IMG/VR virus record: IMGVR_UViG_643348547_000003 | Location: 1-28,525 of that record | DNA length: 28,525 nucleotides | Source of the DNA: a virus | Taxonomy: Duplodnaviria > Heunggongvirae > Uroviricota > Caudoviricetes | Direction: 5' to 3' (one strand) | Part shown: positions 1 through 28,525 of the stretch, piece by piece | Numbering within the stretch: position 1 is the stretch's first letter | Layout: every line of letters begins with the position of its first letter | Program-made: the position numbers and the translations under genes | The notes under the pieces: model-generated | What the model was told of the DNA's origin: nothing | The model's database searches: none | Seen by the model: only the letters and a program-made list of their open reading frames with translations

Positions 1-891
1 TCAGGCTGCCAGATCATCGTTTCCGATGGAAGCATAATAAGCTTTTTCTGCTTCTGCCGGAGGAGTATGGCCCAGCCTTTCCAGCAATCGTCGATTGTTA
101 TACCAGTCCACCCACGTGAGTGTGGCCAGTTCCACTTCTGCACGGTTTTTCCAGCTCTTACGGTGTATTACCTCCGCTTTGTAAAGACCATTGATGCTCT
201 CCGCCATCGCGTTGTCATACGAGTCGCCTGTACTTCCTGTTGATGCCAGTAATCCGGCTTCCTTAAGCCGCTGTGTGTAGGCCAGCGATACATACTGAGA
301 ACCTTTATCACTGTGATGGACCGTGCCGGACGGTCGACGGGCCCATAACGCCTGCTCCAGTGCATCCAGCACGAATGTCGTTTCCATGGACGATGAGACC
401 CGCCACCCCACGATGTATCCGGCAAACACATCAATGATGAACGCCACATAGACGAAGCCCCGCCATGTGCTGACGTAAGTAAAATCAGCCACCCACAGCT
501 GGTCAGGTCGTTCTGCCACGAACTGACGGTTTACGCGGTCGCCTGCGGCAACGGCTTTCCGGCTGATGGTCGTACGGACCTTTTTACCCCGGAGAACACC
601 GGCAAGTCCCATAACCGCCATGAGACGTGCCACAGTGCATCTGGCCACTCTGATACCTTCCCGTAACAACTGACGCCAGACTTTACGCACACCGTATACC
701 TTGTGATTTTCATCGTATACGCGCTGTATCTCTTTCTTCAGCCAGTCATCGCGCTGCGCACGGGCACTGCGTTTATCCGGATGATGTCGCTGTTGCTGAC
801 AGTGGTAATACGTTGACGGGGCAATATGCAGTTCGCTGCATAGCGGTCCGACCCCGTACTGCTCACGCAGCTTATCCAGCAGTGGCATCAT
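1..891 (-). CDS. IS3-family transposase OrfB (DDE catalytic subunit)
   Basis: 296 aa with an integrase-core-like region (WVADFTYV...HSDKGSQY...[15 protein letters not shown]) typical of DDE transposases of the IS3 family. Overlaps orfA by 4 nt. Confidence 0.85.
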
Positions 892-1214
892 TTTTTCCAG
901 AGGCGGTCGAACTCCGCCTTCGCAAAATAAGCGGAAGCCTGGCGAAGGATATCGTTACTGCGGCGCAGTTCACGATTTTCACGTTCCAGCTCTTTCAGAC
1001 GCTGACGTTCAGCGGTGGTGAGCCCTCCATCACCGCCCCCGGTATCCCGCTCATGCTGGCGAACCCAGACACGCAGAGTCTCCGGCGTACAGCCAATCTT
1101 TGGAGCAATGGAACAAATTGTCGCCCATTGTGAGTCATATTCGCTCTGACTTTCCAGAACCATACGGACTGCCCGTTGACGGACTTCGGGGGAAAAACGA
1201 GTATTTTTAGTCAT
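888..1214 (-). CDS. IS3-family transposase OrfA (HTH DNA-binding subunit)
   Basis: 108 aa, [19 protein letters not shown]..., with a C-terminal leucine-zipper-like region ([26 protein letters not shown]) typical of IS3 OrfA. Ends in an A-run overlapping the orfB start, consistent with a programmed -1 frameshift. Confidence 0.85.
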
Positions 1215-1268
1215 CCTGTTTACCTCTTTCTCAGGAAGTTTAGTCTCCAGGATTCCCGGGGCGGTTCA

Positions 1269-2180
1269 GATGCACTAAATTACTGGTATGAAAATTACTG
1301 TAAGGTGCGTCGTAAAACTCATGCTGTAACGCTTGGCAGATTTCGAAAGCATATCTTTCCCTATATCGGTCATTTGCCCGTAAATGACACTCACCTATAT
1401 GAATGGCTGGACTGTTTTGACCGAATTAAACGTAATGCACCAGTTATGGCGGCGTATGTTTTTTCTGACACTAAATTAGCTCTTCGTTTTTGTCGGGTAC
1501 GCCAGTACGCGACGTGTGATGCTTTAAAGGATTTGCGCATGAGTGATGTGGGGCAGATTGCAGGTAAGCGGGATCGGGTTCTGGATGAAGCCGAACTCGG
1601 CCAGCTCTGGAAGGCAATTTTTGTCGAGCCTGATTTAAAACTAATGTCTGAATACACGCGAAAAATGTTTGTGCTTTGTACAGTATTTGGATGTCGAATG
1701 AGTGAAGCCCGATTATCAGAATGGAGCGAATGGGATCTCGAAAGTTGGGTTTGGACTGTACCAAAAGATCACTCAAAAACTGGTGTTGAAATCGTCAGAC
1801 CAGTACCTGAAATTCTACGACAGTGGGTAACGGATGTTCACGAAGAGACAAAACATACTGGTTATGTGCTGGGAAGTCTGCGAATTAGAGAAAGCGTAAG
1901 CAAGATTGGGGGGAAAATCGGTAAACGTTTGGGCCATGAAAAACAATGGTCACTACACGACCTTAGAAGAACGCTATCTACTCATCTAAGTGATCTCGGT
2001 GTTGAATTTTATGTAGTAGAACAACTGTTAGGCCATGCGCTACCTGGCGTGGCAGGTGTTTACAACCGGAGTAAGTTTATGGCTAAAAAACTGGATGCTC
2101 TGGAACTCTGGACTACATATCTCAATAGCATCGCAGGTGCTGATTCAAAAGTGACGATCCTCAAACAAAAGGTTGGTTAA
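1269..2180 (+). pseudogene. int: P4-type tyrosine integrase, 5' end interrupted by the IS insertion
   Basis: The reading frame continues directly from the IS end at 1269 (DALNYWYENY...). The C-terminal catalytic region has tyrosine-recombinase motifs (HDLRRT, LGHA, VYNRS). The N-terminal portion must lie beyond the IS, outside the window; the ORF-track start at 1176 lies inside IS sequence and is an artefact. Confidence 0.8.
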
Positions 2181-2181
2181 C

Positions 2182-2409
2182 ATGAAAAAAATGGCAATTG
2201 TTGATAAAAAGGGTCTGGAGTACATTCCTAACATTGACCGAATGATCCGTGAGAAAGAATGTCGGGAGCTAACCACTCTTGCGAACAGCACACGCTGGAA
2301 GCTGGAGAAGGAAGGAAAATTTCCTAAGCGGATCAAGATTGGTTCCACTGCTGTTGCATATCGTCTTTCAGAAGTGCAGGCATGGATTCGAGGTGAGTGG
2401 GTAGTTTAA
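2182..2409 (+). CDS. alpA: AlpA-family (Phage_AlpA, HTH) regulator or excisionase-like protein
   Basis: About 75 aa with an AlpA-like pattern (TTLANSTRWKLEKEGKFPKRIKIGSTAVAYRLSEVQAWI). Sits immediately downstream of int, as in P4-like and PICI elements. The track start at 2173 is TTG; the ATG at 2182 is preferred. Confidence 0.7.
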   Translation: MKKMAIVDKKGLEYIPNIDRMIREKECRELTTLANSTRWKLEKEGKFPKRIKIGSTAVAYRLSEVQAWIRGEWVV

Positions 2410-2434
2410 ATTATCTCAGAATAAAATATTATGA

Positions 2435-2470
2435 ATTACTGATTTGAGAATTTGTACTCAAATCAGTAAT
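2435..2470. terminator. Perfect 14-bp inverted repeat hairpin between convergent genes (putative bidirectional terminator)
   Basis: ATTACTGATTTGAG (2435..2448), 8-nt loop, CTCAAATCAGTAAT (2457..2470). Lies between the alpA stop (2409) and the stop of the minus-strand gene (2479). Confidence 0.45.
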
Positions 2471-2478
2471 AACATTCT

Positions 2479-3015
2479 TTATAAGAGATTAAATCCAAAT
2501 AAAGAGTAATCATATACCGGGGTGCATTGCATTCCACTGAATATGCTGATGTTTTTTTCTGTTTCTATCCTTTTTTCAATAAGTTGTTGTATATTTTTAC
2601 AGTACAATTTGTGTGTGATGTTATTATCGTAAGCCTGATATAGCAACGTCAATGTTGACGCTAGGAAACATACAGATAAAATTAAAATAATATATGCAGT
2701 TTTTTTATTTTTTGTCCATGATCTATTTGTTTGTGAAATATAAAGAATTCTGAGGTGGATAATGGTGAGAGACAATAGCAGGCCACTCAATAAAATAAGT
2801 ATTGGGTTTGCGTATTTTATTAATGGTTGAGAGCAAAAAACTATTATAGCTCCTGTGACTGCGTATGAGAAAAAGGAGTAATTAAACTTCTTACTCCTTC
2901 TCTCAAGTATTTTAATTTCATCTTGTGTGGGGGTTTTAGATGCCTCTAATATAAGTTTATTGAATGTTTCTGTTATCTTGTTTTTTGTGTTTGTGGCTAT
3001 TTTTTTTAGATTCAT
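2479..3015 (-). CDS. Hypothetical small membrane protein (about 3 predicted TM helices) in an AT-rich cargo segment
   Basis: 178-aa ORF in a strongly AT-rich stretch (about 2410..3330). Hydrophilic N-terminus followed by three hydrophobic segments (AVTGAIIVFCSQPLI, ILILLSGLLLSLTIIHL, AYIILILSVCFLASTLTLL). No family recognised. Confidence 0.6.
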   Translation of the reverse strand: MNLKKIATNTKNKITETFNKLILEASKTPTQDEIKILERRSKKFNYSFFSYAVTGAIIVFCSQPLIKYANPILILLSGLLLSLTIIHLRILYISQTNRSWTKNKKTAYIILILSVCFLASTLTLLYQAYDNNITHKLYCKNIQQLIEKRIETEKNISIFSGMQCTPVYDYSLFGFNLL

Positions 3016-3365
3016 AGCATTCTAACTCCCTTAACTTATTTATTACTTTCTCTTTATGATAAGAGAGGGGAATGACTTGGTAAAGTGATTTGTCATTAAT
3101 AATGATAATCCTTGCGATAAATATTTCTGCAAGTTATTTATCTGTTTGTTGCTATCTTGTTAAGCGTTGGGTGTGGTTTATATTTGGAGCGACTTTATTT
3201 AATCGTGATTTTATGGATTTATATTTATATCCTGTAAGATAAGCGCATGTTAGTTTAGGAGTAGTGTCAGATAAAATTATTCGGAGTAGAACTACCTTTT
3301 CTGTTTATTGCCAGTATTTACATAGCAATGCGCCGTAGTTACTCACATCACGGCGCTGATACTAA

Positions 3366-3668
3366 TTATTCAGATTCTTTGGCTTTACGCCGCTGGAGTT
3401 CTTCACGAGCGACGGCTACGAGTTGCCCGATTTCCTCCGCTGCCTTGATGCCGATTTGTTCGACCTTAGCTAAGGCATCCAGTGAAGACACGAGGGGATT
3501 TTCTCCGCTTCCTTCTGCCTGGCGGCGGGCGATCTCACCGCGCATGGCGGTTACTATGAATCCGGCGTTGCTTTCGCCGTCCAGTTTTACGGATTCCATG
3601 CCCTCCATAACATCGTGGGGAACCCTGATCGTTGTCATTTGCGATTTTGCATTTTTGTATACAGACAT
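3366..3668 (-). CDS. Putative ribbon-helix-helix (Arc/CopG-like) transcriptional regulator
   Basis: 100 aa. The N-terminal segment TTIRVPHDVMEGMESVKLDGESNAGFIVTAMRGEI fits a beta-strand plus two-helix RHH pattern. Transcribed divergently from the replication-side genes, with an operator-like repeat array in between. Confidence 0.55.
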   Translation of the reverse strand: MSVYKNAKSQMTTIRVPHDVMEGMESVKLDGESNAGFIVTAMRGEIARRQAEGSGENPLVSSLDALAKVEQIGIKAAEEIGQLVAVAREELQRRKAKESE

Positions 3669-3688
3669 AGTTAATCACCAATTTGTTA

Positions 3689-3790
3689 TGTGTATATCAC
3701 TATACACAAAAGTGAGATATAAAAACACTTGCAATGTATATCACCACAATATAATGTATATCTCACATTATGGTCGCTATGTATCTCACA
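3689..3790. promoter_or_regulatory. Divergent promoter/operator region with repeated TGTATATC(T)CAC motifs
   Basis: Palindrome TGTGTATA-TCAC-TATACACA at 3689..3708. Related motif copies at 3712..3721 (reverse orientation), 3734..3744, 3754..3767 and 3779..3790. Located between the divergent genes 3366..3668 (minus) and 3877..4242 (plus). Confidence 0.5.
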
Positions 3791-3876
3791 ATGATCGATT
3801 CATAAAAACGACGAAACCCGGCAGTGCGCGAACACTAACCGGGCTTCTAACCAAACCGTTAAACGAGGTAACTATT

Positions 3877-4242
3877 ATGGCTGGAACACAGCATACCCAA
3901 ACTCACCCTAAATTTATATACATCTTTCTGGCGCTACATCGCGATCGCATAGCAGATGGAGCAACTACGGTACATGTAGCCGCTGACACGCTGGTTGATG
4001 CCCGCAAGATGGTTAAGGAGATGGGCTATACTGCGGCTTTCTGGAAAGGGCGGGAAGAAAACACGCTGTTTATTCAGAAATGTGAAAACAATTTCCTCTG
4101 GCGTTTTATCGCCCTGAGTACGACACAACCGCGCGTGATTACCATCGAGGCCACCAGCGAACAGGAAGCCCGCCAGCAATCCCCAACTGGCTGCGTGATG
4201 ATATTCGCCGCCCGTATTCGTCAGGAGGTGTGCCATGAATGA
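3877..4242 (+). CDS. Hypothetical protein (first gene of the rightward operon)
   Basis: 121 aa, ATG at 3877 preceded by GAGG. This is the 3' portion of the long track ORF 3328..4242, whose upstream part is antisense to the RHH gene. No family assigned. Confidence 0.6.
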   Translation: MAGTQHTQTHPKFIYIFLALHRDRIADGATTVHVAADTLVDARKMVKEMGYTAAFWKGREENTLFIQKCENNFLWRFIALSTTQPRVITIEATSEQEARQQSPTGCVMIFAARIRQEVCHE

Positions 4243-4459
4243 TCTTTATTTTAAAGTGCTGACACATGCTGAAAACGCGCTCGTTTGTGGCAAAAATATG
4301 CGAGAAATCTTATCAACCTGGCTTGATGGGACAACAAATGCGGAACACGATGAACGGGATGCTAATTTAGCTGGAGCGTTAATTACGTTACTTGATCCTG
4401 TCATCAAAGAGCTGGATGAAGCTATAAAAATACACGACCAGAGCTATACCGAAGAATAA
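4235..4459 (+). CDS. Hypothetical protein
   Basis: 74 aa. Start overlaps the upstream stop; AGGAGG six nt upstream of the ATG. Confidence 0.5.
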   Translation: MNDLYFKVLTHAENALVCGKNMREILSTWLDGTTNAEHDERDANLAGALITLLDPVIKELDEAIKIHDQSYTEE

Positions 4460-4461
4460 AA

Positions 4462-4749
4462 ATGAAAAATAAATTTTCTGGCTTTATTGCCAGCGGTCAA
4501 GCTCATTCAAAAATCAGCCTTGGGGATATTTTCAAAGATAGCTATGGCTATCGGGTAAAGATTATTTCGGTTGATGATCGCCGTGTCTCTTATTTGCGTG
4601 ATGGTTATGATTTTGAATGTGTTATGCCGCGTCAGCAGTTCGAAAGAGATTTCATTCTGGTAAAAAATTGCAAGACAGATAATCAGAGGCGTGCCGCAGG
4701 CTATATCCGCAAAATTCGGGCAATGTTAGTTGCCGGAGGTAATAAATGA
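4462..4749 (+). CDS. Hypothetical small protein (possibly DUF4222-like; uncertain)
   Basis: 95 aa, tightly packed in the operon. The segment YRVKIISVDDRRVSYLRDGYDFECVMPRQQFERDFILV resembles what I recall of small conserved satellite/prophage proteins, but no search was run. Confidence 0.5.
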   Translation: MKNKFSGFIASGQAHSKISLGDIFKDSYGYRVKIISVDDRRVSYLRDGYDFECVMPRQQFERDFILVKNCKTDNQRRAAGYIRKIRAMLVAGGNK

Positions 4750-4928
4750 AACGTGCTCCGAACTTAAAATACCAACCGCGCGACAAAATGACAGAAGTCA
4801 TCATTTTTGCTGGCAGTGATGCCTAGAGCCATGCAAAAGAATGGAATGAATGGGCGGGTAAGCATATTGCAGCAGATGATACACCACCAGTAATTCTGGG
4901 TACGGAACAACTGGAAAACCTGGATGAT

Positions 4929-6566
4929 ATGCAAATTATCGATGAAGGCCGTCATTATGTGCGTGTTTATCGTGCCGGAAAGATTGCAGAGAAAAATCTG
5001 ACGAAGGTTGCGACATTACTTGCTATTGCAGGCGTAAAGGAAGCACGTTGTTACCGTAGCTTTGTTGATCGAGAGCCTGAAGACTGGACTCCGCGCCTTG
5101 TCGGCCTAAAAGCTGAAGCGGAGCATGGGGAAAGTCTGGTGATTGAACTGCCAGTGAAGAAGGCTGAGCGCAAAAATGACGAGCGTGCTTCATCTTTGGC
5201 GTTGAATCAGATGGGGGCCAGCCAGCGCGGTGAAGTTCTCCTTGCACATTACGGCGGCGAACTGGCAATCAATGCCGACTCTGACACCGTTCATCATTAC
5301 AACGGCGTTGTATGGGAGCCGGTTCAGGATAAAGAGTTACAGCGTGCTATGGCGCAGATTTTCATTGATGCGGAGATCAGCTATTCGCAGAACGCTATTA
5401 AATCGGCGGTAGATACCATGAAGTTAAGTTTGCCTGTAATGGGGAATACAGCCCGTAACCTGATTGGATTCAGTAACGGGGTATTTGATACCAGAACTGG
5501 TAATTTTCGGGAGCATAACAAAAACGACTGGTTGTTAATTGCCAGTGAATTACCTTTCAGCCCACCAGCAGAGGGGGAAACGCTGGCAACACATGCGCCG
5601 AATTTCTGGAAGTGGTTGCGCCGTTCGGTGGCTGAGAATGACCGCAAGGCAGATCGCGTACTGGCGGCATTATTCATGGTGCTGGCGAACCGGTACGACT
5701 GGCAGTTATTCATTGAGGTAACAGGGCCGGGGGGAAGTGGTAAAAGTGTGATGGCGGAGATTTGCACCATGCTGGCGGGTAAGGCTAATACAGTATCAGC
5801 AAGCATGAAGGCGCTGGAAGATGCAAGGGAACGTGCGTTAGTGGTTGGCTTTTCGCTGATTATCATGCCGGATATGACCCGCTACGCTGGTGATGGGGCA
5901 GGGATTAAGGCCATTACAGGCGGTGACAAGGTGGCAATTGACCCGAAACACAAAGCCCCCTATTCAACGCGTATTCCGGCAGTAGTGCTGGCGGTTAACA
6001 ATAACGCCATGTCATTCAGTGACCGCAGCGGGGGGATCTCACGTCGTCGGGTGATATTCAATTTTTCGGAAGTTGTACCGGAGAACGAACGCGATTCGAT
6101 GCTGGCGGAAAAAATAGAAGGTGAGCTGGCGGTAGTGATTCGTCATCTGCTTACAAGGTTTGCTGATCAGGACGAAGCCAGACGCCTGTTATATGAGCAG
6201 CAGAAATCTGAAGAAGCACTGGCGATAAAGCGAGAGGGGGATTCGCTGGTGGACTTCTGCGGTTATCTCATGGCATCGGTAATGTGTGATGGCCTGTTAG
6301 TGGGTAATGCTGAAATTGTGCCATTCAGCCCACGCAGGTATCTCTATCATGCCTATCTGGCTTATATGAGGGCACATGGGTTTGGTAAACCTGTAACACT
6401 GACGCGCTTCGGTAAAGATATGCCGGGGGCAATGGCGGAATATGGCAGGGAGTATATGAAACGGAAAACGAAGCACGGTTTGCGTTCAAACGTGACCCTG
6501 ACGGAGGAATCAGAAGACTGGATGCCATCATGTGTATCGGTCACTAATGACGATAGCAAAAATTAA
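4929..6566 (+). CDS. Replication protein, P4 alpha C-terminal / D5-like SF3 helicase-NTPase family
   Basis: 545 aa. Walker A motif VTGPGGSGKSV, Walker B-like LIIMPDMT, and a D5_N-like region (VVWEPVQDKELQRAMAQIFID). No obvious toprim primase domain. Immediately followed by an iteron array. Confidence 0.8.
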   Translation: MQIIDEGRHYVRVYRAGKIAEKNLTKVATLLAIAGVKEARCYRSFVDREPEDWTPRLVGLKAEAEHGESLVIELPVKKAERKNDERASSLALNQMGASQRGEVLLAHYGGELAINADSDTVHHYNGVVWEPVQDKELQRAMAQIFIDAEISYSQNAIKSAVDTMKLSLPVMGNTARNLIGFSNGVFDTRTGNFREHNKNDWLLIASELPFSPPAEGETLATHAPNFWKWLRRSVAENDRKADRVLAALFMVLANRYDWQLFIEVTGPGGSGKSVMAEICTMLAGKANTVSASMKALEDARERALVVGFSLIIMPDMTRYAGDGAGIKAITGGDKVAIDPKHKAPYSTRIPAVVLAVNNNAMSFSDRSGGISRRRVIFNFSEVVPENERDSMLAEKIEGELAVVIRHLLTRFADQDEARRLLYEQQKSEEALAIKREGDSLVDFCGYLMASVMCDGLLVGNAEIVPFSPRRYLYHAYLAYMRAHGFGKPVTLTRFGKDMPGAMAEYGREYMKRKTKHGLRSNVTLTEESEDWMPSCVSVTNDDSKN

Positions 6567-6580
6567 ACTTATGGAATAAC

Positions 6581-6801
6581 TGTTCACCACTGTTCACCCT
6601 GTCATAAATATCTTTTATATCAGTATATTATAGGGTGAACAGTTATTTATGAACTGTTCACCAAACTATTCACTGTTCACCTTTTTGATTGTTTATTGAG
6701 CTTCAAGGGTGAACAGTGGTGAACAGTTGGTGAATAGTTTTTGTGAAACTGTTCACCCATTAACATTATGAATTAAAAGAGAAAATATCAAAAGGTGAAC
6801 A
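6581..6801. repeat. Iteron array (putative satellite replication origin): about 9 copies of TGTTCACC / GGTGAACA
   Basis: TGTTCACC at 6581, 6591, 6655, 6674 and 6750. Reverse-orientation GGTGAACA at 6634, 6708, 6718 and 6794. This octamer is the iteron I recall from the P4 ori and crr, bound by the alpha protein. Confidence 0.7.
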
Positions 6802-6853
6802 GGTGAAGGGTTAAAACGCAAAAATTTTAATTTACTGCTGTGAGATAAAGCCT

Positions 6854-7099
6854 ATGACAGCGAAGCACACAAAAAAATCACAATCGCACGCCCTTGATTT
6901 GACGGAACACTGGTTAAGGGTGTCGATAAAAATCATCGACCGCAACGCCGGGGAAGGATACGCGAAAGCACATCCCGAACTGATTAGCGCATTCATGACA
7001 ACGGCGGCTGCAAACTTTGCCACTCTGACCGAACGGGAGATTGCTGAAGCGGAGGAAGTGACAACAATCAATATTAAGTCCGGAGAGCAGGCAGCATGA
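6854..7099 (+). CDS. Hypothetical protein
   Basis: 81 aa. Stop overlaps the start of the SSB-like gene (ATGA). Weak ribosome-binding site. Confidence 0.45.
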   Translation: MTAKHTKKSQSHALDLTEHWLRVSIKIIDRNAGEGYAKAHPELISAFMTTAAANFATLTEREIAEAEEVTTINIKSGEQAA

Positions 7100-7545
7100 C
7101 GGCGCAAATATCAGTTTACGGGCGGTTGGTGGACGACCCGCAGACAAAACAGACCAGCAAGGGCACCCCCATGACGCTGGCGCGTATGGCGGTATCACTG
7201 CCCTGCAGTCAGTCGGATGACGGTCAGGCGACGATGTGGTTATCTGTCCTGGCGTTTGGCAGACAAGCCGACGCGCTGGCAAAGCATCACAAAGGCGAAC
7301 TCCTGAGCGTGGCGGGTAATATGCAGGTGAGCCAGTGGACTGGACAGAACGGTGAAACGCGGCAGGGCTGGCAGGTTATCGCAGACAGCGTAATCAGTGC
7401 GCGAACGGTGCGACCGGGCGGCAAAAAAGGTCAACAGGGTCAGGCTACTGACGCACTGAACAGAGCAAAACAACAGGCAGATCAGCAAGGAAGCCATCCA
7501 CCAGTGGGAGATAATGAGCAATGGGGAGATGATATTCCGTTTTAA
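7096..7545 (+). CDS. Single-stranded DNA-binding protein (SSB-like)
   Basis: 149 aa. N-terminal OB-fold-like region, a Gly/Gln-rich linker and a C-terminal acidic tail ending DDIPF, the hallmark of the bacterial SSB C-terminus. Confidence 0.7.
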   Translation: MTAQISVYGRLVDDPQTKQTSKGTPMTLARMAVSLPCSQSDDGQATMWLSVLAFGRQADALAKHHKGELLSVAGNMQVSQWTGQNGETRQGWQVIADSVISARTVRPGGKKGQQGQATDALNRAKQQADQQGSHPPVGDNEQWGDDIPF

Positions 7546-7563
7546 ATATTGCCAATAAAAAAG

Positions 7564-7588
7564 GCCGGAAAAAAATAAATTTTCCGGC
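7564..7588 (+). terminator. Stem-loop downstream of the SSB-like gene (weak terminator candidate)
   Basis: GCCGGAAAA (7564..7572), 7-nt loop, TTTTCCGGC (7580..7588). No clear 3' U-tract. Confidence 0.35.
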
Positions 7589-7762
7589 ATGCTACATAAA
7601 TCCCGACCAAAGGGAGTGAAGATATTAACACTAATTATCCGCGCTGGAGTTGTTATCCCAAAACTTTATACAACATTGCACTCGGTTGCATGTATTCGCA
7701 TGACAAATATCGGTGATAGCATATATCCACAATTATTTTTAATGAATGCAAAGAGGATGCGT

Positions 7763-8803
7763 ATGGTTGATTTATATTCGCCTACCCAGCTTGTACAGGT
7801 GGTTAATGCTGTAGATGTACAAAAACAACTAAATGCGTTGTTTACCAGTTTGTTTTTTACTCGCTCGGTAATGTTTGAATCGCGCGATATTATTCTTGAT
7901 ACAATCGACGATCCAAATATCCCAATTGCAGCGTTTTGTTCTCCTATGGTAGGTAGTAAAGTTTCACGTGACGAAGGGTACGAATCAAAAACAATTCGTC
8001 CAGGCTATATGAAGCCGAAAAGCAGCATTGATCCAAATAAGTTAGCTGTGCGCCCTGCTGGTGTATCACCTGAGCAATACAATGCTTTTGGAGCGCGTAA
8101 TATTAAAGTTAAACAGGCGATTGTAAATCAGGCTAAAGCTATTCGTGCACGTATTGAATGGTTTGCCGTTCAGGCAATCACAACGGGGAAAAATATCATT
8201 GAGGGCGATGGTATTGAACGTTATGAGCTGGACTGGAATATAAAACCACAAAATATCATCACTCAGTCTGGCGGTACTGAGTGGTCAGGTAAGGATAAAG
8301 AAACTTTTGATCCAAATGATGATATTGAGAGCTACGCAGAATTTAGTGAGGGCGTCACTAATATCATCATTATGGGCGGTAATGTATGGAAGAAATACCG
8401 TTCATTCAGAGCGATAAAAGAGGCTCTGGATACCCGTCGTGGTTCTAATTCCGAACTGGAAACGGCCCTTAAAGACCTTGGTGATTCGGTGAGTTTTAAA
8501 GGGTATATGGGCGATGTTGCGATTGTTGTATACAGCGGGCGTTATACCGACGAGGACGGAACTGAAAAACATTTCCTTGATCCTGATTTGATGGTGCTTG
8601 GCAATACGGCTCTTCAGGGGATTGTCGCCTATGGCGGTATTCAGGATCCGGAGCTAATCCGAATGGGGCTGACTAAAGCCGAACTTGCACCGAAAAACTA
8701 TATTGTGCCTGGTGATCCGGCTATTGAATATGTGCAGACACATTCAGCACCACAGCCAATACCGGCCCGCATCAATCGTTTTGTTACCGTTCGCATTGGC
8801 TAA
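7763..8803 (+). CDS. Major capsid protein, phage lambda gpE family (divergent homolog)
   Basis: 346 aa from the ATG at 7763 (AAGAGGA five nt upstream). Alignable along its length to lambda gpE, with shared motifs NIITQSGGTEWS, DTRRGSNSELETA and GDVAIVVYSG. The 5' extension of the track ORF (7589..7762) is probably untranslated. Confidence 0.85.
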   Translation: MVDLYSPTQLVQVVNAVDVQKQLNALFTSLFFTRSVMFESRDIILDTIDDPNIPIAAFCSPMVGSKVSRDEGYESKTIRPGYMKPKSSIDPNKLAVRPAGVSPEQYNAFGARNIKVKQAIVNQAKAIRARIEWFAVQAITTGKNIIEGDGIERYELDWNIKPQNIITQSGGTEWSGKDKETFDPNDDIESYAEFSEGVTNIIIMGGNVWKKYRSFRAIKEALDTRRGSNSELETALKDLGDSVSFKGYMGDVAIVVYSGRYTDEDGTEKHFLDPDLMVLGNTALQGIVAYGGIQDPELIRMGLTKAELAPKNYIVPGDPAIEYVQTHSAPQPIPARINRFVTVRIG

Positions 8804-8812
8804 GGGGGAGCA

Positions 8813-9154
8813 ATGGCTACTCATTACACTGAACTCATGGCTGGCACTGAAGCACTGGTGACTACGCTGGGGATATTTTCAGCTAATAAAGGGGTAATTC
8901 CTGCATTTACGCCACTGATGCAGGAAGATGCAACAGGTGCACTGGTGGTATGGGATGGTTCGAGCGTAGGTAAAGCGGTTTATGTTTCCGCTGTACAAAT
9001 CGACACCGCGAAAAAAACACAGGCTCAGGTCTATAAGACAGGTGTCTTAAATGTTGATGCTCTGAACTGGCCTGAGTCTGTAAAAGAACTGTCAGTAAAG
9101 ATTGCAGCGTTTGTTGGCTCAGGTATTTCTGTTCAGCCGCTGGCTCGTGTGTAA
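8813..9154 (+). CDS. Head decoration protein, lambda gpD-like
   Basis: 113 aa. TPLMQEDATGALVVWDGSSVG and YKTGVLNVDALNWPE...AAFVGSGISV parallel lambda gpD. Lies downstream of the E-like gene, the reverse of the lambda D then E order. Confidence 0.75.
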   Translation: MATHYTELMAGTEALVTTLGIFSANKGVIPAFTPLMQEDATGALVVWDGSSVGKAVYVSAVQIDTAKKTQAQVYKTGVLNVDALNWPESVKELSVKIAAFVGSGISVQPLARV

Positions 9155-9165
9155 AGGGGGATACA

Positions 9166-9549
9166 ATGCAGAATGATTACAATGACCTTAAGCCACTTGC
9201 CGAAATGATGTACCCGAATCCAGCTGTAGAGGAATTAAAAGCTATCGCTGACAAAATGTGTTTAAGCGAGCGCCTTGTTGATATGAATCAGGTGATGGAA
9301 ATTACAACCCTGAGTCGGCGTACACTGCTAAACCTTGAGGCTAGTGGAGAGTTCCCGGAGCGTGTGCAGGTTACGGAAGGGCGTAAGGCCTGGTATTTAA
9401 GTGAAGTGATCGACTGGATAAATAATATTCCTCGCGCTTCTGAATATTGCCGCGTACCTGTCCCAAAAAAGCCAGATGCGGCGCTATGCCTCAAGATTGA
9501 GCGTGTACGCCGCAATGCACGGGATGGTCGCTATAAGCTGATTGGTTGA
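9166..9549 (+). CDS. AlpA-family HTH regulator with an N-terminal extension
   Basis: 127 aa. Core MEITTLSRRTLLNLEASGEFPERVQVTEGRKAWYLSEVIDWI matches the AlpA/HTH_17 pattern. Second AlpA-like gene in the island. Confidence 0.65.
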   Translation: MQNDYNDLKPLAEMMYPNPAVEELKAIADKMCLSERLVDMNQVMEITTLSRRTLLNLEASGEFPERVQVTEGRKAWYLSEVIDWINNIPRASEYCRVPVPKKPDAALCLKIERVRRNARDGRYKLIG

Positions 9550-9557
9550 TGAAATTA

Positions 9558-9581
9558 GGGCCCGCTCTGGCTGGCGGGTCC
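9558..9581 (+). terminator. GC-rich stem-loop after the second AlpA-like gene
   Basis: GGGCCCGC, 8-nt loop, GCGGGTCC, followed by TTTCC. Imperfect stem and short U-tract. Confidence 0.3.
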
Positions 9582-9713
9582 TTTCCGGCGATCTGACAGG
9601 CTACGGGGCGTCAGGCGCGCAGTTTTTTGCTATTTGTGAAAATTTTCCTGTTTAAGGCGTTTCCGTTCTTCTTCGCCGTAACTTAATGTTTTTATTAAAA
9701 ACACCCCCTAAAA

Positions 9714-9770
9714 AGAAAGGAAACGACAGGTGCTAAAAACAGGCTTTTTGGCCTCTGTCGTTTCCTTTCT
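9714..9770. other. Long perfect 16-bp inverted repeat (structured RNA or bidirectional terminator) in a roughly 600-bp non-coding spacer
   Basis: AGAAAGGAAACGACAG (9714..9729), 25-nt loop with an inner mini-hairpin, CTGTCGTTTCCTTTCT (9755..9770). Lies between convergent genes. Confidence 0.4.
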
Positions 9771-10147
9771 CTGGTTTTGTTGCCATCCGTCGCGGTCTAT
9801 CACCAGAAAAAATCTTATCCCTGAGTTGAATCAGGCCCTATTCAGAAGCGGTCAATAACGCGCCGCTAGCTTCACTTCATAGTTATGGCCTACTTCTGCG
9901 CCATTGCAATTGCTTTATGCGCCTTGATGGTGGAATATAGAGCAAGCAGTTTGCGAATAACAAAGTTTCATATGTTTTTTGCTGTGTGGCTAGACAACTT
10001 TACAGCAGAGTTTTGTGTCAGTTCTTTATGTGTGCAAGCAAGCTTGAGGGGGAATTACTTCTGGCTGCATCTTTGCTTAAGAACAGCAATAATTTAATCA
10101 TAAGGAAATGTATATAAGCCTGATTAAATTTCAGGCTTATTGAAATG

Positions 10148-11290
10148 TTAACTCCTTATTAGAGAGTAAATTCCATCCTCTTTAAGGAAGTCTATTACTT
10201 CAAAGAATGAGATAAAGAATTCCCAAGAACCAAAAGCATATGCATGAATTTCGTAAGGTGCAAAATGGAATCTAAATCCATCACTATTTATTGTGAACGA
10301 GTCTAAGTTACTATCCATGATACCCGTTGCAAACGTACTAATGTCGTCCTCACTTGGTTTTTCACCAGTTTTCTCCCAAAATTCACGAGCTGATTCAGAG
10401 ATTATTTTTTGTTTTATCTTATTAATCGCTTCTTGCTCTTTCCCTTCGGTAAATACATCCCATAAACTAAATTTGTATGCGTAGTCATCCTTGGTTATTA
10501 CGAAATTACTAGTTTCAAAATGACTGTTAGGGTGTGCTGCTCCCGCACCATACCAATGTACGGAATGAAGGATGCTCATAACATTTTCGTTACAGTATGA
10601 GATGTTATAACTTTCATTATAGGAACTAGTGTAAGTGTGTTTATATTCTTCATCCCAATATGGTGTTCCTGGCCATAGTGATGTGCGTTCAGAAAAAATA
10701 TGTAAAGCCGCTTTTCCTGAAAAGTAATCACTAATGAGTTTTGCTGATTTCGGTAATGTATGGCTTTCAATTCTTGGATATGCTATTTCAATTTCATGCC
10801 CTGGGATCTTGTTATATTCTTCCTTGAAAACCTCGCTGCTAAAGTTAAATGGCCCATAAGTGATACCTTGAGATATTTCAAGTTTTTGTTGCGATGCTGC
10901 TAATCTTAAAGATCTAGATAAAATGTCCCAACCATCATTTCTCTTAAAATCAATGAATTGGAGCTTGCTTGATATGTAGGCGGGTACTTCGCAATCATCA
11001 ATAAGTAATGGTATCACGAACACATCATCTGGTTTGTAATACTTTAGTTTATCAATGGCGTCATTTATTTCGCGGCGAATATAACCATTTTTCTGAGTGC
11101 TCACTTTGCTAAGGATAAGGATTATCAAGTTTGAATTAGCGAAGTTTTTTTGGATTTCATAATCCCAGTTTACGCCAGCGGGTATATCTTTTACATCCAT
11201 CCAAGGGGAATATCCTCCACTTTTTAGCCTTTCATAGATTTCTTCAGTTATCGTTTCATCTTCTTTTGCATGAGCAAGAAAAATTTTCAT
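10148..11290 (-). CDS. TIR-domain protein with a C-terminal DUF3298/RsiV-like domain (candidate antiphage effector)
   Basis: 380 aa in an AT-rich segment. The N-terminal 140 aa or so carry TIR-like hallmarks (KIFLAHAKEDE...W.D...I..G......I.ILSKVS...NGYIRREI). The C-terminal region contains HWYGAGAAHPNSHFETSNF...LWDVF, resembling the Y-x-GGAHG signature of DUF3298. SD-like AAGGA upstream of the start. No partner gene adjacent. Confidence 0.75.
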   Translation of the reverse strand: MKIFLAHAKEDETITEEIYERLKSGGYSPWMDVKDIPAGVNWDYEIQKNFANSNLIILILSKVSTQKNGYIRREINDAIDKLKYYKPDDVFVIPLLIDDCEVPAYISSKLQFIDFKRNDGWDILSRSLRLAASQQKLEISQGITYGPFNFSSEVFKEEYNKIPGHEIEIAYPRIESHTLPKSAKLISDYFSGKAALHIFSERTSLWPGTPYWDEEYKHTYTSSYNESYNISYCNENVMSILHSVHWYGAGAAHPNSHFETSNFVITKDDYAYKFSLWDVFTEGKEQEAINKIKQKIISESAREFWEKTGEKPSEDDISTFATGIMDSNLDSFTINSDGFRFHFAPYEIHAYAFGSWEFFISFFEVIDFLKEDGIYSLIRS

Positions 11291-11499
11291 TGAATATTCC
11301 TTTATAATTTAACTAATTAAGTGAAGGAGGCTTTACTTGGCTGTGTTAGAAAAAATTCGGTTTGTTTTTTGTACGATGCCAAGAAGGCTTTTCCCTAACC
11401 ATGTATTGCAGCATGTATTGCTACGTAATTCTGCACCCTCTCATTTATAAAATAAATCTCTGTTAAATCAAGTATCTTTTTTCTATTTGACTCATGTAA

Positions 11500-12288
11500 C
11501 CCAAGCATGAGGTGAATCCGCAGATGACCCTGCGTCGCCTGCCGGATGAAGATCCGCAGAATCTGGCGGACCCGGCTTACCGCCGCCGTCGCATCATCAT
11601 GCAGAACATGCGTGACGAAGAGCTGGCCATTGCTCAGGTCGAAGAGATGCAGGCCGTTTCTGCCGTGCTTAAGGGCAAATACACCATGACCGGTGAAGCC
11701 TTCGATCCGGTTGAGGTGGATATGGGCCGCAGTGCGGCGAATAACATCACGCAGTCCGGCGGCACGGAGTGGAGCAAGCGTGACAAGTCCACGTATGACC
11801 CGACCGACGATATCGAAGCCTACGCGCTGAACGCCAGCGGTGTGGTGAATATCATCGTGTTTGATCCGAAAGGCTGGGCGCTGTTCCGTTCCTTCAAAGC
11901 CGTCAAGGAGAAGCTGGATACCCGTCGTGGCTCTAATTCCGAGCTGGAGACAGCGGTGAAAGACCTGGGTAAAGCGGTGTCCTATAAGGGGATGTATGGC
12001 GATGTTGCCATCGTCGTGTATTCCGGACAGTACGTGGAAAACGGCGTCAAAAAGAACTTCCTGCCGGACAACACGATGGTGCTGGGGAACACTCAGGCAC
12101 GCGGTCTGCGTACCTATGGCTGTATTCAGGATGCGGACGCACAGCGCGAAGGCATTAACGCCTCTGCCCGTTACCCGAAAAACTGGGTGACCACCGGCGA
12201 TCCGGCGCGTGAGTTCACCATGATTCAGTCAGCACCGCTGATGCTGCTGGCTGACCCTGATGAGTTCGTGTCCGTACAACTGGCGTAA
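11500..12288 (+). pseudogene. E: Lambda major capsid protein E, 5'-truncated fragment (about C-terminal 260 aa)
   Basis: Translation PKHEVNPQMTLRRLPDEDPQNLADPAYRRRRIIMQNMRDEE... to ...DPDEFVSVQLA matches my recollection of lambda gpE from about residue 80 to the end. An in-frame TAA sits immediately upstream (11497..11499) and the upstream sequence is unrelated. Confidence 0.85.
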
Positions 12289-12329
12289 TCGTGGCCCTTC
12301 GGGGCCATTTTCTCTCTGTGGAGGAGTCC

Positions 12330-12728
12330 ATGACGAAAGATGAACTGATTGCCCGTCTCCGCTCGCTGGGTGAACAACTGAACCGTGATGTCAGTCTGAC
12401 GGGGACGAAAGAAGAACTGGCGCTCCGTGTGGCAGAGCTGGAAGAAGAGCTTGATGACACGGGCGACACTGCCGGTCAGGATACCCCTCTCAGCCCGGAA
12501 AATGTGCTGACCGGGCATGAACATGAGGTGGTATCAGCGCAGCCGGATACCGTGATTCAGGATACGGCTGAACTGGTCACGGTCGTGGCACTGGTGACGC
12601 TGCATACTGATGCACTTCACGCCACGCGGGATGAACCTGTGGCATTTGTGCTGCCGGGAACGGCGTTCCGTGTCTCTGCCGGTGTGGCAGCTGAAATGAC
12701 AGAGCGCGGCCTGGCCAGAATGCAATAA
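12330..12728 (+). CDS. FI: Lambda-like FI (DNA packaging / head-tail joining accessory protein)
   Basis: 132 aa, MTKDELIARLRSLGEQLNRDVSLTGTKEELALRVAELEEELDD..., near-identical to lambda gpFI as I recall it. GGAGGAG ribosome-binding site. Confidence 0.9.
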   Translation: MTKDELIARLRSLGEQLNRDVSLTGTKEELALRVAELEEELDDTGDTAGQDTPLSPENVLTGHEHEVVSAQPDTVIQDTAELVTVVALVTLHTDALHATRDEPVAFVLPGTAFRVSAGVAAEMTERGLARMQ

Positions 12729-12739
12729 CGGGAGGCGCT

Positions 12740-13093
12740 GTGGCTGATTTCGATAACCTGTTCGATGCTGCCATTGCCCGCGCCGATGAAACGATACGCG
12801 GGTACATGGGAACGTCAGCCACCATGACATCCGGTGAGCAGTCCGGCGCAGTAATACGTGGTGTTTTTGATGACCCTGAAAATATCAGCTATGCCGGACA
12901 GGGCGTGCGCGTTGAAGGCTCCAGCCCGTCCCTGTTTGTCCGGACTGATGATGTGCGGCAACTGCGGCGTGGAGACACGCTGACCATCGGTGAGGAAAAC
13001 TTCTGGATAGATCGTGTTTCGCCGGATGATGGCGGAAGCTGTCATCTCTGGCTTGGGCGGGGCGTACCGCCTGCCGTTAACCGTCGCCGCTGA
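12740..13093 (+). CDS. FII: Lambda-like FII (head-tail connector)
   Basis: 117 aa, MADFDNLFDAAIARADETIRGYMG...HLWLGRGVPPAVNRRR, matching lambda gpFII. Confidence 0.9.
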   Translation: MADFDNLFDAAIARADETIRGYMGTSATMTSGEQSGAVIRGVFDDPENISYAGQGVRVEGSSPSLFVRTDDVRQLRRGDTLTIGEENFWIDRVSPDDGGSCHLWLGRGVPPAVNRRR

Positions 13094-13104
13094 AAGGGGG
13101 ATGT

Positions 13105-13683
13105 ATGGCCATAAAAGGTCTTGAGCAGGCCGTTGAAAACCTCAGCCGTATCAGCAAAACGGCGGTGCCTGGTGCCGCCGCAATGGCCATTAACCGCGTT
13201 GCTTCATCCGCGATATCGCAGTCGGCGTCACAGGTTGCCCGTGAGACAAAGGTACGCCGGAAACTGGTAAAGGAAAGGGCCAGGCTGAAAAGGGCCACGG
13301 TTAAAAATCCGCAGGCCAGAATCAAGGTTAACCGGGGGGATTTGCCCGTAATAAAGCTGGGTAACGCGCGGATTGTCCTGTCCCGACGCAGGCGTCGTAA
13401 AAAGGGGCAGCGTTCAGCCCTGAAAGGTGGCGGCAGCGTGCTTGTGGTGGGAAACCGTCGTATTCCCGGCGCGTTTATTCAGCAACTGAAAAATGGCCGC
13501 TGGCATGTTATGCAGCGTGTGGCCGGGAAAAACCGTTACCCCATTGATGTGGTGAAAATCCCGATGGCGGTGCCACTGACCACGGCGTTTAAACAGAATA
13601 TTGAACGGATACGGCGTGAGCGTCTTCCGAAAGAGCTGGGCTATGCGCTGCAGCATCAACTGAGAATGGTAATAAAGCGATGA
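13105..13683 (+). CDS. Z: Lambda-like Z (tail completion protein)
   Basis: 192 aa, MAIKGLEQAVENLSRISKTAVPGAAAMAINRV..., matching lambda gpZ. Confidence 0.9.
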   Translation: MAIKGLEQAVENLSRISKTAVPGAAAMAINRVASSAISQSASQVARETKVRRKLVKERARLKRATVKNPQARIKVNRGDLPVIKLGNARIVLSRRRRRKKGQRSALKGGGSVLVVGNRRIPGAFIQQLKNGRWHVMQRVAGKNRYPIDVVKIPMAVPLTTAFKQNIERIRRERLPKELGYALQHQLRMVIKR

Positions 13684-14075
13684 AACATACTGAACTCCGT
13701 GCAGCCGTACTGGATGCACTGGAGAAGCATGACACCGGGGCGACGCTTTTTGATGGTCGCCCCGCTGTTTTTGATGAGGCGGATTTTCCGGCAATTGCCG
13801 TTTATCTCACCGGCGCTGAATACACGGGCGAAGAGCTGGACAGCGATACCTGGCAGGCGGAGCTGCATATTGAAGTTTTCCTGCCTGCTCAGGTGCCGGA
13901 TTCAGAGCTGGATTCGTGGATGGAGTCCCGGATTTATCCGGTGATGAGCGATATTCCGGCACTGTCAGATTTGATCACCAGTATGGTGGCCAGTGGCTAT
14001 GACTACCGACGCGACGATGATGCGGGCCTGTGGAGTTCAGCCGATCTGACGTATGTCATTACCTATGAAATGTGA
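13680..14075 (+). CDS. U: Lambda-like U (tail terminator protein)
   Basis: 131 aa, [38 protein letters not shown]..., matching lambda gpU. ATGA overlap with Z. Confidence 0.9.
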
Positions 14076-14082
14076 GGACGAT

Positions 14083-14823
14083 ATGCCTGTACCAAATCCA
14101 GTAATGCCGGTGAAAGGTGCCGGGACCACACTGTGGGTTTATAAGGGGAACGGTGACCCTTATGCGAACCCGCTTTCAGACGTTGACTGGTCGCGTCTGG
14201 CAAAAGTTAAAGACCTGACGCCCGGCGAACTGACCGCTGAGTCCTATGACGACAGCTATCTCGATGATGAGGATGCGGACTGGACTGCGACCGGGCAGGG
14301 GCAGAAATCTGCCGGAGATACCAGCTTCACGCTGGCGTGGATGCCCGGAGAGCAGGGGCAGCAGGCGCTGCTGGCGTGGTTTAATGAAGGTGATACCCGT
14401 GCCTATAAAATCCGCTTTCCGAACGGCACGGTCGATGTGTTCCGTGGCTGGGTCAGCAGTATCGGTAAGGCGGTGACGGCGAAGGAAGTGATCACCCGCA
14501 CGGTGAAGGTCACCAATGTGGGACGCCCGTCGATGGCTGAAGATCGCAGTACGGTGACGGCGGCAACCGGCATGACGGTAACGCCAGCCAGTGCGTCCGT
14601 AGTGAAAGGGCAGAGCACCACGCTGACCGTGGCATTCCAGCCGGAAGGCGTAACCGACAAGAGCTTCCGTGCGGTGTCTGCGGATAAAACAAAAGCCACC
14701 GTGTCGGTCAGTGGTATGACCATCACCGTGAACGGCGTTGCTGCAGGCAAGGTCAACATTCCGGTTGTATCCGGTAATGGTGAGTTTGCTGCGGTTGCAG
14801 AAATTACCGTCACCGCCAGTTAA
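14083..14823 (+). CDS. V: Lambda-like V (major tail protein with C-terminal Ig-like domain)
   Basis: 246 aa from the internal ATG at 14083 ([22 protein letters not shown]...), matching lambda gpV. The track ORF start at 14053 is upstream of the conserved start. Confidence 0.9.
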
Positions 14824-14838
14824 TCCGGAGAGTCAGCG

Positions 14839-15261
14839 ATGTTCCTGAAAACCGAATCATTTGAACATAACGGTGTGACCGTCACGCTTTCTGAACTGTC
14901 AGCCCTGCAGCGCATTGAGCATCTCGCCCTGATGAAACGGCAGGCAGAACAGGCGGAGTCAGACAGCAACCGGAAGTTTACTGTGGAAGACGCCATCAGA
15001 ACCGGCGCGTTTCTGGTGGCGATGTCCCTGTGGCATAACCATCCGCAGAAGACGCAGATGCCGTCCATGAATGAAGCCGTTAAACAGATTGAGCAGGAAG
15101 TGCTTACCACCTGGCCCACGGAGGCAATTTCTCATGCTGAAAACGTGGTGTACCGGCTGTCTGGTATGTATGAGTTTGTGGTGAATAATGCCCCTGAACA
15201 GACAGAGGACGCCGGGCCCGCAGAGCCTGTTTCTGCGGGAAAGTGTTCGACGGTGAGCTGA
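14839..15261 (+). CDS. G: Lambda-like G (tail assembly chaperone)
   Basis: 140 aa, MFLKTESFEHNGVTVTLSELSALQRIEHLALMKRQAEQ..., matching lambda gpG. Confidence 0.9.
   Translation: MFLKTESFEHNGVTVTLSELSALQRIEHLALMKRQAEQAESDSNRKFTVEDAIRTGAFLVAMSLWHNHPQKTQMPSMNEAVKQIEQEVLTTWPTEAISHAENVVYRLSGMYEFVVNNAPEQTEDAGPAEPVSAGKCSTVS
15237..15243 (+). other. Programmed -1 ribosomal frameshift site (G GGA AAG) for the G-T fusion
   Basis: Slippery heptamer GGGAAAG near the 3' end of G, at the point where the T frame opens. This is the conserved lambda G/GT recoding site. Confidence 0.8.
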
Positions 15262-15701
15262 GTTTTGCCCTGAAACTGGCGCGTGAGATGGGGCGACCCG
15301 ACTGGCGTGCCATGCTTGCCGGGATGTCATCCACGGAGTATGCCGACTGGCACCGCTTTTACAGTACCCATTATTTTCATGATGTTCTGCTGGATATGCA
15401 CTTTTCCGGGCTGACGTACACCGTGCTCAGCCTGTTTTTCAGCGATCCGGAGATGCATCCGCTGGATTTCAGTCTGCTGAATCGGCGCGAGGCTGACGAA
15501 GAGCCTGAAGATGATGTGCTGATGCAGAAAGCGGCAGGGCTTGCCGGAGGCGTTCGTTTTGGCCCGGACGGGAATGAAGTTATCCCCGCTTCCCCGTATG
15601 TGGCGGACATGACGGAGGATGACGTAATGCTGATGACAGTATCAGAAGGGATCGCAGGAGGAGTCCGGTATGGCTGCACCGGTAGGCGATCTGGTCGTTG
15701 A
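15243..15701 (+). CDS. T: Lambda-like T segment of the G-T tail assembly chaperone (expressed by -1 frameshift from G)
   Basis: ORF in the -1 frame overlapping the G end (FDGELSFALKLAREMGRPDWRAMLAGMSSTEYADWHRFY...), matching lambda gpT. No independent start is expected. Confidence 0.85.
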   Translation: MFDGELSFALKLAREMGRPDWRAMLAGMSSTEYADWHRFYSTHYFHDVLLDMHFSGLTYTVLSLFFSDPEMHPLDFSLLNRREADEEPEDDVLMQKAAGLAGGVRFGPDGNEVIPASPYVADMTEDDVMLMTVSEGIAGGVRYGCTGRRSGR

Positions 15702-18216
15702 TTTAAGTCTGGATGCGGCCAGATTTGACGAGCAGATGGCCAGAGTCAGGCGTCATTTTTCCGGTACGGAAAGTGATGCGAAAAAAACAGCGGCAGTCGT
15801 TGAACAGTCAATGAACCGGCAGGCGCTGGCTGCACAGAAAGCGGGGATTTCCGTCGGGCAGTATAAAGCTGCCATGCGTATGCTGCCTGCGCAGTTCACC
15901 GACGTGGCCACGCAGCTTGCAGGGGGGCAGAATCCGTGGCTCATCCTGCTGCAACAGGGTGGTCAGGTGAAGGACTCCTTCGGCGGGATGATCCCCATGT
16001 TCAGGGGGCTTGCCGGTGCGATCACCCTGCCGATGGTTGGTATCACTTCGCTGGCGGTGGCGACCGGTGCGCTGGCGTATGCCTGGTATCAGGGTGACTC
16101 AACCCTGTCCGATTTCAACAAAACGCTGGTCCTTTCCGGTAATCAGGCGGGACTGACGGCAGATCGTATGCTGGCCCTGTCCAGAGCCGGGCAGGCGGCA
16201 GGGCTGACGTTTAACCAGACCAGCGAGTCACTGACGGCGCTGGTGAATGCCGGTGTGCGTGGTGGTGAGCAGTTTGAGGCAATCAGCCAGAGTGTGGCGC
16301 GTTTCTCCTCTGCATCCGGCGTGGAGGTGGACAAGGTCGCTGAAGCCTTCGGGAAGCTGACCACTGACCCGACGTCTGGGTTGACGGCGATGGCACGTCA
16401 GTTCCATAACGTGACGGCGGAGCAGATTGCGTATGTTGCTCAGTTGCAGCGTTCCGGCGATGAAGCCGGGGCATTGCAGGCGGCGAACGAGGCCGCAACG
16501 AAAGGGTTTGATGACCAGACCCGCCGCCTGAAAGAGAACATGGGCACGCTGGAGACCTGGGCAGACAGGACTGCGCGGGCATTCAAATCCATGTGGGATG
16601 CGGTGCTGGATATTGGTCGTCCTGATACCGCGCAGGAGATGCTGATTAAGGCAGAGGCTGCGTTTAAGAAAGCAGACGACATCTGGAATCTGCGCAAGGA
16701 TGATTATTTTGTTAACGATGAAGCGCGGGCGCGTTACTGGGATGATCGTGAAAAGGCCCGTCTTGCGCTTGAAGCCGCCCGAAAGAAGACTGAGCAGCAG
16801 ACTCAACAGGACAAAAATGCGCAGCAGCAGAGCGATACCGAAGCGTCACGGCTGAAATATACCGAAGAGGCGCAGAAGGCTTACGAACGGCTGCAGACGC
16901 CGCTGGAGAAATATACCGTCCGTCAGGAAGAACTGAACAAGGCACTGAAAGACGGGAAAATCCTGCAGGCGGATTACAACACGCTGATGGCGGCAGCGAA
17001 AAAGGATTATGAAGCGACGCTGAAAAAGCCGAAGCAGTCCGGCGTGAAGGTGTCTGCGGGCGATCGTCAGGAAGACAGTGCTCATGCTGCCCTGCTGACG
17101 CTTCAGGCAGAACTCCGGACGCTGGAGAAGCATGCCGGAGCAAATGAGAAAATCAGCCAGCAGCGCCGGGATTTGTGGAAGGCGGAAAGTCAGTTCGCGG
17201 TACTGGAGGAGGCGGCGCAACGTCGCCAGCTGTCCGCACAGGAGAAATCCCTGCTGGCGCATAAAGATGAGACGCTGGAGTACAAACGCCAGCTGGCTGC
17301 ACTTGGCGACAAGGTCACGTATCAGGAGCACCTGAACGCGCTGGCGCAGCAGGCGGATAAATTCGCACAGCAGCAACGGGCAAAACGGGCAGCCATTGAG
17401 GCGAAAAACCGGGGGCTGACTGACCGGCAGGCAGCGCGGGACGCCACGGAACAGCGCCTGAAGGAACAGTATGGCGATAATCCGCTGGCGCTGAATAGCG
17501 TCATGTCAGAGCAGAAAAAGACCTGGGCGGCTGAAGACCAGCTTCGCGGGAGCTGGATGGCAGGCCTCAGGTCAGGCTGGAGTGAGTGGGAAGAGAGCGC
17601 CACGGACAGTATGTCGCAGGTTAAAAGTGCAGCCACGCAGACCTTTGATGGTATTGCACAGAATATGGCGGCGATGCTGACCGGCAGTGAACAGAACTGG
17701 CGCAGCTTCACCCGTTCCGTGCTGTCCATGATGACAGAAATTCTGCTTAAGCAGGCAATGGTGGGGATCGTCGGGAGTGTCGGCAGTGTCATTGGCGGTG
17801 CATCAGCGTCAGGCGGTACAGCCATTCAGGCATCTGCGGCGAAATTCCATTTTGCGACCGGAGGATTTACGGGAACCGGCGGCAAATATGAGCCAGCGGG
17901 GATTGTTCACCGTGGTGAATTTGTCTTCACGAAGGAGGCAACCAGCCGGATTGGCGTGGGGAATCTTTACCGGCTTATGCGCGGCTATGCCACCGGCGGT
18001 TATGTCGGTACACCGGGCAGCATGGCGGACAGTCGGTCGCAGGCGTCCGGGACGTTTGAGCAGAATAACCATGTGGTGATTAACAACGACGGCACGAACG
18101 GTCAGATAGGGCCACAGGCGCTGAAGGCTGTTTATGACGTAGCCCGTAAGGCGGCAATGGATGTTGTGACCGGGCAGATGCGTGATGGTGGTCTGTTCTC
18201 CGGAGGTGGACGATGA
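15670..18216 (+). CDS. H: Lambda-like H (tail tape measure protein)
   Basis: 848 aa, MAAPVGDLVVDLSLDAARFDEQMARVRRHF..., near-identical to lambda gpH as recalled, with a small deletion in the Gly-rich region near the C-terminus. Confidence 0.92.
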   Translation: MAAPVGDLVVDLSLDAARFDEQMARVRRHFSGTESDAKKTAAVVEQSMNRQALAAQKAGISVGQYKAAMRMLPAQFTDVATQLAGGQNPWLILLQQGGQVKDSFGGMIPMFRGLAGAITLPMVGITSLAVATGALAYAWYQGDSTLSDFNKTLVLSGNQAGLTADRMLALSRAGQAAGLTFNQTSESLTALVNAGVRGGEQFEAISQSVARFSSASGVEVDKVAEAFGKLTTDPTSGLTAMARQFHNVTAEQIAYVAQLQRSGDEAGALQAANEAATKGFDDQTRRLKENMGTLETWADRTARAFKSMWDAVLDIGRPDTAQEMLIKAEAAFKKADDIWNLRKDDYFVNDEARARYWDDREKARLALEAARKKTEQQTQQDKNAQQQSDTEASRLKYTEEAQKAYERLQTPLEKYTVRQEELNKALKDGKILQADYNTLMAAAKKDYEATLKKPKQSGVKVSAGDRQEDSAHAALLTLQAELRTLEKHAGANEKISQQRRDLWKAESQFAVLEEAAQRRQLSAQEKSLLAHKDETLEYKRQLAALGDKVTYQEHLNALAQQADKFAQQQRAKRAAIEAKNRGLTDRQAARDATEQRLKEQYGDNPLALNSVMSEQKKTWAAEDQLRGSWMAGLRSGWSEWEESATDSMSQVKSAATQTFDGIAQNMAAMLTGSEQNWRSFTRSVLSMMTEILLKQAMVGIVGSVGSVIGGASASGGTAIQASAAKFHFATGGFTGTGGKYEPAGIVHRGEFVFTKEATSRIGVGNLYRLMRGYATGGYVGTPGSMADSRSQASGTFEQNNHVVINNDGTNGQIGPQALKAVYDVARKAAMDVVTGQMRDGGLFSGGGR

Positions 18217-18542
18217 AAACCTTCCGCTGGAAAGTGAAACCCGGTATGGATGTGGCTTCGGCCCCTTCTGTAAGAAAGGTGCGCTTTGGTGATGGCTATT
18301 CCCAGCGAGCGCCTGCCGGGCTGAATGCCAACCTGAAAACGTACAGCGTGACGCTTTCTGTTCCCCGTTGGGAGGCCGCGGCGCTGGAGTCGTTTCTGGA
18401 AGAGCACGGGGGCTGGAAAGCCTTTCTGTGGACGCCGCCTTATGAGTGGCGGCAGATAAAGGTGACCTGCGCAAAATGGTCGTCGCGGGTCAGTATGCTG
18501 CGTGTTGAGTTCAGCGCAGAGTTTGAACAGGTGGTGAACTGA
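18213..18542 (+). CDS. M: Lambda-like M (tail tip protein)
   Basis: 109 aa, MKTFRWKVKPGMDVASAPSVRKVRFGDGYSQRAPAGLNANLKTY..., matching lambda gpM. Confidence 0.9.
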   Translation: MKTFRWKVKPGMDVASAPSVRKVRFGDGYSQRAPAGLNANLKTYSVTLSVPRWEAAALESFLEEHGGWKAFLWTPPYEWRQIKVTCAKWSSRVSMLRVEFSAEFEQVVN

Positions 18543-19240
18543 TGCAGGATATCCGGCAGGAAACACTGAATGAATGCACCCGTGCGGAGCAGTCGGCCAG
18601 CGTGGTGCTCTGGGAAATCGACCTGACAGAGGTCGGTGGAGAACGTTATTTTTTCTGTAATGAGCAGAACGAAAAAGGTGAGCCGGTCACCTGGCAGGGG
18701 CGACAGTATCAGCCGTATCCCATTCAGGGGAGTGGTTTTGAACTGAATGGCAAAGGCACCAGTACGCGCCCCACGCTGACGGTTTCTAACCTGTACGGTA
18801 TGGTCACCGGGATGGCGGAAGACCTGCAGAGTCTGGTCGGCGGAACGGTGGTCAGGCGTAAGGTTTATGCCCGTTTTCTGGATGCGGTGAACTTCGTCAA
18901 CGGAAACAGCGACGCCGATCCGGAGCAGGAGGTGATCAGCCGCTGGCGCATCGAGCAGTGCAGCGAACTGAGCGCGGTCAGTGCCTCTTTTGTACTGTCC
19001 ACGCCGACGGAAACGGATGGTGCCGTTTTTCCGGGGCGCATCATGCTGGCCAACACCTGCACCTGGACCTATCGCGGTGATGAGTGCGGTTATAACGGTC
19101 CGGCTGTCGCTGATGAATATGACCAGCCGACGTCCGATATCACGAAGGATAAATGCAGCAAATGCCTGAGTGGCTGTAAGTTTCGCAATAACGTCGGCAA
19201 CTTTGGCGGCTTCCTTTCCATTAACAAACTTTCGCAGTAA
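18542..19240 (+). CDS. L: Lambda-like L (tail tip protein)
   Basis: 232 aa, MQDIRQETLNECTRAEQSASVVLWEIDLTEVGGERYFF..., matching lambda gpL. Confidence 0.9.
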   Translation: MQDIRQETLNECTRAEQSASVVLWEIDLTEVGGERYFFCNEQNEKGEPVTWQGRQYQPYPIQGSGFELNGKGTSTRPTLTVSNLYGMVTGMAEDLQSLVGGTVVRRKVYARFLDAVNFVNGNSDADPEQEVISRWRIEQCSELSAVSASFVLSTPTETDGAVFPGRIMLANTCTWTYRGDECGYNGPAVADEYDQPTSDITKDKCSKCLSGCKFRNNVGNFGGFLSINKLSQ

Positions 19241-19245
19241 ATCCC

Positions 19246-19989
19246 ATGACAGAGACAGAATCAGCGATTCTGGCGCACGCCCGGCGATGTGCGCCAGCGG
19301 AGTCGTGCGGCTTCGTGGTGAGAACGCCGGAGGGGGAAAGATATTTTCCCTGCGTGAATATCTCCGGTGAGCCGGAGGCGTATTTCCGTATGTCGCCGGA
19401 GGACTGGCTGCAGGCAGAGATGCAGGGTGAGATTGTCGCGCTGGTCCACAGCCATCCCGGTGGTCTGCCCTGGCTGAGTGAAGCCGACCGGCGGCTGCAG
19501 GTGCAGAGTGATTTGCCGTGGTGGCTGGTCTGCCGGGGGACGATTCATAAGTTCCTCTGTGTGCCGCATCTCACCGGGCGGCGCTTTGAGCACGGGGTGA
19601 CGGACTGTTACACGCTGTTCCGGGATGCTTATCATCTGGCGGGGATTGAGATGCCGGATTTTCATCGCGGGGATGACTGGTGGCGTCACGGTCAGAATCT
19701 CTATCTGGATAATCTGGAGGCCACAGGGCTGTATCAGGTGCCGTTGTCATCAGCACAACCGGGCGATGTGCTGCTGTGCTGTTTTGGTTCATCGGTGCCG
19801 AATCATGCCGCCATTTACTGTGGTGATGGCGAGCTGCTGCACCATATTCCTGAACAACTGAGCAAACGAGAGAGGTATACCGACAAATGGCAGCGACGCA
19901 CACACTCCCTCTGGCGTCACCGGGCATGGCACGCATCTGCCTTTACGGGGATTTGCAACGATTTGGCCGCCGCATCGATCTTCGTGTGA
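19246..19989 (+). CDS. K: Lambda-like K (tail tip assembly protein, MPN/JAMM plus NlpC/P60-like)
   Basis: 247-aa ORF with JAMM-like motif ALVHSHPGG and a Cys/His region. The lambda annotation may start at the internal Met corresponding to 19390 (199 aa). Confidence 0.85.
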   Translation: MTETESAILAHARRCAPAESCGFVVRTPEGERYFPCVNISGEPEAYFRMSPEDWLQAEMQGEIVALVHSHPGGLPWLSEADRRLQVQSDLPWWLVCRGTIHKFLCVPHLTGRRFEHGVTDCYTLFRDAYHLAGIEMPDFHRGDDWWRHGQNLYLDNLEATGLYQVPLSSAQPGDVLLCCFGSSVPNHAAIYCGDGELLHHIPEQLSKRERYTDKWQRRTHSLWRHRAWHASAFTGICNDLAAASIFV

Positions 19990-20558
19990 AAACGGGGGCT
20001 GAAGCTATCCGGGCGCTGGCCACACAGCTCCCGGCGTTTCGTCAGAAACTGAGCGACGGCTGGTATCAGGTACGGATTGCCGGGCGGGACGTCAGCACGT
20101 CCGGATTAACGGCGCAGTTACATGAGACTCTGCCTGATGGCGCTGTGATTCATATTGTTCCCAGAGTCGCCGGGGCCAAGTCAGGTGGTGTATTCCAGAT
20201 TGTCCTGGGAGCTGCCGCCATTGCCGGATCATTCTTTACTGCCGGAGCCACCCTTGCAGCATGGGGGGCAGCCATTGGGGCCGGTGGTATGACCGGCATC
20301 CTGTTTTCTCTCGGTGCCAGTATGGTGCTCGGTGGTGTGGCGCAGATGCTGGCACCGAAAGCCAGAACTCCCCGTACACAGACAACGGATAACGGCAAAC
20401 AGAACACCTATTTTTCCTCACTGGATAACATGGTTGCTCAGGGCAATGTTCTGCCTGTTCTGTACGGTGAAATGCGTGTGGGGTCGCGGGTGGTTTCTCA
20501 GGAGATCAGCACGGCAGACGAAGGGGACGGTGGTCAGGTTGTGGTGATTGGTCGCTGA
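19887..20558 (+). CDS. I: Lambda-like I (tail tip assembly protein)
   Basis: 223 aa, MAATHTLPLASPGMARICLYGDLQRFGRRIDLRVKTG..., matching lambda gpI. Overlaps the 3' end of K. Confidence 0.9.
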   Translation: MAATHTLPLASPGMARICLYGDLQRFGRRIDLRVKTGAEAIRALATQLPAFRQKLSDGWYQVRIAGRDVSTSGLTAQLHETLPDGAVIHIVPRVAGAKSGGVFQIVLGAAAIAGSFFTAGATLAAWGAAIGAGGMTGILFSLGASMVLGGVAQMLAPKARTPRTQTTDNGKQNTYFSSLDNMVAQGNVLPVLYGEMRVGSRVVSQEISTADEGDGGQVVVIGR

Positions 20559-20618
20559 TGCAAAATGTTTTATGTGAAACCGCCTCCGGGCGGTTTTGTC
20601 GTTTATGGAGCATGACGA

Positions 20619-23600
20619 ATGGGTAAAGGCAGCAGTAAGGGGCATACCCCGCGCGAAGCGAAAGATAACCTGAAATCCACGCAGCTGTTGAGTGCGATTG
20701 ATGCCATCAGCGAAGGGCCGATTGAAGGTCCGGTGGATGGATTAAAAAGCGTGCTGCTGAACAGTACGCCGGTGCTGGACAGTGAGGGGAATACCAATAT
20801 CTCCGGCGTCACGGTGGTGTTCCGGGCAGGTGAGCAGGAGCAGTCACCGCCGGAGGGATTTGAATCCTCCGGTTCCGAGACGGTGCTCGGTACGGAAGTG
20901 AAATATGAAACGCCGATCACCCGGACCATCACGTCGGCAAACATCGACCGTCTGCGCTTTACCTTCGGTGTACAGGCACTGGTGGAAACCACCTCAAAGG
21001 GAGACAGGAATCCGTCGGAAGTCCGCCTGCTGGTTCAGATACAGCGTAACGGTGGCTGGGTGACGGAAAAAGACATCACCATTAAGGGCAAAACCACCTC
21101 GCAGTATCTGGCCTCGGTGGTGGTGGATAACCTGCCGCCGCGCCCGTTCAATATCCGGATGCGCAGGATGACGCCGGACAGCACCACAGACCAGCTGCAG
21201 AACAAAACGCTCTGGTCGTCATACACCGAGATCATCGATGTGAAACAGTGCTACCCGAACACGGCACTGGTCGGCGTACAGGTGGACTCGGAGCAGTTCG
21301 GCAGCCAGCAGGTGAGCCGTAATTATCATCTTCGCGGGCGCATTCTGCAGGTGCCGTCGAACTATAACCCGCAGACGCGACAATACAGCGGTATCTGGGA
21401 CGGAACGTTAAAACCAGCATACAGCAACAACATGGCCTGGTGTCTGTGGGATATGCTGACCCACCCGCGCTACGGCATGGGGAAACGTCTTGGTGCGGCG
21501 GATGTGGACAAATGGGCGCTGTATGTCATCGGCCAGTACTGCGACCAGTCAGTGCCGGACGGCTTTGGCGGCACGGAGCCGCGCATCACCTGTAATGCGT
21601 ACCTGACCACACAGCGCAAGGCGTGGGATGTGCTCAGTGATTTCTGCTCGGCGATGCGCTGTATGCCGGTATGGAACGGGCAGACGCTGACGTTCGTGCA
21701 GGACCGACAGTCGGATAAGGTGTGGACCTATAACCGCAGTAATGTGGTGATGCCGGATGATGGCGCGCCGTTCCGCTACAGCTTCAGCGCCCTGAAGGAC
21801 CGCCATAATGCCGTTGAGGTGAACTGGATTGACCCGGACAACGGCTGGGAGACGGCGACAGAGCTTGTTGAAGATACGCAGGCCATTGCCCGTTACGGTC
21901 GTAATGTCACGAAGATGGATGCCTTTGGCTGTACCAGCCGGGGGCAGGCACACCGCGCCGGGCTGTGGCTGATTAAAACGGAACTGCTGGAAACGCAGAC
22001 CGTGGATTTCAGCGTGGGCGCAGAAGGGCTTCGCCATGTGCCGGGCGATGTTATTGAAATCTGCGATGATGACTATGCCGGTATCAGCACCGGTGGTCGC
22101 GTGCTGGCGGTGAACAGCCAGACCCGGACGCTGACGCTCGACCGTGAAATCACGCTGCCATCCTCCGGTACCACGCTGATAAGCCTGGTTGACGGAAGTG
22201 GCAATCCGGTCAGCGTGGAGGTTCAGTCCGTCACCGACGGCGTGAAGGTAAAAGTGAGCCGTGTTCCTGACGGTGTTGCTGAATACAGCGTATGGGGGCT
22301 GAAGCTGCCGACGCTGCGCCAGCGACTGTTCCGCTGCGTGAGTATCCGTGAGAACGACGACGGCACGTATGCCATCACCGCCGTGCAGCATGTGCCGGAA
22401 AAAGAGGCCATCGTGGATAACGGGGCGCACTTTGACGGCGAACAGAGTGGCACGGTGAATGGTGTCACGCCGCCAGCGGTGCAGCACCTGACCGCAGAAG
22501 TCACTGCAGACAGCGGGGAATATCAGGTGCTGGCGCGATGGGACACACCGAAGGTGGTGAAGGGCGTGAGCTTCCTGCTTCGCCTGACCGTGGCAGCGGA
22601 TGACGGCAGTGAGCGGCTGGTCAGCACGGCCCGGACGACGGAAACCACATACCGCTTCACGCAACTGGCGCTGGGAAACTACAGGCTGACAGTCCGGGCG
22701 GCAAATGCCTGGGGGCAGCAGGGCGATCCGGCATCGGTATCGTTCCGTATTGCCGCACCGGCAGCGCCGTCGCGGATTGAGCTGACGCCGGGCTATTTTC
22801 AGATAACCGCCACGCCCCATCTTGCCGTTTATGATCCGACGGTACAGTTTGAGTTCTGGTTCTCGGAAAAGCGGATTGCGGATATCAGGCAGGTTGAAAC
22901 CACAGCCCGCTATCTTGGCACGGCGCTGTACTGGATAGCTGCCAGTATCAATATCAAACCGGGCCATGATTATTATTTTTACATCCGCAGTGTGAACACC
23001 GTTGGCAAATCGGCATTTGTGGAGGCTGTTGGCCAGCCGAGTGATGATGCATCCGGCTATCTGGATTTTTTCAAAGGCGAGATAGGGAAAAGCCATCTGG
23101 CTCAGGAGCTGTGGACGCAGATTGATAACGGTCAGCTTGCGCCTGACCTGGCTGAAATCAGGACGTCCATTACGGATGTCAGCAATGAAATCACGCAGAC
23201 CGTCAATAAGAAACTGGAAGACCAGAGTGCGGCAATTCAGCAGATACAGAAGGTTCAGGTTGATACAAATAATAACCTGAACAGCATGTGGGCTGTGAAG
23301 CTGCAGCAGATGCAGGACGGACGCCTTTATATCGCGGGTATTGGTGCCGGTATTGAGAACACCCCTGACGGCATGCAGAGTCAGGTGCTGCTGGCGGCGG
23401 ACAGGATTGCGATGGTTAATCCTGCGAATGGCAACACAAAGCCGATGTTTGTTGGTCAGGGCGATCAGATATTCATGAACGAAGTGTTCCTGAAATATCT
23501 GACGGCTCCCACCATTACCAGCGGCGGTAATCCTCCGGCATTTTCCCTGACACCGGACGGGCGGCTGACGGCGAAAAATGCCGATATCAGCGGTAACGTG

Positions 23601-24098
23601 AATGCGAACTCCGGGACGCTCAACAACGTCACGATTAACGAGAACTGCCGGGTTCTGGGAAAACTGTCCGCGAACCAGATTGAAGGCGATCTCGTTAAAA
23701 CAGTGGGTAAAGCTTTCCCCCGGGACTCCCGTGCACCGGAACGGTGGCCATCAGGGACCATTACCGTCAGGATTTATGACGATCAGCCGTTTGACCGGCA
23801 GATTGTTATTCCGGCGGTGGCATTCAGCGGCGCTAAACATGAGAGAGAGCATACTGATATTTACTCCTCATGCCGTCTGATAGTGCGGAAAAACGGTGCT
23901 GAAATTTATAACCGTACCGCGCTGGATAATACGCTGATTTACAGTGGCGTTATTGATATGCCTGCCGGTCACGGTCACATGACGCTGGAGTTTTCGGTGT
24001 CAGCATGGCTGGTAAATGACTGGTATCCCACAGCAAGTATCAGCGATTTGCTGGTTGTGGTGATGAAGAAAGCCACTGCAGGCATCACGATTAGCTGA
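20619..24098 (+). CDS. J: Lambda-like J (central tail fibre / host specificity protein) with a variant C-terminal region
   Basis: 1159 aa. The N-terminal 800 aa or so follow lambda gpJ ([24 protein letters not shown]...). The last 330 aa or so diverge from the lambda C-terminus as I recall it. Confidence 0.92.
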
Positions 24099-24117
24099 AT
24101 TTTATAACCCCAATACG

Positions 24118-24141
24118 GGCGTCAGAAATGACGCCTTTTTT
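24118..24141 (+). terminator. Rho-independent terminator between J and lom
   Basis: GGCGTCA (24118..24124), GAAA loop, TGACGCC (24129..24135), followed by TTTTTT. Confidence 0.7.
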
Positions 24142-24165
24142 ATTGCAGAAAAGCGAGAGGTAATT

Positions 24166-24765
24166 ATGCGTAAATTATGTGCTGTTATTCTGTCCGCAGT
24201 AGTCTGGCTGGTTGCCGCTGGTACGCCAGCGAGCGCAGCAGAGCATCAGTCCACACTAAGCGCCGGGTATCTTCAGACCCACACTGATATGCCAGGAAGC
24301 GATAATCTGAACGGGATTAACGTGAAATACCGTTATGAATTTACGGACACGCTGGGGCTGATTACGTCTTTCAGTTATGCCGACGCAGAAGATGAACAAA
24401 AAACGCATTACAGCGATACCCGCTGGCATGAAGATTCCGTGCGTAACCGCTGGTTCAGCATGATGGCGGGGCCATCTGTACGCGTGAATGAATGGTTCAG
24501 TGCTTATGCGATGGCAGGTGTGGCTTACAGCCGTGTGTCGACGTTCTCCGGGGATTATCTCCGCGTAACTGACAACAAGGGGAAAACGCACGATGTGCTG
24601 ACCGGAAGTGATGACGATCGCCACAGCAACACGTCTCTGGCGTGGGGAGCTGGCGTGCAGTTTAACCCGACCGAATCCGTGGCCATTGATATTGCTTATG
24701 AAGGCTCCGGCAGTGGCGACTGGCGCACTGACGGTTTCATCGTGGGTGTCGGTTATAAGTTCTGA
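24166..24765 (+). CDS. lom: Lom outer-membrane protein (Ail/Lom family)
   Basis: 199 aa with signal peptide MRKLCAVILSAVVWLVAAGTPASA and a beta-barrel sequence ending GVGYKF, matching lambda Lom. Confidence 0.9.
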   Translation: MRKLCAVILSAVVWLVAAGTPASAAEHQSTLSAGYLQTHTDMPGSDNLNGINVKYRYEFTDTLGLITSFSYADAEDEQKTHYSDTRWHEDSVRNRWFSMMAGPSVRVNEWFSAYAMAGVAYSRVSTFSGDYLRVTDNKGKTHDVLTGSDDDRHSNTSLAWGAGVQFNPTESVAIDIAYEGSGSGDWRTDGFIVGVGYKF

Positions 24766-24791
24766 TTAGCCAGGTAACACAGTGTTATGAC

Positions 24792-24818
24792 AGCCCGCCG
24801 GTTCAGGCGGGCTTTTTT
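24792..24818 (+). terminator. Rho-independent terminator downstream of lom
   Basis: AGCCCGCC (24792..24799), GGTTCA loop, GGCGGGCT (24806..24813), followed by a T-run to 24818. Confidence 0.8.
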
Positions 24819-24829
24819 GTGGAGTGGAT

Positions 24830-27229
24830 ATGGCAGCAGTAAAAATCTCAGGTGTGCTGAAAGATGGTGCGGGAAAACCAATACAGAACTGCACTATTCA
24901 ACTGAAGGCAAAGCGTAACAGCACCACGGTACTGGTGAACACGGTGGCCTCTGAAAATCCGGATGAAGCCGGGCGTTACAGCATGGATGTTGAGTATGGC
25001 CAGTACAGCGTTATCCTGCTTGTTGAAGGTTTTCCGCCTTCACATGCCGGAACCATTACCGTCTATGAAGGTTCCAGACCAGGTACGCTGAATGATTTTC
25101 TCGGTGCCATGACGGAAGATGATGTCATGCCGGAGGCATTGCGTCGTTTTGAGGAAATGGTGGAAGAAGCGGCACGCAACGCCGAAGCCGCCTCTCAGAG
25201 CGCAGCGGCGGCAAAGAAATCCGAAACTGCAGCGGCATCATCGAAGAACGCGGCGAAAACCTCAGAAACGAATGCAGCTAATAGTGCACAGGCGGCAGCG
25301 ACCTCACAGACTGCATCAGAAAACTCCGCGACAGCAGCCAAAAAATCAGAAACCAACGCGAAAAATAGCGAGACAGCCGCAAAGACGAGCGAAACCAACG
25401 CAAAGTCCAGCCAGACGGCAGCGAAGACCAGCGAAACGAATGCCAAAGCCAGTGAAACTGCGGCAAAAAACAGCCAGGTTGCAGCAGCCCAAAGCGAGAG
25501 CGCGGCAGCCGGTTCTGCGACTTCAGCAACTGGATCAGCAACTGCTGCGGCTAACAGCCAGAAAGCTGCGAAGACGAGTGAAACTAACGCAAAGTCCAGC
25601 CAGACGGCAGCGAAGACCAGCGAAACGAATGCCAAAGCCAGTGAAACTGCGGCGAAAAACAGTCAGGATGCAGCAGCCCAAAGCGAGAGTGCCGCAGCTG
25701 GTTCTGCAAGTGCGGCGGCTTCTTCTGCCTCTGCATCAGCCAACAGTCAAAAAGCTGCAAAAACCAGTGAAACCAACGCAAAGGCGAGCGAGACTGCGGC
25801 GGCTAACTCAGCGAAAGCATCGGCAGCAAGCCAGACGGCTGCAAAAGCAAGTGAAGACGCAGCCAGAGAGTATGCAAGCCAGGCTGCGGAGCCGTATAAA
25901 CAAGTTTTGCAGCCGCTTCCCGATGTGTGGATACCGTTTAACGATTCACTGGATATGATTACGGGCTTTTCGCCGTCATATAAAAAGATTGTTATTGGTG
26001 ATGATGAAATAACGATGCCTGGCGATAAGGTTGTAAAGTTTAAACGCGCATCAACTGCCACATATATCAATAAATCAGGCGTATTTAGTGTTGCTAAAAT
26101 TGATGAGCCACGATTTGAAAAAGAAGGTTTATTGATTGAAGGACAGCGCACTAACTATTTTGTTAAATCCAATATCCCCGCTGAATGGACGAGTACCAGC
26201 AATATCGATAAAACTAATAATGGTGTTGATGAATTTGGTTTTTCATATGCCAAAATGCGAACAAAAGATAATATGACAGGACAATCATCTGCACTTAGTC
26301 TGCATACATGCAGTGCATCCCGGGGGATTGATGTTAGTGGCGATAATAAGTATTGCACTGTTTCATGCAGGGTTAAAGCTCCTGATGGTCTTCGTTGTCG
26401 TTTGCGTTTTGAAAAATACGATGGGTCGGTTTATACATTTTTAGGAGATGCTTATTTAACTTTCGGAACTCTGATAATAGAAAAAACTGGCGGAGCAGCC
26501 AATAGAATAGCAGCTACTGCAACTAAAGATCCGGTTACAGGGTGGATTTTCTATGAGGCAACTATAGAAGCTGTTGAAGGTGAAACCTTAATTGGCGCAA
26601 TGATTCAGTATGCGCCGAAAAAAGGTGGTGTAACTGAAGCGGGAGATTATATTTACCTTGCAACACCACAATTTGAAAACGGCGGATGTGCTTCATCTTT
26701 TGTTATTACGACAACTGTACCCGCAACCCGCTCCAGTGATATGGTGACGATCCCAACTGAAAATAATATCTATAATAGACCGCTTACGTGCCTGGTCGAG
26801 GTTAATAGAAATTGGGGCGATATTCCTCCTAATGTAGCACCGCGTATTTTTGATTTTTCTGGTGTGCCACCTATTGAGTCAATTACATACGCTTTTAACA
26901 CAACTGAGAAATATTACGGTCAGCTTTATATGCAAACTTATAAAGCGTCGACAAGTACTTACGTTTCTAGTGTGTTTGCTGGTCGAACTGATGTTCGAAA
27001 ATTCATTGGTGGTTTTAATATTTATTCTGATGGTACTAAACGAGTAGTTTCTAACGGTGAGGCTACTAAAACCATGAAAACGGAGTGGACGGGCGTAAAA
27101 ACACGGACCTTTATTCGAATTGGAGGTCAAGCCACATCGGGAACTCGTCATCTATTCGGCCATTTGAGAAATCTTCGTCTCTGGCATAAAGAATTAACTG
27201 ATGCGCAAATGGGGGAGAGTATTAAATGA
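24830..27229 (+). CDS. stf: Side tail fibre protein (Stf-like): lambda-type N-terminus, Ala/Ser/Thr-rich repeat shaft, non-lambda lectin-like C-terminal domain
   Basis: N-terminus AVKISGVLKDGAGKPIQNCTIQLKAKRNSTTV...HAGTITVYEGS parallels lambda Stf. ATG at 24830 with GGAG upstream (the track start at 24824 is GTG). The C-terminal 400 aa or so are AT-rich and end in a Laminin_G_3-like motif (HLFGHLRNLRLWHKELTDAQM). Confidence 0.85.
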   Translation: MAAVKISGVLKDGAGKPIQNCTIQLKAKRNSTTVLVNTVASENPDEAGRYSMDVEYGQYSVILLVEGFPPSHAGTITVYEGSRPGTLNDFLGAMTEDDVMPEALRRFEEMVEEAARNAEAASQSAAAAKKSETAAASSKNAAKTSETNAANSAQAAATSQTASENSATAAKKSETNAKNSETAAKTSETNAKSSQTAAKTSETNAKASETAAKNSQVAAAQSESAAAGSATSATGSATAAANSQKAAKTSETNAKSSQTAAKTSETNAKASETAAKNSQDAAAQSESAAAGSASAAASSASASANSQKAAKTSETNAKASETAAANSAKASAASQTAAKASEDAAREYASQAAEPYKQVLQPLPDVWIPFNDSLDMITGFSPSYKKIVIGDDEITMPGDKVVKFKRASTATYINKSGVFSVAKIDEPRFEKEGLLIEGQRTNYFVKSNIPAEWTSTSNIDKTNNGVDEFGFSYAKMRTKDNMTGQSSALSLHTCSASRGIDVSGDNKYCTVSCRVKAPDGLRCRLRFEKYDGSVYTFLGDAYLTFGTLIIEKTGGAANRIAATATKDPVTGWIFYEATIEAVEGETLIGAMIQYAPKKGGVTEAGDYIYLATPQFENGGCASSFVITTTVPATRSSDMVTIPTENNIYNRPLTCLVEVNRNWGDIPPNVAPRIFDFSGVPPIESITYAFNTTEKYYGQLYMQTYKASTSTYVSSVFAGRTDVRKFIGGFNIYSDGTKRVVSNGEATKTMKTEWTGVKTRTFIRIGGQATSGTRHLFGHLRNLRLWHKELTDAQMGESIK
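25379..25709 (+). repeat. Tandem duplication (about 189-bp unit, 2 near-identical copies) inside stf, within a wider KTSETNAK-type repetitive shaft
   Basis: Protein segment AAKTSETNAKSSQTAAKTSETNAKASETAAKNSQ(V/D)AAAQSESAAAGSA occurs twice, 63 aa apart. Shorter SETNAK-containing repeats extend across about 25211..25860. Confidence 0.6.
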
Positions 27230-27507
27230 AAGATTTAACGCTCAAATTTGCAGACAGGGCCGACTTTTCGGCCTTTATGGAGAGTATTGGCTATTATGAT
27301 GACGAGTCGATGCAGGATGATATTCTTATTGACGTGATAGGTAACGTGTACAAAGAAACCGGAGAACTGACTGAAGATGGCGAACCGGTATGTGTTAAGG
27401 AGGACGGATATTTTGTAAACGTGCGCATCATTAATGATGCAAAAAAATCGTCAATATTCGATAAATACGCGATTGTTGTTGAGCATCAACTTCGTGGCTG
27501 GATGTGA
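27226..27507 (+). CDS. Hypothetical small acidic protein, translationally coupled to stf
   Basis: 93 aa. The ATG overlaps the stf stop (ATGA) with GGGGGAGAG upstream. No resemblance to lambda Tfa. Confidence 0.55.
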   Translation: MKDLTLKFADRADFSAFMESIGYYDDESMQDDILIDVIGNVYKETGELTEDGEPVCVKEDGYFVNVRIINDAKKSSIFDKYAIVVEHQLRGWM

Positions 27508-27516
27508 GGGAGACAA

Positions 27517-28221
27517 ATGGCTACATCGACAGTAATTCCAGGAGACATCACCACGTTAAAGGGAGATGTCAGTAAAGCCAAGGAAGATATTTCCTCAATT
27601 AACGGAAAAGTATCAACGCTTCAGACTGATATGACCAGTGCAAAGCAGGATATCAGCACCAGATACACAAAAACTGAAGTTGATAATAAGCTGAAAAACA
27701 AAGTGGAAGTGAACGATCTGGAAAGTGGTCGTTATGGTGGAGATTTTTACCCGCTGACTGGTCGTGAAGCGTTTTATTTGTGGGGATTGGGCACGACTAC
27801 AGCGGCGGCAAACCTTTATCTTAATCCTGACCCCGCAATTTCGTCTGTACTGCGGTCCACATCGTCTATCCGCTATAAACATTCAGTAGAGACGATAGAT
27901 TCGGAGCACGCCGATCTCATTTTCAGGATGCGCCCTGTGTGGTACAGGTCGCAATGCGAAAATGACAGGCGCGATTGGGGATTCTATGGATTGATTGCCG
28001 AGGAAGTAGGAGAAATTGCCCCTCAGTTTGTTCACTGGCGACCAGCTAACGAGAATGATGCTCCTGAAGCTATTTCCAGCAATGGCCTTGTTGCCGAAGG
28101 TGTAATGTACGAACGTCTGGTTGTTCCACTGATTCACCATATCCAGAAACTGACTGAAAGAGTTGATGAACTTGAGTCAGAATTAAAGTTGTTATCAACT
28201 TCCCGAAGCGATATCGGATAA
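27517..28221 (+). CDS. Short coiled-coil fibre-like protein with a C-terminal intramolecular chaperone (peptidase S74-like) domain
   Basis: 234 aa. N-terminal heptad-like region (GDVSKAKEDISSINGKVSTLQTDMTSAKQDISTRYTKTEVDNKLKNKVEVNDL). C-terminal SSIRYKHSVETID...GFYGLIAEEVGEIAPQFV...ERVDELESELKLL resembles the autoproteolytic chaperone domain of endosialidase-type tail fibres. GAGGGAG ribosome-binding site. Confidence 0.6.
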   Translation: MATSTVIPGDITTLKGDVSKAKEDISSINGKVSTLQTDMTSAKQDISTRYTKTEVDNKLKNKVEVNDLESGRYGGDFYPLTGREAFYLWGLGTTTAAANLYLNPDPAISSVLRSTSSIRYKHSVETIDSEHADLIFRMRPVWYRSQCENDRRDWGFYGLIAEEVGEIAPQFVHWRPANENDAPEAISSNGLVAEGVMYERLVVPLIHHIQKLTERVDELESELKLLSTSRSDIG

Positions 28222-28231
28222 AGGAGGAGTA

Positions 28232-28525
28232 ATGGATATAACACCTTTCCTTCATGCACTTTGTGCTGTGGCTGCGCAGGTACTGGTTGGTCTTTTTACC
28301 GGAAACTGGGCTTACGGGGCGATAGCCGGTTGTACGTTCTTCATTGCGCGTGAACATACCCAGGCAGAATATCGCTGGATTGAAATGTTCGGGCATGGCA
28401 AGCGAATGAATATGCCGTGGTGGGGCGGTTTTGATCCGCGCGCGTGGGATGTGGCAAGTCTGATGGATTTTGCTGTGCCGGTGGTGGCGTGTCTGCTGGT
28501 CTGGCTGTTGGTTAATCGTGGGTGA
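28232..28525 (+). CDS. Hypothetical small membrane protein (2 predicted TM helices)
   Basis: 97 aa with a strong SD (AAAGGAGGAG) upstream. Hydrophobic segments LHALCAVAAQVLVGLFTG and LMDFAVPVVACLLVWLLV. Stop codon at the last 3 nt of the window. Confidence 0.55.
   Translation: MDITPFLHALCAVAAQVLVGLFTGNWAYGAIAGCTFFIAREHTQAEYRWIEMFGHGKRMNMPWWGGFDPRAWDVASLMDFAVPVVACLLVWLLVNRG

Follow-up and report, generated by a model that had tools for sequence, protein, structure and literature searches.

Organization of the prophage-satellite locus

The stretch of DNA analyzed here, hereafter the window (28,525 nucleotides), belongs to the chromosome of Escherichia coli IAI39 (CU928164.2, from about 532,898). 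An exact-protein look-up with the 545-aa reading frame of the satellite primase led to this strain and to the sequence left of the window. The first base of the window corresponds to position 5073 of the recovered IAI39 locus, and the two show 0 mismatches over the 16,566 bases compared. The IAI39 chromosome is finished and consists of a single contig of 5,132,068 bp, of which we read this locus and its left flank only. For comparison, we searched a collection of 5426 complete E. coli genomes, IAI39 itself not included, together with the GTDB species representatives. AR_0013 aligns to the whole window (27 kb) at 99.66% identity, and CE10 carries the same prophage at argU with an uninterrupted capsid gene, which represents the empty attB. 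The locus is a composite of two elements: a lambdoid prophage at argU and, within the major capsid gene of that prophage, a helper-embedded PICI satellite of the “11capE” type. Its left edge is formed by an insertion sequence (IS) that is followed, without any intervening base, by the remnant of the satellite integrase gene.

The satellite island spans positions 1269-11507, inside the lambda-E-like major capsid gene of the lambdoid prophage. Comparison of attB (CE10), attL (locus L002), and attR (window) yields an att core of 10 bp, AACCCAAGCA, which corresponds to capsid codons 79-82. This core forms attR at 11498..11507 on the plus strand, and to its right the 3' part of the prophage's lambda-E-like capsid gene continues in frame to 12288. 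In IAI39, the interval from argU to the IS contains neither attL nor the 5' part of the capsid gene, leaving one att site at the locus in place of two.

The island displays the gene order of PICIs, with a captured capsid gene and cos. The integrase remnant is followed by an intact alpA gene encoding an AlpA-family regulator/excisionase (2182..2409, plus strand; Pfam Phage_AlpA, 2.8e-15). Also intact are the genes for SSB, a second AlpA-like protein, a lambda-E-like major capsid protein (7589..8803, plus strand; Pfam Phage_cap_E, 8e-41), and a lambda-D-like decoration protein (8813-9154, plus strand; HDPD, 4e-15), as well as a cos-like region (9575..9779, plus strand) that is 88% identical to the sequence immediately preceding the small terminase gene of the CE10 prophage. 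The satellite capsid reading frame is open over 404 aa in the window, while in relatives the gene is called at 346 aa (start at about 7763). By eye, the cos-like region resembles lambda cos, and similar stretches, unannotated, are present in about 3186 E. coli genomes.

The satellite primase/helicase gene (4746..6566, plus strand) encodes D5_N, DUF5906, and Pox_D5 domains and a P4-type primase C-terminal domain. It is interrupted by an amber codon at 4824-4826 (W27, TGG to TAG), and the longest open remainder comprises 545 aa (4929-6566). We observe the same amber in IS-free relatives, including AR_0013, and the 545-aa reading frame occurs in 222 blocks of the assembly collection, so the amber allele is widespread. 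An internal start at 4929 may be sufficient for this gene. An earlier reading of the window from its sequence alone (the sequence-only reading) had supposed that the IS leaves the replication, capsid, and cargo genes intact, which is correct for the capsid and the TIR cargo but not for replication, given the primase amber at codon 27.

The variable slot beside attR is occupied by a gene for a 380-aa TIR-DUF3298 protein (10148..11290, minus strand), a candidate defense cargo that is also intact. Only its TIR domain (residues 2 to 120) matches the Aga TIR and ThsB models; no full-length match was obtained among the PADLOC or NCBIfam defense models, and no paper linking DUF3298, TIR, and phage was found. 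The TIR-DUF3298 gene is thereby a candidate for a new single-gene defense cargo, and the segment containing it is present in 15 of the approximately 175 genomes carrying the satellite int. Elsewhere in the window, in the region of the tail fiber gene, positions 25364-25801 hold a unit of roughly 250 bp in a tandem-like offset repeat (84% identity), visible off the diagonal in the comparison with AR_0013.

An IS629-family element at the left edge

The complete IS measures 1310 bp (-41..1268 in window coordinates), of which 1268 bp lie in the window (1..1268, minus strand) and the remaining 42 bp of the right end, including the IRR, just left of it. Elements of the IS3 family are about 1.2-1.5 kb long and terminate in imperfect inverted repeats of the form 5'-TG...CA-3'. 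In the IAI39 element, both ends begin with TGAACCGCCCCGGG..., giving the TG...CA termini; the IRL (1244..1268, minus strand), which reads TGAACCGCCCCGGGAATCCTGGAGA on that strand, is identical at 23 of 25 positions to the IRR (TGAACCGCCCCGGGTTTCC..., left of the window), and the terminal inverted repeat ...CCCGGGGCGGTTCA stops at window position 1268. An intact annotated copy in CE10 agrees with the element at 99.9% identity; copies annotated as IS629 family by PGAP are 99.9-100% identical to it, and an IS1203 copy is 96% identical.

The two reading frames of the element follow the IS3-family arrangement, with an HTH-containing orfA overlapping a DDE/rve-containing orfB and a programmed -1 frameshift. 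The product of orfB (1..891, minus strand; 296 aa) is the DDE/rve part of the transposase (Pfam rve, 8e-28; HTH_21) and scores 314.6 bits against NCBIfam NF033516 (IS3 transposase; cutoff, 160), and orfA (888..1214, minus strand; 108 aa) contains HTH_Tnp_1. They overlap at a run of six A residues, where the -1 frameshift takes place; the structure that stimulates frameshifting in the IS3 family, an ALIL pseudoknot, spans 817..933 on the minus strand (Rfam RF01497, 120.2 bits; gathering score, 50).

A copy of an IS3-family element is flanked by a direct target duplication of 3 to 4 bp. Around the IAI39 element we find no target-site duplication; the flanks are AGC and GAT (...ACAAGC-IS-GATGCAC...). 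We attribute this to the copy bounding a deletion, as discussed below, and the missing duplication is thus no argument against membership in the IS3 family.

The satellite integrase is truncated at codon 109

To the right of the IS, IS-free int alleles align to the window at 100% identity, and their first aligned base falls exactly on position 1269, where codon 109 of the 411-aa Int begins. The 303 residues encoded by 1269-2180 (plus strand) are all identical to Int residues 109 to 411, followed by the stop codon. The boundary between IS and int, which has the sequence GGATTCCCGGGGCGGTTCAGATGCACTAAATTACTGG, is exact and not a chance match. In the full-length allele, the Arm-DNA-binding domain (PF13356, Arm-DNA-bind_3) covers residues 7 to 93, the core-binding domain (PF14659/PF22022) residues 106 to 198, and the catalytic domain (PF00589) residues 213 to 377. 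The remnant retains the core-binding and catalytic domains; the Arm-DNA-binding domain, start codon, and promoter are missing, leaving two of the three domains of this P4/HE-PICI-type tyrosine recombinase, the SAM-like core-binding domain being one of them. The sequence-only reading had placed the end of an IS3-family element at 1268 and the resumption of the integrase frame at 1269, and the comparison with IS-free alleles bears out both positions. Its assignment of 1176..1268 to the IS likewise holds, in view of the terminal repeat and the near-identical CE10 copy, as does its expectation that the island contains no uninterrupted int: among the called genes there is no further integrase in the island or in the remaining window.

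A chimeric reading frame of 334 aa (1176..2180, plus strand) opens at a TTG within the IS, antisense to orfA, and runs through the integrase remnant, its first 31 codons being antisense IS sequence. A scan of the plus strand from 900 to 1500 found no promoter-like site; lying without such a site upstream, the frame is probably not a gene. We also considered an outward-directed IS promoter driving the int remnant, which we reject on the grounds of the same scan and of the adjoining IS end, which is the IRL and faces away.

The missing half of int is not across the IS

Leftward from the IS, we observe the 3' remnant of the prophage integrase gene intD on the minus strand, then tRNA-Arg(TCT) argU, and then fimZ. 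The intD remnant (positions 4755-5030 of the recovered IAI39 locus, left of the window; minus strand) comprises the last 87 of 388 codons of this tyrosine recombinase and matches positions 118-171 of the Pfam Phage_integrase model, its C terminus. The IS therefore adjoins the intD remnant with its right end and codon 109 of the satellite int with its left end. At the left junction, intD and the IS end share a 3-bp TGA microhomology, an overlap expected by chance in about 1 in 64 cases that proves little, and at the right junction there is none. The IS is consequently bordered by two N-terminally truncated integrases, the intD remnant (minus strand) and the satellite int remnant (plus strand). 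Annotation of an “integrase” on either side of the IS could mislead readers into joining the two.

These flanks decide the fate of the simplest explanation, which is that of the sequence-only reading: an IS that inserted into int and split it, so that the 5' half and a duplication of 3 to 4 bp would follow directly across the element. The clean boundary between IS end and int at a codon border fits such an event, and IS629/IS1203 does insert in this way into phage integrases. As a control, an IS1203 copy (96% identical) in the int of an O111:H8 prophage has both int halves beside it and a 3-bp duplication (CTT/CTT). Across the IAI39 element, however, lie argU and the opposite-strand C-terminal remnant of intD; the int 5' half is absent from the left flank, and the bordering triplets AGC and GAT do not match. 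Examination of the sequence left of the window, which the sequence-only reading had proposed as the check, thus found neither the missing half nor the duplication. We consider a simple insertion almost certainly wrong as an account of the present structure, for which it is refuted, though it may describe the first historical step. The satellite int has been truncated by a deletion and not split by the IS.

A deletion of about 17 to 20 kb bounded by the IS

The extent of the loss is evident from AR_0013, which is 100% identical to IAI39 left of the junction and 99.97% identical across 15.3 kb right of it. Between the two IAI39 breakpoints, AR_0013 contains 19,698 bp, or about 17.4 kb when an intron is subtracted. 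This segment begins with an intron-interrupted IS629-family copy, a recombinase fragment, and the genes from ybcL through the Q antiterminator; continues with the lysis cassette, iss, the small and large terminases, portal, S49 protease, and decoration genes; and ends with the first 245 nt of the lambda-E-like capsid gene, attL, and the start of int. None of this remains between the two breakpoints in IAI39. Specifically, the int 5' 324 nt (codons 1 to 108) and the int promoter are missing from the IAI39 locus, as are the prophage nin/Q genes relative to close relatives. With the deletion, IAI39 has also lost the iss gene (increased serum survival) that the prophages of CE10 and AR_0013 carry.

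What is observed, then, are the sequences of both junctions, the retention of attR, and the absence of the intervening segment and of a target duplication. The reading that best accounts for them, and which we hold with high confidence, is that the IS marks the edge of a deletion of approximately 17 to 20 kb that removed Int codons 1 to 108, attL, and half of the host prophage. The preserved order and orientation of the flanks suggest loss of the int 5' segment and not its relocation.

A relocation would have the insertion followed by an IS-mediated translocation, with the int 5' half, attL, and the left half of the prophage now residing elsewhere in IAI39 by way of another IS629. At least 40 matches to the IS sequence in relatives make recombination between IS copies plausible, and the IAI39 sequence that we examined is this locus and not the whole chromosome. 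The retained flanks nevertheless stand in their ancestral order and orientation, for which recombination on the same chromosome predicts a deletion and not an inversion, and relocation would in addition require reintegration of the excised circle. We judge it very unlikely.

How the junction may have arisen

The history of the deletion can be approached through an older IS629 copy. In CE10 and AR_0013, such a copy lies 9 bp deeper in intD, in the orientation opposite to that of the IAI39 element. In AR_0013 (locus 44803-48382) it is interrupted by a group II intron (ltrA). In CE10 it is intact, yet no target duplication borders it (flanks CCA and TTG); the CE10 copy, too, therefore bounds an older deletion, here of the prophage early region.

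Since the IAI39 element is inverted relative to this older copy, at least two events are needed. Along the likeliest path, an IS629 copy would have transposed into int in the present orientation, and its other end would then have been joined to an intD site 9 bp from the older copy, that is, by an adjacent deletion anchored at the IS end. The mirror-image order of these two steps is also possible. The TGA present at the left junction mildly favors insertion into int first and the leftward deletion second. Alternatively, two IS629 copies in direct orientation could have undergone homologous recombination with loss of the segment between them. We also asked whether one recombination, involving the older IS629 beside intD and a copy within int, would suffice, and rejected this: the two copies would be inverted with respect to each other, and the exchange would yield an inversion in which each IS end keeps its flank, unlike the junction in IAI39.

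Distribution and age of the junction

The IS-int junction was found neither in the 5426 complete E. coli genomes, among which IAI39 is not included, nor in the GTDB species representatives, and in a gene-position index the 1176-2180 reading frame occurs on one contig only. This frame is a unique marker of the IAI39 junction. The satellite int is present in 175 complete E. coli genomes, with a whole int next to attL in 174 of these. The deletion is recent and specific to the strain IAI39, since the int remnant has not diverged from intact alleles (100% identity).

A junction seen in one assembly only could also point to an assembly artifact, in which two directly oriented IS629 copies were collapsed and the intervening DNA was dropped, and multicopy repeats of 1.3 kb are classic sites of misassembly. 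The IAI39 sequence is finished and in a single contig, however, and a dropped unique segment of 17 kb would leave reads unplaced. Moreover, the left junction is novel, located 9 bp short of the CE10/AR_0013 site and formed by the opposite IS end, and a collapse across the known copies does not produce it. We regard an artifact as extremely unlikely.

Consequences for the satellite and its helper

With attL lost, a single att site remains, and no Int, not even one provided in trans, can excise the satellite. The immobilization of the island put forward in the sequence-only reading is thus upheld, and made more certain by a lesion larger than proposed, which includes the arm domain of Int, attL, and most helper genes. 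Missing from the resident helper are the Q antiterminator, the lysis cassette, and the majority of the head genes, and with them the functions of induction, lysis, and head formation. For helper-embedded PICIs, the locus represents an “abandoned” satellite that, because attL is gone, cannot be reactivated by a new helper. Automated mappers would overlook or miscall such stranded satellites.

Could the truncation itself be functional, such that the 1176-2180 frame or an internal start gives rise to an arm-less Int that has taken on a new role and the satellite is kept as a fixed antiphage locus? In favor of this, the remnant retains intact core-binding and catalytic domains that do not differ from those of active alleles, and the satellite preserves its TIR gene and its capsid, decoration, and cos regions. 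Against this, no promoter-like site was found and the start codon is located within the IS, in antisense orientation; the junction is known from a single strain with zero divergence, which gives no sign of selection; and a single att site leaves Int without a recombination partner. Such a role seems highly doubtful to us. The related proposal, that the stranded satellite has been domesticated as a fixed decoy or defense against lambda-like phages (through its capsid, decoration, cos, and TIR-DUF3298 components), with the IS-bounded deletion as the fixing step, is also most improbable. The suggestion in the sequence-only reading that the IS offers a route to fixing defense cargo in the chromosome remains speculation, with a junction confined to one strain, no sign of selection, and a candidate cargo carried by a small minority of the satellites.

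Overall, the event is ordinary IS-driven decay of a known satellite-prophage composite. It has little importance past annotation, where it provides a clean example of a multicopy IS629 eroding a nested prophage-satellite composite and cautions that a gene fragment at an IS end need not have its other half across the IS.

Comparison with known systems

The IAI39 element agrees with IS629/IS1203, of the IS3 group in E. coli and Shigella, in its 1310-bp length, TG...CA ends, 25-bp imperfect repeats, frameshifted orfA/orfB, and ALIL pseudoknot, and differs from them in lacking the 3-bp target duplication. A same-group element interrupting a tyrosine recombinase gene is also seen in E. coli O111:H8 SF4-1 (NZ_CP077442.1), where IS1203 lies in a prophage integrase; in that strain, however, the int halves both flank the IS and CTT is duplicated, a structure absent in IAI39. 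That IS629 inactivates genes and gives rise to genomic deletions is documented (PMC9943667). The IS629-associated deletions of EHEC, described in the literature on the IS-excision enhancer (PMC9943667), resemble the IAI39 deletion in that one endpoint coincides precisely with the end of an IS629 copy and a short microhomology is seen at the opposite junction, the difference being that for IAI39 the mechanism is only one that we infer.

With regard to the satellite, elements with their own capsid and decoration genes inside a prophage capsid gene are an already published type, the helper-embedded PICIs (PMC10111431). Tommasini, Mageeney & Williams (2023, PMC10111431) describe the “11capE” (Phage_cap_E_80) site group as integrating into a lambda-E-like capsid gene with a 10-bp identity block. 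These satellites excise after the composite replicates, and their excision and replication on helper induction have been shown in NRG857c (PMC10111431). Both unmapped cases in which transposases lie near int and truncated helpers that harbor “abandoned” satellites are already noted in this study, whose supplementary tables contain no entry for IAI39 (PMC10111431). The IAI39 satellite has in common with 11capE (PMC10111431) the order int-alpA-variable zone-pri-late zone and a capsid gene of its own. It differs from 11capE in that its helper is located at argU and not at icd, in that the satellite itself is devoid of attL and the Int N terminus, and in that the helper has been deprived of its left half.

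Follow-up and report, generated by a model that had tools for sequence, protein, structure and literature searches.

The AT-rich stretch between alpA and a leftward regulator gene in the window (the whole 28,525-nucleotide stretch of viral DNA analysed here) is a swappable accessory slot of the phage satellite 11capE, and the gene for a 178-residue membrane protein that it carries is real and optional for the island. On the evidence of its relatives, the protein represents a rare, unannotated family of small proteins with three predicted membrane helices and members beyond E. coli. The reading tentatively favoured for the gene, at somewhat less than even confidence, is that of a lysogeny-expressed inner-membrane phage-exclusion factor that would block genome entry rather than act by abortive infection. 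Because no homology to a known superinfection-exclusion or abortive-infection protein was found, this functional claim is drawn from context only.

The island in the window is the same element as a known E. coli phage satellite, the HE-PICI 11capE. As a helper-embedded phage-inducible chromosomal island (HE-PICI), it was described at the site E:Phage_cap_E:80 with its founding copy in E. coli NRG857c (Tommasini, Mageeney and Williams 2023, PMC10111431). In BLASTN the window matched NRG857c at 99.3% over 2400-3340, 99.3% over 1270-3996 and 99.4% over 4061-7000, and the same genes are present there in the same order. The 11capE layout was recovered in the window, with an integrase of the 11capE clade and AlpA, a dynamic zone, a replication zone (primase and SSB) and a late zone with its own capsid gene. 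In the published description the dynamic "Bro" zone sits between the integration and replication zones and is composed of Bro-network DNA-binding proteins and immunity RNAs (PMC10111431); the words "membrane", "TIR" and "cargo" are absent from that text, and the 178-residue gene is not discussed in it. The insertion point of the island is the major capsid gene of a lambda-like helper prophage. In the related loci L001 and L002 the capsid gene is split, with its N-terminal part before int and its C-terminal part 3' of the island; in the window the C-terminal part occupies 11512-12288 and the left junction lies beyond an IS. Satellite and helper are tightly linked, because the island interrupts the major capsid gene of the helper. 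The copy in the window is crippled, its integrase being cut by the IS and its primase gene holding an internal stop. The integrase has 411 residues in L001 and L002, and L001, with its intact int, matches the window only from 1269 onward (Table 1).

Table 1. Coordinates of the features in and around the AT-rich segment of the window.
Feature	Position	Strand	Basis or remark
Tyrosine integrase remnant of the satellite	1269..2180	+	First 108 codons removed by an IS3-family element ending at 1268
alpA (AlpA-family excisionase/regulator)	2182..2409	+	Pfam Phage_AlpA, E 2.8e-15
Exchangeable module ("dynamic/Bro zone")	about 2401-3823 (right limit 3823-4096)		BLASTN breakpoints against sister islands
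Perfect inverted repeat, 14 bp, 8-nt loop	2435-2470 (arms 2435-2448 and 2457-2470)		Arms 100% complementary
Gene for the protein with three predicted helices, 178 aa	2479..3015	-	ATG start; GGGAG 10 nt upstream
AT-rich spacer, 350 nt	3016..3365		Between regulator gene and 178-aa gene; holds the ribosome-binding site
Sigma-70-like site TTTACC-17-TATCAT	3084 to 3056	-	Promoter scan, 9/12 matches
GC-rich stem-loop after the regulator stop codon, no following U-run	3329..3356	-	Fold of 3300-3368(-): -20.4 kcal/mol, z -2.35
Leftward regulator, 100 aa, YlcI/YnfO family, RHH-like N-terminal part	3366..3668	-	NCBIfam YlcI_YnfO_N, E 8.5e-20; PHROG 6522, E 1.7e-61

The limits of the exchangeable unit were obtained by aligning the window with the sister islands L003, L004, L005, L007, L019 and L020 in BLASTN. 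Similarity is lost at 2400-2414, so that the left edge falls in the last few codons of alpA, and it returns at 3824-4099. Besides the hairpin, the 178-residue gene and the spacer, the module contains the gene of the leftward ribbon-helix-helix (RHH) regulator and a divergent promoter region. L016 shares the module as far as 3658 and continues with a different rightward arm. The AT-rich segment is therefore only part of an exchangeable unit that also takes in the regulator gene. The ORF is present in 67 of the 176 E. coli genomes with the same int-alpA, its E. coli form being missing from the other 109. At least seven alternative contents were found between alpA and the Icd-like gene in sister islands, among them a TIR protein (PADLOC candidate PDC-S35, E 7e-67), a membrane-anchored putAbiC protein (PF16872, E 3e-16) and DUF2971 or unknown genes. 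The putAbiC gene has the position and orientation of the 178-residue gene, directly after an RHH gene. Within the slot, cargo sits at two sub-positions, behind alpA and behind the leftward regulator; the 178-residue family uses only the latter. The first-pass annotation had proposed variable cargo at this position, as opposed to a conserved core gene of the island family with a structural role; its proposal stands, since the gene is neither conserved core nor structural.

PMC11364771, citing Fillol-Salom et al. 2022, reports that PICIs bear immune systems at their 5' or 3' ends. The immune hotspots of PICIs and P4-like satellites (PMC11364771; Rousset et al. 2022, PMC9122126) likewise combine variable content at a fixed position near the integrase end with islands that are otherwise near-identical, and recognisable defence genes are among the alternatives in the present slot too. 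No defence catalogue searched (PADLOC 2.0) contains the 178-residue family.

The composition and layout of the segment agree with what the first-pass annotation had read from them. The GC fraction in 300-nt windows is 0.28-0.31 over 2401-3300, compared with 0.42-0.46 over int and alpA and 0.52 over the regulator gene (ORF 0.30, spacer 0.33), which is the sharp shift towards AT between alpA and the regulator gene that had been noticed. The perfect 14-bp hairpin at one end and the roughly 350 bp of non-coding AT-rich DNA at the other were recovered as well. The hairpin is flanked by the stop codons of two convergent genes, alpA (2409) and the 178-residue ORF (2479). As RNA it folds with -18.5 kcal/mol on the plus and -21.2 kcal/mol on the minus strand (z -5.2 and -6.0; 0 of 200 shuffles as stable), and it has the appearance of a bidirectional terminator. 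In L016, a locus with the 89% allele, the hairpin is 100% conserved and the spacer 99.1% identical. An Rfam search of the spacer (3016-3365) gave no regulatory RNA match. Apart from the 178-residue ORF, the only ORF of at least 40 residues inside the region is a 50-residue TTG ORF in the spacer, which is probably due to chance.

The longest stop-free run in the region comprises 180 codons, whereas 5000 shuffles of 2410-3365 gave a mean of 67 and only one reached 178 (p ~2e-4). All 20 copies on viral contigs are intact, and their variation is limited to residues 83-118. That the ORF is non-functional, having arisen by chance or as a decaying remnant within AT-rich filler, is thus very improbable. 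This explanation would account for the homopolymer frameshifts, at A7 and T6 runs, in some database copies and for the dN/dS of ~0.5 between the two main E. coli alleles; set against it, besides the ORF length and the intact viral copies, are a dN/dS of ~0.08 outside the mosaic patch and homologues in other genera (20-37% identity) that keep conserved motifs and an invariant cysteine pair. The frameshifted copies could mean that the gene is costly, that it is decaying or that it was mis-sequenced.

Hydropathy analysis (Kyte-Doolittle, 19-residue windows) placed hydrophobic segments at residues 48-66, 72-90 and 107-125. Among the first 47 residues, 11 are K/R and 5 are D/E; the loop that joins the second and third helices contains 4 K/R and lacks D/E. 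Across the family the charges are distributed according to the positive-inside rule. Hydropathy and charge together predict a cytoplasmic N-terminus, about three membrane helices and an outward C-terminus, as the first-pass annotation had suggested for the N-terminus and the helices. In this topology the turn between the first two helices, QPLxK[YF]ANP (QPLIKYANP at residues 63-71 of the window protein), and the C-terminal ~50 residues with the cysteine pair are predicted to face the periplasm. The positions invariant in the family alignment are P71, C139, Q143, F159 and C164, and the two cysteines probably form a disulfide. An AlphaFold model computed from the alignment was all-helical with a pLDDT of 77.9, the single-sequence model being poor (pLDDT 54), and fold searches returned only generic helix bundles. 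The residues that vary among the E. coli alleles make up the cytoplasm-proximal half of the unit formed by the second helix, the loop and the third helix, a distribution not obviously consistent with purely periplasmic action.

The gene lies downstream of the leftward regulator on the same strand, and both are contained in one replaceable module. In the stretch from int to primase they are the only genes found antisense to the helper late operon. The regulator aligns with its leftward counterparts of 59-69 residues in sister islands, and some of these counterparts give matches to HicB, RHH_1 or DUF3950. The stem-loop behind the regulator stop codon is, judged from its sequence, probably a weak terminator or none, and read-through into the 178-residue gene would therefore be possible. 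The sigma-70-like site in the spacer is weak evidence for a promoter, because such sites are no more numerous in the region than in shuffles and the match is no better than chance for DNA this rich in AT. In the lysogen the gene would be transcribed from a promoter of its own, by read-through from the regulator gene or both, and such expression would resemble that of lambda cI-rexAB or P22 mnt-sieA.

An exhaustive HMMER search yielded seven distant representatives with 30-37% identity, and a profile search added members from Pseudomonas and metagenomes. The Pseudomonas members have a short cytoplasmic N-terminal part or none. Two other HE-PICIs inserted at this capsid-gene site carry relatives with 31-37% identity immediately behind the leftward RHH gene, and the gap that matches the spacer is only 66 nt (L024/L056) or 30 nt (L057) there. 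The order of RHH gene and relative recurs in L034, beside alpA. The protein forms B and C were found in none of the complete E. coli genomes. In every host checked the GC content of the gene is below that of its contig. The identity of the island with a known satellite, the joint travel of the gene with an RHH regulator and the family members beyond E. coli all go further than the first-pass annotation.

The coupling to a regulator bears on the idea that the protein serves the life cycle of the satellite, by timing helper lysis in the manner of a holin or antiholin, by interfering with the helper or by passing a membrane signal to the RHH regulator. In HE-PICIs of the same site the protein occurs in three diverged versions, each located after a different RHH version with which it could form a working pair, and the close linkage of satellite and helper through the interrupted capsid gene fits such a role. 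Yet the same types of RHH regulator occur in L003 and L004 without the protein, the majority of the E. coli islands with this int-alpA lack the E. coli form, forms B and C do not occur in complete E. coli genomes, and the family also exists outside satellites, on Pseudomonas chromosomes and in defence islands. None of the 13 members matched a holin family in Pfam, and the predicted topology is opposite to the N-out/C-in topology of lambda S105. A life-cycle role is accordingly considered improbable.

Outside the satellites the neighbourhoods of the relatives are diverse. Among the more distant relatives, one (L008) lies near a Hachiman HamB helicase gene and another (L011) has a type XI retron on one side and a DUF4238 gene on the other. 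One relative (L012) is 3.7 kb from PDC-M29A and ~3 kb from a pyocin S gene pair, and one (L025, L027) is ~1 kb from an Imm42 gene; those in L031 and L013 are situated among ordinary chromosomal genes. All-against-all BLASTP of the neighbours of the distant relatives revealed no conserved partner gene. Evidence of this kind is guilt by association. The idea of a retron partner, suggested by the Pseudomonas mandelii relative 49 nt after the type XI RT-protease gene, was rejected: no other relative has a retron nearby. PADLOC lists the type XI retron as a single gene, and in Mestre et al. (PMC7736814) it is an RT with a fused trypsin-like protease domain for which no separate associated gene is named. 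The adjacency was judged to reflect a defence-island neighbourhood only.

The Imm42 and pyocin S neighbours (L025, L027 and L012) would also suit an orphan immunity protein. Its target would be a toxin that acts on membranes (a pore-forming colicin or pyocin, for instance, or an effector of a contact-dependent or type VI system), and it would shield its carrier from competitors and not from phages. E1-type immunity proteins of pore-forming colicins are of similar size and have an N-in/C-out three-helix topology, which the predicted topology and the size of the 178-residue protein resemble, and the gene is AT-rich and horizontally acquired. On the other hand, no colicin or bacteriocin immunity family of Pfam was among the matches of the 13 members (E up to 0.1), the window contains no colicin gene, and neither the window nor any satellite copy has a toxin gene next to the 178-residue gene. 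The gene recurs in the regulator operon of a phage satellite, and the neighbours that can be recognised there belong to phage defence. This explanation is regarded as unlikely, slightly less so than a life-cycle role.

The searches against annotated families did not assign the protein to any of them. Neither the 178-residue protein nor its 13 relatives gave a credible match in Pfam, PHROGs, NCBIfam or PADLOC; against PADLOC-DB 2.0 (5027 models) the query had no match at E up to 1 and five relatives had none at E up to 0.1. PDB sequences, searched with a profile, yielded nothing, tblastn against 50,697 phage genomes gave no match and tblastn against plasmids gave one weak match in Pantoea (E 6e-3). 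No mention of the protein's accessions was found in the literature. Sub-threshold matches to DUF4231 (SLATT clan; 15.6 bits against a cut-off of 24.7) and Saf_2TM (PF18303; 14.1 against 29.5) were obtained for only 1 of the 13 members and were rejected as noise of hydrophobic composition, because such weak matches were not repeated in the relatives. The remote homology search proposed in the first-pass annotation thus succeeded in finding relatives and failed to connect them to any known exclusion or abortive-infection protein.

The closest analogue of the protein is P22 SieA, which is not a homologue. SieA, an inner-membrane protein of 162-164 residues for which three membrane helices are predicted, prevents the injection of DNA (PMC10883804); it is comparable in size and predicted helix number. 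The layout of its gene is closely similar: sieA has a low GC content, reads leftward, follows the RHH repressor gene mnt and lies antisense in the late region. In contrast, no sequence relationship was detected, hhalign of SieA with the family profile giving a probability of 0.6% and the tblastn search of the phage genomes being empty. SieA has one N-terminal helix, a long loop and then two helices, an arrangement that differs from that of the 178-residue protein. Its motif FxRYPxEAxxFNK is predicted to be cytoplasmic and is absent from the 178-residue protein, whose conserved features are predicted to be periplasmic.

A second comparison is offered by lambda RexB, a polytopic inner-membrane protein encoded downstream of an immunity regulator and expressed in the lysogen, where it causes abortive infection together with RexA. 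The 178-residue protein is likewise predicted to be polytopic and is encoded downstream of a regulator. RexB needs the cytoplasmic sensor RexA, whereas the 178-residue protein has no conserved partner, and it shows no similarity to any entry of the phage collection, which should include lambda. The putAbiC protein of sister islands is membrane-anchored and is encoded in the sub-slot and orientation of the 178-residue gene, yet is unrelated in sequence to the 178-residue protein (no PF16872 match in Pfam; hhalign probability 0.1% against the sister-island protein). Instead of three helices it combines a single membrane helix at the N-terminus with a large soluble domain.

Both proteins are pertinent to the principal competing explanation, according to which the 178-residue protein would be an abortive-infection effector that stays inert in the inner membrane until a phage trigger, then depolarises or permeabilises it, so that the cell dies before phage release, as with RexB. 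A small polytopic membrane protein after a repressor-like gene recalls rexB after cI, a membrane-anchored putAbiC protein occupies the same sub-slot, and relatives lie beside systems of the abortive type (type XI retron, Hachiman). Frameshifted alleles could indicate a cost of carriage, and the allelic variation is concentrated on the cytoplasm-proximal part, where a phage trigger or inhibitor would act. Nevertheless, a conserved cytoplasmic sensor partner was present in no context, the N-terminal cytoplasmic part of the Pseudomonas members is shortened or absent, the best-conserved features are predicted to be periplasmic, and the DUF4231 and Saf_2TM matches lie below threshold in a single member. 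Abortive infection is considered doubtful, about half as probable as the favoured phage-exclusion reading.

In the favoured reading of phage exclusion, the protein would act at the inner membrane and protect the lysogen, and hence satellite and helper, against superinfecting phages. The preferred mode would be a block of genome entry (superinfection exclusion), with a suicide-type membrane effector in second place, because the conserved features are predicted to face the periplasm and no conserved partner was found. A more specific and less probable proposal is that the relatives constitute a new family of phage-exclusion factors, encoded by single genes, expressed in lysogeny and placed in the inner membrane, that would act from the periplasmic face through the QPLxK[YF]ANP turn and a disulfide-clamped helical hairpin. 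Such factors might, for example, block the tape measure or ejection conduit, or an inner-membrane entry receptor. Their carriers would be helper-embedded satellites, with the gene in an RHH-regulator operon, and less often defence islands in Pseudomonas and other bacteria; they would have no kinship with SieA, Imm, RexB or any system in the catalogues. In a remoter variant the protein would sense injection and signal to the RHH regulator.

Helper-embedded satellites were described only in 2023, in a study that covers 491 HE-PICIs and 2701 PICIs (PMC10111431). The present analysis identifies the zone beside alpA as a two-part cargo slot with recognisable defence genes. To our knowledge, the accessory genes of such satellites have not been examined before. 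One recurrent occupant of the slot is an unannotated membrane-protein family whose predicted three helices and periplasmic cysteine pair make a simple, testable design. If the protein had no effect on phages, it would be one more orphan membrane protein on a mobile element. If phage exclusion is true, the family would be a new single-gene membrane defence, with which the satellite would protect both itself and the helper that it interrupts.

The first-pass annotation had described an AT-rich cargo segment at 2410-3330, next to int and alpA, in which a lone protein of about three transmembrane helices is bounded by a perfect hairpin and about 350 nt of non-coding DNA. All of these features were found where they had been placed, and the description is therefore confirmed. 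The GC content drops to 0.28-0.31 across 2401-3300 (300-nt windows), compared with 0.42-0.46 in int/alpA and 0.52 in the gene beyond the segment. As RNA, either strand of the hairpin folds far more strongly than shuffled sequence (z -5.2 and -6.0), and an ORF scan and an Rfam search of the spacer gave no credible gene and no family. The 178-aa protein is real. A stop-free run as long as its ORF arose in one of 5000 shuffles of the region, and the gene is intact in all 20 viral-contig copies.

Positions of features in the window
Feature	Position	Strand	Remarks
IS3-family element, orfB	1-891	-	element ends at 1268
IS3-family element, orfA	888-1214	-	
ALIL frameshift pseudoknot (RF01497)	817-933		within IS3-family element
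Inverted repeat (hairpin)	2435-2470		perfect, 14 bp, 8-nt loop; flanked by convergent stops of alpA (2409) and 178-aa ORF (2479)
178-aa ORF	2479-3015	-	ATG start; GGGAG 10 nt upstream
Spacer	3016-3365		350 nt
Sigma-70-like site	3084-3056		
Leftward regulator	3366-3668	-	100 aa, YlcI/YnfO family, RHH-like
SymR-like match	3810-3882	-	overlaps start of Icd-like gene at 3877
Satellite primase gene	4746-6566		in-frame stop; long ORF begins only at 4929
Satellite capsid/decoration region	7763-9154		lambda-E-like major capsid gene and head-decoration gene
Variable 3'-end gene	10148-11290	-	380-aa TIR protein
Helper capsid part	11512-12288		

The window is E. coli DNA, and megablast found the segment in 67 of 5426 complete genomes, chromosomal in every case. 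In L001 and L002, two relatives whose left end is intact, a 10.7-kb island lies within the major capsid gene of a lambda-like prophage, with the N-terminal part of the split gene preceding int and the C-terminal part following the island. The gene order is int, alpA, the 178-aa gene, a YlcI/YnfO-family gene, an Icd-like gene, DUF4222, primase, SSB, the island's own capsid and decoration genes, an HTH gene and a variable end gene. The island belongs to the 11capE group of helper-embedded phage-inducible chromosomal islands (HE-PICIs), reported by Tommasini, Mageeney and Williams, whose founding copy in strain NRG857c is L002 (PMC10111431); the text of that paper does not mention the 178-aa gene. 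The satellite and helper capsid proteins are about 46-48% identical across the C-terminal part.

The copy in the window is damaged. The IS3-family element has deleted the first 108 codons of the integrase; the satellite is probably unable to excise, so that the capsid gene of the helper would remain split. The primase is intact in NRG857c (606 aa), whereas in AR_0013, 99.96% identical over window 1269-15340, RefSeq calls it a pseudogene with an internal stop. An indel of about 65-75 bp (window 3996-4061; L002 13587-13597) gives the Icd-like protein 121 aa in the window versus 96 aa in NRG857c. The SymR antisense RNA match at the start of the Icd-like gene is sub-threshold (35.3 bits, gathering score 61; E 3e-4) and may be due to chance or represent an antisense regulator within the divergent promoter region.

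Among complete genomes with the same int-alpA at no less than 95% identity (n=176), only 67 carry the 178-aa gene, and sister islands hold alternative genes at the equivalent position, which bears out the assignment of the segment as cargo. Against islands with other content, similarity is lost at 2400-2414, in the last alpA codons, and regained at 3824-4099. The swapped unit therefore comprises the hairpin, the ORF, the spacer, the leftward regulator gene and the divergent promoter region. Two sub-positions were distinguished. The first, after alpA on the plus strand, holds a TIR protein (PADLOC PDC-S35, E 7e-67), DUF2971 proteins or unknown proteins of 467 and 273 aa; the second lies on the minus strand, past the leftward regulator, and is occupied by the 178-aa protein, a putAbiC protein (PF16872, E 3e-16) or an unknown 241-aa protein. 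The leftward regulators are all mutually alignable and resemble ribbon-helix-helix (RHH) proteins, some matching HicB, RHH_1 or DUF3950. The 178-aa gene, which encodes a membrane protein, is optional and moves horizontally, and it lies in the satellite's regulator arm. PICIs have been reported to bear immune systems at the 5' or 3' end (PMC11364771). A second variable spot lies at the 3' end of the satellite, where the TIR protein in the window is Aga_TIR-like (PADLOC, E 1.6e-17) and NRG857c (L002 19579-21295) has a HEPN protein and a DUF262 protein (NsnA, E 2e-59; also PD-T4-2-like).

Other HE-PICIs at this same site in the capsid gene carry two diverged forms of the protein in the second sub-position; neither form was found in complete E. 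coli genomes. In L024 and L056 the 37%-identity form is preceded, 66 nt upstream, by a 59-aa RHH ORF that is unannotated; in L057 the 31%-identity form is preceded, 30 nt upstream, by a DUF3950-type RHH gene. The 59-aa ORF in L024 (7752-7931, plus strand) is the leftward regulator of that satellite, overlooked by the gene caller. The same order adjoins alpA and a DUF2971 gene in L034. In L003 and L004 the same RHH types occur without a membrane protein, so the regulator is independent of it.

Outside satellites the contexts of relatives are mixed, and no neighbour conserved across contexts was found. One relative is near a Hachiman HamB helicase (L008). Another, in Pseudomonas mandelii (L011 8303-11559), follows a type XI retron RT-protease gene at a distance of 49 nt and is oriented towards a DUF4238 gene; a Fic gene is close by, and the region resembles a small defence island. 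A third is 3.7 kb away from a PDC-M29A ATPase, with a pyocin S pair in the vicinity (L012), a fourth has as neighbours an Imm42 gene and a fragment of an integrase (L025), and others are found among ordinary chromosomal genes (L013, L031). The GC content of the gene is below that of its contig in every host checked.

A word-indexed search returned E. coli copies alone (at least 83% identity). When 1.84 billion cluster representatives were searched exhaustively with HMMER, seven distant relatives were added (30-37% identity, 113-175 aa), and a profile search added members in P. mandelii, Pseudomonas sp. R3-56 and metagenomes; the 178-aa protein is a member of a small family. P71, C139, Q143, F159 and C164 are invariant among 13 family sequences, and two motifs were recognized, QPLxK[YF]ANP at the helix 1-helix 2 junction and HDxYCxxxQ...EKNSxIFNNMxCR C-terminal to helix 3. 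Hydropathy places the helices at residues 48-66, 72-90 and 107-125, and K/R-rich parts at the N terminus and in the helix 2-helix 3 loop belong to a family-wide charge pattern that follows the positive-inside rule. The predicted topology is accordingly three helices, N-in/C-out, in which both motifs and the cysteine pair would face the periplasm; a disulfide between these cysteines is a plausible prediction. An alignment-based AlphaFold model is all-helical (mean pLDDT 77.9), and fold searches were uninformative. PADLOC, PHROGs, PDB sequences and phage genomes yielded no match to the protein. Membership was rejected for SieA and putAbiC (hhalign probabilities 0.6% and 0.1%), and DUF4231 (SLATT clan) and Saf_2TM gave sub-threshold scores with one of 13 family members only. 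The protein thus falls in none of the families tested.

Differences between the main E. coli alleles are almost confined to residues 83-118, covering the cytoplasm-proximal half of helix 2, the loop and helix 3 (dS 0.51, dN 0.37); outside this patch dN/dS is about 0.08, from four changes only. The patch is sharply bounded (L016, L044-L055), with about 32% nucleotide divergence versus about 1% elsewhere, and could stem from recombination or diversifying selection. Frameshifts occur in some database copies, at an A7 run (codon 104) in P0006 and P0007, which have 20 and 35 member sequences, and at a T6 run (codon 59) in P0008; they could reflect sequencing errors, decay or on/off switching.

The 178-aa gene would be expressed in the lysogen, because the regulator is on the same strand, the intervening stem-loop has no U-run and the two genes are nearly contiguous in diverged islands. 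The sigma-70-like site could give the gene a separate promoter; such matches are no commoner here than in shuffled sequence. The layout resembles lambda cI-rexAB and, still more closely, P22 mnt-sieA, where sieA is low in GC, leftward of an RHH repressor gene and antisense within the late region. P22 SieA, which stops DNA injection (PMC10883804), is an inner-membrane protein with three helices; three helices are likewise predicted for the 178-aa protein. A block of phage entry at the inner membrane is favoured, because the protein has no sensor partner and its conserved surface would, by prediction, face the periplasm; abortive infection ranks second and immunity to a membrane toxin third. On this contextual evidence the anti-phage role is tentative, its chances somewhat below even, and the superinfection-exclusion or abortive-infection function first suggested is a reasonable hypothesis of the same contextual kind.

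The 11capE element is already known. What is new is the division of its cargo slot into two parts, the recurrent pairing of an RHH regulator with a protein of the 178-aa type, and the definition of a family for this protein, with motifs predicted to face the periplasm.

Follow-up and report, generated by a model that had tools for sequence, protein, structure and literature searches.

The immI region of phage P22 comprises the repressors Mnt and Arc, their operators O_mnt and O_arc at the divergent promoters P_mnt and P_ant, and the antisense RNA sar (Susskind and Sauer laboratories). Phage-inducible chromosomal islands of Gram-negative bacteria (GN-PICIs) are widespread satellites with an induction model built on an activator: in these islands, including EcCICFT073, AlpA drives induction, a repressor has not been reported and the existence of a global one was called "unclear" (PMC6092414). 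Here, a 28,525-nt stretch of viral DNA (Caudoviricetes; IMG/VR record IMGVR_UViG_643348547_000003), referred to as the window, was analysed, in which positions 3366–3895 probably form a regulatory hub, with a ribbon-helix-helix (RHH) protein on five sites (S1–S5) over two promoters, P_R and P_L, and an antisense RNA as a further layer.

The window carries an island of a known type, an EcCICFT073-like helper-embedded PICI of E. coli. Its gene order, namely int, alpA, cargo and a leftward RHH gene facing a rightward operon from an icd-like gene to the primase gene, was found in the window, in AR_0013 and in EcCICFT073. AR_0013 is 100% identical over 3300–3950 and has partial capsid genes on both sides of the island; in the window, a 3′ capsid fragment is located at 11512–12288. 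Exactly this configuration, an island with its own capsid gene inside a lambda-E-like capsid gene, has been described (PMC10111431), and the island shows the traits of helper-embedded GN-PICIs of the 11capE type (int-alpA, primase and ori, own capsid gene, location in the capsid gene of a lambdoid prophage). The rightward operon, all on the plus strand, starts with the icd-like gene (3877–4242; 121 aa, with a C-terminal Icd-like domain at 80.5 bits for NCBIfam NF033153, cutoff 25), followed by orf74 (4235–4459), a DUF4222 gene (4462–4749) and a D5/P4-type primase-helicase gene (4746–6566). These assignments also draw on Pfam, PHROGs and the RefSeq annotation of an identical island. This copy is degenerate, with an IS in int and an internal stop codon in the primase gene, so that the switch may have lost importance here.

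The divergent layout given in the first-pass annotation, with a spacer of about 200 bp ahead of a plus-strand operon leading to the replication gene, was confirmed; the operon runs from 3877 to the primase-helicase gene, and the spacer between it and the minus-strand 100-aa ORF is 208 bp long. The spacer contains an inverted repeat at 3689–3708 (TGTGTATA-TCAC-TATACACA) with perfect 8-bp arms, which a repeat search scored with 11-nt arms at 91% complementarity and a gap of 4 nt, and four more copies of TGTATATC(T)CAC up to position 3789. The 20-bp palindrome and the related copies (at least four) reported initially are present; the palindrome's right arm, however, corresponds to the conserved P_L -10 block and not to a second half-site. 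Allowing at most 2 mismatches, TGTATATCNCAC matched the window 13 times vs 6.1 ± 2.2 in shuffled sequences, and 0 of 100 shuffles reached 13. Seven of the 13 lie inside 3689–3791 and, as they partly overlap, correspond to five distinct sites. A motif-independent measure of self-repetition (9-mers with up to 1 mismatch, both strands, 120-bp windows) gave a score of 40 for the site array (window mean 2.9, sd 5.3), which in the 28.5 kb was second only to an iteron-rich region that follows the primase gene. The array of five repeats is a real feature of the sequence. The sites are 10–12 bp each, phased and confined to 3689–3789; with a spacing of 20–25 bp, about two helical turns, they would lie on one face of the DNA.

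According to prediction, S1–S5 overlap the -35, -10 and +1 elements of two back-to-back promoters. A strict sigma-70 consensus scan of the window's own intergenic region called no promoter, and the elements were accordingly deduced from their conservation and by scanning related loci. The predicted -10 of P_L (TATAGT, 3699–3704, minus strand), placed by alignment of related islands, lies within the block TTTTGTGTATA(C/G/A)T, which is conserved in most of them, and reads TATAGT, TATACT or TATAAT in 11 of 13 aligned representatives; a -35 was not recognisable for P_L. For P_R, the predicted -35 (TTGCAA, 3729–3734, plus strand) is an anchor conserved in 16/16 representatives, the sequence elsewhere being TTGAC(G/C/A/T) in most related islands and TTGAT(A/G) or TTGAAA in a few. 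The P_R -10, predicted at 3750–3757 (plus strand) from the sequence and from the register with class B, could be either TATAAT (3750–3755, 15-bp spacer) or TAATGT (3752–3757, 17-bp spacer), the latter in register with TAACAT of class B. In two class-B loci, TTGACG-17-TAACAT was the sole promoter-like site in the consensus scan, located exactly at the P_R place and facing the icd-like gene, with S3 in its spacer and S2 just downstream; the scan of a third related locus called no promoter, as in the window. Relative to the predicted elements, S5 (TGTGTATATCAC, 3689–3700, left arm of the inverted repeat) covers the -10 end and +1 of P_L, and S4 (TTTATATCTCAC in minus-strand reading, 3712–3723) its spacer and -35 region. 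On the plus strand, S3 (TGTATATCAC, 3735–3744) is located within the P_R spacer, S2 (TGTATATCTCAC, 3755–3766), the sole exact match to TGTATATCNCAC, over the P_R -10 and +1, and S1 (TGTATCTCAC, 3780–3789) in the P_R leader at about +15 to +25.

The minus-strand gene at 3366–3668 encodes a 100-aa protein of the YlcI/YnfO family (NCBIfam NF041551, DUF3950; 70.5 bits vs a cutoff of 30, residues 8–49), and an identical protein carries this family annotation in RefSeq. Of 5426 complete E. coli genomes, 469 contained sequence resembling the regulator gene. The RHH-like character assigned to the protein beforehand agrees with modelling and fold search, by which it is predicted to be an RHH-fold protein: the N-terminal 55 residues were modelled as beta-alpha-alpha, all structure predictions being monomer models, and the best 9 matches of the fold search, as well as 19 of the best 21, were RHH proteins, with omega and a CopG-family protein among the best. 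The RHH domain spans approximately aa 9–53. Its beta-strand (S9–P17) shows alternating polar and hydrophobic residues, S9, R15 and P17 being invariant and residues 11–14 the most variable (1.6–2.2 bits), and the conserved inter-helix turn D30-G-E-S-N34 agrees with the G-x-S/T/N turn of RHH proteins. The C-terminal part was modelled as a long helix (aa 58–99, AF2). Curated RHH profiles gave no significant match, Pfam yielding only PSK_trans_fac (E = 0.019, 16.3 bits vs a cutoff of 28.3), which also matched 36 of 47 homologues weakly (best E = 1e-3). No Arc or RHH_x model matched at E ≤ 1, hhalign against the Arc profile returned a probability of 5.9%, and no HTH family was found with the Pfam and NCBIfam profiles. 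A PDB sequence search using the protein and its profile gave nothing convincing; the best match, to the helix-hairpin-helix of Hef (E = 0.0078, aa 45–86), is weak and conflicts with the long helix of the AF2 model. An experimental report of binding or repression was found for no YlcI/YnfO protein. The ylcI locus of K-12 adjoins cos, is divergent from nohD and has some short repeats.

Sites and regulator were compared across 16 representative related islands, the model PICI EcCICFT073 included. Repeats recur at about -121, -98, -75, -52 and -30 from the ATG, with 3–5 detected per class, and flank the conserved TTGAC and the -10 block conserved in most islands; a class-specific site at the S5 place (about -30) was found in every related island. 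The repeat sequence differs by class (GTGATATACAC, GTGAAACACAC, TGAATCACA, GTGTAAG/CTTACAC, GTGTGCAT, TGGTATTCA, GTGTAAACA, GTGTGGCCCAC), GTGAAACACAC sites being those of class B, and the site orientation patterns are not alike between classes. The exact motif TGTATATC(N)CAC, for which recurrence in orthologous islands had been anticipated, is absent from most of them; as each island has its own repeat at the same positions, this absence was not taken as refutation. The S3 10-mer, defined by position, is more similar to the other sites at its own locus (mean 24.25) than to sites from elsewhere (mean 20.6; permutation p ≤ 5e-5), and cross-locus site similarity follows beta-strand identity with a modest Mantel correlation (r = 0.38, p = 0.004). 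Related motifs were found in islands with equal residues 11 and 13, even across genera (E. coli, Xenorhabdus). The regulator was the only neighbouring gene product that changes with the site sequence, specifically at beta-strand residues 11–14: an AlpA identical to that of the window occurs with class-B operators, class-A operators occur with AlpA of 37–100% identity, and Icd-like, orf74 and DUF4222 proteins are likewise uncoupled from the site class. The beta-strand codons lie 30–80 bp from the sites, so that part of the co-variation stems from their joint inheritance as a single recombination module.

The gene of a SymR-like cis-antisense RNA of about 79 nt (3805–3883, minus strand), identified by Rfam, a covariance model and covariation, takes up about 40% of the intergenic space. 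In contrast to the first-pass description, the motif array does not fill the space between the divergent genes: the five sites end at 3789, and the half at 3800–3876 is RNA gene with a terminator hairpin. The RNA has the geometry of SymR, covering the RBS and start codon of the icd-like gene with its 5′ end inside the CDS, at +6 in the Rfam match and +7 in the match of the purpose-built model. The anti-SD CCUC (3868–3865) is located in a predicted 5′ stem-loop region, and the 3′ hairpin (3847–3813) is followed by a U-run (3812–3800). Rfam SymR (RF01809) matched with 35.3 bits (E = 1.4e-4), under the gathering score of 61; the purpose-built covariance model scored 81.5 bits in the window, 55–78 bits on four islands outside the training set and 28.9 bits (E = 1.8e-4) on K-12 symR, with a match at 1835–1917 vs the annotated 1836–1912. 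The copy in EcCICFT073 gave no Rfam SymR match at E ≤ 1. Of the cells in the 3′ hairpin, 98.9% are paired, and compensatory changes were seen at 5 pairs; 37 G-U cells on the minus strand vs 0 on the plus strand point to a strand-specific hairpin. A -10 of the antisense-RNA promoter is predicted at 3890–3895 (TATGCT, minus strand) within icd-like codons 5–7, for which the strict promoter scan was without a call; it reads TATGAT in other islands, and T3, A4 and T8 of this region are invariant columns of the alignment (A3) despite differing icd-like N-termini. Using Rfam, neither C4 nor isrK was found at E ≤ 1 in 3300–4700, and neither these nor other immunity RNAs reached the gathering score in the whole window. 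The analogy to P4 immunity drawn in the first-pass annotation fits loosely at best, in that an RNA layer is present; its type is cis-antisense and SymR-like, with no C4/CI-type RNA at E ≤ 1.

Taken together, these data support a predicted autoregulated repressor-operator pair between the integration and replication modules. RHH fold, co-variation and promoter overlap argue for the repressor-operator switch suggested for this locus at the outset, less so for the role of island master repressor proposed with it; the second, RNA-based layer had been missed in the first-pass annotation. For binding, sign of regulation, cooperativity and lifting of repression, we infer the following course. Arc/Mnt-like RHH dimers would enter the major groove with their N-terminal beta-ribbon and, by analogy with Arc, read the bases by the invariant R15 and the variable residues 11 and 13. 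The dimers would sit on S1–S5 on one DNA face, probably cooperatively and possibly via the C-terminal helix. With S3 in the P_R spacer and S2 over -10 and +1, their occupancy should switch off P_R and keep the replication operon from the icd-like gene to the primase silent, and occupancy of S4 and S5 over the P_L spacer and +1 would result in negative autoregulation. A constitutive antisense RNA of ~80 nt would pair with the icd-like Shine-Dalgarno sequence and AUG, block translation of the Icd-like protein and, via polarity, dampen leak-through into the replication genes. Relief of repression might, as a guess, involve AlpA-dependent or helper late-transcription read-through, or a helper-encoded antirepressor.

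Phased repeats bound by RHH proteins such as omega and ParG serve as centromeres in some plasmids, and the array ranks high in the window for self-repetition. That S1–S5 act as iterons or as a centromere-like element, i.e. an origin or a partition site for an omega/ParG-type RHH protein, and not as operators is nevertheless very improbable, given that they coincide with -35, -10 and +1 of two promoters and that the island contains no ParA-type gene. In addition, a GGTGAACAGT array of at least 11 copies, much denser than S1–S5, was found at 6578–6812 just downstream of the primase gene, where origins of GN-PICIs have been mapped (PMC10111431). With this array lying elsewhere, the origin/iteron reading of S1–S5 was rejected.

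S1–S5 might also be read by another protein, such as AlpA, a regulator of the helper phage or a host factor, with the RHH protein being, for example, an antitoxin or an accessory DNA-binding protein. This is unlikely, as all five sites vary in step with the residues that touch bases in Arc-type proteins, AlpA and the products of the operon genes ahead of the primase are uncoupled from the site class, and a host factor could not account for at least 12 site classes in one species; AlpA is, on the other hand, the only regulator with a demonstrated action in EcCICFT073 (PMC6092414), and physical linkage may explain some of the co-variation. In many islands the RHH gene is followed by a small Arg-rich ORF (57 or 84 aa), which would make a two-gene module conceivable, but this ORF is absent here with S1–S5 intact. 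A toxin-antitoxin reading was rejected, the downstream small ORF not being conserved in this island. About equally improbable is an RHH protein that binds the sites but mainly activates or times, for example by stimulating its weak promoter in the manner of Mnt or by acting on the antisense RNA, with quiescence resulting from the absence of AlpA together with the RNA. The good -10 without -35 of P_L, typical of activator-dependent or competition-regulated promoters, would fit such a role, as would the reported control of GN-PICIs by the activator AlpA (PMC6092414) and an RNA layer independent of the protein; against it, S3 in the P_R spacer, S2 over -10/+1 and S5 over the P_L +1 occupy repressive positions.

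Repression by the RHH protein being the preferred reading, the regulator is a candidate for the repressor so far missing from Gram-negative islands of the EcCICFT073 type, and the regulator-operator-RNA module is also present in EcCICFT073 itself. A wider proposal, which we regard as doubtful, would make YlcI/YnfO-type RHH proteins the missing master repressor of GN-PICIs, EcCICFT073 included, with residues 11 and 13 and the operators diversified into at least 12 "immunity" specificities exchanged by recombination, and with a two-layer lock formed together with the SymR-related RNA. The helper would open this lock by an antirepressor or by AlpA-type antitermination read-through. If true, the chromosomal SymR antitoxin RNA would belong to the same RNA family as the satellite RNAs. 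The rapidly diversifying, conserved RHH-operator module at the start of the replication operon offers a concrete, cheaply testable candidate for the repressor question and a natural series of specificity variants for RHH-DNA recognition, and would give the uncharacterised YlcI/YnfO (DUF3950) family a function. The RNA layer suggests that Icd-like genes of satellites are controlled by a whole family of SymR-like antisense RNAs.

Among known systems, the regulator resembles SaPI Stl (Rpr) in its position, lying divergently between the int module and a rightward xis/replication operon, and in its proposed role as silencer (PMC6092414). Stl is, however, a larger helix-turn-helix protein (CI/XRE-like) relieved by helper-phage proteins, in contrast to the RHH fold of the 100-aa protein here (59 aa in the EcCICFT073 homologue C_RS30120), and unlike in Stl/Str, no Cro/Str-like partner is present and AlpA-dependent activation runs in parallel. 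With SymE-SymR of K-12 (PMC1891008), the locus shares a cis-antisense RNA of ~77–79 nt across start codon and SD. K-12 symR starts 6 nt inside symE, as the window RNA does in the icd-like gene, and the Rfam and purpose-built models match each other's loci (35.3 and 28.9 bits); the target is an Icd-like protein in place of the AbrB-fold SymE, and a LexA-controlled context is absent. As in P1 immI (C4-icd-ant) and P4 CI, an icd-type gene heads an operon gated by a small RNA at leader or RBS. C4 and CI arise by processing of the sense transcript and have their targets up- or downstream, whereas the RNA here is encoded on the opposite strand, and an RHH repressor in this place is not known from P1 or P4. 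For some PICIs, immunity RNAs in this region were already pointed out in the helper-embedded PICI study (PMC10111431). Omega (pSM19035) and CopG-type repressors likewise bind cooperatively as RHH dimers to short repeats in either orientation over promoters, the omega repeats being contiguous 7-mers in contrast to the 10–12-bp sites about two helical turns apart found here.

The closest analogue is P22 immI rather than Stl/Str, to which the locus had been likened in the first-pass annotation. Differences exist: the RHH protein does not match Arc or Mnt significantly at the level of sequence profiles, five phased sites are present vs one operator of 17–21 bp each in P22, the locus belongs to a satellite island and not to a phage, its RNA resembles SymR and not sar, and the rightward operon carries Icd-like and replication genes instead of an antirepressor. 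In both, a small RHH repressor is transcribed leftward, the promoters are back-to-back and the operators, predicted in the island, lie on core promoter elements. The R-x-P-x-E/D-V strand-helix signature aligns in register, and the regulator, like Mnt, combines an N-terminal RHH domain with a C-terminal helical part (the oligomerisation domain in Mnt, a modelled helix here), and, like sar in P22, a short cis-antisense RNA lies over the RBS of a gene in the rightward operon.

The spacer between the minus-strand gene at 3366–3668, which encodes a 100-aa YlcI/YnfO-family protein, and a plus-strand ORF that begins at 3877 holds a repeat array: an inverted repeat, TGTGTATA-TCAC-TATACACA, was returned by repeat search at 3689–3708, and four further copies of TGTATATC(T)CAC were returned by repeat and pattern searches at 3712–3723 (minus strand), 3735–3744, 3755–3766 and 3780–3789. 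A degenerate pattern matched 13 times in the window (6.1 ± 2.2 in shuffles), with 7 of the 13 matches, representing five distinct sites, located within 103 bp. Since this pattern was taken from the array region itself, a motif-free self-repetition score was added, in which 3681–3800 reached 40 (window mean 2.9, sd 5.3) and ranked second behind 6541–6820. The palindrome and further motif copies described in the first-pass annotation for this intergenic space were thus recovered; the 20-bp palindrome itself is present as an inverted repeat, composed of one site (S5 below) plus the −10 block of the regulator's predicted leftward promoter (PL). The sites, proposed operators, were designated S1 (3780–3789), S2 (3755–3766), S3 (3735–3744), S4 (3712–3723) and S5 (3689–3700); as their spacing is 20–25 bp, all lie on one helix face. 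An antisense-RNA covariance model gave a weak full-length match on the array (3693–3776, minus strand; 22.4 bits, E = 0.005), probably due to the S2/S4 inverted repeat, and this was treated as chance.

The protein was assigned to the YlcI/YnfO family by a curated profile (NCBIfam, 70.5 bits), and ribbon-helix-helix (RHH) hints from curated profiles were sub-threshold only (Pfam PSK_trans_fac). An AF2 model of the whole protein (pLDDT 82) has three helices, two of them short and the third, C-terminal one long; this last helix dominated fold searches with the model. The strand-helix junction T-I-R-V-P-H-D-V is in register, with weak scores, with F-N-L-R-W-P-R-E-V of Arc and F-N-F-R-M-P-M-E-V of Mnt. 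In this register residues 11, 13 and 15 match Gln9, Asn11 and Arg13, through which Arc contacts bases; R15 is invariant, and the domain varies most at residues 11–14. The protein thus belongs to the YlcI/YnfO family and, by its predicted fold, to the RHH class, the level at which the earlier call of an RHH-like regulator holds; it falls outside the Arc Pfam family. K-12 ylcI (L103 4252–4834) is likewise transcribed away from the cos/nohD region of prophage DLP12 and is preceded by a Fur-box-like palindrome (ATGATAATAATTATCAT) and GCATC(T/A)AC repeats.

For comparison across islands, 92 related loci, five loci obtained via protein look-ups and EcCICFT073, the model Gram-negative PICI, were used. 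The absence of the motifs from orthologous islands had been named beforehand as an argument against operators: the exact window motif was found only where the protein is nearly identical, but each island carries its own repeat at the same places, about −121, −98, −75, −52 and −30 from the ATG. These positions surround two elements, a conserved TTGAC oriented toward the icd-like gene and, conserved in most islands, a block TTTTGTGTATA(C/G/A)T oriented toward the RHH gene. The β-strand SQMTTIRVP is accompanied by the repeat GTGATATACAC, SQLTTVRVP and SQLFTVRVP by GTGAAACACA(C/G), SQSLTARIP and SQSVTARIP by GTGTAAG/CTTACA, SKQISIRIP by TGAATCACA, SQIKNVR(V/I)P by GTGTG(C/T)AT, SQQLNARFP by TGGTATTCA, SQAIAARVP by GTGTAAACA, and SQALKARVP (EcCICFT073) by GTGTGGCCCAC. 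Where residues 11 and 13 are the same, the repeats are related, also between islands of different genera. Among E. coli islands with ~90% identical proteins, a different strand goes with a different repeat. The S3 10-mer, defined by its position, was closer to the other sites within its locus than to sites elsewhere (p ≤ 5e-5), and site similarity between loci rose with identity of the strand (Mantel r = 0.38, p = 0.004). Linkage is the main caveat to this co-variation, the strand codons lying within ~80 bp of the sites. A locus-specific reader is required because all five copies change coherently; site class shows no coupling to AlpA, the Icd-like protein, orf74 or DUF4222, and the adjacent RHH protein is the only candidate reader that co-varies with the sites. 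In several non-E. coli islands (L007, L008, L010, L011 and L013) S1 and S2 are separated by a perfect or near-perfect DnaA-box (TGTGGATAA, reverse complement of TTATCCACA) at about −105 to −95 relative to the start codon of the RHH gene, and other islands have an inverted repeat, CCTTG-N7-9-CAAGG, in its place; the window has neither.

In two loci of class B, a group of islands defined by operator repeat sequence, a consensus scan gave a single promoter-like site toward the icd-like gene (TTGACG-17-TAACAT), its spacer filled by S3 and its −10 followed by S2. The window counterpart, the predicted rightward promoter (PR), would consist of a −35 TTGCAA (3729–3734) and a −10 of either TAATGT (3752–3757) or TATAAT (3750–3755); a strict promoter scan of the window made no PR call, the elements being too weak or too closely spaced. 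For PL, a conserved −10 TATAGT (3704–3699) was predicted with no recognisable −35; S5 covers the start site and S4 the spacer. From this arrangement we infer that the replication operon would be repressed and the regulator negatively autoregulated. Speculatively, repression could be lifted by read-through from AlpA-dependent transcription, Pseudomonas AlpA being a processive antiterminator (PMC7969949), or alternatively by read-through from the helper's late operon (PMC10111431).

A second regulatory layer, absent from the first-pass annotation, is a predicted minus-strand antisense RNA. An Rfam SymR match at 3810–3882 (minus strand) stayed below the family threshold (35.3 bits, E = 1.4e-4), and no C4- or isrK-type RNA was found by Rfam search. 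In an alignment of 21 distinct islands, a 13-pair hairpin (window 3847–3813) followed by a U-run had 98.9% of cells paired, with compensatory changes in five pairs; no shuffle equalled it in the share of paired cells, in cells with changes on both sides or in covariation score, and it also exceeded every slid control. As, in addition, 37 G-U cells were counted for the minus strand and none for the plus strand, the hairpin is an RNA feature of a minus-strand transcript. Upstream of the predicted RNA start by 7 nt, a −10-like TATGCT/TATGAT is conserved, though the overlapping Icd-like N-termini differ. A covariance model built only from PICI antisense-RNA sequences scored 55–78 bits on four untrained islands and matched annotated K-12 symR exactly (L102 1835–1917; 28.9 bits, E = 1.8e-4), which points to a single family comprising SymR and the satellite RNAs. 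The predicted RNA starts 6–7 nt inside the icd-like coding sequence and crosses the AUG and Shine–Dalgarno sequence, as in symE/symR (PMC1891008), with an anti-SD CCUC in the predicted 5′ stem-loop region. We read it as a putative antisense RNA that restrains translation of the icd-like gene.

An E. coli AR_0013 island, located within the major capsid gene of a lambdoid prophage, is identical to the window over 3300–3950; its annotated order is integrase, AlpA-type HTH, a hypothetical and a YlcI/YnfO family protein (both leftward), Icd-like protein, hypothetical, DUF4222, primase (pseudogene), hypothetical, SSB, major capsid, head decoration, HTH and TIR protein. This island type has been published as helper-embedded PICI, 11capE type (PMC10111431). 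The window island (~1250–11400), matching 11capE, is embedded in a lambda-E-like major capsid gene of a lambdoid prophage, with 11512–12288 as the 3′ fragment of the interrupted helper gene, and has its own capsid (7589–8803) and decoration (8813–9154) genes, followed by a second AlpA-domain protein (127 aa, 9166–9549). Its integrase gene, intact in AR_0013, is cut by an IS3-family element at 1–~1250 (minus strand; orfB 1–891, orfA 888–1214), whose ALIL frameshift pseudoknot at 817–933 scores 120 bits. The primase-helicase frame (4746–6566) is broken at codon 27 by an in-frame stop (...IIFAGSDA*SHAKE...); RefSeq calls the identical gene a pseudogene, and an internal ATG at 4929 could still yield a 545-aa product. 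Just 3′ of the primase gene, the window's most self-repetitive stretch (6578–6812) carries GGTGAACAGT(T) at least 11 times, in both orientations. This repeat has no relation to the operator motif, and the stretch presumably serves as the PICI replication origin. Directly 3′ of the RHH stop codon, a hairpin, GCGCCGTGATGTGAGTAACTACGGCGC then ATTGCTATG (3331–3357, minus strand), is kept in EcCICFT073 and other islands, where it precedes a small Arg-rich ORF (57 or 84 aa); in the window this ORF is replaced by AT-rich cargo (ATG directly followed by TAA). An AT-rich cargo gene at 2479–3015 (minus strand), between alpA and the regulatory hub, encodes a 178-aa predicted membrane protein with no family assignment beyond weak 2TM/DUF4231-type Pfam hints, in a likely accessory or defence slot. 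At the island's right end, a 380-aa TIR-domain protein (10148–11290, minus strand) with weak retron-TIR and Thoeris ThcB4 model matches is candidate anti-phage cargo.

The same module occurs in EcCICFT073, where a 59-aa YlcI/YnfO protein (C_RS30120) is divergent from the Icd-like gene heading the DUF4222-primase operon. The leftward gene and its sites are not described in the helper-embedded PICI paper (PMC10111431) or the founding PICI paper (PMC6092414), the latter calling the global repressor in Gram-negative PICIs 'unclear' and AlpA an activator. The YlcI/YnfO family is without reported function. The regulator and its proposed operators are a sound, moderately interesting candidate, and the regulator a candidate new family in a known role, so that the repressor question in Gram-negative PICIs becomes directly testable.

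Of the analogy drawn earlier to SaPI Stl/Str, only the position in the island is shared; the regulator is not a Stl-type repressor. P1 immI has the icd theme in common with the module. The closest functional counterpart is P22 immI. Its promoters, arranged back to back, are under the control of Arc and of the leftward RHH repressor Mnt, which has an oligomerisation helix at its C terminus, and the antisense RNA sar lies over a ribosome-binding site of the rightward operon.

Follow-up and report, generated by a model that had tools for sequence, protein, structure and literature searches.

The stretch of DNA analysed here (the window: all 28,525 nucleotides of IMG/VR virus record IMGVR_UViG_643348547_000003) carries a dense cluster of a single octamer immediately downstream of a gene for a P4 alpha-like NTPase. 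This arrangement raises the question of whether the cluster is a replication origin, to which element this origin belongs, and how replication is primed if the initiator lacks a primase. With a probability of roughly 0.85, positions 6581-6809 are the vegetative replication origin of a phage-inducible chromosomal island (PICI) of the helper-embedded kind (HE-PICI) that resides in a lambdoid major capsid gene, with its alpha-homologous initiator encoded upstream. The features on which this reading is based are collected in Table 1.

Table 1. Features of the island and its surroundings, in window coordinates
Feature	Position	Strand	Remarks
IS3-family insertion sequence	1-1268		rve and HTH_Tnp_1 domains
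ALIL frameshift pseudoknot of the IS3 element	817-933	-	Rfam
int remnant, truncated	1269-2180		IS inserted 324 nt into the gene
alpA	2173-2409
Membrane protein gene		-	follows alpA in the gene order
Icd-like region, then phrog_2196, then DUF4222 gene			between the membrane protein gene and rep
DUF4222 gene	4462-4749	+	stop overlaps the rep start (ATGA)
Replication initiator gene (rep; pri-rep, P4 alpha-like)	4746-6566	+	606 codons; pseudogene here, in-frame TAG
N-terminal domain, aa 1-148	4746-5189	+	in place of the P4 alpha Zn-ribbon/Toprim primase; motif TEVIIFAGSDAW
Amber codon TAG for invariant Trp27 (TGG)	4824-4826	+	window compared with locus L003
SF3 helicase core, DUF5906, P-loop GPGGSGKS	5721-6047	+	Pfam; alignment to P4 alpha
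C-terminal winged-helix origin-binding domain, aa 498-594	6237-6527	+	PDB 1ka8 match
Iteron module L	6581-6681	.	TGTTCACC at 6581, 6591, 6655, 6674 (+); GGTGAACA at 6634 (-); degenerate TATTCACT at 6665
AT-rich spacer in module L	6599-6633	.	20% GC; candidate unwinding element; contains the region's lowest-GC 25-mer (12%)
Central AT-rich spacer between the inverted modules	6682-6707	.	27% GC; near the symmetry centre at ~6695; inverted repeat I1
Iteron module R	6708-6809	.	GGTGAACA at 6708, 6718, 6794 (-); degenerate GGTGAATA at 6729; TGTTCACC at 6750 (+); degenerate GGTGAAGG at 6802
AT-rich spacer in module R	6758-6793	.	17% GC; candidate unwinding element
Small conserved ORF, phrog_1231	6854-7099	+	immediately 3' of the origin
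Island SSB	7096-7545	+	C-terminal DDIPF tip (WGDDIPF); within the replication zone
Lambda E-like capsid gene, the island's own	7589-8803		ORF
Lambda D-like decoration gene, the island's own	8813-9154
AlpA-like HTH gene			follows the decoration gene
TIR-domain gene, also DUF3298	10148-11290	-	3' end of the island
C-terminal capsid fragment, E-like, 258 codons	11512-12288		profile positions 94-328

The iteron array and the P4 origin

There are 13 exact copies of TGTTCACC on the two strands of the window, whereas dinucleotide-preserving shuffles of the window lead one to expect 1.04 +/- 1.08 (largest shuffle, 4). Nine of these copies, read as TGTTCACC on the plus strand and as GGTGAACA on the minus strand, fall within positions 6581-6801, and the densest 221-nt stretch in 200 shuffled windows holds at most two. 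The array begins 15 nt past the stop codon of the replication gene. Thus, the original prediction of about nine octamers in both orientations within about 220 bp, directly after the alpha-like NTPase gene, is correct in number, extent and placement. Three degenerate octamers complete the pattern, in which adjacent octamers on the same strand are spaced about 10-11 bp apart.

The copies are arranged in two modules of about 100 bp, L and R, that are mutually inverted. Module R has the orientation - - - + - - with start-to-start spacings of 10, 11, 21 and 44 for its first five copies. Module L is the same unit reversed, with the orientation + + - + (+) + and spacings of 10, 43, 21, 10 and 9. Each module consists of an iteron pair, an AT-rich stretch of about 35 bp, one inverted iteron and an iteron triplet, and the triplets of both modules face a 26-bp AT-rich centre. 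A global alignment of the two modules yields 71% identity (z=20.4 against shuffles). The DNA between iterons is 17-31% GC, and the array region overall is 30-35% GC compared to about 50% in its flanks.

There are no DnaA boxes and no GATC sites in the origin region, and the only matches to IHF sites are weak, with one mismatch each. A scan of positions 6400-7000 for sigma-70 promoter and terminator consensus sequences found neither, and a search across the island for a second iteron cluster, allowing copies with up to one mismatch, found none.

In the annotated P4 record (X51522), the TGTTCACC octamer is labelled 'ori type 1 repeat' and is present in both ori and crr, as had been proposed for the window octamer. 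The P4 ori core (9310-9413) includes six such repeats in the orientation - - - + - -, with spacings of 10, 11, 22, 43 and 10. The iteron spacings of module R match these to within 1 bp, such that the two layouts are collinear. When the island is compared directly with P4, the octamers agree, and the similarity extends beyond them. In end-to-end global alignments with P4 9306-9416, module R is 70% identical (z=21.7) and the reverse complement of module L is 72% identical (z=23.7). By comparison, either module in its best orientation is only 63-65% identical to a P4 crr repeat (z 10-12). A blastn search with positions 6400-7000 against 50,697 phage records matches P4 at ori (9304-9378) and gives one further match, to the cf-PICI-like 'phage' vB_KppS-Ant. 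A search for the P4 type 2 repeat motif revealed no enrichment, and the motif is absent near the origin. Judged by these alignments, the origin is an inverted pair of P4-ori-like units.

One possibility is that the array serves mainly as a control site to which Rep binds, rather than as the start point of replication. It might be a crr-like element, a set of incompatibility or handcuffing iterons, or an operator for the genes from ssb to capsid. Each P4 crr repeat does begin in a way that resembles the first half of module L, with a direct pair of iterons, 43 bp and one inverted iteron, and crr directly follows alpha in P4 as the array follows rep. Moreover, because no terminator or promoter consensus was found, transcription of rep must cross the array to reach the downstream genes. 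However, both modules resemble the P4 ori core more closely than they resemble crr, and there is no other candidate origin for Rep because the array is the only iteron cluster of the island. The experimental model of Gram-negative PICIs, EcCICFT073 (Fillol-Salom et al. 2018, PMC6092414), also speaks against a mere control site. At the restrictive temperature, a temperature-sensitive plasmid was kept by virtue of its rep-ori region, for which neither rep nor ori was dispensable, and deletion of the ori region, which is homologous to the array, lowered plasmid maintenance (PMC6092414). A control site is therefore improbable, and we favour the reading of the array as the point at which replication starts.

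An alpha-like initiator with a distinct N-terminal domain

The start of rep is preceded by GGAGG, located 6 nt upstream. The coordinates given for this gene in the original prediction (4929-6566) are wrong by 183 nt and miss the true start at 4746; the shorter ORF was used because the in-frame TAG leaves only the downstream part of the gene open. The Pfam domains of Rep are D5_N, DUF5906 and Pox_D5. Rep residues 149-596 align with P4 alpha residues 323-771 at 51% identity over 449 aa, and this alignment spans D5_N, the SF3 helicase and the C-terminal domain. The latter domain matches PDB 1ka8, the origin-binding domain of P4 alpha, with E=1.9e-24. Thus, the initiator is alpha-like, as had been claimed.

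Rep residues 1-148 have no counterpart in P4 alpha. A Pfam search with residues 1-178 returns no family at E<=1, whereas the same search with the N-terminus of P4 alpha, included as a positive control, recovers Zn_Ribbon_Prim (7e-19) and Toprim_3 (1e-13). Likewise, an hhalign comparison of the N-terminal domain family with P4 alpha 1-323 gives a probability of only 0.5%. The observation that Rep lacks a recognisable toprim domain therefore stands, and the Zn-ribbon is equally undetectable. The profile search that had been proposed for this region reveals no primase signature, but it would be wrong to regard the region as empty, for it holds a conserved, family-specific domain.

This domain family is characterized by an invariant FAGSDAW motif, and W27 is invariant across 29 homologues. 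The domain is rare: a set of 1.84 billion representatives contains 140 clusters with it. Its location is always N-terminal, and its fusion partner is either an alpha-like D5_N/DUF5906 helicase or a DUF927 protein. In our motif alignment, the positions of the Toprim catalytic Glu and DxD residues are occupied by Ala and Val/Tyr in the FAGSDAW domain, and the equivalent positions are never acidic in distant members of the family. From these alignments, we conclude that the FAGSDAW domain offers no evidence of primase activity.

Perhaps the FAGSDAW domain is a functional substitute for the primase on initiators of the alpha and DUF927 families in Gram-negative satellites, acting either as an adaptor or as a very divergent primase. 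We consider this proposal doubtful. In its adaptor version, the domain would recruit the host DnaG, or another primosome or SSB partner, to the SF3 helicase. Papillomavirus E1 and SV40 T antigen recruit the cellular primase, and if the adaptor version were true there would be a bacterial counterpart of these proteins.

There are also fusion ORFs in other E. coli genomes (P0012, P0018, P0017 and P0041) in which the N-terminal domain of Rep is joined to SSB, in the mid-part of that protein, or to the capsid protein. The junction with SSB is always located at one SSB residue (SVLAFGRQ). Both types of ORF derive from deletions that removed the helicase together with the origin.

The island, its relatives and the state of the window copy

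The island extends from about 1269 to 11500 and interrupts a lambdoid prophage in its major capsid gene. Lambdoid tail genes follow the C-terminal capsid fragment and fill the rest of the window, and the IS places the left capsid junction beyond the window edge. The same island, in complete genomes, is flanked by the N- and C-terminal major-capsid fragments of a lambdoid prophage, and the annotation of this prophage uses DLP12-type names for the early and lysis genes (nohD, essD, rrrD, rzpD). The N-terminal fragment is present at the same island in AR_0013, MRSN346647 and NRG857c. This is the HE-PICI configuration at the site named E:Phage_cap_E (Tommasini, Mageeney and Williams 2023, PMC10111431). 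The position and layout of the origin, the homology of Pri-Rep and the gene order are likewise those of a Gram-negative PICI replicon. There are no sid, delta, psu or epsilon genes among the scanned island ORFs (int, AlpA, membrane protein, Icd-like, phrog_2196, DUF4222, rep, phrog_1231, SSB, capsid E-like, decoration D-like, AlpA-like HTH and TIR). Thus, the element is not a P4-like island but an HE-PICI of the EcCICFT073/11capE kind, inserted in a lambdoid capsid gene.

The DUF4222 gene is a conserved partner of rep in both EcCICFT073 and 11capE. Its product was considered as the equivalent of ORF106, whose gene is immediately upstream of P4 alpha, and this candidate was dropped when BLASTP produced no alignment. 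An 11-nt direct repeat in AR_0013 was considered as the att core and rejected because it lies away from the annotated capsid junctions. With Rfam, the IS3 frameshift pseudoknot is the sole hit, and no RNA of the P4 CI/seqA kind reaches the gathering threshold.

Two other parts of the island deserve brief mention. In PADLOC, the matches of the TIR protein to several defence families are confined to their TIR portions. The 3' slot of the island looks like a variable cargo or defence site because 11capE carries HEPN and DUF262 genes at this location. The ORF at 3328-4242 has 304 codons, the last ~50 residues of which match phage repressor families. It is unlikely that this ORF is genuine over its full length, because RefSeq annotates only a short Icd-like protein and an opposite-strand YlcI/YnfO gene in this interval.

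A back-translated search, limited to one genome per species, yields 80 loci with relatives of the helicase and binding domain at 65-88% identity. They are found in Klebsiella, Citrobacter, Pectobacterium, Serratia, Yersinia, Erwinia, Xenorhabdus, Photorhabdus and other genera. At most of the 80 loci, the commonest 8-mer in the 330 nt past the rep stop codon is a repeated iteron. There are three iteron classes across these Enterobacterales loci, represented by GGTGAACA, GGTAGACA and GGTGGAGA. The class goes along with a short stretch within the binding domain, which reads KTKxG without an insertion, TKGPDKGR, or STKG-N, and which we take, from the sequence, to be the wing of the winged helix. 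Even P4 alpha, which is only 51% identical, has the class-A version of the wing together with class-A iterons. The correspondence between wing and iteron is nevertheless not a simple code, because EcCICFT073 carries class-B iterons (TGTCTACC) and lacks the wing insertion of the other class-B proteins. In addition, the covariation is partly confounded by relatedness, since the iteron classes may also be lineages. Among 12 class-A origins from different genera, the majority base accounts for a fraction of 0.915 at the 12 iteron positions and 0.722 in the spacers (Mann-Whitney p=5e-13, with columns and lineages that are not independent of each other).

The type of N-terminal domain varies independently of the iteron class among the 80 loci. 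There are three such types: a Zn-ribbon plus Toprim in P4-like proteins of about 810 aa, the PICI-type FAGSDAW domain, and a domain with the motif SDALFSC.Y.WVNGH. Proteins of this last type are about 575-600 aa in length and are found in Pectobacterium, Serratia, Yersinia, Rahnella, Pantoea and Erwinia (L011, L012, L014, L016, L019, L020, L023-L028 and L083), where they are combined with this same module of helicase, binding domain and origin. In Xenorhabdus and Photorhabdus (L029-L084), many species have several P4-like alpha genes per genome, with five loci in X. ehlersii. Each of these alpha proteins has a Zn-ribbon/Toprim N-terminus, and each gene is followed by TGTTCACC or TATTCACC iterons.

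There is one representative that is deposited as an E. coli plasmid, pZ1323HEC0475-3 (NZ_CP148328.1), a 10,790-bp circular record that is actually a PICI. It has int, alpA, Icd-like, DUF4222 and rep, together with a fused protease-capsid gene and one for tail assembly. The Rep of this record is identical to that of the window over residues 200-606 and all nine iterons are present, whereas its N-terminal domain is a different allele with 56% identity in the first 100 aa. The circular record is compatible with an episomal form of the island.

The window copy itself is damaged. Codon 27 of rep is TAG in the window, compared to TGG in two other loci (L003 and L088). In AR_0013, which has the same island without the IS, rep is annotated as a pseudogene with an 'internal stop'. 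Only two of the 70 complete E. coli genomes carrying the allele match the TAG version exactly, and AR_0013 is one of the two. The other 68 differ from it over a 71-nt probe, in the 95-99% band, with a single mismatch (98.6%) in the ten listed. The origin is intact in the window copy. Nevertheless, with an amber at codon 27 of rep and an int gene split by the IS, this copy looks disabled, and it is probably inactive, a decaying island rather than an active satellite.

Because of the amber codon, the origin of the window copy would fire only with Rep supplied in trans or with suppression of the stop. A compatible Rep might be, for example, P4 alpha or another class-A PICI Rep. Otherwise, the island would be copied passively with the prophage. 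The island also cannot excise by itself because its int gene is split. Thus, the autonomous replication after induction that was originally thought probable is doubtful for this copy. The family as a whole calls for similar caution. The excised 11capE island, after induction, had an attP:attB ratio of about 1 in two of three repeats and of 1.6-1.9 in the third (PMC10111431). Strong autonomous replication is therefore not established for the HE-PICI family.

These ratios near 1, and the frequent decay exemplified by the amber codon, the split int gene and the N-terminal domain fusions to SSB and capsid seen elsewhere, would be expected if the origin were a dead relic and even intact HE-PICIs replicated passively within the helper prophage, but this reading is even a little less probable than a control site, given that iterons are much better conserved than spacers across genera, that most genomes differ from the TAG allele, that the circular 10.8-kb record carries the same module, that the third 11capE repeat gave the higher ratio and that the EcCICFT073 module is functional (PMC6092414).

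Proposed mechanism and comparison with known systems

The best-supported reading of the array as a start point is that of a Rep-dependent, DnaA-independent origin, for which the individual steps are drawn from the EcCICFT073 experiment and from the homology of Rep to P4 alpha. Rep would bind the TGTTCACC octamers via its C-terminal winged-helix domain, and the SF3 helicase would assemble on the symmetric site. Perhaps the inverted symmetry lets two SF3 hexamers assemble head to head. An AT-rich spacer would then be melted and unwound outward, with forks leaving in both directions, and the island SSB would coat the unwound DNA.

Primers would have to come from elsewhere because Rep is without a Zn-ribbon/Toprim primase. 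The likeliest sources might be the host DnaG or read-through transcripts. DnaG could be recruited by the N-terminal domain of Rep or, alternatively, through the island SSB with its DDIPF tail. The acidic C-terminal tip of E. coli SSB is a partner-binding tail. Read-through transcripts are considered because no terminator separates rep from the origin. The attP:attB ratios of 11capE, about 1 in two repeats and 1.6-1.9 in the third, indicate that its autonomous replication is weak or conditional. A further and rather unlikely reading is that, because P4 and the PICI share their iteron and binding-domain specificity, each initiator, P4 alpha or PICI Rep, might activate or inhibit the origin of the other.

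HE-PICIs are already published, as are the iteron origins that follow pri-rep in PICIs of Gram-negative hosts. The present analysis adds that the HE-PICI origin is directly homologous to P4 ori, and its initiator to alpha, and that the origin is built as an inverted duplicate. It also adds the three classes of iterons, linked to the binding domain, and the replacement of the primase as a module. Two groups that have been treated as unrelated, P4-like elements and Gram-negative PICIs, are thereby joined in one replicon family that has a common iteron code and origin layout and exchangeable N-terminal modules. Some relatives that share the helicase and origin have the alpha-type primase module, and others lack it and carry one of two other N-terminal types. 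This makes the supply of primers to a bacterial SF3 helicase accessible to experiment. A concrete and testable origin map also becomes available for the published HE-PICI 11capE. For genome annotation, the window copy should be read as a decaying island.

Among known systems, the staphylococcal PICIs (SaPIs) are alike in layout. Their iteron origin is located directly after the gene for a self-loading helicase and origin specificity resides in the C-terminal part of this helicase, whereas the helicase family and the host differ from those of the window island. The primase of SaPIs is separable and dispensable.

P4 and the island share the octamer TGTTCACC, the 'type 1 repeat' of P4, and six iterons around an AT-rich stretch of about 35 bp, in the order and spacing found in the island modules. 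A DnaA box is absent from both, and Rep and alpha have homologous SF3 helicase and winged-helix origin-binding domains. In P4, crr directly follows alpha, as the island array follows rep. However, the island has two copies of the ori-like unit, inverted relative to each other and located immediately behind the initiator gene, and it is without a distant crr and without type 2 repeats. P4 requires crr as a second, distant cis site (the annotated P4 record served as the P4 reference). The P4 mechanism is therefore not transferable unchanged, because the island has no second iteron cluster. The island also differs in that its Rep is without the Zn-ribbon/Toprim primase carried by alpha, in that the DUF4222 protein encoded upstream of rep is unlike the ORF106 product encoded upstream of alpha, and in being without sid, delta, psu and epsilon.

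EcCICFT073 has the common gene order int, alpA, Icd-like, DUF4222, pri-rep, ori, small ORF, ssb, capsid and decoration. Across the whole protein, N-terminal domain included, its Pri-Rep shares 44% identity with Rep, and this protein, which has the same architecture as Rep, works in DH5alpha (PMC6092414). Its ori is located directly 3' of pri-rep and has two iteron sets around AT-rich DNA, as is the case here. A figure legend in the same study describes E. coli PICI origins as two iteron sets that flank an AT-rich region (PMC6092414). The two islands differ in their iterons (TGTCTACC compared to TGTTCACC), and the origin-binding domain is divergent. They also differ in location, because EcCICFT073 is chromosomal, next to phoQ, whereas the window island is inside a prophage gene.

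The near-identical Eco567.11capE is the founding HE-PICI, from strain NRG857c. Its rep-ori region is 99.5% identical to that of the window, with differences at 11 of 2355 positions, one of which is in the origin. The window copy is distinguished by the W27 amber codon in rep, by the IS3-family insertion in int, and by a TIR-domain cargo gene in contrast to the HEPN and DUF262 genes of 11capE. Both islands are integrated into the same target, a lambda E-like capsid gene, and both carry capsid and decoration genes of their own.

Follow-up and report, generated by a model that had tools for sequence, protein, structure and literature searches.

A lambda-type capsid and decoration gene pair in the late region of a helper-embedded PICI of Escherichia coli

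A lambda-type major capsid gene (E') followed by a head decoration gene (D') was identified in a 28,525-nucleotide stretch of viral DNA (the whole stretch is referred to as the window), and with high confidence the pair can be assigned to a Gram-negative phage-inducible chromosomal island (PICI) from the helper-embedded 11capE family, in which it forms the conserved late (morphogenesis) module. The window sequence is that of E. coli IAI39 (100% identity), and the island in it is a decayed, immobile fossil copy in a prophage remnant at argU. The original prediction had taken the arrangement to be undescribed; this did not hold, as the capsid-decoration pair of EcCICFT073 was reported in 2018 and the 11capE family in 2023 (PMC6092414, PMC10111431). 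The element, its insertion into a helper capsid gene and its capsid and decoration genes are therefore already known. What is added here is the conservation of the module across loci, the selection figures, a capsid lineage absent from the phage records searched and the losses in the window copy.

Identity and gene content of the island

The island shares 99.2-99.3% nucleotide identity over 8.4 kb with Eco567.11capE of strain NRG857c, the match spanning the integrase, alpA, primase, SSB, E', D', AlpA-like gene and cos. Eco567.11capE, one of the PICIs that are helper-embedded (HE-PICIs), has 201 instances at this site in E, and the insertion point of 11capE is codon ~80 of the lambdoid E gene; in NRG857c its excision and replication were shown, and virions of the composite were not detected (Tommasini et al. 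2023, PMC10111431). The window copy is like Eco567.11capE in its att core in E, doubled motif, variant cosN and helper-type cosB. It differs in carrying an IS3 element at the 5' end of the integrase, in the loss of attL and the helper head genes and in a stop within the primase, and its helper remnant lies at argU rather than icd. The left part of the island comprises the following features.

1269-2180, + strand: tyrosine integrase of the island, 5'-truncated, without residues 1-108 (Pfam Phage_integrase)
2182-2409, + strand: alpA, AlpA-family regulator/excisionase (Pfam Phage_AlpA, 3e-15; annotation)
3877-4749, + strand: Icd-like gene, hypothetical gene and DUF4222 gene (RefSeq annotation; Pfam DUF4222, 3e-22)
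4746-6566, + strand: primase/helicase with D5_N, DUF5906 and Pox_D5 domains (Pfam)
6575-6812, both orientations: replication origin with iteron GGTGAACAGT (repeat search)
6854-7545, + strand: 81-aa hypothetical gene, then single-stranded DNA-binding protein (SSB) gene (Pfam SSB, 2.6e-16; annotation)

These features are those of the Gram-negative PICIs described by Fillol-Salom et al. (2018). The integrase and alpA are co-directional at one end, and the element has its own primase, a pseudogene here and intact in relatives, with an iteron origin just downstream. It also has a helper-type cos and no tail or lysis genes (none inside the island by RefSeq annotation), and its intact relative falls in the range of 10-20 kb. 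At least 11 copies of the iteron lie within 6575-6812, and the published PICI origin is likewise located downstream of the primase (PMC6092414). Pfam, annotation and the repeat search thus confirmed the integrase, alpA, primase-type replication protein and iterons that had been predicted. The genes at 3877-4749 separate the integration module from the replication module. An intact relative measures ~11 kb between its att sites, in the order integrase, alpA, icd-like gene, DUF4222 gene, primase with iteron origin, SSB, E', D', AlpA-like gene, cos with or without a Nu1-type TerS, and a slot for defence cargo.

The absence of portal, protease, scaffold and terminase genes from the island in the window, also predicted, was upheld by Pfam and RefSeq annotation. 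When helper portal and protease were used in tblastn, matches were found only outside the island, in the helper, and PICI TerS sequences gave no tblastn match in the window. Relatives do carry a Nu1-family TerS, and in close relatives this small terminase gene is usually present just downstream of the module. The island ORFs do not include the own portal, protease, head-tail connector and terminase that would make it a capsid-forming PICI. The gene order is PICI-like rather than P4-like. No island ORF was annotated as, or matched, P4-like sid, psu or delta, a weak test in which Sid, Psu and Delta sequences were not used as queries, and no P4 CI/isrK-type RNA was found in the island at Rfam gathering thresholds, the sole match being the frameshift pseudoknot of the IS3 element.

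E' and D' are homologs of lambda gpE and gpD

The putative late module consists of three genes.

7763-8803, + strand: E', satellite major capsid protein of the lambda gpE family, 346 aa
8813-9154, + strand: D', satellite head decoration protein of the gpD/SHP family, 113 aa
9166-9549, + strand: second AlpA-family helix-turn-helix protein, 127 aa (Pfam Phage_AlpA, 7.6e-9; PDB 8C3T, 2e-9)

RefSeq labels the first two as 'major capsid protein' and 'head decoration protein' at exactly these coordinates. An AGAGGA ribosome-binding site lies 7 nt 5' of the ATG at 7763; a 404-aa ORF starting at 7589 was rejected as E', being merely an in-frame extension upstream. E' matched Pfam Phage_cap_E (PF03864) over profile positions 4-327 of 329 (8e-41, 140.6 bits, curated cut-off 22.9), a full-length match that places it among the lambda gpE-type capsid proteins. 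D' matched Pfam HDPD (PF02924; 4e-15, 56.3 bits, cut-off 29.1) and, in PDB sequence searches, the solved structures of phage 21 SHP (1TD0, 6e-16) and lambda gpD (7VII_H, 1e-11), which places it among the gpD/SHP decoration proteins. In the same type of search E' aligned end to end with lambda gpE (7VI9, 6e-77, residues 12-345) and over its full length with PDB 3BQW (8.5e-121). The predicted full-length gpE homolog and gpD homolog were thus borne out by both Pfam and PDB sequence matches.

At the amino acid level E' shares 42% identity with lambda E and 41% with the helper E, and D' shares 38% with the helper D. As had been noted before, the nucleotide sequences of E' and the adjoining E fragment are diverged save for short patches, which were found to be two: 136 nt at 76% and 25 nt at 92%. 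These comparisons support the view that E' and D' are diverged full-length homologs of E and D, and that E' did not arise by duplication of the neighbouring E.

The AlpA-like protein was considered as an Rpp-like factor and rejected, since it matches the AlpA structure 8C3T only and no Rpp or TerS structure.

The island is integrated inside helper gene E

11403-11425, + strand: doubled GTATTGC(AG) motif adjoining attR (GTATTGCAG..GTATTGC)
11498-11507, + strand: attR core AACCCAAGCA, a 10-bp identity block at codon ~80 of gene E (attL/attR of NRG857c compared with the window)
11500-12288, + strand: helper gene E, C-terminal 258 codons (RefSeq 'major capsid protein, missing N-terminus')

The helper E fragment begins at the att core, is co-stranded with the island genes, shares 98% amino acid identity with E of the helper prophage 50icd and is followed by FI, FII, Z, U, V, G, T, H, M, L, K, I and J. 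In NRG857c, STEC711, Cedecea and Kosakonia the island is flanked by an 82-codon N-terminal fragment of E and by the C-terminal fragment, and fusing the two NRG857c fragments at the 10-bp block restores a 341-aa E. The E fragment at the core in the window, together with the attL side in these four relatives, identifies the HE-PICI site E:Phage_cap_E_80. The island had originally been described as lying next to a lambda prophage with a truncated E; the truncation stands, and the adjacency gives way to site-specific integration inside E, since the truncated E is the attR side of the island insertion.

Published HE-PICIs number 491. HE-PICIs have a 'doubled DNA motif' (PMC10111431), and the window has both such a motif and an integrase that is placed in the HE-PICI clade by 99.3% nucleotide identity with the 11capE integrase over the retained part. 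The doubled motif at 11403-11425 probably represents arm-type binding sites of the recombinase or of AlpA.

The cos region and the region upstream of E'

7660-7725, + strand: promoter-like region, about three TTGCAY repeats 10 bp apart, then GTGATAGCAT (alignment)
9575-9780, + strand: cos region (blastn and alignment with the cos of 50icd)

A search of the window for the lambda cosN pattern gave chance-level matches only, and the island cos was located by blastn with the helper cos of NRG857c. In its cosQ-like and cosB-like parts, identity with the cos of 50icd is ~90%; a shared 258-bp segment of 90% identity was noted earlier (PMC10111431). The cos with its helper-type cosB speaks for packaging by the terminase of the helper. 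The variant cosN GGGCGTCAGGCG at 9606-9617 departs from the helper cosN at 5 of 12 positions, and cleavage there by the helper terminase cannot be taken for granted. In NRG857c the cos is followed by a 64-aa ORF of which only the first 15 residues are common with Nu1.

The region at 7660-7725 is conserved in an alignment of six islands from five genera and may act as a promoter. A late promoter upstream of E' had been named as something to look for. A sigma-70 and terminator scan of 6500-10200 returned no more sites than shuffled sequence, and no promoter call is based on that scan. Since ATTGCA is not enriched across the island, no claim is made that the repeats preceding E' and the att-arm motif are one site.

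The module is conserved and under purifying selection

E'-D' followed by cos was kept in all 11 further loci, from six genera, and the predicted E-then-D order recurred in 12/12 loci examined. An AlpA-like gene lies between D' and cos in nine of the 11 other loci; in the Nissle island (L008) an unassigned 137-aa protein takes its place. In every one of the 12 loci SSB and primase lie upstream of E', and it is this arrangement, rather than portal and protease, that marks the element as a satellite island and not a phage head module, as predicted. A module of 95-96% nucleotide identity (E'-D'-AlpA-like) is present in PICIs at cspD/clpS, and a module of ~80% identity in a PICI at tRNA-Pro. A single-protein scan of genome contigs returned four loci, all from close relatives.

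The E'-D'-AlpA-like module is under strong purifying selection. Where dS was unsaturated, dN/dS was 0.05-0.08 for E', 0.09-0.12 for D' and 0.06-0.08 for the AlpA-like protein; between genera dS was saturated and pN ranged from 0.04 to 0.21. All E'-D' copies from the six genera are full-length and stop-free. Among 50,697 phage records no relative of E' above 42.3% identity was found, which points to an old satellite lineage rather than a recent capture. D' has co-diverged with E', and a cognate cement protein is sensible only if E' forms an expanded lattice.

Decay of the window copy

1-1268, - strand: IS3-family insertion sequence, transposase CDS 1-1214 (RefSeq annotation)

The IS3 element contains an ALIL frameshift pseudoknot at 817-933, and homology with the intact island begins at 1269. 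Insertion of the element and a linked deletion cost the island its attL and integrase codons 1-108, and the helper prophage its left half, with the early and head genes. The retained integrase matches the 11capE integrase from position 6545 of locus L002 onward; the Arm-DNA-bind_3 domain (residues 7-93) is seen in the intact integrase only and is absent from the window copy. The primase, which is intact at 606 aa in NRG857c, carries an 'internal stop' in the RefSeq annotation of the window. The window copy has lost its TerS gene as well. Unable to excise or replicate, the window copy would have E' and D' as expressed remnants at best.

Proposed function and alternatives

The 11capE integrase inserts the island at the 10-bp core in gene E of a lambdoid prophage, in the same orientation as the late operon, and so splits the capsid gene. 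In the proposed mechanism, E' would function as a shell protein with the HK97 fold and D' would be the cement protein cognate to it; once induced, the two may assemble on the helper portal and scaffold/protease into heads, which the helper terminase would fill from the island cos. The satellite, or an unexcised composite, would thereby gain a capsid supply independent of the interrupted helper E.

Published deletion experiments concern EcCICFT073, which carries capsid gene c1499 followed by head decoration gene c1500. Deletion of either left island transfer and lambda interference unchanged, packaged DNA was phage-sized, and the authors report no phenotype for c1499 (Fillol-Salom et al. 2018, PMC6092414). 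Given these results, size redirection is unlikely for that homolog, which is 54% identical to E'. We tentatively suggest, as a possibility well short of an expectation, that the shell of satellite-transducing particles is itself made of E' and D', with the portal, scaffold/protease, terminase and tails coming from the helper; the null result in EcCICFT073 would then reflect redundancy with the helper E under laboratory conditions, the pair becoming essential when the helper E is unavailable, incompatible or targeted by defences. Helper E would be unavailable, for example, to helper-embedded islands before excision, and targeted, for example, by capsid-sensing defences. Such a shell is compatible with the purifying selection, the co-divergence of D' with E' and the satellite-only lineage.

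The 'backup copy' idea, first raised by Tommasini et al. (2023, PMC10111431), holds that E', with D', replaces the helper capsid gene interrupted by the island, so that the composite makes heads before or without excision. A replacement capsid module, one of the roles in the original prediction, resembles this idea. Since the island splits E at codon ~80 in the orientation of the late operon, late transcription could enter it, and before excision the only intact capsid gene of the composite is E'. The same module, however, sits at cspD/clpS and tRNA-Pro, where no helper gene is broken, so it is not tied to disruption of E, and the composite of ~61 kb exceeds the lambda packaging limit (PMC10111431); we consider this explanation rather doubtful. 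It is less probable still that E' acts on helper heads as a dominant-negative or size-redirecting subunit, poisoning or shrinking them. There is a precedent in Ccm of SaPIbov5, a satellite homolog of the helper capsid protein that gives small capsids in a cos-type SaPI (PMC5052747, PMC8569155), and redundant interference could have been masked in the EcCICFT073 single deletions, in which RppA was present. Against this, deletion of c1499 or c1500 failed to restore lambda plaques and packaged DNA was phage-sized, results on homologs that speak against the suggested dominant-negative role, and a poison subunit needs no co-evolving decoration protein held at dN/dS ~0.1.

That the pair is a functionless relic, made up of captured helper late genes heading for loss, might be argued from the lack of phenotype of the EcCICFT073 homologs and from the dynamic late zones of PICIs, which take up helper genes. 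This is very improbable: it is contradicted by the dN/dS values, by constant length and freedom from stops across six genera, and by the deep divergence (~42% identity) from all phage E genes. If the pair were native to the head region of a lambdoid prophage that was chimeric or had been rearranged, outside any satellite, this would account for the adjoining lambdoid tail genes and truncated E and for the IS3-rearranged left side of the window. That reading can be regarded as effectively refuted, with hardly any probability left to it: the boundaries are att sites, which when joined restore E in NRG857c, SSB and primase precede E' in 12/12 loci, independent chromosomal insertions hold the same module, and the capsid lineage occurs in none of the sequenced phages searched.

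If E' and D' do form a shell on helper parts, E'-D' PICIs would stand functionally between the classical PICIs that steal capsids and the capsid-forming ones. Of 29 reference Gram-negative PICIs, 21 have a capsid gene (PMC10111431), and a literature search found no later functional study of PICI capsid or decoration genes. The present results sharpen the puzzle of why a lambda-type capsid protein and cement protein of their own are retained in PICIs although homolog deletions have no laboratory phenotype. The answer would show whether common E. coli satellites build their own shells, and would help to understand how helper-embedded satellites reconcile sabotage of the helper with dependence on it.

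Comparison with known satellites

EcCICFT073 has the same architecture, with a capsid-decoration pair followed by cos and a packaging-specificity gene, and is packaged via cos by lambdoid helpers (Fillol-Salom et al. 2018 and 2019). Its integration site is chromosomal, whereas the 11capE-type island lies in a prophage gene; its RppA retargets the helper TerS to a PICI-specific cosB, whereas the window island has a helper-type cosB and neither Rpp nor TerS. SaPIbov5 is likewise a cos-site satellite encoding a homolog of the helper major capsid protein. Its Ccm joins the helper capsid protein in assembly and makes the head smaller, in contrast to the E. coli PICI homolog, with its phage-sized DNA and silent deletion, and SaPIbov5 is without a decoration partner, in contrast to the window island with D'. 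Capsid-forming PICIs have in common with the window island the integrase-alpA-primase left half and a satellite-encoded capsid protein, but they carry portal, protease, head-tail connectors and terminase, none of which the window island has, and build whole heads alone.

The Nissle/3BQW-type PICI capsid protein, used here as a proxy for the CFT073 type, is 54% identical to E'. PDB entry 3BQW, titled 'putative capsid protein of prophage', shares 97% identity with the capsid protein encoded by the tRNA-Pro PICI of E. coli Nissle. The PICI lineage of capsid proteins is thus already represented by a crystal structure, one from another sub-lineage than E'. The entry presumably derives from strain CFT073.

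Accessory cargo

10148-11290, - strand: TIR-DUF3298 protein, accessory cargo (Pfam TIR_2, 3e-21; DUF3298, 1e-10)

The TIR-DUF3298 protein matches TIR-containing PADLOC models and is a candidate anti-phage defence gene product. Its slot is filled by other defence genes in relatives, such as DUF262 plus HEPN in NRG857c.

Organisation and integration site of the island

The window matches E. coli IAI39 (NC_011750.1) at 100% identity, its position 1 being position 5202 of the IAI39 locus record.

Features of the window, in order
1 to about 1268, minus strand: IS3-family element
ends at 2180: tyrosine integrase, 5'-truncated
2182-2409: alpA
after alpA and before the icd-like gene, minus strand: two small genes
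before the primase: icd-like, hypothetical and DUF4222 genes
4746-6566: primase, D5/P4-alpha type, with internal stop
6575-6812: iteron block, at least 11 copies of GGTGAACAGT
between the iterons and the SSB gene: 81-aa gene
7096-7545: SSB gene
7763-8803: E' (gpE-family capsid protein)
8813-9154: D' (gpD/SHP-family decoration protein)
9166-9549: second AlpA-family gene
9575-9780: cos region, with cosN at 9606-9617
10148-11290, minus strand: TIR-DUF3298 gene
11500-12288: lambdoid gene E, C-terminal 258 codons
downstream of the E fragment: FI, FII, Z, U, V, G, T, H, M, L, K, I and J, in that order

The same island is carried by E. coli NRG857c (99.2-99.3% identity over 8.4 kb), where it splits E into an N-terminal piece of 82 codons and a C-terminal piece. 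The lambdoid prophage around it is otherwise complete, running terminase, portal, S49 protease, D, E fragment, island, E fragment, FI and tail genes. Both NRG857c junctions contain the 10-bp block AACCCAAGCA, and joining the E fragments at this block yields an intact 341-aa E. The attR junction of the window has AACCCAAGCA at 11498-11507, with a doubled GTATTGC motif before it, and the nested layout recurs in E. coli STEC711, Cedecea and Kosakonia. The shared junction block, the restorable E and the same nesting in relatives identify the island, as judged from sequence, as a site-specific insertion in the helper capsid gene, co-oriented with it; the E beside the island is truncated because the island inserted within it.

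The doubled GTATTGC(AG) motif lies approximately 75-95 bp inside both island ends (window 11403-11425; NRG857c locus 6184-6205 and 17027-17050). These copies are probably arm-type binding sites, and a "doubled DNA motif" is mentioned in the 2023 description of such elements (PMC10111431).

That description, by Tommasini, Mageeney and Williams, names the element Eco567.11capE, a PICI of the "helper-embedded" kind (HE-PICI), with 201 instances at the E site among 491 HE-PICIs at 14 late-gene sites, and reports that, of 29 reference Gram-negative PICIs, 21 have a capsid gene (PMC10111431). In the model island EcCICFT073, a capsid protein gene, c1499, is followed by a head decoration protein gene, c1500 (Fillol-Salom et al. 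2018, PMC6092414). The E-then-D pair is thus a standard PICI feature. The original prediction was correct that the island is a satellite. It erred in treating the arrangement as new, since 11capE and c1499/c1500 were published before, and its premise, that an E. coli satellite has either remodelling accessory proteins or else an entire head module, was incomplete, given c1499/c1500 and the frequency of PICI capsid genes. Element family and gene pair are both already known, and the window holds a degraded copy.

Decay of the IAI39 copy

What the window holds is a fossil copy of the island. Its homology to the intact element starts at 1269, and therefore the first 108 integrase codons, including the arm-DNA-binding domain, are lost. 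The N-terminal portion of E has likewise gone, as have attL and every early and head gene of the helper; the IS3 element (window 1-1268) lies in their place. A fragment of a different integrase, beside tRNA-Arg (argU), occupies the other IS3 flank (IAI39 locus 4807-5162), so the whole stretch from the helper prophage integrase to codon 108 of the island integrase seems to have been lost in a single IS3-associated deletion. NRG857c and STEC711 have an intact primase of 606 aa; the IAI39 one carries an internal stop. Still intact in the window are E', D', the AlpA-like gene and the SSB gene, which differ very little from their counterparts in copies that look mobile.

The E' and D' proteins

E' (346 aa, its start at 7763 preceded by a good ribosome-binding site) matched nearly the entire Pfam Phage_cap_E profile (8e-41), and D' (113 aa) matched HDPD (4e-15). 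Against solved structures, E' aligned end to end with lambda gpE (7VI9, 6e-77) and more strongly with 3BQW (8.5e-121), a PDB entry titled "putative capsid protein of prophage"; D' matched phage 21 SHP (6e-16) and lambda gpD (1e-11). The capsid protein of the tRNA-Pro PICI of E. coli Nissle (10821-11876 of its locus record) is 97% identical to 3BQW. A PICI-lineage capsid protein has therefore already been crystallised, 3BQW being a member of the satellite lineage, not the capsid protein of a phage.

E' shares 42% identity with lambda E, 41% with E of the NRG857c helper prophage and 45% with the E fragment next to the island; D' and helper D are 38% identical. At the nucleotide level, E' and the neighbouring E fragment have only two patches in common (136 nt at 76% and 25 nt at 92%). 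E' precedes D', an order opposite to that of lambda, and the island in this window was found to contain no gene for a portal, protease, scaffold or terminase. The predicted family assignments, inverted order, missing head genes and divergence of the two E homologs all held.

Conservation and selection

Conservation of the E-then-D pair in related islands was confirmed, and the conserved unit exceeds the pair, comprising E', D', the AlpA-like gene and cos, plus a 180-aa Nu1-family small terminase (TerS) in most relatives. It is present in the helper-embedded islands of STEC711 and Kosakonia (the latter with an ORF of similar N-terminal sequence after cos), and in PICIs at tRNA-Pro (Nissle, EC43), at cspD/clpS (two strains) and in Superficieibacter; in Nissle, an unassigned 137-aa protein stands where the AlpA-like gene would be. 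The module's occurrence at chromosomal sites means that it is not restricted to islands interrupting E.

Where synonymous divergence was unsaturated, dN/dS was 0.05-0.08 for E', 0.09-0.12 for D' and 0.06-0.08 for the AlpA-like gene. Between genera, synonymous sites were saturated, protein identity was 79-86% for E' and 68-76% for D', and lengths were constant. No E' relative above 42.3% identity was found among 50,697 phage genome records. This places E' in a long-standing satellite lineage and not as a recent capture from a helper.

Possible role of the capsid and decoration pair

Sequence and literature together establish a PICI satellite that integrates in helper gene E and carries its own replication module and a cos for the helper terminase. 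The role of the capsid and decoration pair, strongly conserved and private to satellites, is a real question and one already recognised in the literature. E' and D' would be functional shell and cement proteins, most likely providing capsid shells for packaging of the satellite, or of the unexcised composite, and these shells would use helper portal, scaffold/protease, terminase and tails. That D' co-diverges with E' and is under selection argues for an E' lattice that expands and is packed to high DNA density.

The same co-divergence speaks against E' as a poison subunit directed at the helper. Such interference is further disfavoured by EcCICFT073, in which deletion of c1499 or c1500 left island transfer and lambda interference unchanged (PMC6092414), although these deletions were made with RppA present, a protein that retargets helper TerS to the PICI cos (2019 follow-up of Fillol-Salom et al. 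2018). Packaged EcCICFT073 DNA was phage-sized, and no c1499 phenotype was detected (PMC6092414). The published idea that E' is a backup for the interrupted helper capsid gene cannot be the general explanation, as the module is also found in PICIs that interrupt nothing. That the pair is a relic is contradicted by the selection on it, and the native head region of a rearranged lambdoid phage, the alternative named in the original prediction, by the att boundaries and the phage search.

Packaging site, upstream region and cargo

In relatives that encode a TerS of their own, cosB is PICI-type, as in STEC711 and the chromosomal PICIs, where the TerS is of the Nu1 family. In the window and NRG857c, which lack TerS, cosB and the first Nu1 codons are helper-type, approximately 90% identical to the cos of 50icd, the NRG857c helper prophage; packaging specificity looks to have been swapped through recombination with the helper cos region. 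A variant cosN, GGGCGTCAGGCG, is common to three E. coli helper-embedded islands (cos regions: window 9575-9780; NRG857c locus 14775-15000; STEC711 locus 10775-10950), differing at 5 of 12 positions from GGGCGGCGACCT of lambda and the helper. Among other islands, cosN is either canonical or a different variant again.

Upstream of E' (7660-7725), about three TTGCAY repeats at 10-bp spacing are followed by GTGATAGCAT. The conservation of this region across five genera suggests a candidate activator-dependent promoter, for which AlpA or the AlpA-like protein may be the activator. A generic sigma-70 promoter scan of 6500-10200 was uninformative, its sites being no more numerous than in shuffled sequence.

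The slot between cos and attR was observed to be a variable defence-gene hotspot.

Contents of the slot (locus record coordinates except for the window; all minus strand)
Window, 10148-11290: TIR-DUF3298
Cedecea, 12118-13254: TIR-DUF3298, 70% identity to the window
NRG857c, 15254-16970: DUF262 (NsnA/PD-T4-2_A-like) and HEPN pair
STEC711, 12183-12944: abortive-infection family protein

Follow-up and report, generated by a model that had tools for sequence, protein, structure and literature searches.

What does a lone TIR gene at the edge of a phage satellite do? We analysed a window of 28,525 nucleotides of E. coli IAI39 sequence in which a preliminary description, made from the letters alone, had singled out one open reading frame as a candidate antiphage gene. 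This reading frame occupies exactly positions 10148..11290 on the minus strand, starts with ATG and encodes a 380-amino-acid protein (RefSeq WP_000688840.1, labelled 'TIR domain-containing protein'), which the open reading frame list, Pfam, RefSeq and comparison with homologues define as a TIR–DUF4163–DUF3298 fusion. We favour, with a probability of roughly 60%, a reading in which the gene encodes a putative self-contained, single-polypeptide immune protein of the abortive-infection type, borne as interchangeable cargo at the 3′ end of a PICI satellite of the helper-embedded type (HE-PICI).

A TIR domain fused to an RsiV-like module

The N-terminal third of the protein is a TIR domain, as first proposed. 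Residues 1–125 (10916..11290, minus strand) contain a match to Pfam TIR_2 at residues 3–122 (76.7 bits, E = 2.8e-21; cutoff 28) and also pass the threshold of Pfam TIR (22.5 bits vs cutoff 21.3), and this part of the AlphaFold model adopts a TIR fold that Foldseek pairs with solved TIR domains of SPARTA TIR-APAZ, Cat1, AbTir, SARM1, MAL and TRR-2 at target TM-scores up to 0.80. The nearest solved relatives are the TIR domains of SPARTA TIR-APAZ proteins (PDB 8ISY, 8Z92, 8SPO and 8QLP), with which it forms reciprocal best matches in sequence (E~1e-11) as well as in fold; the top PADLOC models are likewise 'Aga_TIR-PNTD'. The glutamate previously suspected to be catalytic, E74 within the NGYIRREI segment (codon at 11069-11071, minus strand), is invariant across 47 diverse homologues and falls, in the alignment, on the catalytic residue Glu77 of CrtSPARTA, whose E77A mutant is without NADase activity (PMC9097488). 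We infer from this alignment that the TIR part is a probable NADase with E74 as its catalytic residue and, by analogy with SPARTA, NAD+ depletion following oligomerization would be its expected output. The resemblance is confined to the TIR domain: the SPARTA PADLOC matches end at residue ~120, whereas the models themselves are 430–443 positions long, and in place of APAZ the C-terminal two-thirds of the protein consist of DUF4163+DUF3298.

According to the AlphaFold model (AF2; pLDDT 88.8), the C-terminal region contains the full two-domain DUF4163+DUF3298 fold. Foldseek matched these ~240 residues to 3CYG (E = 3e-13), the RsiV–lysozyme complex 5JEN (E = 9e-10), 3S5T/BF2082 and 4E72/PA4972, with E-values from 3e-13 to 2e-8 overall, 231–275 aligned columns and target TM-scores of 0.56–0.71 (0.64–0.71 for 3CYG and 5JEN). 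The pTM is only 0.63, and how the two halves of the model are placed relative to each other is therefore uncertain. A linker helix joins the TIR and sensor domains at residues 126–145 (10856..10915, minus strand); the AF2 model places a helix at H120-134, and the linker consensus 'SL.LAAEQQ.IE' is conserved among homologues. The DUF4163/PdaC-like half follows at residues 146–256 (10523..10855, minus strand) and the DUF3298 half at residues 257–380 (10151..10522, minus strand). Profile searches recovered DUF3298 above threshold at residues 278–362 (42.8 bits, E = 1e-10; cutoff 24.1), as they had TIR_2, but the expected DUF4163 match fell short: Pfam PdaC/DUF4163 reached 16.4 bits at residues 166–256 (cutoff 29.1) and scored higher in some homologues, yet at or below the cutoff. 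Assignment of this half draws on the weak PdaC match together with the fold and the alignment of its key motif.

That motif, W-Y-G-A-G-A-A-H-P-N at residues 246–255 (nt 10526-10555, minus strand), is invariant or nearly so in the 47 diverse homologues and aligns with 'YYQfTGGAHGI' of 3CYG. The preliminary description had linked it to DUF3298; the domain and the likeness of the motif hold, but the motif lies outside the Pfam DUF3298 segment and instead ends the DUF4163/PdaC-like half. A second loop, the invariant P-Y346-x4-Y351-x2-G354 in the DUF3298 half (nt 10229-10255, minus strand), corresponds to the P-Y-x4-(P/Y)-x-G loop that, together with the Y..GGAH loop, forms the lysozyme-binding saddle of RsiV. 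RsiV binds and inhibits lysozyme, and its Tyr255, in a Y-E-V-A-P-G-Y loop, touches the lysozyme active site (PMC5014341 Table 2). Y346 aligns with this residue and G354 with RsiV G263, but these are the sole alignable RsiV contact residues, overall identity to RsiV-type proteins is 13–19%, and lysozyme binding is not general to the fold, as Rv1980c adopts the same fold and does not bind lysozyme (PMC5014341).

RsiV is a membrane-anchored, extracytoplasmic protein with an anti-sigma domain. By contrast, the satellite protein begins directly with the TIR beta-A strand, and we found no transmembrane segment or signal peptide in it (Kyte–Doolittle maximum over 19 residues, 1.27); the sensor module is thus predicted to be cytoplasmic, and the extracytoplasmic placement of RsiV does not carry over. 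One relative, P0323, differs from the satellite protein in having a lipoprotein-type leader. Homologues bearing the ten-residue motif span Proteobacteria, Acidobacteriota and Deinococcus, an invariance across phyla that argues for a conserved ligand or a structural role over recognition of a fast-evolving phage protein. Secreted DUF3298 proteins share the motif as well, and it could have a structural role instead of binding a ligand.

Other effectors take the place of TIR in close relatives of the sensor domain, namely HNH (P0305 and P0319; the HNH variant is known from a 1-kb contig) or DUF4062 (P0233). Such swapping of effectors on a constant sensor lends the sensor–effector logic of the preliminary description new support at the level of sequence. 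Four further candidates for new N-terminal fusions (P0210, P0246, P0256 and P0228) proved to be truncated calls of the TIR gene and were rejected.

The gene is cargo of a helper-embedded PICI

The TIR gene is the last, opposite-strand and AT-rich cargo gene of a helper-embedded PICI that is already known and interrupts a lambda-like capsid gene, and lies between the satellite cos site and the attR arm. Its GC content of 0.34–0.37 stands against 0.46–0.58 in the flanks, as the preliminary description had noted, and it converges on the island core, facing the last core gene, an AlpA-family regulator at 9166..9549 on the plus strand (phrog_2790, E = 2e-49). The '600-bp non-coding spacer' reported between the two is present but not featureless: positions 9574..9780 (plus strand) are a lambda-type cos region, identified as such because they are 90–93% identical to lambdoid DNA directly upstream of the Nu1 terminase gene, which likewise accounts for the ~3000 partial matches in E. 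coli.

Comparison with sibling satellites defined the limits of the cargo. Homology breaks off at a point that varies among siblings (9640-9981) and starts again at 11480-11487, leaving a cassette at 9982..11401 that is specific to TIR-carrying satellites and whose right limit is set by a conserved arm motif at 11402. This element, a doubled TGTATTGCAGCATGTATTGC motif at 11402..11421 (plus strand), is a conserved att-arm element of HE-PICIs; in every sibling a fixed distance of ~91–99 bp separates it from the interrupted phage gene, it recurs near attL in intact satellite copies, and a doubled motif unique to HE-PICIs has been mentioned (PMC10111431). An 11-nt repeat considered as the att core is this same doubled arm motif and was rejected. 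Beyond it, on the attR side, lies a 3′ fragment of the helper major capsid gene E (11500..12288, plus strand), a RefSeq pseudogene labelled 'major capsid protein, missing N-terminus'. Intact composites, one of them in strain DSM 103246, contain the matching 5′ capsid-E fragment, and the two fragments flank the int...alpA-cos-cargo series.

The carrier is therefore a helper-embedded PICI, with co-oriented PICI genes inside a prophage late gene and att sites there. It matches '11capE', an element of this type described by the Williams lab (NAR Genom Bioinform 2023; PMC10111431), in its genes (int, AlpA, Icd-like, DUF4222, primase, SSB, and its own capsid and decoration genes), in the doubled att-arm motif and in its insertion in a lambda-like capsid gene E; that paper is silent on cargo and defence genes, with 0 mentions of TIR or cargo. 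The copy in the window differs from '11capE' in being decayed: IS3 has truncated int and removed its N-terminus together with attL, and the primase has an internal stop codon. Current selection on the cargo can therefore not be assumed.

The gene appears to have expression signals of its own. A Shine–Dalgarno sequence, AAAGGAA at 11297-11303, precedes it within a presumed promoter region (11291..11401, minus strand), in which no consensus sigma-70 promoter passed our scan. A few bases past the stop codon, we read a terminator-like hairpin from the sequence (ATAAGCCTGA-N7-TCAGGCTTAT; 10114..10140, minus strand); it is absent from the output of a consensus terminator scan because its T-run is weak. 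The sole match in an Rfam scan was an IS3 ALIL pseudoknot.

A variable cargo slot and a patchily distributed family

Of 5426 E. coli genomes, 403 contain the satellite module and 16 the TIR gene; these 16 carriers are of dog, chicken, soil, river and human origin. In sibling satellites the same slot holds AbiJ, PDC-S31/DUF2971, an Mrr-type (Mrr_cat) nuclease or DUF3892, in every case on the opposite strand, and a Cedecea satellite has a 71%-identical homologue in the same slot. These observations bear out the suggestion that the satellite/prophage junction is a position for defence cargo, and are in line with the documentation of PICI 3′ ends as an immune hotspot (PMC11364771). The wider family, of about 2000 clusters, includes 130+ full-length homologue clusters, and homologues occur in about 55 of 185,579 species from several phyla, chiefly soil and water bacteria (Burkholderia, Collimonas, Xanthomonas, Sphingomonas and Acidobacteriota). 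Some homologues are lone prophage genes adjoining lysis or packaging modules; others lie in integrative islands beside paired reverse transcriptases or an AAA_13 ATPase. IMG/VR viral contigs contain 13 full-length copies and the plasmid collection two distant full-length copies only; we found no match by tblastn in 50,697 sequenced phage genomes and no significant structural match in BFVD. In a bulk scan of neighbours, which gives counts per family, the contexts were mixed: many distant homologues lay among housekeeping genes, and phage or defence genes made up a minority of the neighbours. Homologues thus reside in variable, mobile contexts in the part of the family found on satellites, prophages and islands, but not in many distant members, and a strong tie to mobile elements and defence genes is limited to part of the TIR–DUF3298 family.

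Carriage by an element that parasitises its helper phage raises the alternative that the protein serves the satellite or prophage itself, as an interference or lysis-accessory factor that would, for example, bind the endolysin of the helper or of a competitor, or act on NAD metabolism or the timing of lysis. RsiV inhibits lysozyme through loops homologous to those described above, and a Phage_lysozyme gene has the TIR gene ~380 bp upstream of it at three loci in prophages. These three loci, however, are related prophages, and adjacency to lysis genes is the usual position of a moron; no lysis cassette lies near the gene in the satellites of E. coli and Cedecea or in the islands of Yersinia, Sphingomonas and Stenotrophomonas. 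With the RsiV contact set conserved only in part, at a sequence identity of 14–16%, and Rv1980c as a non-binding member of the fold, we regard this role as unlikely.

We are similarly doubtful that the protein is a sensor of stress or envelope damage, or a toxin-like addiction module, in which a small molecule of the host that is conserved (for example a nucleotide, or a precursor or fragment of peptidoglycan) would trigger TIR-caused dormancy not specifically directed against phages. The invariance of the Gly/Ala-rich H-P-N loop from Proteobacteria to Acidobacteriota and Deinococcus suggests an invariant ligand, in PdaC a peptidoglycan deacetylase is found together with the DUF4163/DUF3298 module (as the Pfam family name records), and the ordinary chromosomal contexts of many homologues would suit such a role. 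Yet a conserved host danger signal is also compatible with defence, and both the patchy spread of the gene and its carriage in defence hotspots fit accessory immunity better than general physiology.

A solitary gene outside named systems

All-against-all clustering of flanking open reading frames across 64 loci from several phyla showed no neighbour family in more than 6 of them, and neither the window nor the intact composites encode a cyclase, an Argonaute partner or an effector of ThsA type (SIR2-SLOG, Macro-TM, caspase-like and others). The gene is thus solitary, as initially described, and is set apart by its surroundings from SPARTA (no Argonaute nearby) and from CBASS and Pycsar TIR effectors (no cyclase nearby, and a SAVED_TIR model that matches the TIR part only). 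Similarity to Thoeris ThsB extends to a TIR domain with an accessory domain and to weak profile matches: PADLOC ThsB1 (E = 8.5e-5), Pfam ThsB_TIR at 13.8 bits (cutoff 21.2) and NCBIfam Thoeris type III ThcB4 at 16.4 bits (cutoff 220), the latter two below threshold. Together with the missing ThsA and cyclase genes, these scores confirm that the locus is not a canonical Thoeris or CBASS system.

ThsB proteins often have extra sensing domains, and the weak ThsB matches raise the alternative of a signal-producing TIR analogous to ThsB, in which the C-terminal sensor would control synthesis of a product (a cADPR isomer or similar) that switches on an effector whose gene lies elsewhere in the genome of the host or helper. 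We consider this quite improbable. The 64 loci show neither a ThsA-type gene nor any other conserved neighbour, and the TIR gene travels alone on satellites, prophages and islands, so that each new host would usually lack an effector acting in trans. The TIR domain is also nearest to the NAD-depleting TIRs of SPARTA, and replacement of TIR by HNH on the same sensor fits an effector role. TIR virulence proteins are encoded by Brucella, Staphylococcus and pathogenic E. coli, IAI39 belongs to the extraintestinal pathogenic strains and the TIR domains of MAL and MyD88 are among the Foldseek matches, but a TcpC/Btp-like factor delivered into host cells against TLR/MyD88 signalling is highly improbable for a protein that has no secretion signal, a strictly conserved catalytic glutamate and bacterial immune NADases as its nearest TIR relatives, and whose homologues come chiefly from soil and water bacteria and whose E. 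coli carriers come from such varied sources.

The closest parallels to a self-contained immune protein are single-polypeptide TIR systems, including TIR-NLR from P4 hotspots, TIR-Avs/bNACHT, TIR-SAVED and TIR-STING, which share the one-protein logic of a sensor joined to a TIR effector, are carried in satellite and prophage hotspots (PMC9122126) and, like the present family, have an effector exchangeable on a constant sensor. Unlike them, the satellite protein contains neither a STAND NTPase nor a repeat, SAVED or STING domain, and we found no account in the searchable literature that ties the DUF4163+DUF3298 fold to immunity. PADLOC v2, NCBIfam and PHROGs contain no full-length model of the protein, with matches limited to the TIR third, and we found no accessible paper joining TIR with DUF3298, DUF4163 or RsiV (Fillol-Salom et al. 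2022, Cell, lies outside the scope of this search), in agreement with the earlier view that the architecture is unnamed. A screen in a Thoeris preprint removed standalone TIRs and a domain-centric screen (NAR 2026) excluded single-gene systems, and the class of lone TIRs was therefore left unexplored; the DefensePredictor paper makes no mention of TIR or DUF3298.

A proposed model for single-protein immunity and its implications

In the model that we favour, the cytoplasmic RsiV-like module would act as the sensor. A ligand bound at the conserved 'saddle' loops, W246–N255 and P345–G354, would relieve autoinhibition or drive oligomerization, and the ligand-bound sensor would bring the N-terminal TIR domains together as an active NADase with E74 at its catalytic centre. 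Depletion of NAD+ would then stop phage production by the infected cell. As the gene probably has its own expression signals and runs antisense to the late transcription of satellite and helper, it may be expressed in the lysogen and opposed by read-through when the helper is induced.

If the protein does act in defence, it would add a new sensor fold to the one-protein TIR immune systems, and the same sensor is joined elsewhere to nuclease and DUF4062 effectors. A complex with a defined class of ligand, lysozyme, has already been solved for this fold, so a hunt for the trigger and structure-guided mutagenesis can start from it. Bounded by cos and the attR arm sites, the 3′ slot of HE-PICIs forms a defence hotspot open to mining, as ~400 E. 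coli genomes have the module, with differing cargo. We also raise, as a speculative extension with rather low odds, that the cytoplasmic RsiV-like module is a hitherto unrecognised immune pattern-recognition domain with swappable effectors (TIR, HNH or DUF4062) that senses phage lysozyme-type enzymes as they build up in the cytoplasm or a peptidoglycan-derived molecule set free when phages attack the wall. If true, bacteria would have their own equivalent of lysozyme or muropeptide sensing, wired straight to TIR-mediated NAD+ depletion.

An RsiV-like module joined to a TIR domain

Comparison with E. coli IAI39 (NC_011750) revealed 100% identity across the window, whose minus strand carries at 10148–11290 a 380-codon ORF with an ATG start, a Shine–Dalgarno sequence of its own and a hairpin past the stop codon. 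The segment is markedly AT-rich, as the preliminary description had noted (GC 0.34–0.37, against 0.46–0.58 in both flanks). Pfam profiles, an AlphaFold2 model and Foldseek searches all bear out the fusion of TIR and DUF3298 domains proposed there. TIR_2 spans residues 3–122 (E = 2.8e-21, 76.7 bits, cutoff 28) and DUF3298 residues 278–362 (E = 1e-10, 42.8 bits, cutoff 24.1), with a sub-threshold Pfam match to PdaC/DUF4163 at residues 166–256. The W-Y-G-A-G-A-A-H-P-N motif, earlier likened to a DUF3298 signature, is present but lies at the end of the DUF4163-like half. In Foldseek searches of the PDB with the predicted model (input alignment of 47 homologs; mean pLDDT 88.8, pTM 0.63), the fold of the C-terminal ~240 residues recurs in 3CYG (E = 3e-13), the RsiV–lysozyme complex 5JEN (E = 9e-10, target TM-score 0.67), 3S5T and 4E72, and the N terminus matches the TIR domains of SPARTA TIR-APAZ, Cat1, AbTir and SARM1. 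With 19-residue hydropathy peaking at 1.27, the protein lacks a hydrophobic segment, and its C-terminal sensor module is therefore predicted to be cytoplasmic, unlike the extracytoplasmic modules of RsiV and of the lipoprotein-type relative P0323.

A first homolog search returned 131 clusters and a profile of the C-terminal half 1,906, of which the best 120 were all TIR_2 and DUF3298 proteins of ~380–425 amino acids; judged by these searches, the TIR–DUF3298 family is real and full length. Across 47 diverse members, F4, W30, D32, G39, W42, S61 and E74 are invariant in the TIR domain and Y247, G248, G250, A252, H253, N255, Y346 and Y351 in the C-terminal region, with mean pairwise identity across the family of 49% in the TIR half and 39% in the sensor half. 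Consistent with the catalytic glutamate suggested from sequence inspection, E74 aligns with Glu77 of CrtSPARTA TIR-APAZ, a catalytic-site residue whose E77A mutant lacks NADase activity (PMC9097488). Profile alignment to solved structures places Y346 and G354 on RsiV Tyr255 and Gly263, residues of the loop Y-E-V-A-P-G-Y that inserts into the lysozyme active site (PMC5014341, Table 2), and the same alignment pairs the GAGAAHPN loop with 'TGGAHG', a loop of 3CYG.

No full-length profile was found in PADLOC or NCBIfam; only the TIR part matched, most strongly to pAgo-associated TIR models and then weakly to ThsB and retron-TIR models. TIR NADase effectors, one-protein TIR sensors and the carrier element are already known, and the union of TIR with a cytoplasmic DUF4163 and DUF3298 module is unnamed in PADLOC v2, NCBIfam or the searchable literature, in agreement with the initial impression that it belongs to no named system. 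Two recent systematic screens left out standalone genes by design.

A cargo cassette in a helper-embedded satellite

RefSeq annotation and strain comparison identify the left half of the window as a ~10-kb satellite (1–11500), followed by the right arm of its helper prophage (11500–28525). The satellite encodes int, an HTH regulator, Icd-like and DUF4222 proteins, primase, SSB, its own major capsid protein, a head-decoration protein and AlpA. It interrupts the prophage major capsid gene E, which is lambda-like, and in strains DSM 103246 and XJ6.1 intact composites read 5′ capsid fragment, satellite, 3′ fragment. The carrier is the published 'helper-embedded PICI' of 11capE type (PMC10111431), in a paper that does not cover cargo. 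The IAI39 copy is decayed: int is cut by IS3 (1–1214, ALIL pseudoknot at 817–933) to 334 of 411 amino acids, an internal stop interrupts the primase, and IS3 and tRNA-Arg DNA stand in place of the helper left arm. The TIR ORF is intact in this decayed satellite, and the identical protein WP_000688840.1 occurs in all three records examined.

The adjoining 600-bp spacer, first described as non-coding, is not empty; it contains a functional-looking, lambda-type cos region (9574–9780) directly after the satellite AlpA gene, with 90–93% identity to lambdoid phage DNA, assigned because its counterpart in phage PhiR46_1 lies directly upstream of Nu1. The cos region also accounts for ~3000 E. coli genomes matching only the first 300–380 bases of the query. 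At the other end, a doubled motif, TGTATTGC-N4-TGTATTGC, lies at 11402–11421 and recurs in L002 (3307–3326 and 13801–13820) and all sibling loci. At attR its distance to the disrupted phage gene is fixed at ~91–99 bp in all siblings. Intact copies carry it near attL as well, upstream of int, and even the Cedecea satellite keeps it; these are probably integrase arm sites. Homology to siblings ends at 9640–9981 and restarts at 11480–11487, and the positions of cos and the arm motif mark the TIR gene as a discrete cassette between them. The attR motif is only ~110 bp upstream of the point where TIR translation begins, a spacing at which bound integrase could encroach on the cargo promoter.

Of 5,426 complete E. 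coli genomes, 403 have the head-decoration/AlpA module and only 16 the TIR gene. Sibling satellites fill the same slot with varied single genes, always on the opposite strand: an Mrr_cat nuclease (Pfam; 290 amino acids; L012, 6783–7655), a DUF2971 protein matching PADLOC candidate PDC-S31 (L013, 6641–7399), a DUF3892 protein (Pfam; L014, 7380–7667) and an AbiJ homolog (PADLOC E = 2e-21, Pfam Abi_C; L015, 7171–7932); two further siblings hold terS and short ORFs only. The AbiJ, PDC-S31-like and Mrr_cat genes uphold the proposal that this is a position for defence cargo, and the Penadés group places PICI immune systems at 5′ or 3′ ends (PMC11364771). All cargo genes sampled in the slot run antisense to late transcription of satellite and helper, and for this reason read-through upon helper induction might dampen their expression.

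A second AT-rich accessory patch (~2400–3700, GC 0.31–0.40) lies at the satellite 5′ end, with two minus-strand genes, one at 2479–3015 (178 amino acids; no Pfam, PADLOC or PHROG match) and one of the YlcI/YnfO family at 3366–3668. Siblings carry either DUF2971 with SWIM, or HicB, here, and the patch may be a PICI 5′ immune hotspot with a second cargo gene. Separately, the helper of Cedecea sp. S5-13 (L004) has lambda-like head genes alongside a contractile tail module of P2-like type, and the satellite type is thus not restricted to siphovirus helpers.

A solitary gene with exchangeable effector domains

One genome per species across 185,579 species yielded ~55 full-length copies, in Alpha-, Beta-, Gamma- and Deltaproteobacteria, Acidobacteriota, Deinococcus, Bacteroidota and Nitrospirota; IMG/VR holds 13, and none of 50,697 sequenced phage genomes carries the gene. 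A Cedecea homolog (71% identity) sits in the same slot of a related satellite, within the capsid gene of a contractile-tail prophage. In Yersinia enterocolitica, homologs (65%) lie in int/TrfA/TrbL islands and neighbour either an AAA_13/AAA_23 ATPase or a pair of reverse transcriptases. In a Burkholderia cepacia prophage that encodes an nSTAND3/Mrr protein, the homolog (39%) stands alone on the opposite strand, upstream of terS, and the Xanthomonas homolog (36%) lies between prophage replication and packaging genes. The Stenotrophomonas homolog (39%) adjoins a T4SS toxin/immunity pair, and that of Sphingomonas (27%) occupies a MobA/MmeI island. Among the 128 nearest neighbours in bulk scans, housekeeping genes are numerous and stand alongside integrases, CI repressors, terminase, capsid and tail genes, reverse transcriptases, mad3 and a KAP NTPase. 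Carriage in variable, mobile contexts, which the preliminary description proposed to survey, and linkage to defence genes are therefore clear for enterobacterial and prophage copies and unproven family-wide.

The TIR gene is solitary. When all ORFs up to 5 kb from the gene in 64 loci were clustered, no neighbour family appeared in more than 6, confirming the reported absence of a partner gene, and recurrent neighbours were generic (ABC ATPase, HlyD, integrase). Searching 1.84 billion representatives exhaustively with a sensor-half profile gave 124 relatives at E ≤ 1e-30, most of them with an N-terminal offset of ~135 residues, as expected for a TIR domain. In P0305 and P0319 an HNH endonuclease replaces TIR on the sensor module, in P0233 a DUF4062 domain precedes it, and P0201 adds a C-terminal beta-helix; in alignments, these proteins keep the whole sensor, including A252, H253, Y346 and G354. 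Avs, CBASS effectors and similar immune proteins pair a fixed sensing domain with interchangeable toxic domains, and by this analogy we regard domain swapping as the strongest new argument that the TIR protein may be a sensor–effector immune protein. The DUF4062 version (L019) adjoins a QueD/QueC/QueE/FolE (7-deazaguanine) cluster and a TumE-family gene.

Proposed mechanism and alternatives

We assign a probability of roughly 0.6 to the TIR protein being a single-protein abortive-infection system, the best supported of the readings. The analysis establishes the domain identities, the catalytic residue, the lone state of the gene, its place in a hotspot and the exchange of effectors, and we infer from these both the enzymatic activity and the phenotype. 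The RsiV-like module would take a ligand at its conserved saddle, binding would permit the TIR–TIR assembly presumed necessary, and E74-dependent NAD+ hydrolysis would arrest the cell. For the ligand, precedent points by analogy to lysozyme-type proteins. In three related prophage loci (L107, 5971–8584; L105; L043), the TIR–DUF3298 gene is followed by a small ORF and then, ~380 bp downstream and co-oriented, by an endolysin gene (Phage_lysozyme, PF00959), but this is the usual place for a moron beside a lysis cassette. The lysozyme contact set of RsiV is conserved only in part, and one protein of the same fold does not bind lysozyme (PMC5014341). A conserved small-molecule ligand would fit the phylum-wide invariant, Gly/Ala-rich H-P-N loop at least as well.

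The protein could instead serve the satellite or phage itself, in endolysin binding, lysis timing or interference, an unlikely role given carriage on satellites and islands without a lysis cassette. A general stress or envelope sensor is similarly improbable, as patchy distribution and hotspot carriage suit accessory immunity better. Still less probable is a Thoeris-like TIR that signals to a distant effector, against which stand the lack of a conserved partner and the HNH domain in place of TIR on the sensor. A TcpC-like virulence factor is very improbable given the environmental distribution and absent secretion signal.

We judge the TIR protein a good, testable defence candidate that would couple a structurally precedented sensor to a mechanistically conventional effector. 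With the module in ~400 E. coli genomes and varied cargo in sibling satellites, the slot is a minable hotspot.

Follow-up and report, generated by a model that had tools for sequence, protein, structure and literature searches.

A helper-embedded satellite very probably accounts for the split capsid gene E of a lambdoid prophage in Escherichia coli

The window analysed here, all 28,525 nucleotides of IMG/VR virus record IMGVR_UViG_643348547_000003, contains a lambda-type capsid gene E that begins in mid-gene. The results lead us to conclude that this junction is almost certainly the attR of a helper-embedded PICI (HE-PICI) of the site group E:Phage_cap_E:80, with its core at 11498..11507. The element is of an already known kind, and the window holds a decayed copy of a described satellite. 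Furthermore, the loss of the head genes and of the 5' part of E is a separate event at 1268/1269 that is unrelated to the junction at 11500. From position 8826 of our locus L015 onward, the sequence of CU928164.2, which we take to be E. coli IAI39, is that of the window; this source was traced through an exact match to the 334-aa protein of the truncated integrase ORF, whereas the 244-aa version from an alternative start matched no more than a short, unrelated contig.

Lambda-type E homology (97% DNA identity) begins abruptly at 11498, and GC content is 0.336 at 11001..11500 as against 0.578 at 11501..12000. Lambda 6364..8000 corresponds to window 11494..13128 with 97.4% DNA identity; given lambda E coordinates of 6135..7160, the homology begins inside E. 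An in-frame TAA at 11497..11499 sits where E codon K79 would be, P80 follows at 11500, and the reading frame across the junction is ...L M (stop) P K H E V N P Q M T... As far as the stop codon at 12288, 260 of the 262 residues that start with P80 are those of lambda E 80-341. The PGAP label of the AR_0013 counterpart of this fragment is 'major capsid protein, missing N-terminus'. The features at the junction are the following.

11402..11421, plus strand, doubled arm-type motif TGTATTGCagcaTGTATTGC of the HE-PICI attP, whose end lies 81 nt upstream of the core centre
11498..11507, plus strand, attR core, a 10-bp identity block AACCCAAGCA that spans from the second base of E codon 79 to the second base of codon 82
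11500..12288, plus strand, 3' fragment of the helper prophage E (codons 80-341), recognised by homology to lambda E and a pseudogene in IAI39

Downstream of the E fragment the lambda-type tail series FI-FII-Z-U-V-G-T-H-M-L-K-I-J-lom is complete. The window lacks the beginning of E together with Nu1-A-W-B-C-D, the genes for head and packaging; when window 1..11497 was compared with lambda 1..6371, the only DNA homology was a cos-like stretch (9618..9780), apart from the satellite's distantly related E-like and D-like genes. The original prediction, made from the letters of the window, had described an abrupt start of lambda E near 11500, homology from about residue 80 with a TAA directly upstream, missing 5' E and upstream head and packaging genes, and a tail gene set that looked complete; all of this is borne out. 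Within the stf-like tail-fibre ORF (24824..27229) a 249-bp segment occurs twice, in overlapping copies that are ~84% identical (25364..25612 and 25553..25801), and the stf-like region of AR_0013 and CE10 is annotated by PGAP as several fragments or pseudogenes.

Comparison with an uninterrupted prophage, which had been proposed as a check, was possible with CE10. At argU, this close O7:K1 relative has the same prophage as the window, and its E is uninterrupted, encodes 341 aa and contains the core in codons 79-82. The occupied site is seen in AR_0013, to which window 1269..28525 is 99.66% identical; there, E codons 1-82 border the island on the left, with D, C, B, W, A and Nu1 before them. AACCCAAGCA is identical in the attL of AR_0013 and the attB of CE10, such that attB, attL and the attR of the window align base for base on the core. 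The junction cores of AR_0013 lie at L001 10773..10782 and 21499..21508, the second of which corresponds to window 11498..11507, and when the two E halves of AR_0013 are joined across the core the product is a 341-aa E without stops that shares 339 of 341 residues with lambda E. An IS3-family element interrupts gene FI in CE10 (L018 19653..21309), so the CE10 prophage is also decaying, by a different route.

The doubled motif (TGTATTGC; written TGTATTGCnnnnTGTATTGC) ends at -81 from the core centre in the window, where it has one match as against 0.01 expected by chance. A second copy starts at +133, downstream of the core centre, in AR_0013 and is deleted in the window. Related loci with both island ends usually have the motif twice (8 of 11 at exact match), always with the same spacing, and it is absent from lambda and from the empty-site strain CE10. 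Because attL is not visible in IAI39, integration in this lineage is deduced from near-identical relatives, the only places where attL and the downstream arm motif are seen, both being absent from the window and from IAI39. The direct repeat that the original prediction sought to the left of the IS and integrase is likewise unobtainable in IAI39, because attL is deleted.

The attL junction is present in 175 of 5426 complete genomes. Among complete genomes, 15 with the TIR cargo described below have the 11498 junction base for base. Ten further loci, found via the AlpA protein, have the same int-alpA island between D and FI, and in these as in AR_0013 the left junction has the same 10-bp core. 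The 5' part of E and attL are kept in the relatives examined in detail (AR_0013, L006-L008 and L010).

HE-PICIs were described by Tommasini, Mageeney and Williams (NAR Genomics and Bioinformatics 2023, PMC10111431). Their prototype, Eco567.11capE of E. coli NRG857c, lies inside the lambda-type E of a lambdoid prophage, disrupts E and brings its own capsid gene, and its 10-bp identity block is aacccaagca (PMC10111431). The E:Phage_cap_E:80 site accounts for 201 instances, with 290 more at 13 other late-gene sites, and a clade-specific doubled motif, tgTGTATTGCantgTGTATTGCa, occurs 81+/-2 bp upstream and 132+/-2 bp downstream of the attP centre (PMC10111431). For AR_0013 the supplement has the entry Eco10186.11.E_Phage_cap_E_80 (CP032204.1/5242183-5231458, helper Eco10186.52.R, block aacccaagca), the same block being listed for Eco10186.11 and Eco567.11 (PMC10111431). 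Its coordinates convert to L001 10776..21501, which are the junctions that we mapped independently. IAI39 was not found in the accessible part of the supplement text of PMC10111431.

As far as sequence can tell, the island in the window has every feature of an HE-PICI at E80. The insertion lies in E at about codon 80, with the left half of E visible only in relatives; AACCCAAGCA is the 10-bp identity block; and the doubled motif is spaced as in the clade, upstream in the window and downstream in AR_0013. The integrase belongs to the E80 subclade by its identity to that of the prototype, with which residues 109-411 agree at 302 of 303 positions and the full-length AR_0013 protein at 409 of 411. 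The zones follow in the order int, alpA, regulatory, primase/SSB and E-like/D-like, on the plus strand like E, and over 1269..3996 and 4061..9780 the backbone is 99.2-99.3% identical to that of the prototype, whose genes stand in the same order. The gene content is also that of a Gram-negative PICI in general (10-20 kb; int, alpA and pri-rep; few virion genes; helper-dependent). P4-like satellites are recognised by Sid, Psu, Delta and a tRNA att site, whereas no Sid, Psu or Delta homologue was found when island proteins (most ORFs) were scanned against Pfam and PHROG, and the att site lies in E; a cf-PICI has a complete head module of its own (capsid, protease/scaffold, portal, head-tail adaptors and terminase), of which this island has only the E-like and D-like genes. 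The view that a capsid gene would be an unusual target for a P4-type integrase is outdated: the clade targets prophage late genes, with E codon 80 the commonest site (PMC10111431), and a capsid-gene target is typical for this integrase clade.

The satellite-like island occupies window 1269..11497, with nearly all genes on the plus strand, and in its complete form in AR_0013 measures ~10.7 kb. It comprises the following features.

1269..2180, plus strand, tyrosine integrase reduced to codons 109-411; comparison with the full AR_0013 protein shows the loss of the N-terminal arm-binding domain
2182..2409, plus strand, alpA (activator/excisionase family) of the integration zone, Pfam Phage_AlpA E=3e-15
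2479..4749, mixed strands, variable regulatory zone, with the same gene order in the prototype
2479..3015, minus strand, predicted membrane protein of 178 aa and low GC (~0.31), regulatory zone
3366..3668, minus strand, YlcI/YnfO, regulatory zone
3877..4242, plus strand, Icd-like protein, regulatory zone
4235..4459, plus strand, 74-aa protein, regulatory zone
4462..4749, plus strand, DUF4222, regulatory zone
4746..7545, plus strand, replication zone, from Pfam matches
4746..6566, plus strand, primase-helicase D5_N/DUF5906/Pox_D5, with nonsense codon W27* at 4824..4826
6854..7099, plus strand, 81-aa protein, replication zone
7096..7545, plus strand, SSB, replication zone
7763..9549, plus strand, late zone, from Pfam/PHROG matches
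7763..8803, plus strand, the satellite's own E-like major capsid gene, Phage_cap_E E=5e-41
8813..9154, plus strand, D-like decoration gene, late zone
9166..9549, plus strand, second AlpA/Xis-like HTH gene, late zone
9590..9780, plus strand, satellite cos-like site; the cosB portion shares 91% identity with lambda 13..176
9781..11442, minus strand, variable cargo slot between cos and the attP arm; similarity to the prototype ends at 9780 and resumes at 11443
10148..11290, minus strand, TIR-DUF3298 gene of 380 aa, N-terminal TIR_2 (E=3e-21) and C-terminal DUF3298

The full AR_0013 integrase has 411 aa, with Arm-DNA-bind_3 at 7-93 and Phage_integrase at 213-377. The AlpA of the window is the same RefSeq protein as in the prototype of NRG857c. 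For the 178-aa membrane protein no Pfam, PHROG or PADLOC family was found; all the related HE-PICI loci that were examined have it in this place, flanked by alpA and YlcI/YnfO. No Bro-N domain was detected in the regulatory zone. Although C4/isrK immunity RNAs have been reported in some PICIs (PMC10111431), an Rfam scan at gathering thresholds returned only the IS3 ALIL pseudoknot and no C4/isrK RNA. The primase nonsense codon was identified against the intact 606-aa gene of NRG857c and is followed by a 545-aa ORF that restarts at 4929. It is common to AR_0013, whose copy PGAP flags as 'internal stop', and L006, and is absent in NRG857c, L007, L008 and L010.

In the late zone (PHROG matches phrog_29, phrog_49 and phrog_2790), the E-like protein is 42% identical to lambda E and the D-like protein 38% identical to lambda D. 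Pfam and PHROG searches found no portal, protease, terminase or tail gene in the island. In two related loci the second AlpA-like gene is followed by a small terminase gene of the Nu1 family (L009 17875..18417 and L011 17876..18418), and E80 HE-PICIs thus differ in the amount of their own packaging machinery.

The AT-rich DNA upstream of the junction, which the original prediction had regarded as unrelated, is the TIR-DUF3298 cargo gene together with the attachment-site arm of the satellite. PADLOC matched TIR-DUF3298 at the TIR domain only (N-terminal 120 residues), matched none of the neighbouring genes and called no defined defence system. The same slot in relatives holds GmrSD_N+HEPN (L003, NRG857c), Abi_C (L009, L011), AF_1680 (L005) and others. 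This resembles the defence-gene hotspots known from other satellites, including P4-like ones.

Where lambda and the AR_0013 helper prophage (L001 4404) have GGGCGGCGACCT at cosN, the satellite has GGGCGTCAGGCG, so that 5 of 12 bases differ from those of the helper. A cos site of its own would let a lambda-type terminase package the satellite. If functional, the E80 cos would represent an undescribed packaging-specificity trick in which, for example, helper TerS binds normally and cleavage or end-joining is incompatible with helper genomes; we consider this a long shot. Separately, that the IAI39 remnant has been retained for a working single-gene TIR-DUF3298 defence is similarly doubtful.

What removed the head genes lies at the other end of the island. 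In L015 the order to the left of the window is folD, the sfm fimbrial operon, fimZ, tRNA-Arg (argU), the 3' end of the helper intD and IS629, the last of which runs into the window.

1..1268, minus strand, IS629 (IS3 family), part of a complete element of 1310 bp that begins 42 nt left of the window

The complete IS629 corresponds to L015 8784..10093, has unrelated flanks and shows no target-site duplication. OrfA (888..1214) and OrfB (1..891) are both on the minus strand, and the ALIL frameshift pseudoknot lies at 817..933. A CE10 copy matches the element at 99.9% identity; for the corresponding copy in AR_0013 the annotation reads 'IS3-like element IS629 family'. At 1268/1269 the IRL end of the element meets the satellite integrase gene directly at codon 109, so that the locus reads argU-intD'-IS629-int(109-411). 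Relative to AR_0013, ~19.7 kb (AR_0013 record 5241690..5261387) is absent at the IAI39 locus. The missing DNA comprises a DLP12-type early remnant (ybcL to Q), the lysis cassette and iss/bor; Nu1, A, W, B, C, D and E codons 1-82; and attL with integrase codons 1-108, including the arm-binding domain. The IS/integrase junction was found in none of 5426 complete E. coli genomes, a collection evidently without the source strain.

An assignment of the 5' half of E to window 537..782, derived from the AR_0013 annotation, was rejected, as 1..1268 is an IS that is absent at that AR_0013 position. Deletion by recombination between two direct IS629 copies was also considered and leaves the arrangement unexplained: the resident IS629 of CE10 and AR_0013 is oppositely oriented and 6-9 bp off. 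The IAI39 copy is inverted, with its intD' junction that much further left than in those strains (L015; L018 1885..3194; L017). The resident IS629 of AR_0013 is itself interrupted by a group II intron (ltrA). In L011 (5469..9601) a second, independent satellite integrase is broken by IS21-family and IS3-family genes inside int, which suggests that IS inactivation of HE-PICI integrases recurs.

Were the junction at 11500 a deletion endpoint, at which an illegitimate or IS-mediated event fused island DNA to E, one would point to the head genes and 5' E that are truly missing in IAI39 and to the IS at the left of the island. However, the actual deletion endpoint is at 1268/1269, 10 kb from 11498, the 11498 junction is shared unchanged by the 15 genomes with TIR cargo, and the relatives examined in detail keep 5' E and attL. 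The core and arm-motif geometry at 11498 is moreover that of a recombinase site, and we regard a deletion endpoint here as very improbable. Lambdoid phages are highly mosaic, and the E-like, D-like and cos-like sequences upstream might suggest that 11498 is instead a mosaic boundary within one phage lineage, in which recombination within E, homologous or illegitimate, brought in the AT-rich DNA as a moron or accessory module. Against this, the same prophage in CE10, likewise at argU, lacks the inserted DNA altogether and has E uninterrupted. The block itself lies between att sites and encodes an integrase, AlpA, a primase and SSB of its own. Its E-like gene shows only the low identity given above to lambda E, here standing for that of the helper, and among 86 E-matching phage records we saw no plaque-forming phage with the block in a single capsid arrangement. 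A mosaic boundary is thus hardly credible.

The least probable reading considered here is that a tRNA-targeting P4-like satellite landed at a secondary, off-target site in E. Its integrase would be of the P4/PICI type with an arm-binding domain, as is the one observed, and a few off-target events as well as a tRNA-Phe group with a very similar integrase have been reported (PMC10111431). E codon 80 is nevertheless the primary and commonest site for this subclade, with the instances counted in PMC10111431 and the 175 complete genomes found here, and homologues of P4 Psu, Sid and Delta were lacking among the island proteins scanned, which were most of the ORFs. Of the options raised in the original prediction, an integration site inside E therefore stands, and a deletion endpoint and a recombination scar do not, on the evidence of the left junction with the same core in relatives and of the intact E in CE10.

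For integration of the HE-PICI into E, the following course is proposed. The target would be a lambdoid genome, whether already resident or newly arriving (here the prophage at argU, the DLP12 site), whose E codons 79-82 contain the 10-bp core of attP; a tyrosine integrase of the P4/PICI type would recombine the two copies of the core. The satellite and the late operon point in the same direction, and, judging from the literature, the late transcript probably reads into the satellite. On the model of the prototype, for which qPCR and deep sequencing showed that the composite excises and replicates first and that the satellite excises later (PMC10111431), the satellite would ride in the helper and be passively replicated with it after induction. 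Late excision would then re-form an intact E and allow the helper to make heads. The prototype in NRG857c is the only element for which excision, replication and helper dependence have been documented. In IAI39, the IS629-associated deletion joined the truncated helper intD to satellite integrase codon 109, and the cycle should no longer be able to run. Because attL and the integrase N-terminus are lost, no excision is predicted in IAI39; the satellite copy is probably immobile and E permanently split.

Eco567.11capE and the window satellite share the target codon, the core, the arm motif and its spacing, the gene order, a 99% identical backbone and the late-operon orientation. They differ in the cargo before attR, which is HEPN+DUF262 in the prototype and TIR-DUF3298 in the window, and in the site of the helper, which is icd in the former and argU (the DLP12 site) in the latter. 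In addition, the prototype excises, whereas the IAI39 copy, without attL and integrase codons 1-108 and with a primase nonsense codon, should not. Eco10186.11 of AR_0013 is similar to the window in its TIR cargo, primase nonsense codon and argU helper prophage, but retains attL, the full integrase, 5' E and the head genes that IAI39 is without.

EcCICFT073, a cos-type PICI of Gram-negative bacteria (Fillol-Salom et al. 2018, 2019; PMC6092414, PMC6739421), is comparable in size, in its int-alpA-pri order, in having a capsid homologue and a cos site, and in its use of a lambdoid helper. In contrast to the window satellite, which lies inside its helper, EcCICFT073 integrates in the chromosome, and it needs RppA (PMC6092414, PMC6739421), whereas no Rpp-sized gene was recognised in the window satellite. 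The cosN of EcCICFT073 is phage-like and its cosB differs (PMC6739421); the satellite described here is the reverse, with a lambda-like cosB and a different sequence at the cosN position. P4 itself has in common with the window satellite a related integrase family (arm-binding domain plus tyrosine recombinase), a D5/alpha-type primase-helicase, an AlpA-family regulator and a cargo hotspot. P4, however, has a tRNA target and a P2-like helper, where the window satellite has a phage capsid gene target and a lambdoid helper.

These results have a practical consequence for annotation. When a 'major capsid protein, missing N-terminus' pseudogene is met beside AT-rich DNA in an E. coli prophage, HE-PICI att sites should be checked for before a deletion is called. 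Taken together, the locus in IAI39 is best understood as a probably immobile satellite remnant with TIR-DUF3298 cargo, joined to what is left of a dead prophage, its tail half. IAI39 thereby shows, in a clear natural case, how an embedded satellite and its helper decay together: an IS629-linked deletion removes one att site and part of the integrase and locks E in its split state.

Follow-up and report, generated by a model that had tools for sequence, protein, structure and literature searches.

Satellite insertion and IS629-associated deletion in a lambdoid prophage remnant with intact tail genes in Escherichia coli IAI39

Among the described systems, the closest match to the locus analyzed here is Eco567.11capE, an HE-PICI (a helper-embedded satellite) residing in helper prophage 50icd of NRG857c, for which inducible excision restoring the late gene has been established experimentally (Tommasini, Mageeney & Williams 2023, PMC10111431). 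The same study gave the distance of the doubled motif tgTGTATTGCantgTGTATTGCa of HE-PICIs from the attP center as 81 ± 2 bp on the upstream side and 132 ± 2 bp on the downstream side, described a cos-region segment of ~258 bp that is common to satellite and helper and 90% identical, and mentioned the "abandoned" HE-PICI state only in passing. The chromosomal site of our locus, between fimZ/argU and ompT/envY/nfrA, is that of DLP12 in strain K-12. In K-12, DLP12 has retained the portion with Q, lysis, and nohD, and its head and tail genes are gone. Capsid-forming PICIs (cf-PICIs) are defined by portal, protease, terminase, and connector genes; sid, psu, and delta are genes of P4.

The window, i.e., the whole 28,525-nt stretch of DNA analyzed, derives from E. 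coli IAI39 (CU928164.2), and its positions 11498-28525 are, on sequence grounds, the right-hand (late) part of a lambdoid prophage at the tRNA-argU/DLP12 site (Table 1). We consider it very likely that the locus is a lambdoid prophage remnant in which a satellite split the capsid gene and an IS-associated deletion subsequently took the left half, a case of ordinary decay rather than a tailocin.

Like Eco567.11capE, the IAI39 element sits at codon 80 with the core AACCCAAGCA, has the doubled TGTATTGC arm motif at equal spacing and the same cos-like segment, and follows the series int, alpA, icd-like, DUF4222, primase, SSB, capsid E-like, decoration D-like, and HTH. It differs in that its helper occupies argU (the DLP12 site) instead of icd, in that its cargo is TIR-DUF3298 rather than HEPN plus DUF262, and in being a remnant from which the helper's whole left arm is gone. 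Decay via IS-associated deletion is shared with DLP12 and other IS-decayed lambdoid prophages, and DLP12-type genes (ybcL, ybcM, ybcN, ninE, rusA, Q, essD, rrrD, rzpD, and nohD) are present in the relative AR_0013; unlike DLP12, however, IAI39 kept the opposite half, from the 3' part of E (E') through the side tail fibers, and lost Q, the lysis genes, and the head genes. F-type pyocins and other non-contractile tailocins likewise comprise a lambda-like flexible-tail set with no portal, terminase, or complete capsid gene at the locus, but the IAI39 cluster has no lysis cassette, dedicated regulator or promoter, or cross-strain conservation, and FI, FII, and a fragment of E are still attached to it. 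As in cf-PICIs, major capsid and decoration proteins are encoded by the satellite itself, which would rely on tails from a helper, but it has no portal, protease, terminase, or connector genes and belongs to the HE-PICI integrase/att group instead.

Table 1. Features of the window (positions in the 28,525-nt stretch)
Feature	Position	Strand	Remarks
IS629-type (IS3 family) element	1-1268	-	far end beyond window; Pfam rve/HTH_21, HTH_Tnp_1
IS629-type orfB	1-891	-
IS frameshift pseudoknot	817-933	-	Rfam ALIL pseudoknot, 120 bits
IS629-type orfA	888-1214	-
HE-PICI tyrosine integrase pseudogene	1269-2180	+	first ~108 codons missing; Pfam Phage_integrase
alpA (excisionase/activator)	2182-2409	+	Pfam Phage_AlpA
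D5-type primase/helicase pseudogene	4746-6566	+	Pfam D5_N, DUF5906, Pox_D5
SSB	7096-7545	+	AR_0013 annotation; Pfam SSB in related loci
Satellite major capsid protein, lambda E family	7763-8803	+	Phage_cap_E 8e-41; 42% to lambda E, full length
Satellite head decoration protein, lambda D family	8813-9154	+	Pfam HDPD; 38% to lambda D
Satellite cos-like segment	9575-9780	+	89.8% to helper region just upstream of nohD/Nu1, NRG857c
TIR-DUF3298 cargo	10148-11290	-	variable right-end slot; Pfam TIR_2, DUF3298; candidate defense gene
Doubled TGTATTGC motif of HE-PICI att arms	11402-11421	+	TGTATTGCAGCATGTATTGC
attR core AACCCAAGCA	11498-11507	+	centered on codon 80 of helper E
E 3' part	11498-12288	+	residues ~80-341; tblastn 99.2% to lambda E 80-341 (11500-12285); Phage_cap_E positions 94-328
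FI	12330-12728	+	head completion/head-tail joining; intact; 93% to lambda; Pfam Packaging_FI
FII	12740-13093	+	head completion/head-tail joining; intact; 97% to lambda; Pfam Phage_attach
Z	13105-13683	+	99% to lambda, full length; Pfam match
U	13680-14075	+	98% to lambda, full length; Pfam match
V	14083-14823	+	99% to lambda, full length; Pfam match
G	14839-15261	+	100% to lambda, full length; Pfam match
T	15243-15701	+	99% to lambda, full length; Pfam match
H (tape measure)	15670-18216	+	95% to lambda, full length, no stops
M	18213-18542	+	95% to lambda, full length, no stops
L	18542-19240	+	99% to lambda, full length, no stops
K	19246-19989	+	96% to lambda, full length, no stops
I	19887-20558	+	99.6% to lambda, full length, no stops
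J (tail tip/host specificity)	20619-24098	+	1159 aa, intact; 83% to lambda J residues 1-1131
lom-family outer-membrane protein	24166-24765	+	44% to lambda Lom; AR_0013 annotation Ail/Lom
Side tail fiber region	24824-28525	+	stf-like 801-aa ORF, small ORFs, S74-chaperone-domain protein; Pfam
stf-like ORF	24824-27229	+	801 aa; Pfam phage_tail_N
S74-chaperone-domain protein	27517-28221	+	Pfam Peptidase_S74

A satellite island at codon 80 of the helper capsid gene

The island, ~10.7 kb in size, is an HE-PICI with the site designation E:Phage_cap_E:80, and its backbone (1269-9780) is 99.2-99.3% identical at the nucleotide level to Eco567.11capE of NRG857c, with matching gene order. Its layout is that of HE-PICIs: int, alpA, a replication zone (primase and SSB), and a late zone that includes captured capsid genes. 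The integrase, truncated here, is colinear with the AR_0013 int (full gene, L001 8446-9681) from L001 8770 onward and can be assigned to the HE-PICI clade by gene order and by identity from codon ~108. An identical AlpA protein is encoded in islands immediately downstream of Nu1-A-W-B-C-D in 10/10 distinct contexts. The alpA/late operon (2182-9549) is co-oriented with the tail cluster and reads toward it. The cos-like segment corresponds to the cos-region segment shared by satellite and helper in PMC10111431. In the right-end slot, which holds other cargo in other family members, the TIR-DUF3298 protein matched PADLOC through its TIR domain only. An Rfam scan of the window returned the IS3 frameshift pseudoknot and nothing else. 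A P4-like class was dropped, with no sid, psu, or delta genes present, as was the cf-PICI class, the Pfam matches of the island including no portal, terminase, or protease genes.

The satellite is disabled, because attL, together with the left att arm, is missing from the window island, int is truncated, and the primase gene has a nonsense codon (TGG>TAG at 4824-4826, codon 27); the same stop is found in AR_0013, and the primase gene of 11capE in NRG857c is intact (TGG). Given the loss of attL and the 5' end of int, excision of the island is predicted to be impossible.

The break in E at residue 80 is evidently the attR junction of the HE-PICI and not a deletion endpoint. The island entered the lambda-E cognate at codon 80, in the orientation of this helper late gene, and a short identity block is present. 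The 10-bp attR core is also present at attL in AR_0013 (L001 8273-8282), the identity block "aacccaagca" is the one listed for Eco567.11capE, and joining the two parts of E across the core yields a 341-aa E identical to lambda E at 340/341 residues. The doubled motif ends 81.5 bp upstream of the core center in the window, and its attL-side counterpart in AR_0013 starts 133.5 bp past the core center, spacings that fit the published HE-PICI values; in the window, only attR survives, the attL-side copy of the motif having been deleted. Within the window alone, E begins at residue 80 after non-phage-like sequence, as would be expected had the head-gene deletion itself cut E at ~80, with the island adjacent by chance. 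However, the break matches the core of a known integration site to the base, the arm motif is present at the published spacing, a matching attL with E(1-80) was found in 173 complete genomes, and the actual deletion endpoint lies elsewhere, at 1268/1269. The attL junctions in other genomes, the identity block of the type element, and the rebuilt E refute a plain deletion endpoint, to which we assign next to no probability. Island integration as the cause of the cut in E had been missed by the earlier note.

Late genes of the helper and the deletion beside argU

Lambda proteins were compared with the window by tblastn for length, stops, and amino acid identity. No internal stops interrupt FI, FII, Z, U, V, G/T, H, M, L, K, I, J, or lom; each product spans the full length and is 83-100% identical to its lambda counterpart, lom excepted (44%). 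For the side tail fiber region, identity to lambda orf-401 is 59%. Inspection of the sequence places the slippery heptamer of G/T, G GGA AAG, at 15237-15243 in frame with G. Thus, the earlier description of the Z-to-J tail genes as present in intact frames with a conserved frameshift site stands, whereas head genes are not lacking from the window: it contains FI and FII, and the island has its own E-family capsid and D-family decoration genes. The claim that the head region was lost before about residue 80 of E holds insofar as the helper head genes are absent from the IAI39 locus, but the break itself is attR rather than a deletion edge. Upstream of the IS are the helper int stub, tRNA argU, fimZ, and the sfm genes.

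The deletion endpoint is located ~10.2 kb to the left of the E break, inside the satellite int and abutting the IS, the terminal repeat of which, TGAACCGCCCCGGG, ends at 1268. Upstream of the tail region, the order in IAI39 is folD, sfm genes, fimZ, argU, helper int stub, IS, and truncated satellite int, so that the IS629-type element links the helper integrase stub beside tRNA argU to codon ~108 of the satellite int. The helper accordingly adjoins the island on the downstream side only, and the locus is the remnant of a helper-satellite composite, not a working one. The interval lost from IAI39 amounts to ~19 kb, group II intron included, in the undeleted AR_0013. On the helper side, it took in the DLP12-type genes (ybcL through rusA), the antiterminator gene Q, the lysis genes, iss/bor, cos, Nu1, A, W, B, C, D, and E(1-80), and, on the satellite side, attL and the 5' part of int; by analogy with lambda, the late promoter pR' would have gone together with Q. 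At argU, AR_0013 likewise has this int stub and an IS629, but Q, the lysis genes, and the head genes come next. The window IS is 100% identical to the AR_0013 sequence annotated "IS629 family"; relative to the copy flanking this stub in AR_0013, however, it lies in the opposite orientation and is shifted by 9 bp. A simple adjacent deletion in one step, starting from a state like that of AR_0013, can therefore not have produced the junction.

Among the genomes compared, the deletion junction was found in IAI39 alone. The E(1-80)-attL-int junction occurs in 173/5,426 complete E. coli genomes; this family count was taken from the attL query, since the short attR query undercounts (15 genomes) because the arm beside the variable cargo differs. 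In AR_0013, NRG857c, and 10/10 other contexts, the helper flanks the island on both sides, head genes preceding it and tail genes following; Nu1-A-W-B-C-D lie directly upstream of the island in AR_0013 and in 10/10 distinct contexts, and an E(1-80) fragment is called or annotated after D in AR_0013 and in 4/10 of these contexts. By contrast, the IS/int junction is absent from the 5,426 complete genomes (a set to which IAI39, NC_011750, does not belong) and has no match among species-representative genomes, and the truncated int product, a 334-aa TTG-start ORF, is recorded in one contig only, that of IAI39. Because only 1 base in the ~7 kb of E'-M separates IAI39 from AR_0013, which kept all head genes, the deletion must be recent, and the earlier suggestion of a recent deletion was essentially right. 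Elsewhere, there is a 1-base intergenic indel at about 19,245, J differs at 4 nucleotides, and the side tail fiber region (24824-28525) shows zero differences; the differences from AR_0013 cluster as recombination patches.

Alternative readings of the tail gene cluster

The head-less, non-contractile tail cluster could be viewed as a domesticated F-type tailocin, under selection, expressed, and released as a bacteriocin-like particle, a possibility raised by the earlier note. All eleven lambda tail-assembly genes and the side-fiber genes are intact, the G/T frameshift site is present, and lambda tail assembly, as is well established, proceeds independently of heads. However, the interval from argU to the tail genes contains no holin, endolysin, spanin, regulator, or Q/late-promoter region, and no lysis cassette or regulator/promoter was found in the window or downstream in the equivalent locus of related strains. 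A consensus promoter scan, a weak method, gave no more hits than in shuffled sequence, and, taken together with lambda biology, suggests that a recognizable lambda-type late promoter is absent for the tail genes. The tail set is complete, yet FI, FII, the E fragment, and the satellite E and D genes adjoin it. Only one genome has the head-less junction, with no conserved head-less arrangement across strains found among the 5,426 complete E. coli genomes, and near-identity to a head-bearing relative accounts for the intact frames without selection, the existing differences from AR_0013 being the clustered recombination patches. Lacking a lysis cassette, a regulator, a recognizable late promoter, and recurrence in other genomes, the tailocin idea is unsupported, and we regard it as extremely unlikely.

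Equally doubtful is a working helper-satellite pair, in which the island would build capsids from its own E- and D-like proteins and take only tails from the remnant, as cf-PICIs do. The island is indeed a satellite of this prophage type, encoding capsid and decoration proteins of its own and bearing a cos-like segment, and FI, FII, and all tail genes are still beside it, so that the supply of tails to the neighboring island, also proposed earlier, is sound as history. It is no longer workable, however: with attL and the first ~108 codons of int missing, the island cannot excise, its primase is interrupted at codon 27, it has no portal, protease/scaffold, or terminase genes and the helper copies are deleted, and the late-promoter region is gone. 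We further consider it very unlikely that the Z-J and stf cluster is transcribed from satellite promoters, with IAI39 making free lambda-type tails; if so, these tails would be a nascent tailocin or a source of tails for other satellites or for incoming phages.

The favored reading, satellite insertion followed by deletion, involves the following course of events. An 11capE-family HE-PICI inserted through its own tyrosine integrase at codon 80 of the helper E, splitting the gene and leaving attR. In the IAI39 lineage, an IS629-type-associated deletion then removed the interval between the 3' helper int stub and codon ~108 of the satellite int. The remaining late genes would thus be transcriptionally orphaned, the tail genes lacking the single late promoter that serves their lambda counterparts and probably being intact only owing to the very recent date of the deletion. 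Since a satellite without attL and with a truncated int would be unable to excise, E would be beyond restoration.

Implications for prophage annotation and evolution

The locus does not point to new biology. In line with the decay seen here, every IAI39 prophage had been judged defective on account of IS insertions (De Paepe et al. 2014, PMC3945230). The locus does provide an example of an "abandoned" HE-PICI, the helper of which was truncated afterwards. A lambdoid capsid gene starting at residue ~80 beside an int-alpA-primase island is an annotation signature of a helper-embedded satellite, and such a start of E should not pass for a deletion boundary or a tailocin. Finally, incoming lambdoid phages could still acquire tail or host-range modules from these intact, near-lambda tail genes through recombination, a role of prophages that has been shown generally (De Paepe et al. 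2014, PMC3945230).

Gene content of the window

The layout was established by combining an ORF listing with Pfam scans and with tblastn searches of the window using all lambda late proteins as queries (Table). Each lambda gene from FI through J yielded a full-length, stop-free match (83-100% identity), the slippery heptamer G GGA AAG is located at 15237-15243 in the G frame, and lom was matched over its full length at 44% identity. These results bear out the earlier description of an intact tail set with the G/T frameshift site, and of an E gene starting at about residue 80, because the tblastn match covers lambda E residues 80-341. The accompanying claim that the window lacks head genes needs qualification, as it does not hold for FI and FII or for the E- and D-like proteins encoded by the adjacent island.

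Table. Features of the window
Feature	Position	Strand	Remarks
IS3-family element	1-1268	minus	orfB 1-891, orfA 888-1214
ALIL frameshift pseudoknot in IS	817-933		Rfam
Tyrosine integrase without 5' end	1269-2180
alpA	2182-2409
D5-type primase	4746-6566
SSB	7096-7545
Island lambda-E-family capsid gene	7763-8803		42% identical to lambda E
Island D-family decoration gene	8813-9154
HTH gene	9166-9549
TIR-DUF3298 gene	10148-11290	minus
Lambda E residues 80-341 (E')	from ~11500		99.2% identical
FI, FII, Z, U, V, G, T, H, M, L, K, I, J, lom, side tail fibre genes	right of E'		in that order

The frame of the island capsid gene is open for 58 codons upstream of the annotated 7763 start (7589-8803; 404 versus 346 aa), with the lambda E homology beginning at 7766. 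The 801-aa stf ORF contains an internal direct repeat at 25364-25801 (about 249 bp, 84% identical, 189-bp offset); in Escherichia coli AR_0013, an undeleted relative, PGAP annotates this gene as fragments although it has an identical, uninterrupted ORF.

A satellite integrated within gene E

Gene E is broken at an integration junction; the deletion ends about 10 kb to the left of it. A megablast search against complete E. coli genomes showed that window 1269-28525 is colinear with AR_0013 (99.65% identity). In AR_0013, the island resides within gene E: its integrase is directly preceded by Nu1 (nohD), A, W, B, C, D and a 5' fragment of E (246 bp), and the 3' portion of E comes after the TIR gene. 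Both junctions share the 10-bp core AACCCAAGCA (window 11498-11507; 8273-8282 in L001, the AR_0013 region around the island), centred on codon 80 of E, and when the 5' part of E from AR_0013 is fused over this core to the 3' part from the window, the product is a stop-free 341-aa protein identical to lambda E at 340 of 341 residues. An exact-protein look-up with the island AlpA placed the island directly downstream of Nu1-A-W-B-C-D in all 10 distinct contexts; in four of these, D was followed by a distinct E(1-80) gene call. Of 5,426 complete E. coli genomes, 173 carry the E(1-80)-attL-int junction, attL being the left island junction, and 394 carry the satellite E/D capsid module, which is thus shared with satellites at other sites. 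In the public assembly collection, 11,553 blocks list the exact 75-aa AlpA sequence.

Elements of this kind have been termed helper-embedded PICIs (HE-PICIs) by Tommasini, Mageeney and Williams (2023; PMC10111431), and many of their helpers look truncated. The type element is Eco567.11capE from E. coli NRG857c. It is inserted into codon 80 of a lambda-E cognate (E:Phage_cap_E:80, a site with 201 mapped instances) and has a 10-bp identity block and its own capsid gene (PMC10111431). This block, aacccaagca in the supplement of that study, is the same as the window core. A doubled motif specific to HE-PICIs flanks the attP centre, at 81 +/- 2 bp on the upstream side and 132 +/- 2 bp on the downstream side (PMC10111431); consistent with this spacing, TGTATTGCAGCATGTATTGC at 11402-11421 ends 81.5 bp before the core centre, and the other copy, in AR_0013, is found 133.5 bp after it. 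Over the island backbone (1269-9780), identity to Eco567.11capE reaches 99.2-99.3% and the gene order is the same, the sole difference being the right-end cargo, TIR-DUF3298 in the window versus HEPN and DUF262 in NRG857c. The locus is a remnant of this already described element type. Window 9575-9780 shares 89.8% identity with the helper region just upstream of nohD/Nu1 in NRG857c and matches the shared cos-region segment of PMC10111431; it is the presumed packaging (cos) site of the satellite and the only cos-like sequence remaining at the locus.

Loss of the upstream interval in IAI39

The match to AR_0013 breaks off upstream of 1269. When the 334-aa ORF that crosses from the IS into int was looked up as an exact protein, a single contig was returned, E. 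coli IAI39 (CU928164.2), with window position 1 corresponding to position 8826 of the IAI39 contig region (L014). Its upstream order is folD, sfmA-F, fimZ, tRNA argU, ~280 bp of a prophage integrase 3' end, the IS and the satellite integrase from codon ~108. AR_0013 also has this integrase stub at argU, together with an IS629 that is interrupted by a group II intron (ltrA); beyond these lie DLP12-type genes (ybcL to rusA), Q, essD, rrrD, rzpD, iss, Nu1 to E(1-80) and the island. The two gene orders show that IAI39 lost everything between the helper integrase stub and codon ~108 of the satellite int. The lost DNA includes Q, cos, the lysis genes, the entire head gene set, attL with the left att arm and, by analogy with lambda, probably the late promoter pR' along with Q. 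The IS629-type element of IAI39 is inverted relative to the AR_0013 IS629 beside the same stub, with a 9-bp displacement (window 1-1268; L014 8786-10093; 7803-11382 in L025, the AR_0013 argU-side region); the deletion was therefore no simple one-step adjacent event.

Among the readings offered in the earlier note, a recent deletion is the correct one, with the correction that the break in E is the integration junction. The IS/int junction was found in none of the 5,426 complete E. coli genomes and in none of the species-representative genomes, and records of the truncated integrase product come from a single contig. Only four positions differ from AR_0013 across 1269-11499 and 15 across 11500-19240, 14 of the latter in L, so that E'-M is practically identical. 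Differences from AR_0013 are thus concentrated in two patches, in L-K-I (18816-20015, about 70 substitutions) and from the J 3' end through lom (24077-24537, about 20), the rest of J and stf being identical. Such clustering resembles the outcome of recombination, not of decay, and suggests recent gene-conversion-like exchange with other lambdoid prophages. Given the near-identity and the clustering, recency accounts for the open frames and selection is not needed. An F-type tailocin, also proposed for the intact tail cluster, fares poorly. In lambda, every late gene depends on pR' and Q acting in cis; in the IAI39 locus, Q and all its surroundings are deleted, and a consensus scan recovered no more promoter-like sites than in shuffled sequence. 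No lysis genes or regulators are left at the locus, nor are any encoded downstream at the same locus in relatives. The tailocin reading thus fails on lysis and regulation, and also on conservation, the arrangement being restricted to one contig.

State of the satellite and its cargo

That the tails serve the neighbouring island is correct as history, but not as a working arrangement. With attL missing and int truncated, the satellite is predicted to be unable to excise, and its primase carries a TGG>TAG nonsense mutation at codon 27 (4824-4826). This stop is common to AR_0013 and another locus of the island family (L006), the gene being intact in NRG857c and three further loci (L007, L008 and L010); the satellite was therefore decaying already before the IS-associated deletion. 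All IAI39 prophages were earlier classed as defective due to IS insertions (De Paepe et al. 2014; PMC3945230).

The TIR-DUF3298 protein matched PADLOC models via its TIR domain only. Window 9781-11486, in which it is encoded, corresponds to a variable cargo slot at the right end of this satellite family, occupied by HEPN and DUF262/GmrSD_N in NRG857c and L003 and, in further members, by Abi_C, AF_1680, DUF3892 or a Nu1-like small terminase. The right-end slot of the satellite looks like a defence-gene hotspot.

Follow-up and report, generated by a model that had tools for sequence, protein, structure and literature searches.

A portable two-part side tail fibre cassette, very probably, and a probable membrane cargo gene behind stf in an E. 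coli prophage

Which genes take the place of tfa at the end of a lambda-type late operon, and what may their products build? The window analysed here, a stretch of 28,525 nucleotides, carries stf at the same late-operon position after J and lom as in lambda, and its product has the same N-terminal attachment domain (PF08400). In contrast to lambda Stf, the C-terminal half of the protein is unrelated and appears lectin-like at its end; an extra anchored fibre gene is present, and tfa persists just as a 3' remnant downstream. The three genes behind stf are a widespread, largely uncharacterised fibre cassette, composed, as we read them, of a small partner, a short add-on fibre and membrane cargo. 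All four ORFs described in an earlier note (stf and ORFs of 93, 234 and 97 aa, here orf93, orf234 and orf97) were found at the same coordinates. The host context is an E. coli prophage at the DLP12 site, which in K-12 carries a defective element.

The cassette occupies the position of tfa: the identical CE10 locus still has a 3' tfa remnant, 20 nt past the end of the window. The replacement of tfa proposed in the earlier note is thus borne out, as is its statement that the three ORFs include no Tfa homologue: neither Pfam nor NCBIfam gave a Tfa-type family match to orf93, orf234 or orf97. The fibre-Tfa pairs of lambda, Mu and P2 likewise place a small gene immediately behind the fibre gene, one that the tip requires or that is associated with it, but Tfa lacks sequence or fold homology to the small genes of the window. 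The same note had called the genes non-canonical, yet the arrangement is not unusual: of 5426 complete E. coli genomes 719 have the block, which is also known from at least six phage lineages, and PhiR49_1 and IdasGreatGrand, both deposited as phage genomes, carry the same cassette. The three ORFs are real genes and not chance reading frames, given that all are under purifying selection among E. coli alleles (dN/dS of 0.28 for orf93, 0.16 for orf234 and 0.17 for orf97) and that homologues number in the hundreds for each.

The proximal side tail fibre Stf (801 aa; 24824..27229, + strand) matches Pfam phage_tail_N with E=6e-67 and phrog_1419 over its full length. It begins with the PF08400 tail-attachment domain, followed by a repeat shaft rich in Ala and Ser, a receptor-binding half that varies, and a conserved C-terminal tail; residues 437-637 match GTA_spike_fiber (NCBIfam). 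In E. coli prophages the C-terminal part falls into at least 11 clusters at 35-76% identity. The last 49 residues (27080..27226, + strand; ...IRIGGQ..G.RHLFGH.RN.R.WHK.LTDAQ.GE) are kept in all Stf clusters and across phage families, the conserved stretch covering about the last 35-49 residues, and this type of tail is present in 203 phage records. A sub-threshold match to Laminin_G_3 (E=6e-4, profile positions 87-149 of 151) suggests that the tail probably forms the terminal strands of a lectin domain of ConA-like type; the equivalent domain is named "galectin-like" in PMC11990801. We propose this conserved tail as the partner surface for orf93.

The start codon of orf93 (27226..27507, + strand; phrog_1361, E=2e-46) and the stop codon of stf share the sequence ATGA at 27226-27229, as the earlier note had described. 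The gene encodes a small acidic alpha/beta protein of 93 aa (pI 4.31; 20 D+E versus 10 K+R) with no Pfam or NCBIfam match, and its AF2 model (pLDDT 83.5) gave generic fold matches only. orf93 follows directly behind a tail-bearing fibre gene in every locus examined. Among phage records listing coordinates for both, the fibre tail and orf93 are adjacent wherever both were located, in lambdoid, T1-like, Dhillonvirus, 9g-like, T5-like and rV5-like phages, and their taxonomic spread is nearly equal (orf93 in 183 phage records). Since orf93 is retained without a following distal fibre in Lambda_2E9, PhiR41_1 and CarlMeissner, its primary partner would be the fibre end, where we tentatively regard it as a joint or assembly factor.

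The next gene, orf234 (27517..28221, + strand), is preceded by GAGGGAG and its 234-aa product aligns to phrog_3299 (E=5e-141, profile positions 1147-1384 of 1385). It can be read as a minimal distal fibre consisting of an anchor, about five coiled-coil heptads, a small tip and a C-terminal chaperone predicted to cleave itself off. The N-terminal anchor MATSTVIPGDITTLKGDVSK (27517..27576, + strand), a proposed docking plug, is common to several longer distal fibres under the consensus MAT.TVIP.DIT.LK. The 345/346-aa allele has this anchor as well and apart from it matches orf234 just weakly, at the chaperone end; the anchor is found also in PeterMerian gp29, ESCO3 gp80, IrisVonRoten Gp24, mar004NP2 gp051 and KarlBarth gp30; its carriers span 98 to 589 aa and have unrelated bodies. 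A heptad coiled coil occupies residues 11-49 (27547..27663, + strand), with 11 consecutive a/d positions (I L V A I I V L M A I) and weak matches to the coiled coil of the P22 needle gp26 and to L-shaped tail fibre repeats of 8hqz. Of the mature coiled coil of about 110 aa that the earlier note envisaged, the length stands, at 115 residues, but the unbroken a/d heptads cover only residues 11-46 and give way to a non-coil tip of about 50 residues.

The intramolecular chaperone region takes up residues 116-234 (27862..28218, + strand). An S74-like domain had been suspected here and was confirmed by profile search, residues 116-172 matching Peptidase_S74 (PF13884) with E=4.6e-6 and 27.3 bits (gathering score 22), and also by conservation of the Ser/Lys dyad: among 46 homologues Ser116 is kept in 44 and Lys121 and Glu125 in all 46. 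Ser116 is predicted as the cleavage site and Lys121 as the general base. The best alignment of the region is to the "L-shaped tail fiber assembly" chain of 8hqz (residues 109-221, E=7e-7). The S74 modules of K1F endosialidase and T5 pb1 are similar in their above-threshold profile match, Ser...Lys(+5) dyad and C-terminal place behind a trimeric segment, whereas the passenger of orf234 is exceptionally short (115 residues) and its cleavage is a prediction.

The order of fibre gene, overlapping gene of about 93 aa and anchored gene recurs in PhiR49_1, 2G7b, PeterMerian, ESCO3, IrisVonRoten, mar004NP2, swan01 and KarlBarth, and anchor-bearing genes come after an orf93 homologue in every locus examined. 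DNA alignment delimits a near-identical block formed by the last stf codons, orf93 and the start of the third gene (~50 nt), with divergence on both sides. These comparative data on gene order, linkage and a shared anchor strongly support the accessory-fibre module that the earlier note had suggested, and the locus is very probably a portable two-part side tail fibre cassette. Within it, orf234 is likely to be a structural distal fibre. As a whole, a two-part fibre cassette accompanied by one cargo gene is the best explanation, held with moderate confidence.

The closest counterpart is the Gp22-Gp23-Gp24 lateral tail fibre locus of the T5-like phage IrisVonRoten (Bas32), modelled in the second BASEL paper (PMC11990801), so that a drawing of a proximal plus a distal fibre is already known for this cassette type. 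In the published AlphaFold-Multimer model, Gp24 sits on the proximal fibre Gp22, from which a galectin-like C-terminal domain protrudes; the passages covered do not discuss a role of the small protein. IrisVonRoten and the window share the three-gene order with overlapping stop and start codons; the same conserved tail (...RHLFGHIRNFRIWHKELTD...) closes the proximal fibre, the orf93 homologue has 92 aa (37% identity, tblastn), and the distal fibre begins with the same anchor MVTKTVIPTDITKLK and ends with an intramolecular chaperone. They differ in that the IrisVonRoten distal fibre is a "T-shaped" protein of 574 aa with two receptor-binding domains, as opposed to a stub of 234 aa, that the proximal fibre is mounted on a T5-type collar rather than a lambda-type tail tip, and that the 97-aa gene is missing. 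In the branched L-shaped tail fibres of DT57C (LtfA/LtfB) and phiEco32 (gp14/gp15) (PMC4728585, PMC10713586), a second S74-chaperoned fibre likewise rides on the first via a short conserved N-terminal segment. LtfA of DT57C ends in an S74 chaperone and LtfB was proposed to dock on an internal region of LtfA, with no small intervening gene described (PMC4728585); a T5-type anchor query (residues 1-26) found no match in DT57C.

We infer the following assembly. Stf would act as proximal fibre, with its N-terminal domain on the tail and a lectin-like domain at its end. orf93 would be synthesised in step with Stf through the overlapping stop and start codons and may bind the conserved Stf end as joint or assembly factor, in a role comparable to that of the T4 knee gp35 or of a Tfa retained at the tip. 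Three orf234 chains could zip into a short coiled coil, while the S74 chaperone would fold the small tip and then cut itself off at Ser116, to leave a mature protein of about 115 residues. The anchor would plug onto the Stf end or the orf93 joint and thereby give the fibre a second, exchangeable tip. The long tail fibre of T4, with the gene order 34-35-36-37, also joins a proximal to a distal fibre through a small joint, the knee gp35, which serves as a functional analogy only; we know of no homology between gp35 (372 aa) and the joint candidate of the window.

Other readings of the fibre genes share part of this evidence. orf234 might be non-structural, essentially an S74 domain on its own with a coiled-coil handle, which assists Stf trimerisation or folding in trans and is then discarded, with orf93 as co-chaperone, both jointly replacing Tfa in function. 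The chaperone domain makes up more than half of orf234 and leaves a mature part of just 115 residues, BASEL and other annotators call the orthologues "lateral tail fiber chaperone" or "chaperone of endosialidase", and the cassette stands at the former place of tfa. This reading is nevertheless unlikely: S74 chaperones are known to work in cis, on their own chain, as in endosialidase and T5 pb1; the anchor is common to clearly structural distal fibres of 345-589 aa; and purifying selection acts on the mature half too (dN/dS 0.19, with 0.115 in the chaperone region). The 234-aa and 346-aa alleles moreover reassort with several Stf receptor-domain clusters, which disfavours a cognate Stf chaperone, and many phages keep Stf and orf93 without orf234, so that Stf folding cannot depend on it. 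If orf234 were instead the functionless, decaying C-terminal end of a far longer fibre (phrog_3299 has 1385 positions) that recombination had left behind in a defective prophage, this would account for the alignment to just the last ~240 profile positions, for longer fibres such as P0036 and P0045 that end in the same tip and chaperone module, and for the DLP12 site with adjoining tfa remnants. This reading is close to refuted by the gene's own ATG, Shine-Dalgarno (SD) sequence and conserved anchor, by its dN/dS of 0.16, by the same cassette in the two deposited phage genomes and by stand-alone orthologues of 224-231 aa in T1-like phages (55-57% identity), 48 of the 63 phage records that match the PeterMerian protein covering at least 80% of its length.

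It is possible, at a lower weight than we would give an even choice, that orf93 is purely a Tfa-like assembly chaperone of the lectin-ended fibre, absent from the virion, and that the distal fibre docks straight on Stf. orf93 always accompanies the conserved fibre tail and is translationally coupled to it, distal fibre or not, it went undetected in shallow virion proteomics, and the published IrisVonRoten model is described as Gp24 attaching to Gp22. Against this, orf93 shows no sequence or fold similarity to Tfa, anchor genes co-occur with it in every locus examined, anchor and orf93 lie within one conserved DNA block in E. coli phages, and its IrisVonRoten homologue is annotated "tail fiber protein" in RefSeq.

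The last gene of the cassette, orf97 (28232..28525, + strand; phrog_1443), encodes a conserved small inner-membrane protein of 97 aa. Its SD sequence AAGGAGG (28221..28227, + strand) overlaps the orf234 stop codon and lies 4 nt before the ATG, in agreement with the strong SD noted earlier; the two transmembrane segments noted with it agree with the two strongly hydrophobic segments, but the AF2 model (pLDDT 92) has helices at residues 4-23, 26-53 and 74-96, and orf97 is probably a three-helix protein. The family (583 clusters) has 22 invariant columns and a near-invariant central loop (REHTQAEYRW...PWWGGFD), and orf97 stays ~60% identical beside unrelated neighbouring fibres. No significant Pfam, NCBIfam or PADLOC family, no PDB fold match for the model and no lipobox were found. 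The earlier note had considered orf97 a possible moron, for example one for superinfection exclusion. It is not obviously a classical one: a simple consensus scan found no + strand promoter within or directly upstream of it and no terminator, it is packed tightly behind the fibre genes, and its family is highly conserved beside varying receptor-binding proteins.

The family lies immediately behind the final receptor-binding or assembly gene in lambdoid phages, in the P22-like JEP4, in the P2-like phiHAP-1 and in HP1-like prophages, and in Aeromonas it occurs among non-phage chromosomal genes; orf97 is for these reasons probably accessory cargo behind receptor-binding genes, outside the fibre. 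Also a cellular gene, it would be carried by temperate phages in this slot and most likely act at the cell membrane for phage or lysogen, for example by blocking the entry of other phages; cargo of this exclusion type is one possible function among others. A functional tie to the receptor-binding proteins, as a late envelope-altering factor against virion trapping on debris or a membrane helper for S74 fibres, is doubtful. The gene's constant place, often with overlapping stop and start codons and in three tail morphotypes, an upstream gene ending in S74 in three contexts, and the lack of an own promoter in the scan, from which transcription with the late genes is probable, would suit such a tie. 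Across species genomes, however, S74 occurs in only 3 of the 39 upstream genes, many of them non-phage; orf97 is absent from the T1-like, 9g-like and T5-like cassette versions examined, it shows no sequence co-variation with the fibres, and the Aeromonas setting likewise argues against it. The slot resembles that of the cargo genes behind receptor-binding genes, P2 Z/fun, phi80/N15 cor, HK97 gp15 and lambda lom, from which orf97 differs in lacking homology, a lipobox or an own promoter (consensus scan) and in its family's presence among non-phage chromosomal genes. In phiHAP-1 it is flanked by the tail fibre assembly gene and the sheath gene, the place where P2 carries Z/fun.

The window is the late region of a lambda-like prophage, in which J (20619-24098) and lom (24166-24765) are followed by an stf homologue of 801 aa (24824-27229) carrying the PF08400 'prophage tail fibre N-terminal' domain (E=6e-67). 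The fibre gene is trailed by three short genes. The ATG of the 93-aa ORF (orf93, 27226-27507) overlaps the stf stop as ATGA (27226-27229) and its product is acidic (pI 4.31, 20 D+E versus 10 K+R), exactly as the earlier note had described. The 234-aa ORF (orf234, 27517-28221) starts 9 nt later, with GAGGGAG four bases 5' of its ATG, and the 97-aa ORF (orf97, 28232-28525) lies a further 10 nt downstream, with AAGGAGG four bases 5' of the ATG, and ends on the final base of the window. Side or lateral tail fibres determine the O-antigen or capsule types that a phage can pass and are also the parts swapped to retarget lambda-based delivery particles. The cassette considered here, comprising stf and the three genes behind it, is common: at least 80% of the DNA at 27000-28525 was found in 719 of 5426 complete E. 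coli genomes, about one in eight, and the cassette also occurs in several of the phage groups represented in BASEL. The same interval is 100% identical in E. coli O7:K1 CE10 and in three further genomes. Of the four cassette genes, two are annotated without a function, and the labels of a third vary between chaperone, tail fibre and hypothetical protein.

The proposal that this cassette lies downstream of stf in place of tfa is borne out by CE10, because in that genome the 3' fragment of a tail fibre assembly gene starts 20 nt past the orf97 stop. The CE10 prophage adjoins ompT-envY-ybcH-nfrA, a neighbourhood which we take to be the DLP12 site. Just past the point where the window ends (9546-10743 of the CE10 locus), two 3' tail fibre assembly gene fragments and a DinI fragment flank a ybcY-like methyltransferase gene, after which ompT, envY, ybcH and nfrA follow; an older stf-tfa module seems to have been overwritten there. 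As anticipated, none of the three ORFs is a Tfa homologue: no match of orf93, orf234 or orf97 to a Tfa-type family was obtained in Pfam (E up to 0.1) or NCBIfam, and comparison with solved Tfa structures (Caudo_TAP, lambda/Mu/P2 type) gave no fold similarity. What orf93 has in common with the Tfa proteins of lambda, Mu and P2 is positional only: it lies directly 3' of the fibre gene, which it overlaps by ATGA and with which it would be co-expressed. The observation made from the sequence was confirmed as a whole, but its interpretation proved right only in part, as detailed below for the individual proteins.

Base composition changes within stf, where GC falls from about 0.55 to 0.38-0.42 near 25,900 (within 25700-26100), remains low through orf93 and the first half of orf234 (to about 27,700) and then rises to about 0.47-0.49. 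The drop comes right after the 189-bp tandem repeats of the Ala/Ser-rich Stf shaft and looks like a mosaic junction; the profile would fit a joint region that was imported along with the receptor half of Stf. The repeat (25375-25801; 2.3 copies, 84% matches), within which periods of 42 and 21 bp are nested, codes for the Ala/Ser/Thr-rich shaft and gives rise to long spurious ORFs in other frames, among them one of 279 aa on the + strand (25119-25958) and one of 146 aa on the - strand (25195-25635). In CE10 (NC_017646.1), RefSeq divides positions 5825-8230 of the locus (window 24824-27229) into two 'incomplete' pseudogenes and a hypothetical protein; the gene itself is an intact 2406-nt ORF identical to that of the window, and the split annotation appears to be an artefact of the repeat-rich middle. 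In the deposited phage PhiR49_1 lom is divided into two ORFs (local positions 2161-2774), whereas the lom of the window is intact (199 aa).

The S74-like chaperone domain postulated for the 234-aa protein was upheld by profile search: Peptidase_S74 (PF13884) matches residues 116-172 of orf234 with 27.3 bits, above the Pfam gathering score of 22 (E=4.6e-6). Its best solved relative is the 8hqz 'L-shaped tail fiber assembly' chain (residues 109-221, E=7e-7), and a weak MYRF match was also obtained. Among 46 aligned homologues, Ser116 is kept in 44 and Lys121 and Glu125 in all. The Ser...Lys(+5) arrangement is that of the self-cleaving intramolecular chaperones of endosialidase and T5 pb1; orf234 matches it with Ser116 and Lys121, in the context SSIRYK, and cleavage is predicted. 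The 346-aa allele of the same gene reads HSDRDLKDNI at the corresponding position. The chaperone domain reaches the C-terminus. In front of it, residues 11-46 show a heptad pattern without breaks, with I L V A I I V L M A I at eleven consecutive a/d positions, and the protein presumably forms trimers. The mature part had been described as coiled coil; this holds for residues 11-46, but about 50 non-coil residues then separate the heptads from the predicted cleavage site.

In PHROGs, orf234 aligns only to the last ~240 of the 1385 positions of phrog_3299, from which it might be taken for the decayed remnant of a long fibre. This reading was rejected because T1-like phages, among them PeterMerian and swan01, have orthologues (224-231 aa, 55-57% identity) as ordinary stand-alone genes, because a comparison of 23 E. 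coli alleles gave a dN/dS of 0.16 (0.19 for the mature segment, 0.12 for the chaperone), and because the protein has its own conserved N-terminus. Its first ~20 residues (MATSTVIPGDITTLKGDVSK) also open proteins that have otherwise unrelated bodies, including the 2G7b and ESCO3 allele (345-351 aa; lambdoid and Nonagvirus, respectively), IrisVonRoten Gp24 (574 aa) and mar004NP2 gp051 (589 aa), both from T5-like phages, and KarlBarth gp30 (98 aa; Dhillonvirus). Short N-termini that stay constant while the bodies behind them vary are typically docking segments. At all loci examined, the gene bearing this anchor lies directly 3' of an orf93 homologue.

A precedent for such an arrangement is provided by the T5-like phage IrisVonRoten. 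In the second BASEL paper (PMC11990801), Gp24 is modelled as a distal fibre seated on Gp22, a proximal fibre from which a 'galectin-like' C-terminal domain protrudes; for this type of cassette, attachment of a distal to a proximal fibre is known only from this published AlphaFold-Multimer model. The locus studied here shares three elements of the Gp22-24 set, namely a proximal fibre with a conserved lectin-like tail, a small (~90-aa) phrog_1361 gene overlapping the fibre stop and a third gene starting with the M[AV]T.T.IP.DIT.LK anchor. Given the anchor common to distal fibres, the position next to orf93 and the published model of Gp24 on Gp22, orf234 is best read as the smallest member of the Gp24-type distal-fibre family. 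The cassette is of the proximal plus distal lateral fibre type already drawn for IrisVonRoten, here found in a lambda-type prophage and with the smallest distal element known. The DT57C type of branched fibre is different: there the carrier fibre LtfA ends in S74, whereas the Stf of the window ends in the lectin-like tail and gives no S74 match, and the second fibre is proposed to dock on an internal region of LtfA. When DT57C was searched with the T5-type anchor query, only residues 27-66 of the query matched, inside ltfA, and the anchor proper had no match; on the result of this search LtfB was discarded as a source of the anchor, the matching residues being a common internal fibre motif. 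In KarlBarth (local positions 4270-5149) the 98-aa anchored gene overlaps a 196-aa 'tail fiber' ORF downstream of it; an S74-type site was seen in neither sequence, and the pair represents a distal fibre that has been split or else a variant made of two chains.

The 93-aa protein belongs to phrog_1361 (E=2e-46) and is homologous to bas32_0023; its overlap or adjacency with a fibre gene is conserved in all lineages examined. The relation between fibre and orf93 was explored in 80 viral contigs whose 93-aa gene has at least 90% identity with that of the window. The C-terminal 400 residues of their Stf proteins fall into at least 11 clusters, with 35-76% identity between clusters, and all of them share the final ~30 residues, RHLFGH.RN.R.WHK.LTDAQ.GE. 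The third gene of these contigs has two alleles (about 234 or 346 aa), each paired with several Stf clusters. In a DNA alignment of six phages, identity rises to nearly 100% just 5' of the stf stop, stays there across orf93 and ceases ~50 nt into the third gene. The conserved fibre tail can be aligned across six fibres and shows sub-threshold similarity to the last strands of the ConA-like Laminin_G_3 domain (E=6e-4, and E=0.0027 for the ESCO3 fibre). In the phage collection 183 records contain the orf93 family and 203 the fibre tail, with adjacent coordinates and a nearly identical taxonomic breakdown that covers lambdoids, Drexlerviridae, Dhillonvirus, Queuovirinae, T5-like phages and rV5-like myoviruses. 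Several records labelled as Campylobacter or Listeria phages (MG065692, MG065654, MG065652, MG065676, OR847733 and similar) contain fibre cassettes highly identical to those of T5-like or rV5-like phages of E. coli and are probably mislabelled or contaminated deposits.

In Lambda_2E9 and its relatives, as well as in PhiR41_1 and in CarlMeissner, the fibre tail and orf93 are kept as a pair in genomes without the anchored gene, which argues that the fibre end is the primary partner of orf93 and the anchored distal protein an optional third element. This linkage favours a role of orf93 as a joint or assembly factor at the lectin-like end of the fibre. The main rival is a pure chaperone that does not enter the virion; the virion proteomics in PMC6563131 is shallow with respect to the small protein and the distal fibre and bears little on this choice. 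A 'Rosetta stone' search for fusions of orf93 among 1.84 billion representatives returned only free-standing proteins of about 90-110 aa as true matches; a few hits to long proteins reflect short repeated acidic stretches. The three RefSeq proteins of the cassette are named in no paper found in the literature search, and the Gifsy-1 and Eligo lambda-engineering papers do not cover it.

The last gene, orf97, had been described as a two-TM protein with a strong SD; the latter was confirmed by the AAGGAGG motif, but the model (pLDDT 92) contains three helices, at residues 4-23, 26-53 and 74-96. Its protein search returned 583 clusters. The protein is placed in phrog_1443, has no significant family in Pfam, NCBIfam or PADLOC, those of known superinfection-exclusion and defence systems included, and its fold had no PDB match below E=1 by Foldseek (best E=3.6). 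Across 51 diverse members 22 columns are invariant and concentrate in a central loop (R40 E41 Q44 A45 E46 Y47 R48 W49 ... P62 W64 G65 G66 F67), and dN/dS is 0.17.

In the phage elements examined the family stands directly after the last receptor-binding or assembly gene. In lambdoid phages it follows an S74 gene or the 93-aa gene; in the P22-like JEP4 it overlaps the tailspike stop, with an integrase downstream; in the P2-like phiHAP-1 it lies between the fibre assembly gene and the sheath gene; in HP1-like prophages of Leclercia and Aeromonas it comes after fibres ending in S74, and in a Comamonas prophage after J and a 72-aa gene. It is also carried by PhiR41_1, a 108-kb circular record encoding ParA, in which a lambda-type J and a split stf are directly succeeded by the homologues of orf93 and orf97 (PV340561.1 65241-74522); this record looks like a phage-plasmid with the same fibre end. 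The examined T1-like, 9g-like and T5-like versions of the cassette do not have orf97. A dedicated partnership with S74 fibres was discarded, since S74 was present in only 3 of the 39 upstream genes at species-representative loci, where the upstream neighbour is often a non-phage gene (Pirin, DNA ligase, cytidine deaminase); in Aeromonas rivipollensis the homologue is located among non-phage chromosomal genes.

The suggestion that the membrane protein is a moron agrees with its variable presence and with homologues outside phages, but a promoter and terminator of its own were not found: a simple consensus scan of the CE10 locus, crude as it is, gave no + strand promoter in or directly upstream of orf97 and no terminator. 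We read orf97 not as a fibre component but as a conserved cargo gene that came from cells and travels at the end of receptor-binding modules, and it would be dispensable for virion production. By analogy of position, exclusion at the inner membrane may be its most likely role, and the conserved polar loop hints at a more specific activity.

A broader reading, which we consider rather doubtful, combines two claims: that the fibre end and orf93 form a universal 'socket' for the 'plug' anchor of exchangeable distal fibres, and that orf97 represents a new host-derived inner-membrane family. The plug could be the M[AV]T.T.IP.DIT.LK N-terminus and the socket the lectin-like fibre end together with the 93-aa protein, a joint protein family that would be previously undescribed and unrelated to Tfa. 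Such a joint would make second receptor-binding tips exchangeable among sipho- and myoviruses from at least six lineages, would explain the movement of distal tips between unrelated phages and would give a rule for grafting new ones onto lambda-type fibres. The orf97 family would, on the same reading, stand behind the receptor-binding genes of temperate phages of three morphotypes and have a conserved catalytic or binding loop. As a strongly conserved membrane protein common to bacteria and temperate phages, it constitutes a separate lead. A 2836-bp contig of a Collinsella sp. MAG (Actinobacteria) encodes a protein with 96% identity to the 97-aa protein of E. coli, most likely as a result of E. 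coli contamination in the bin.
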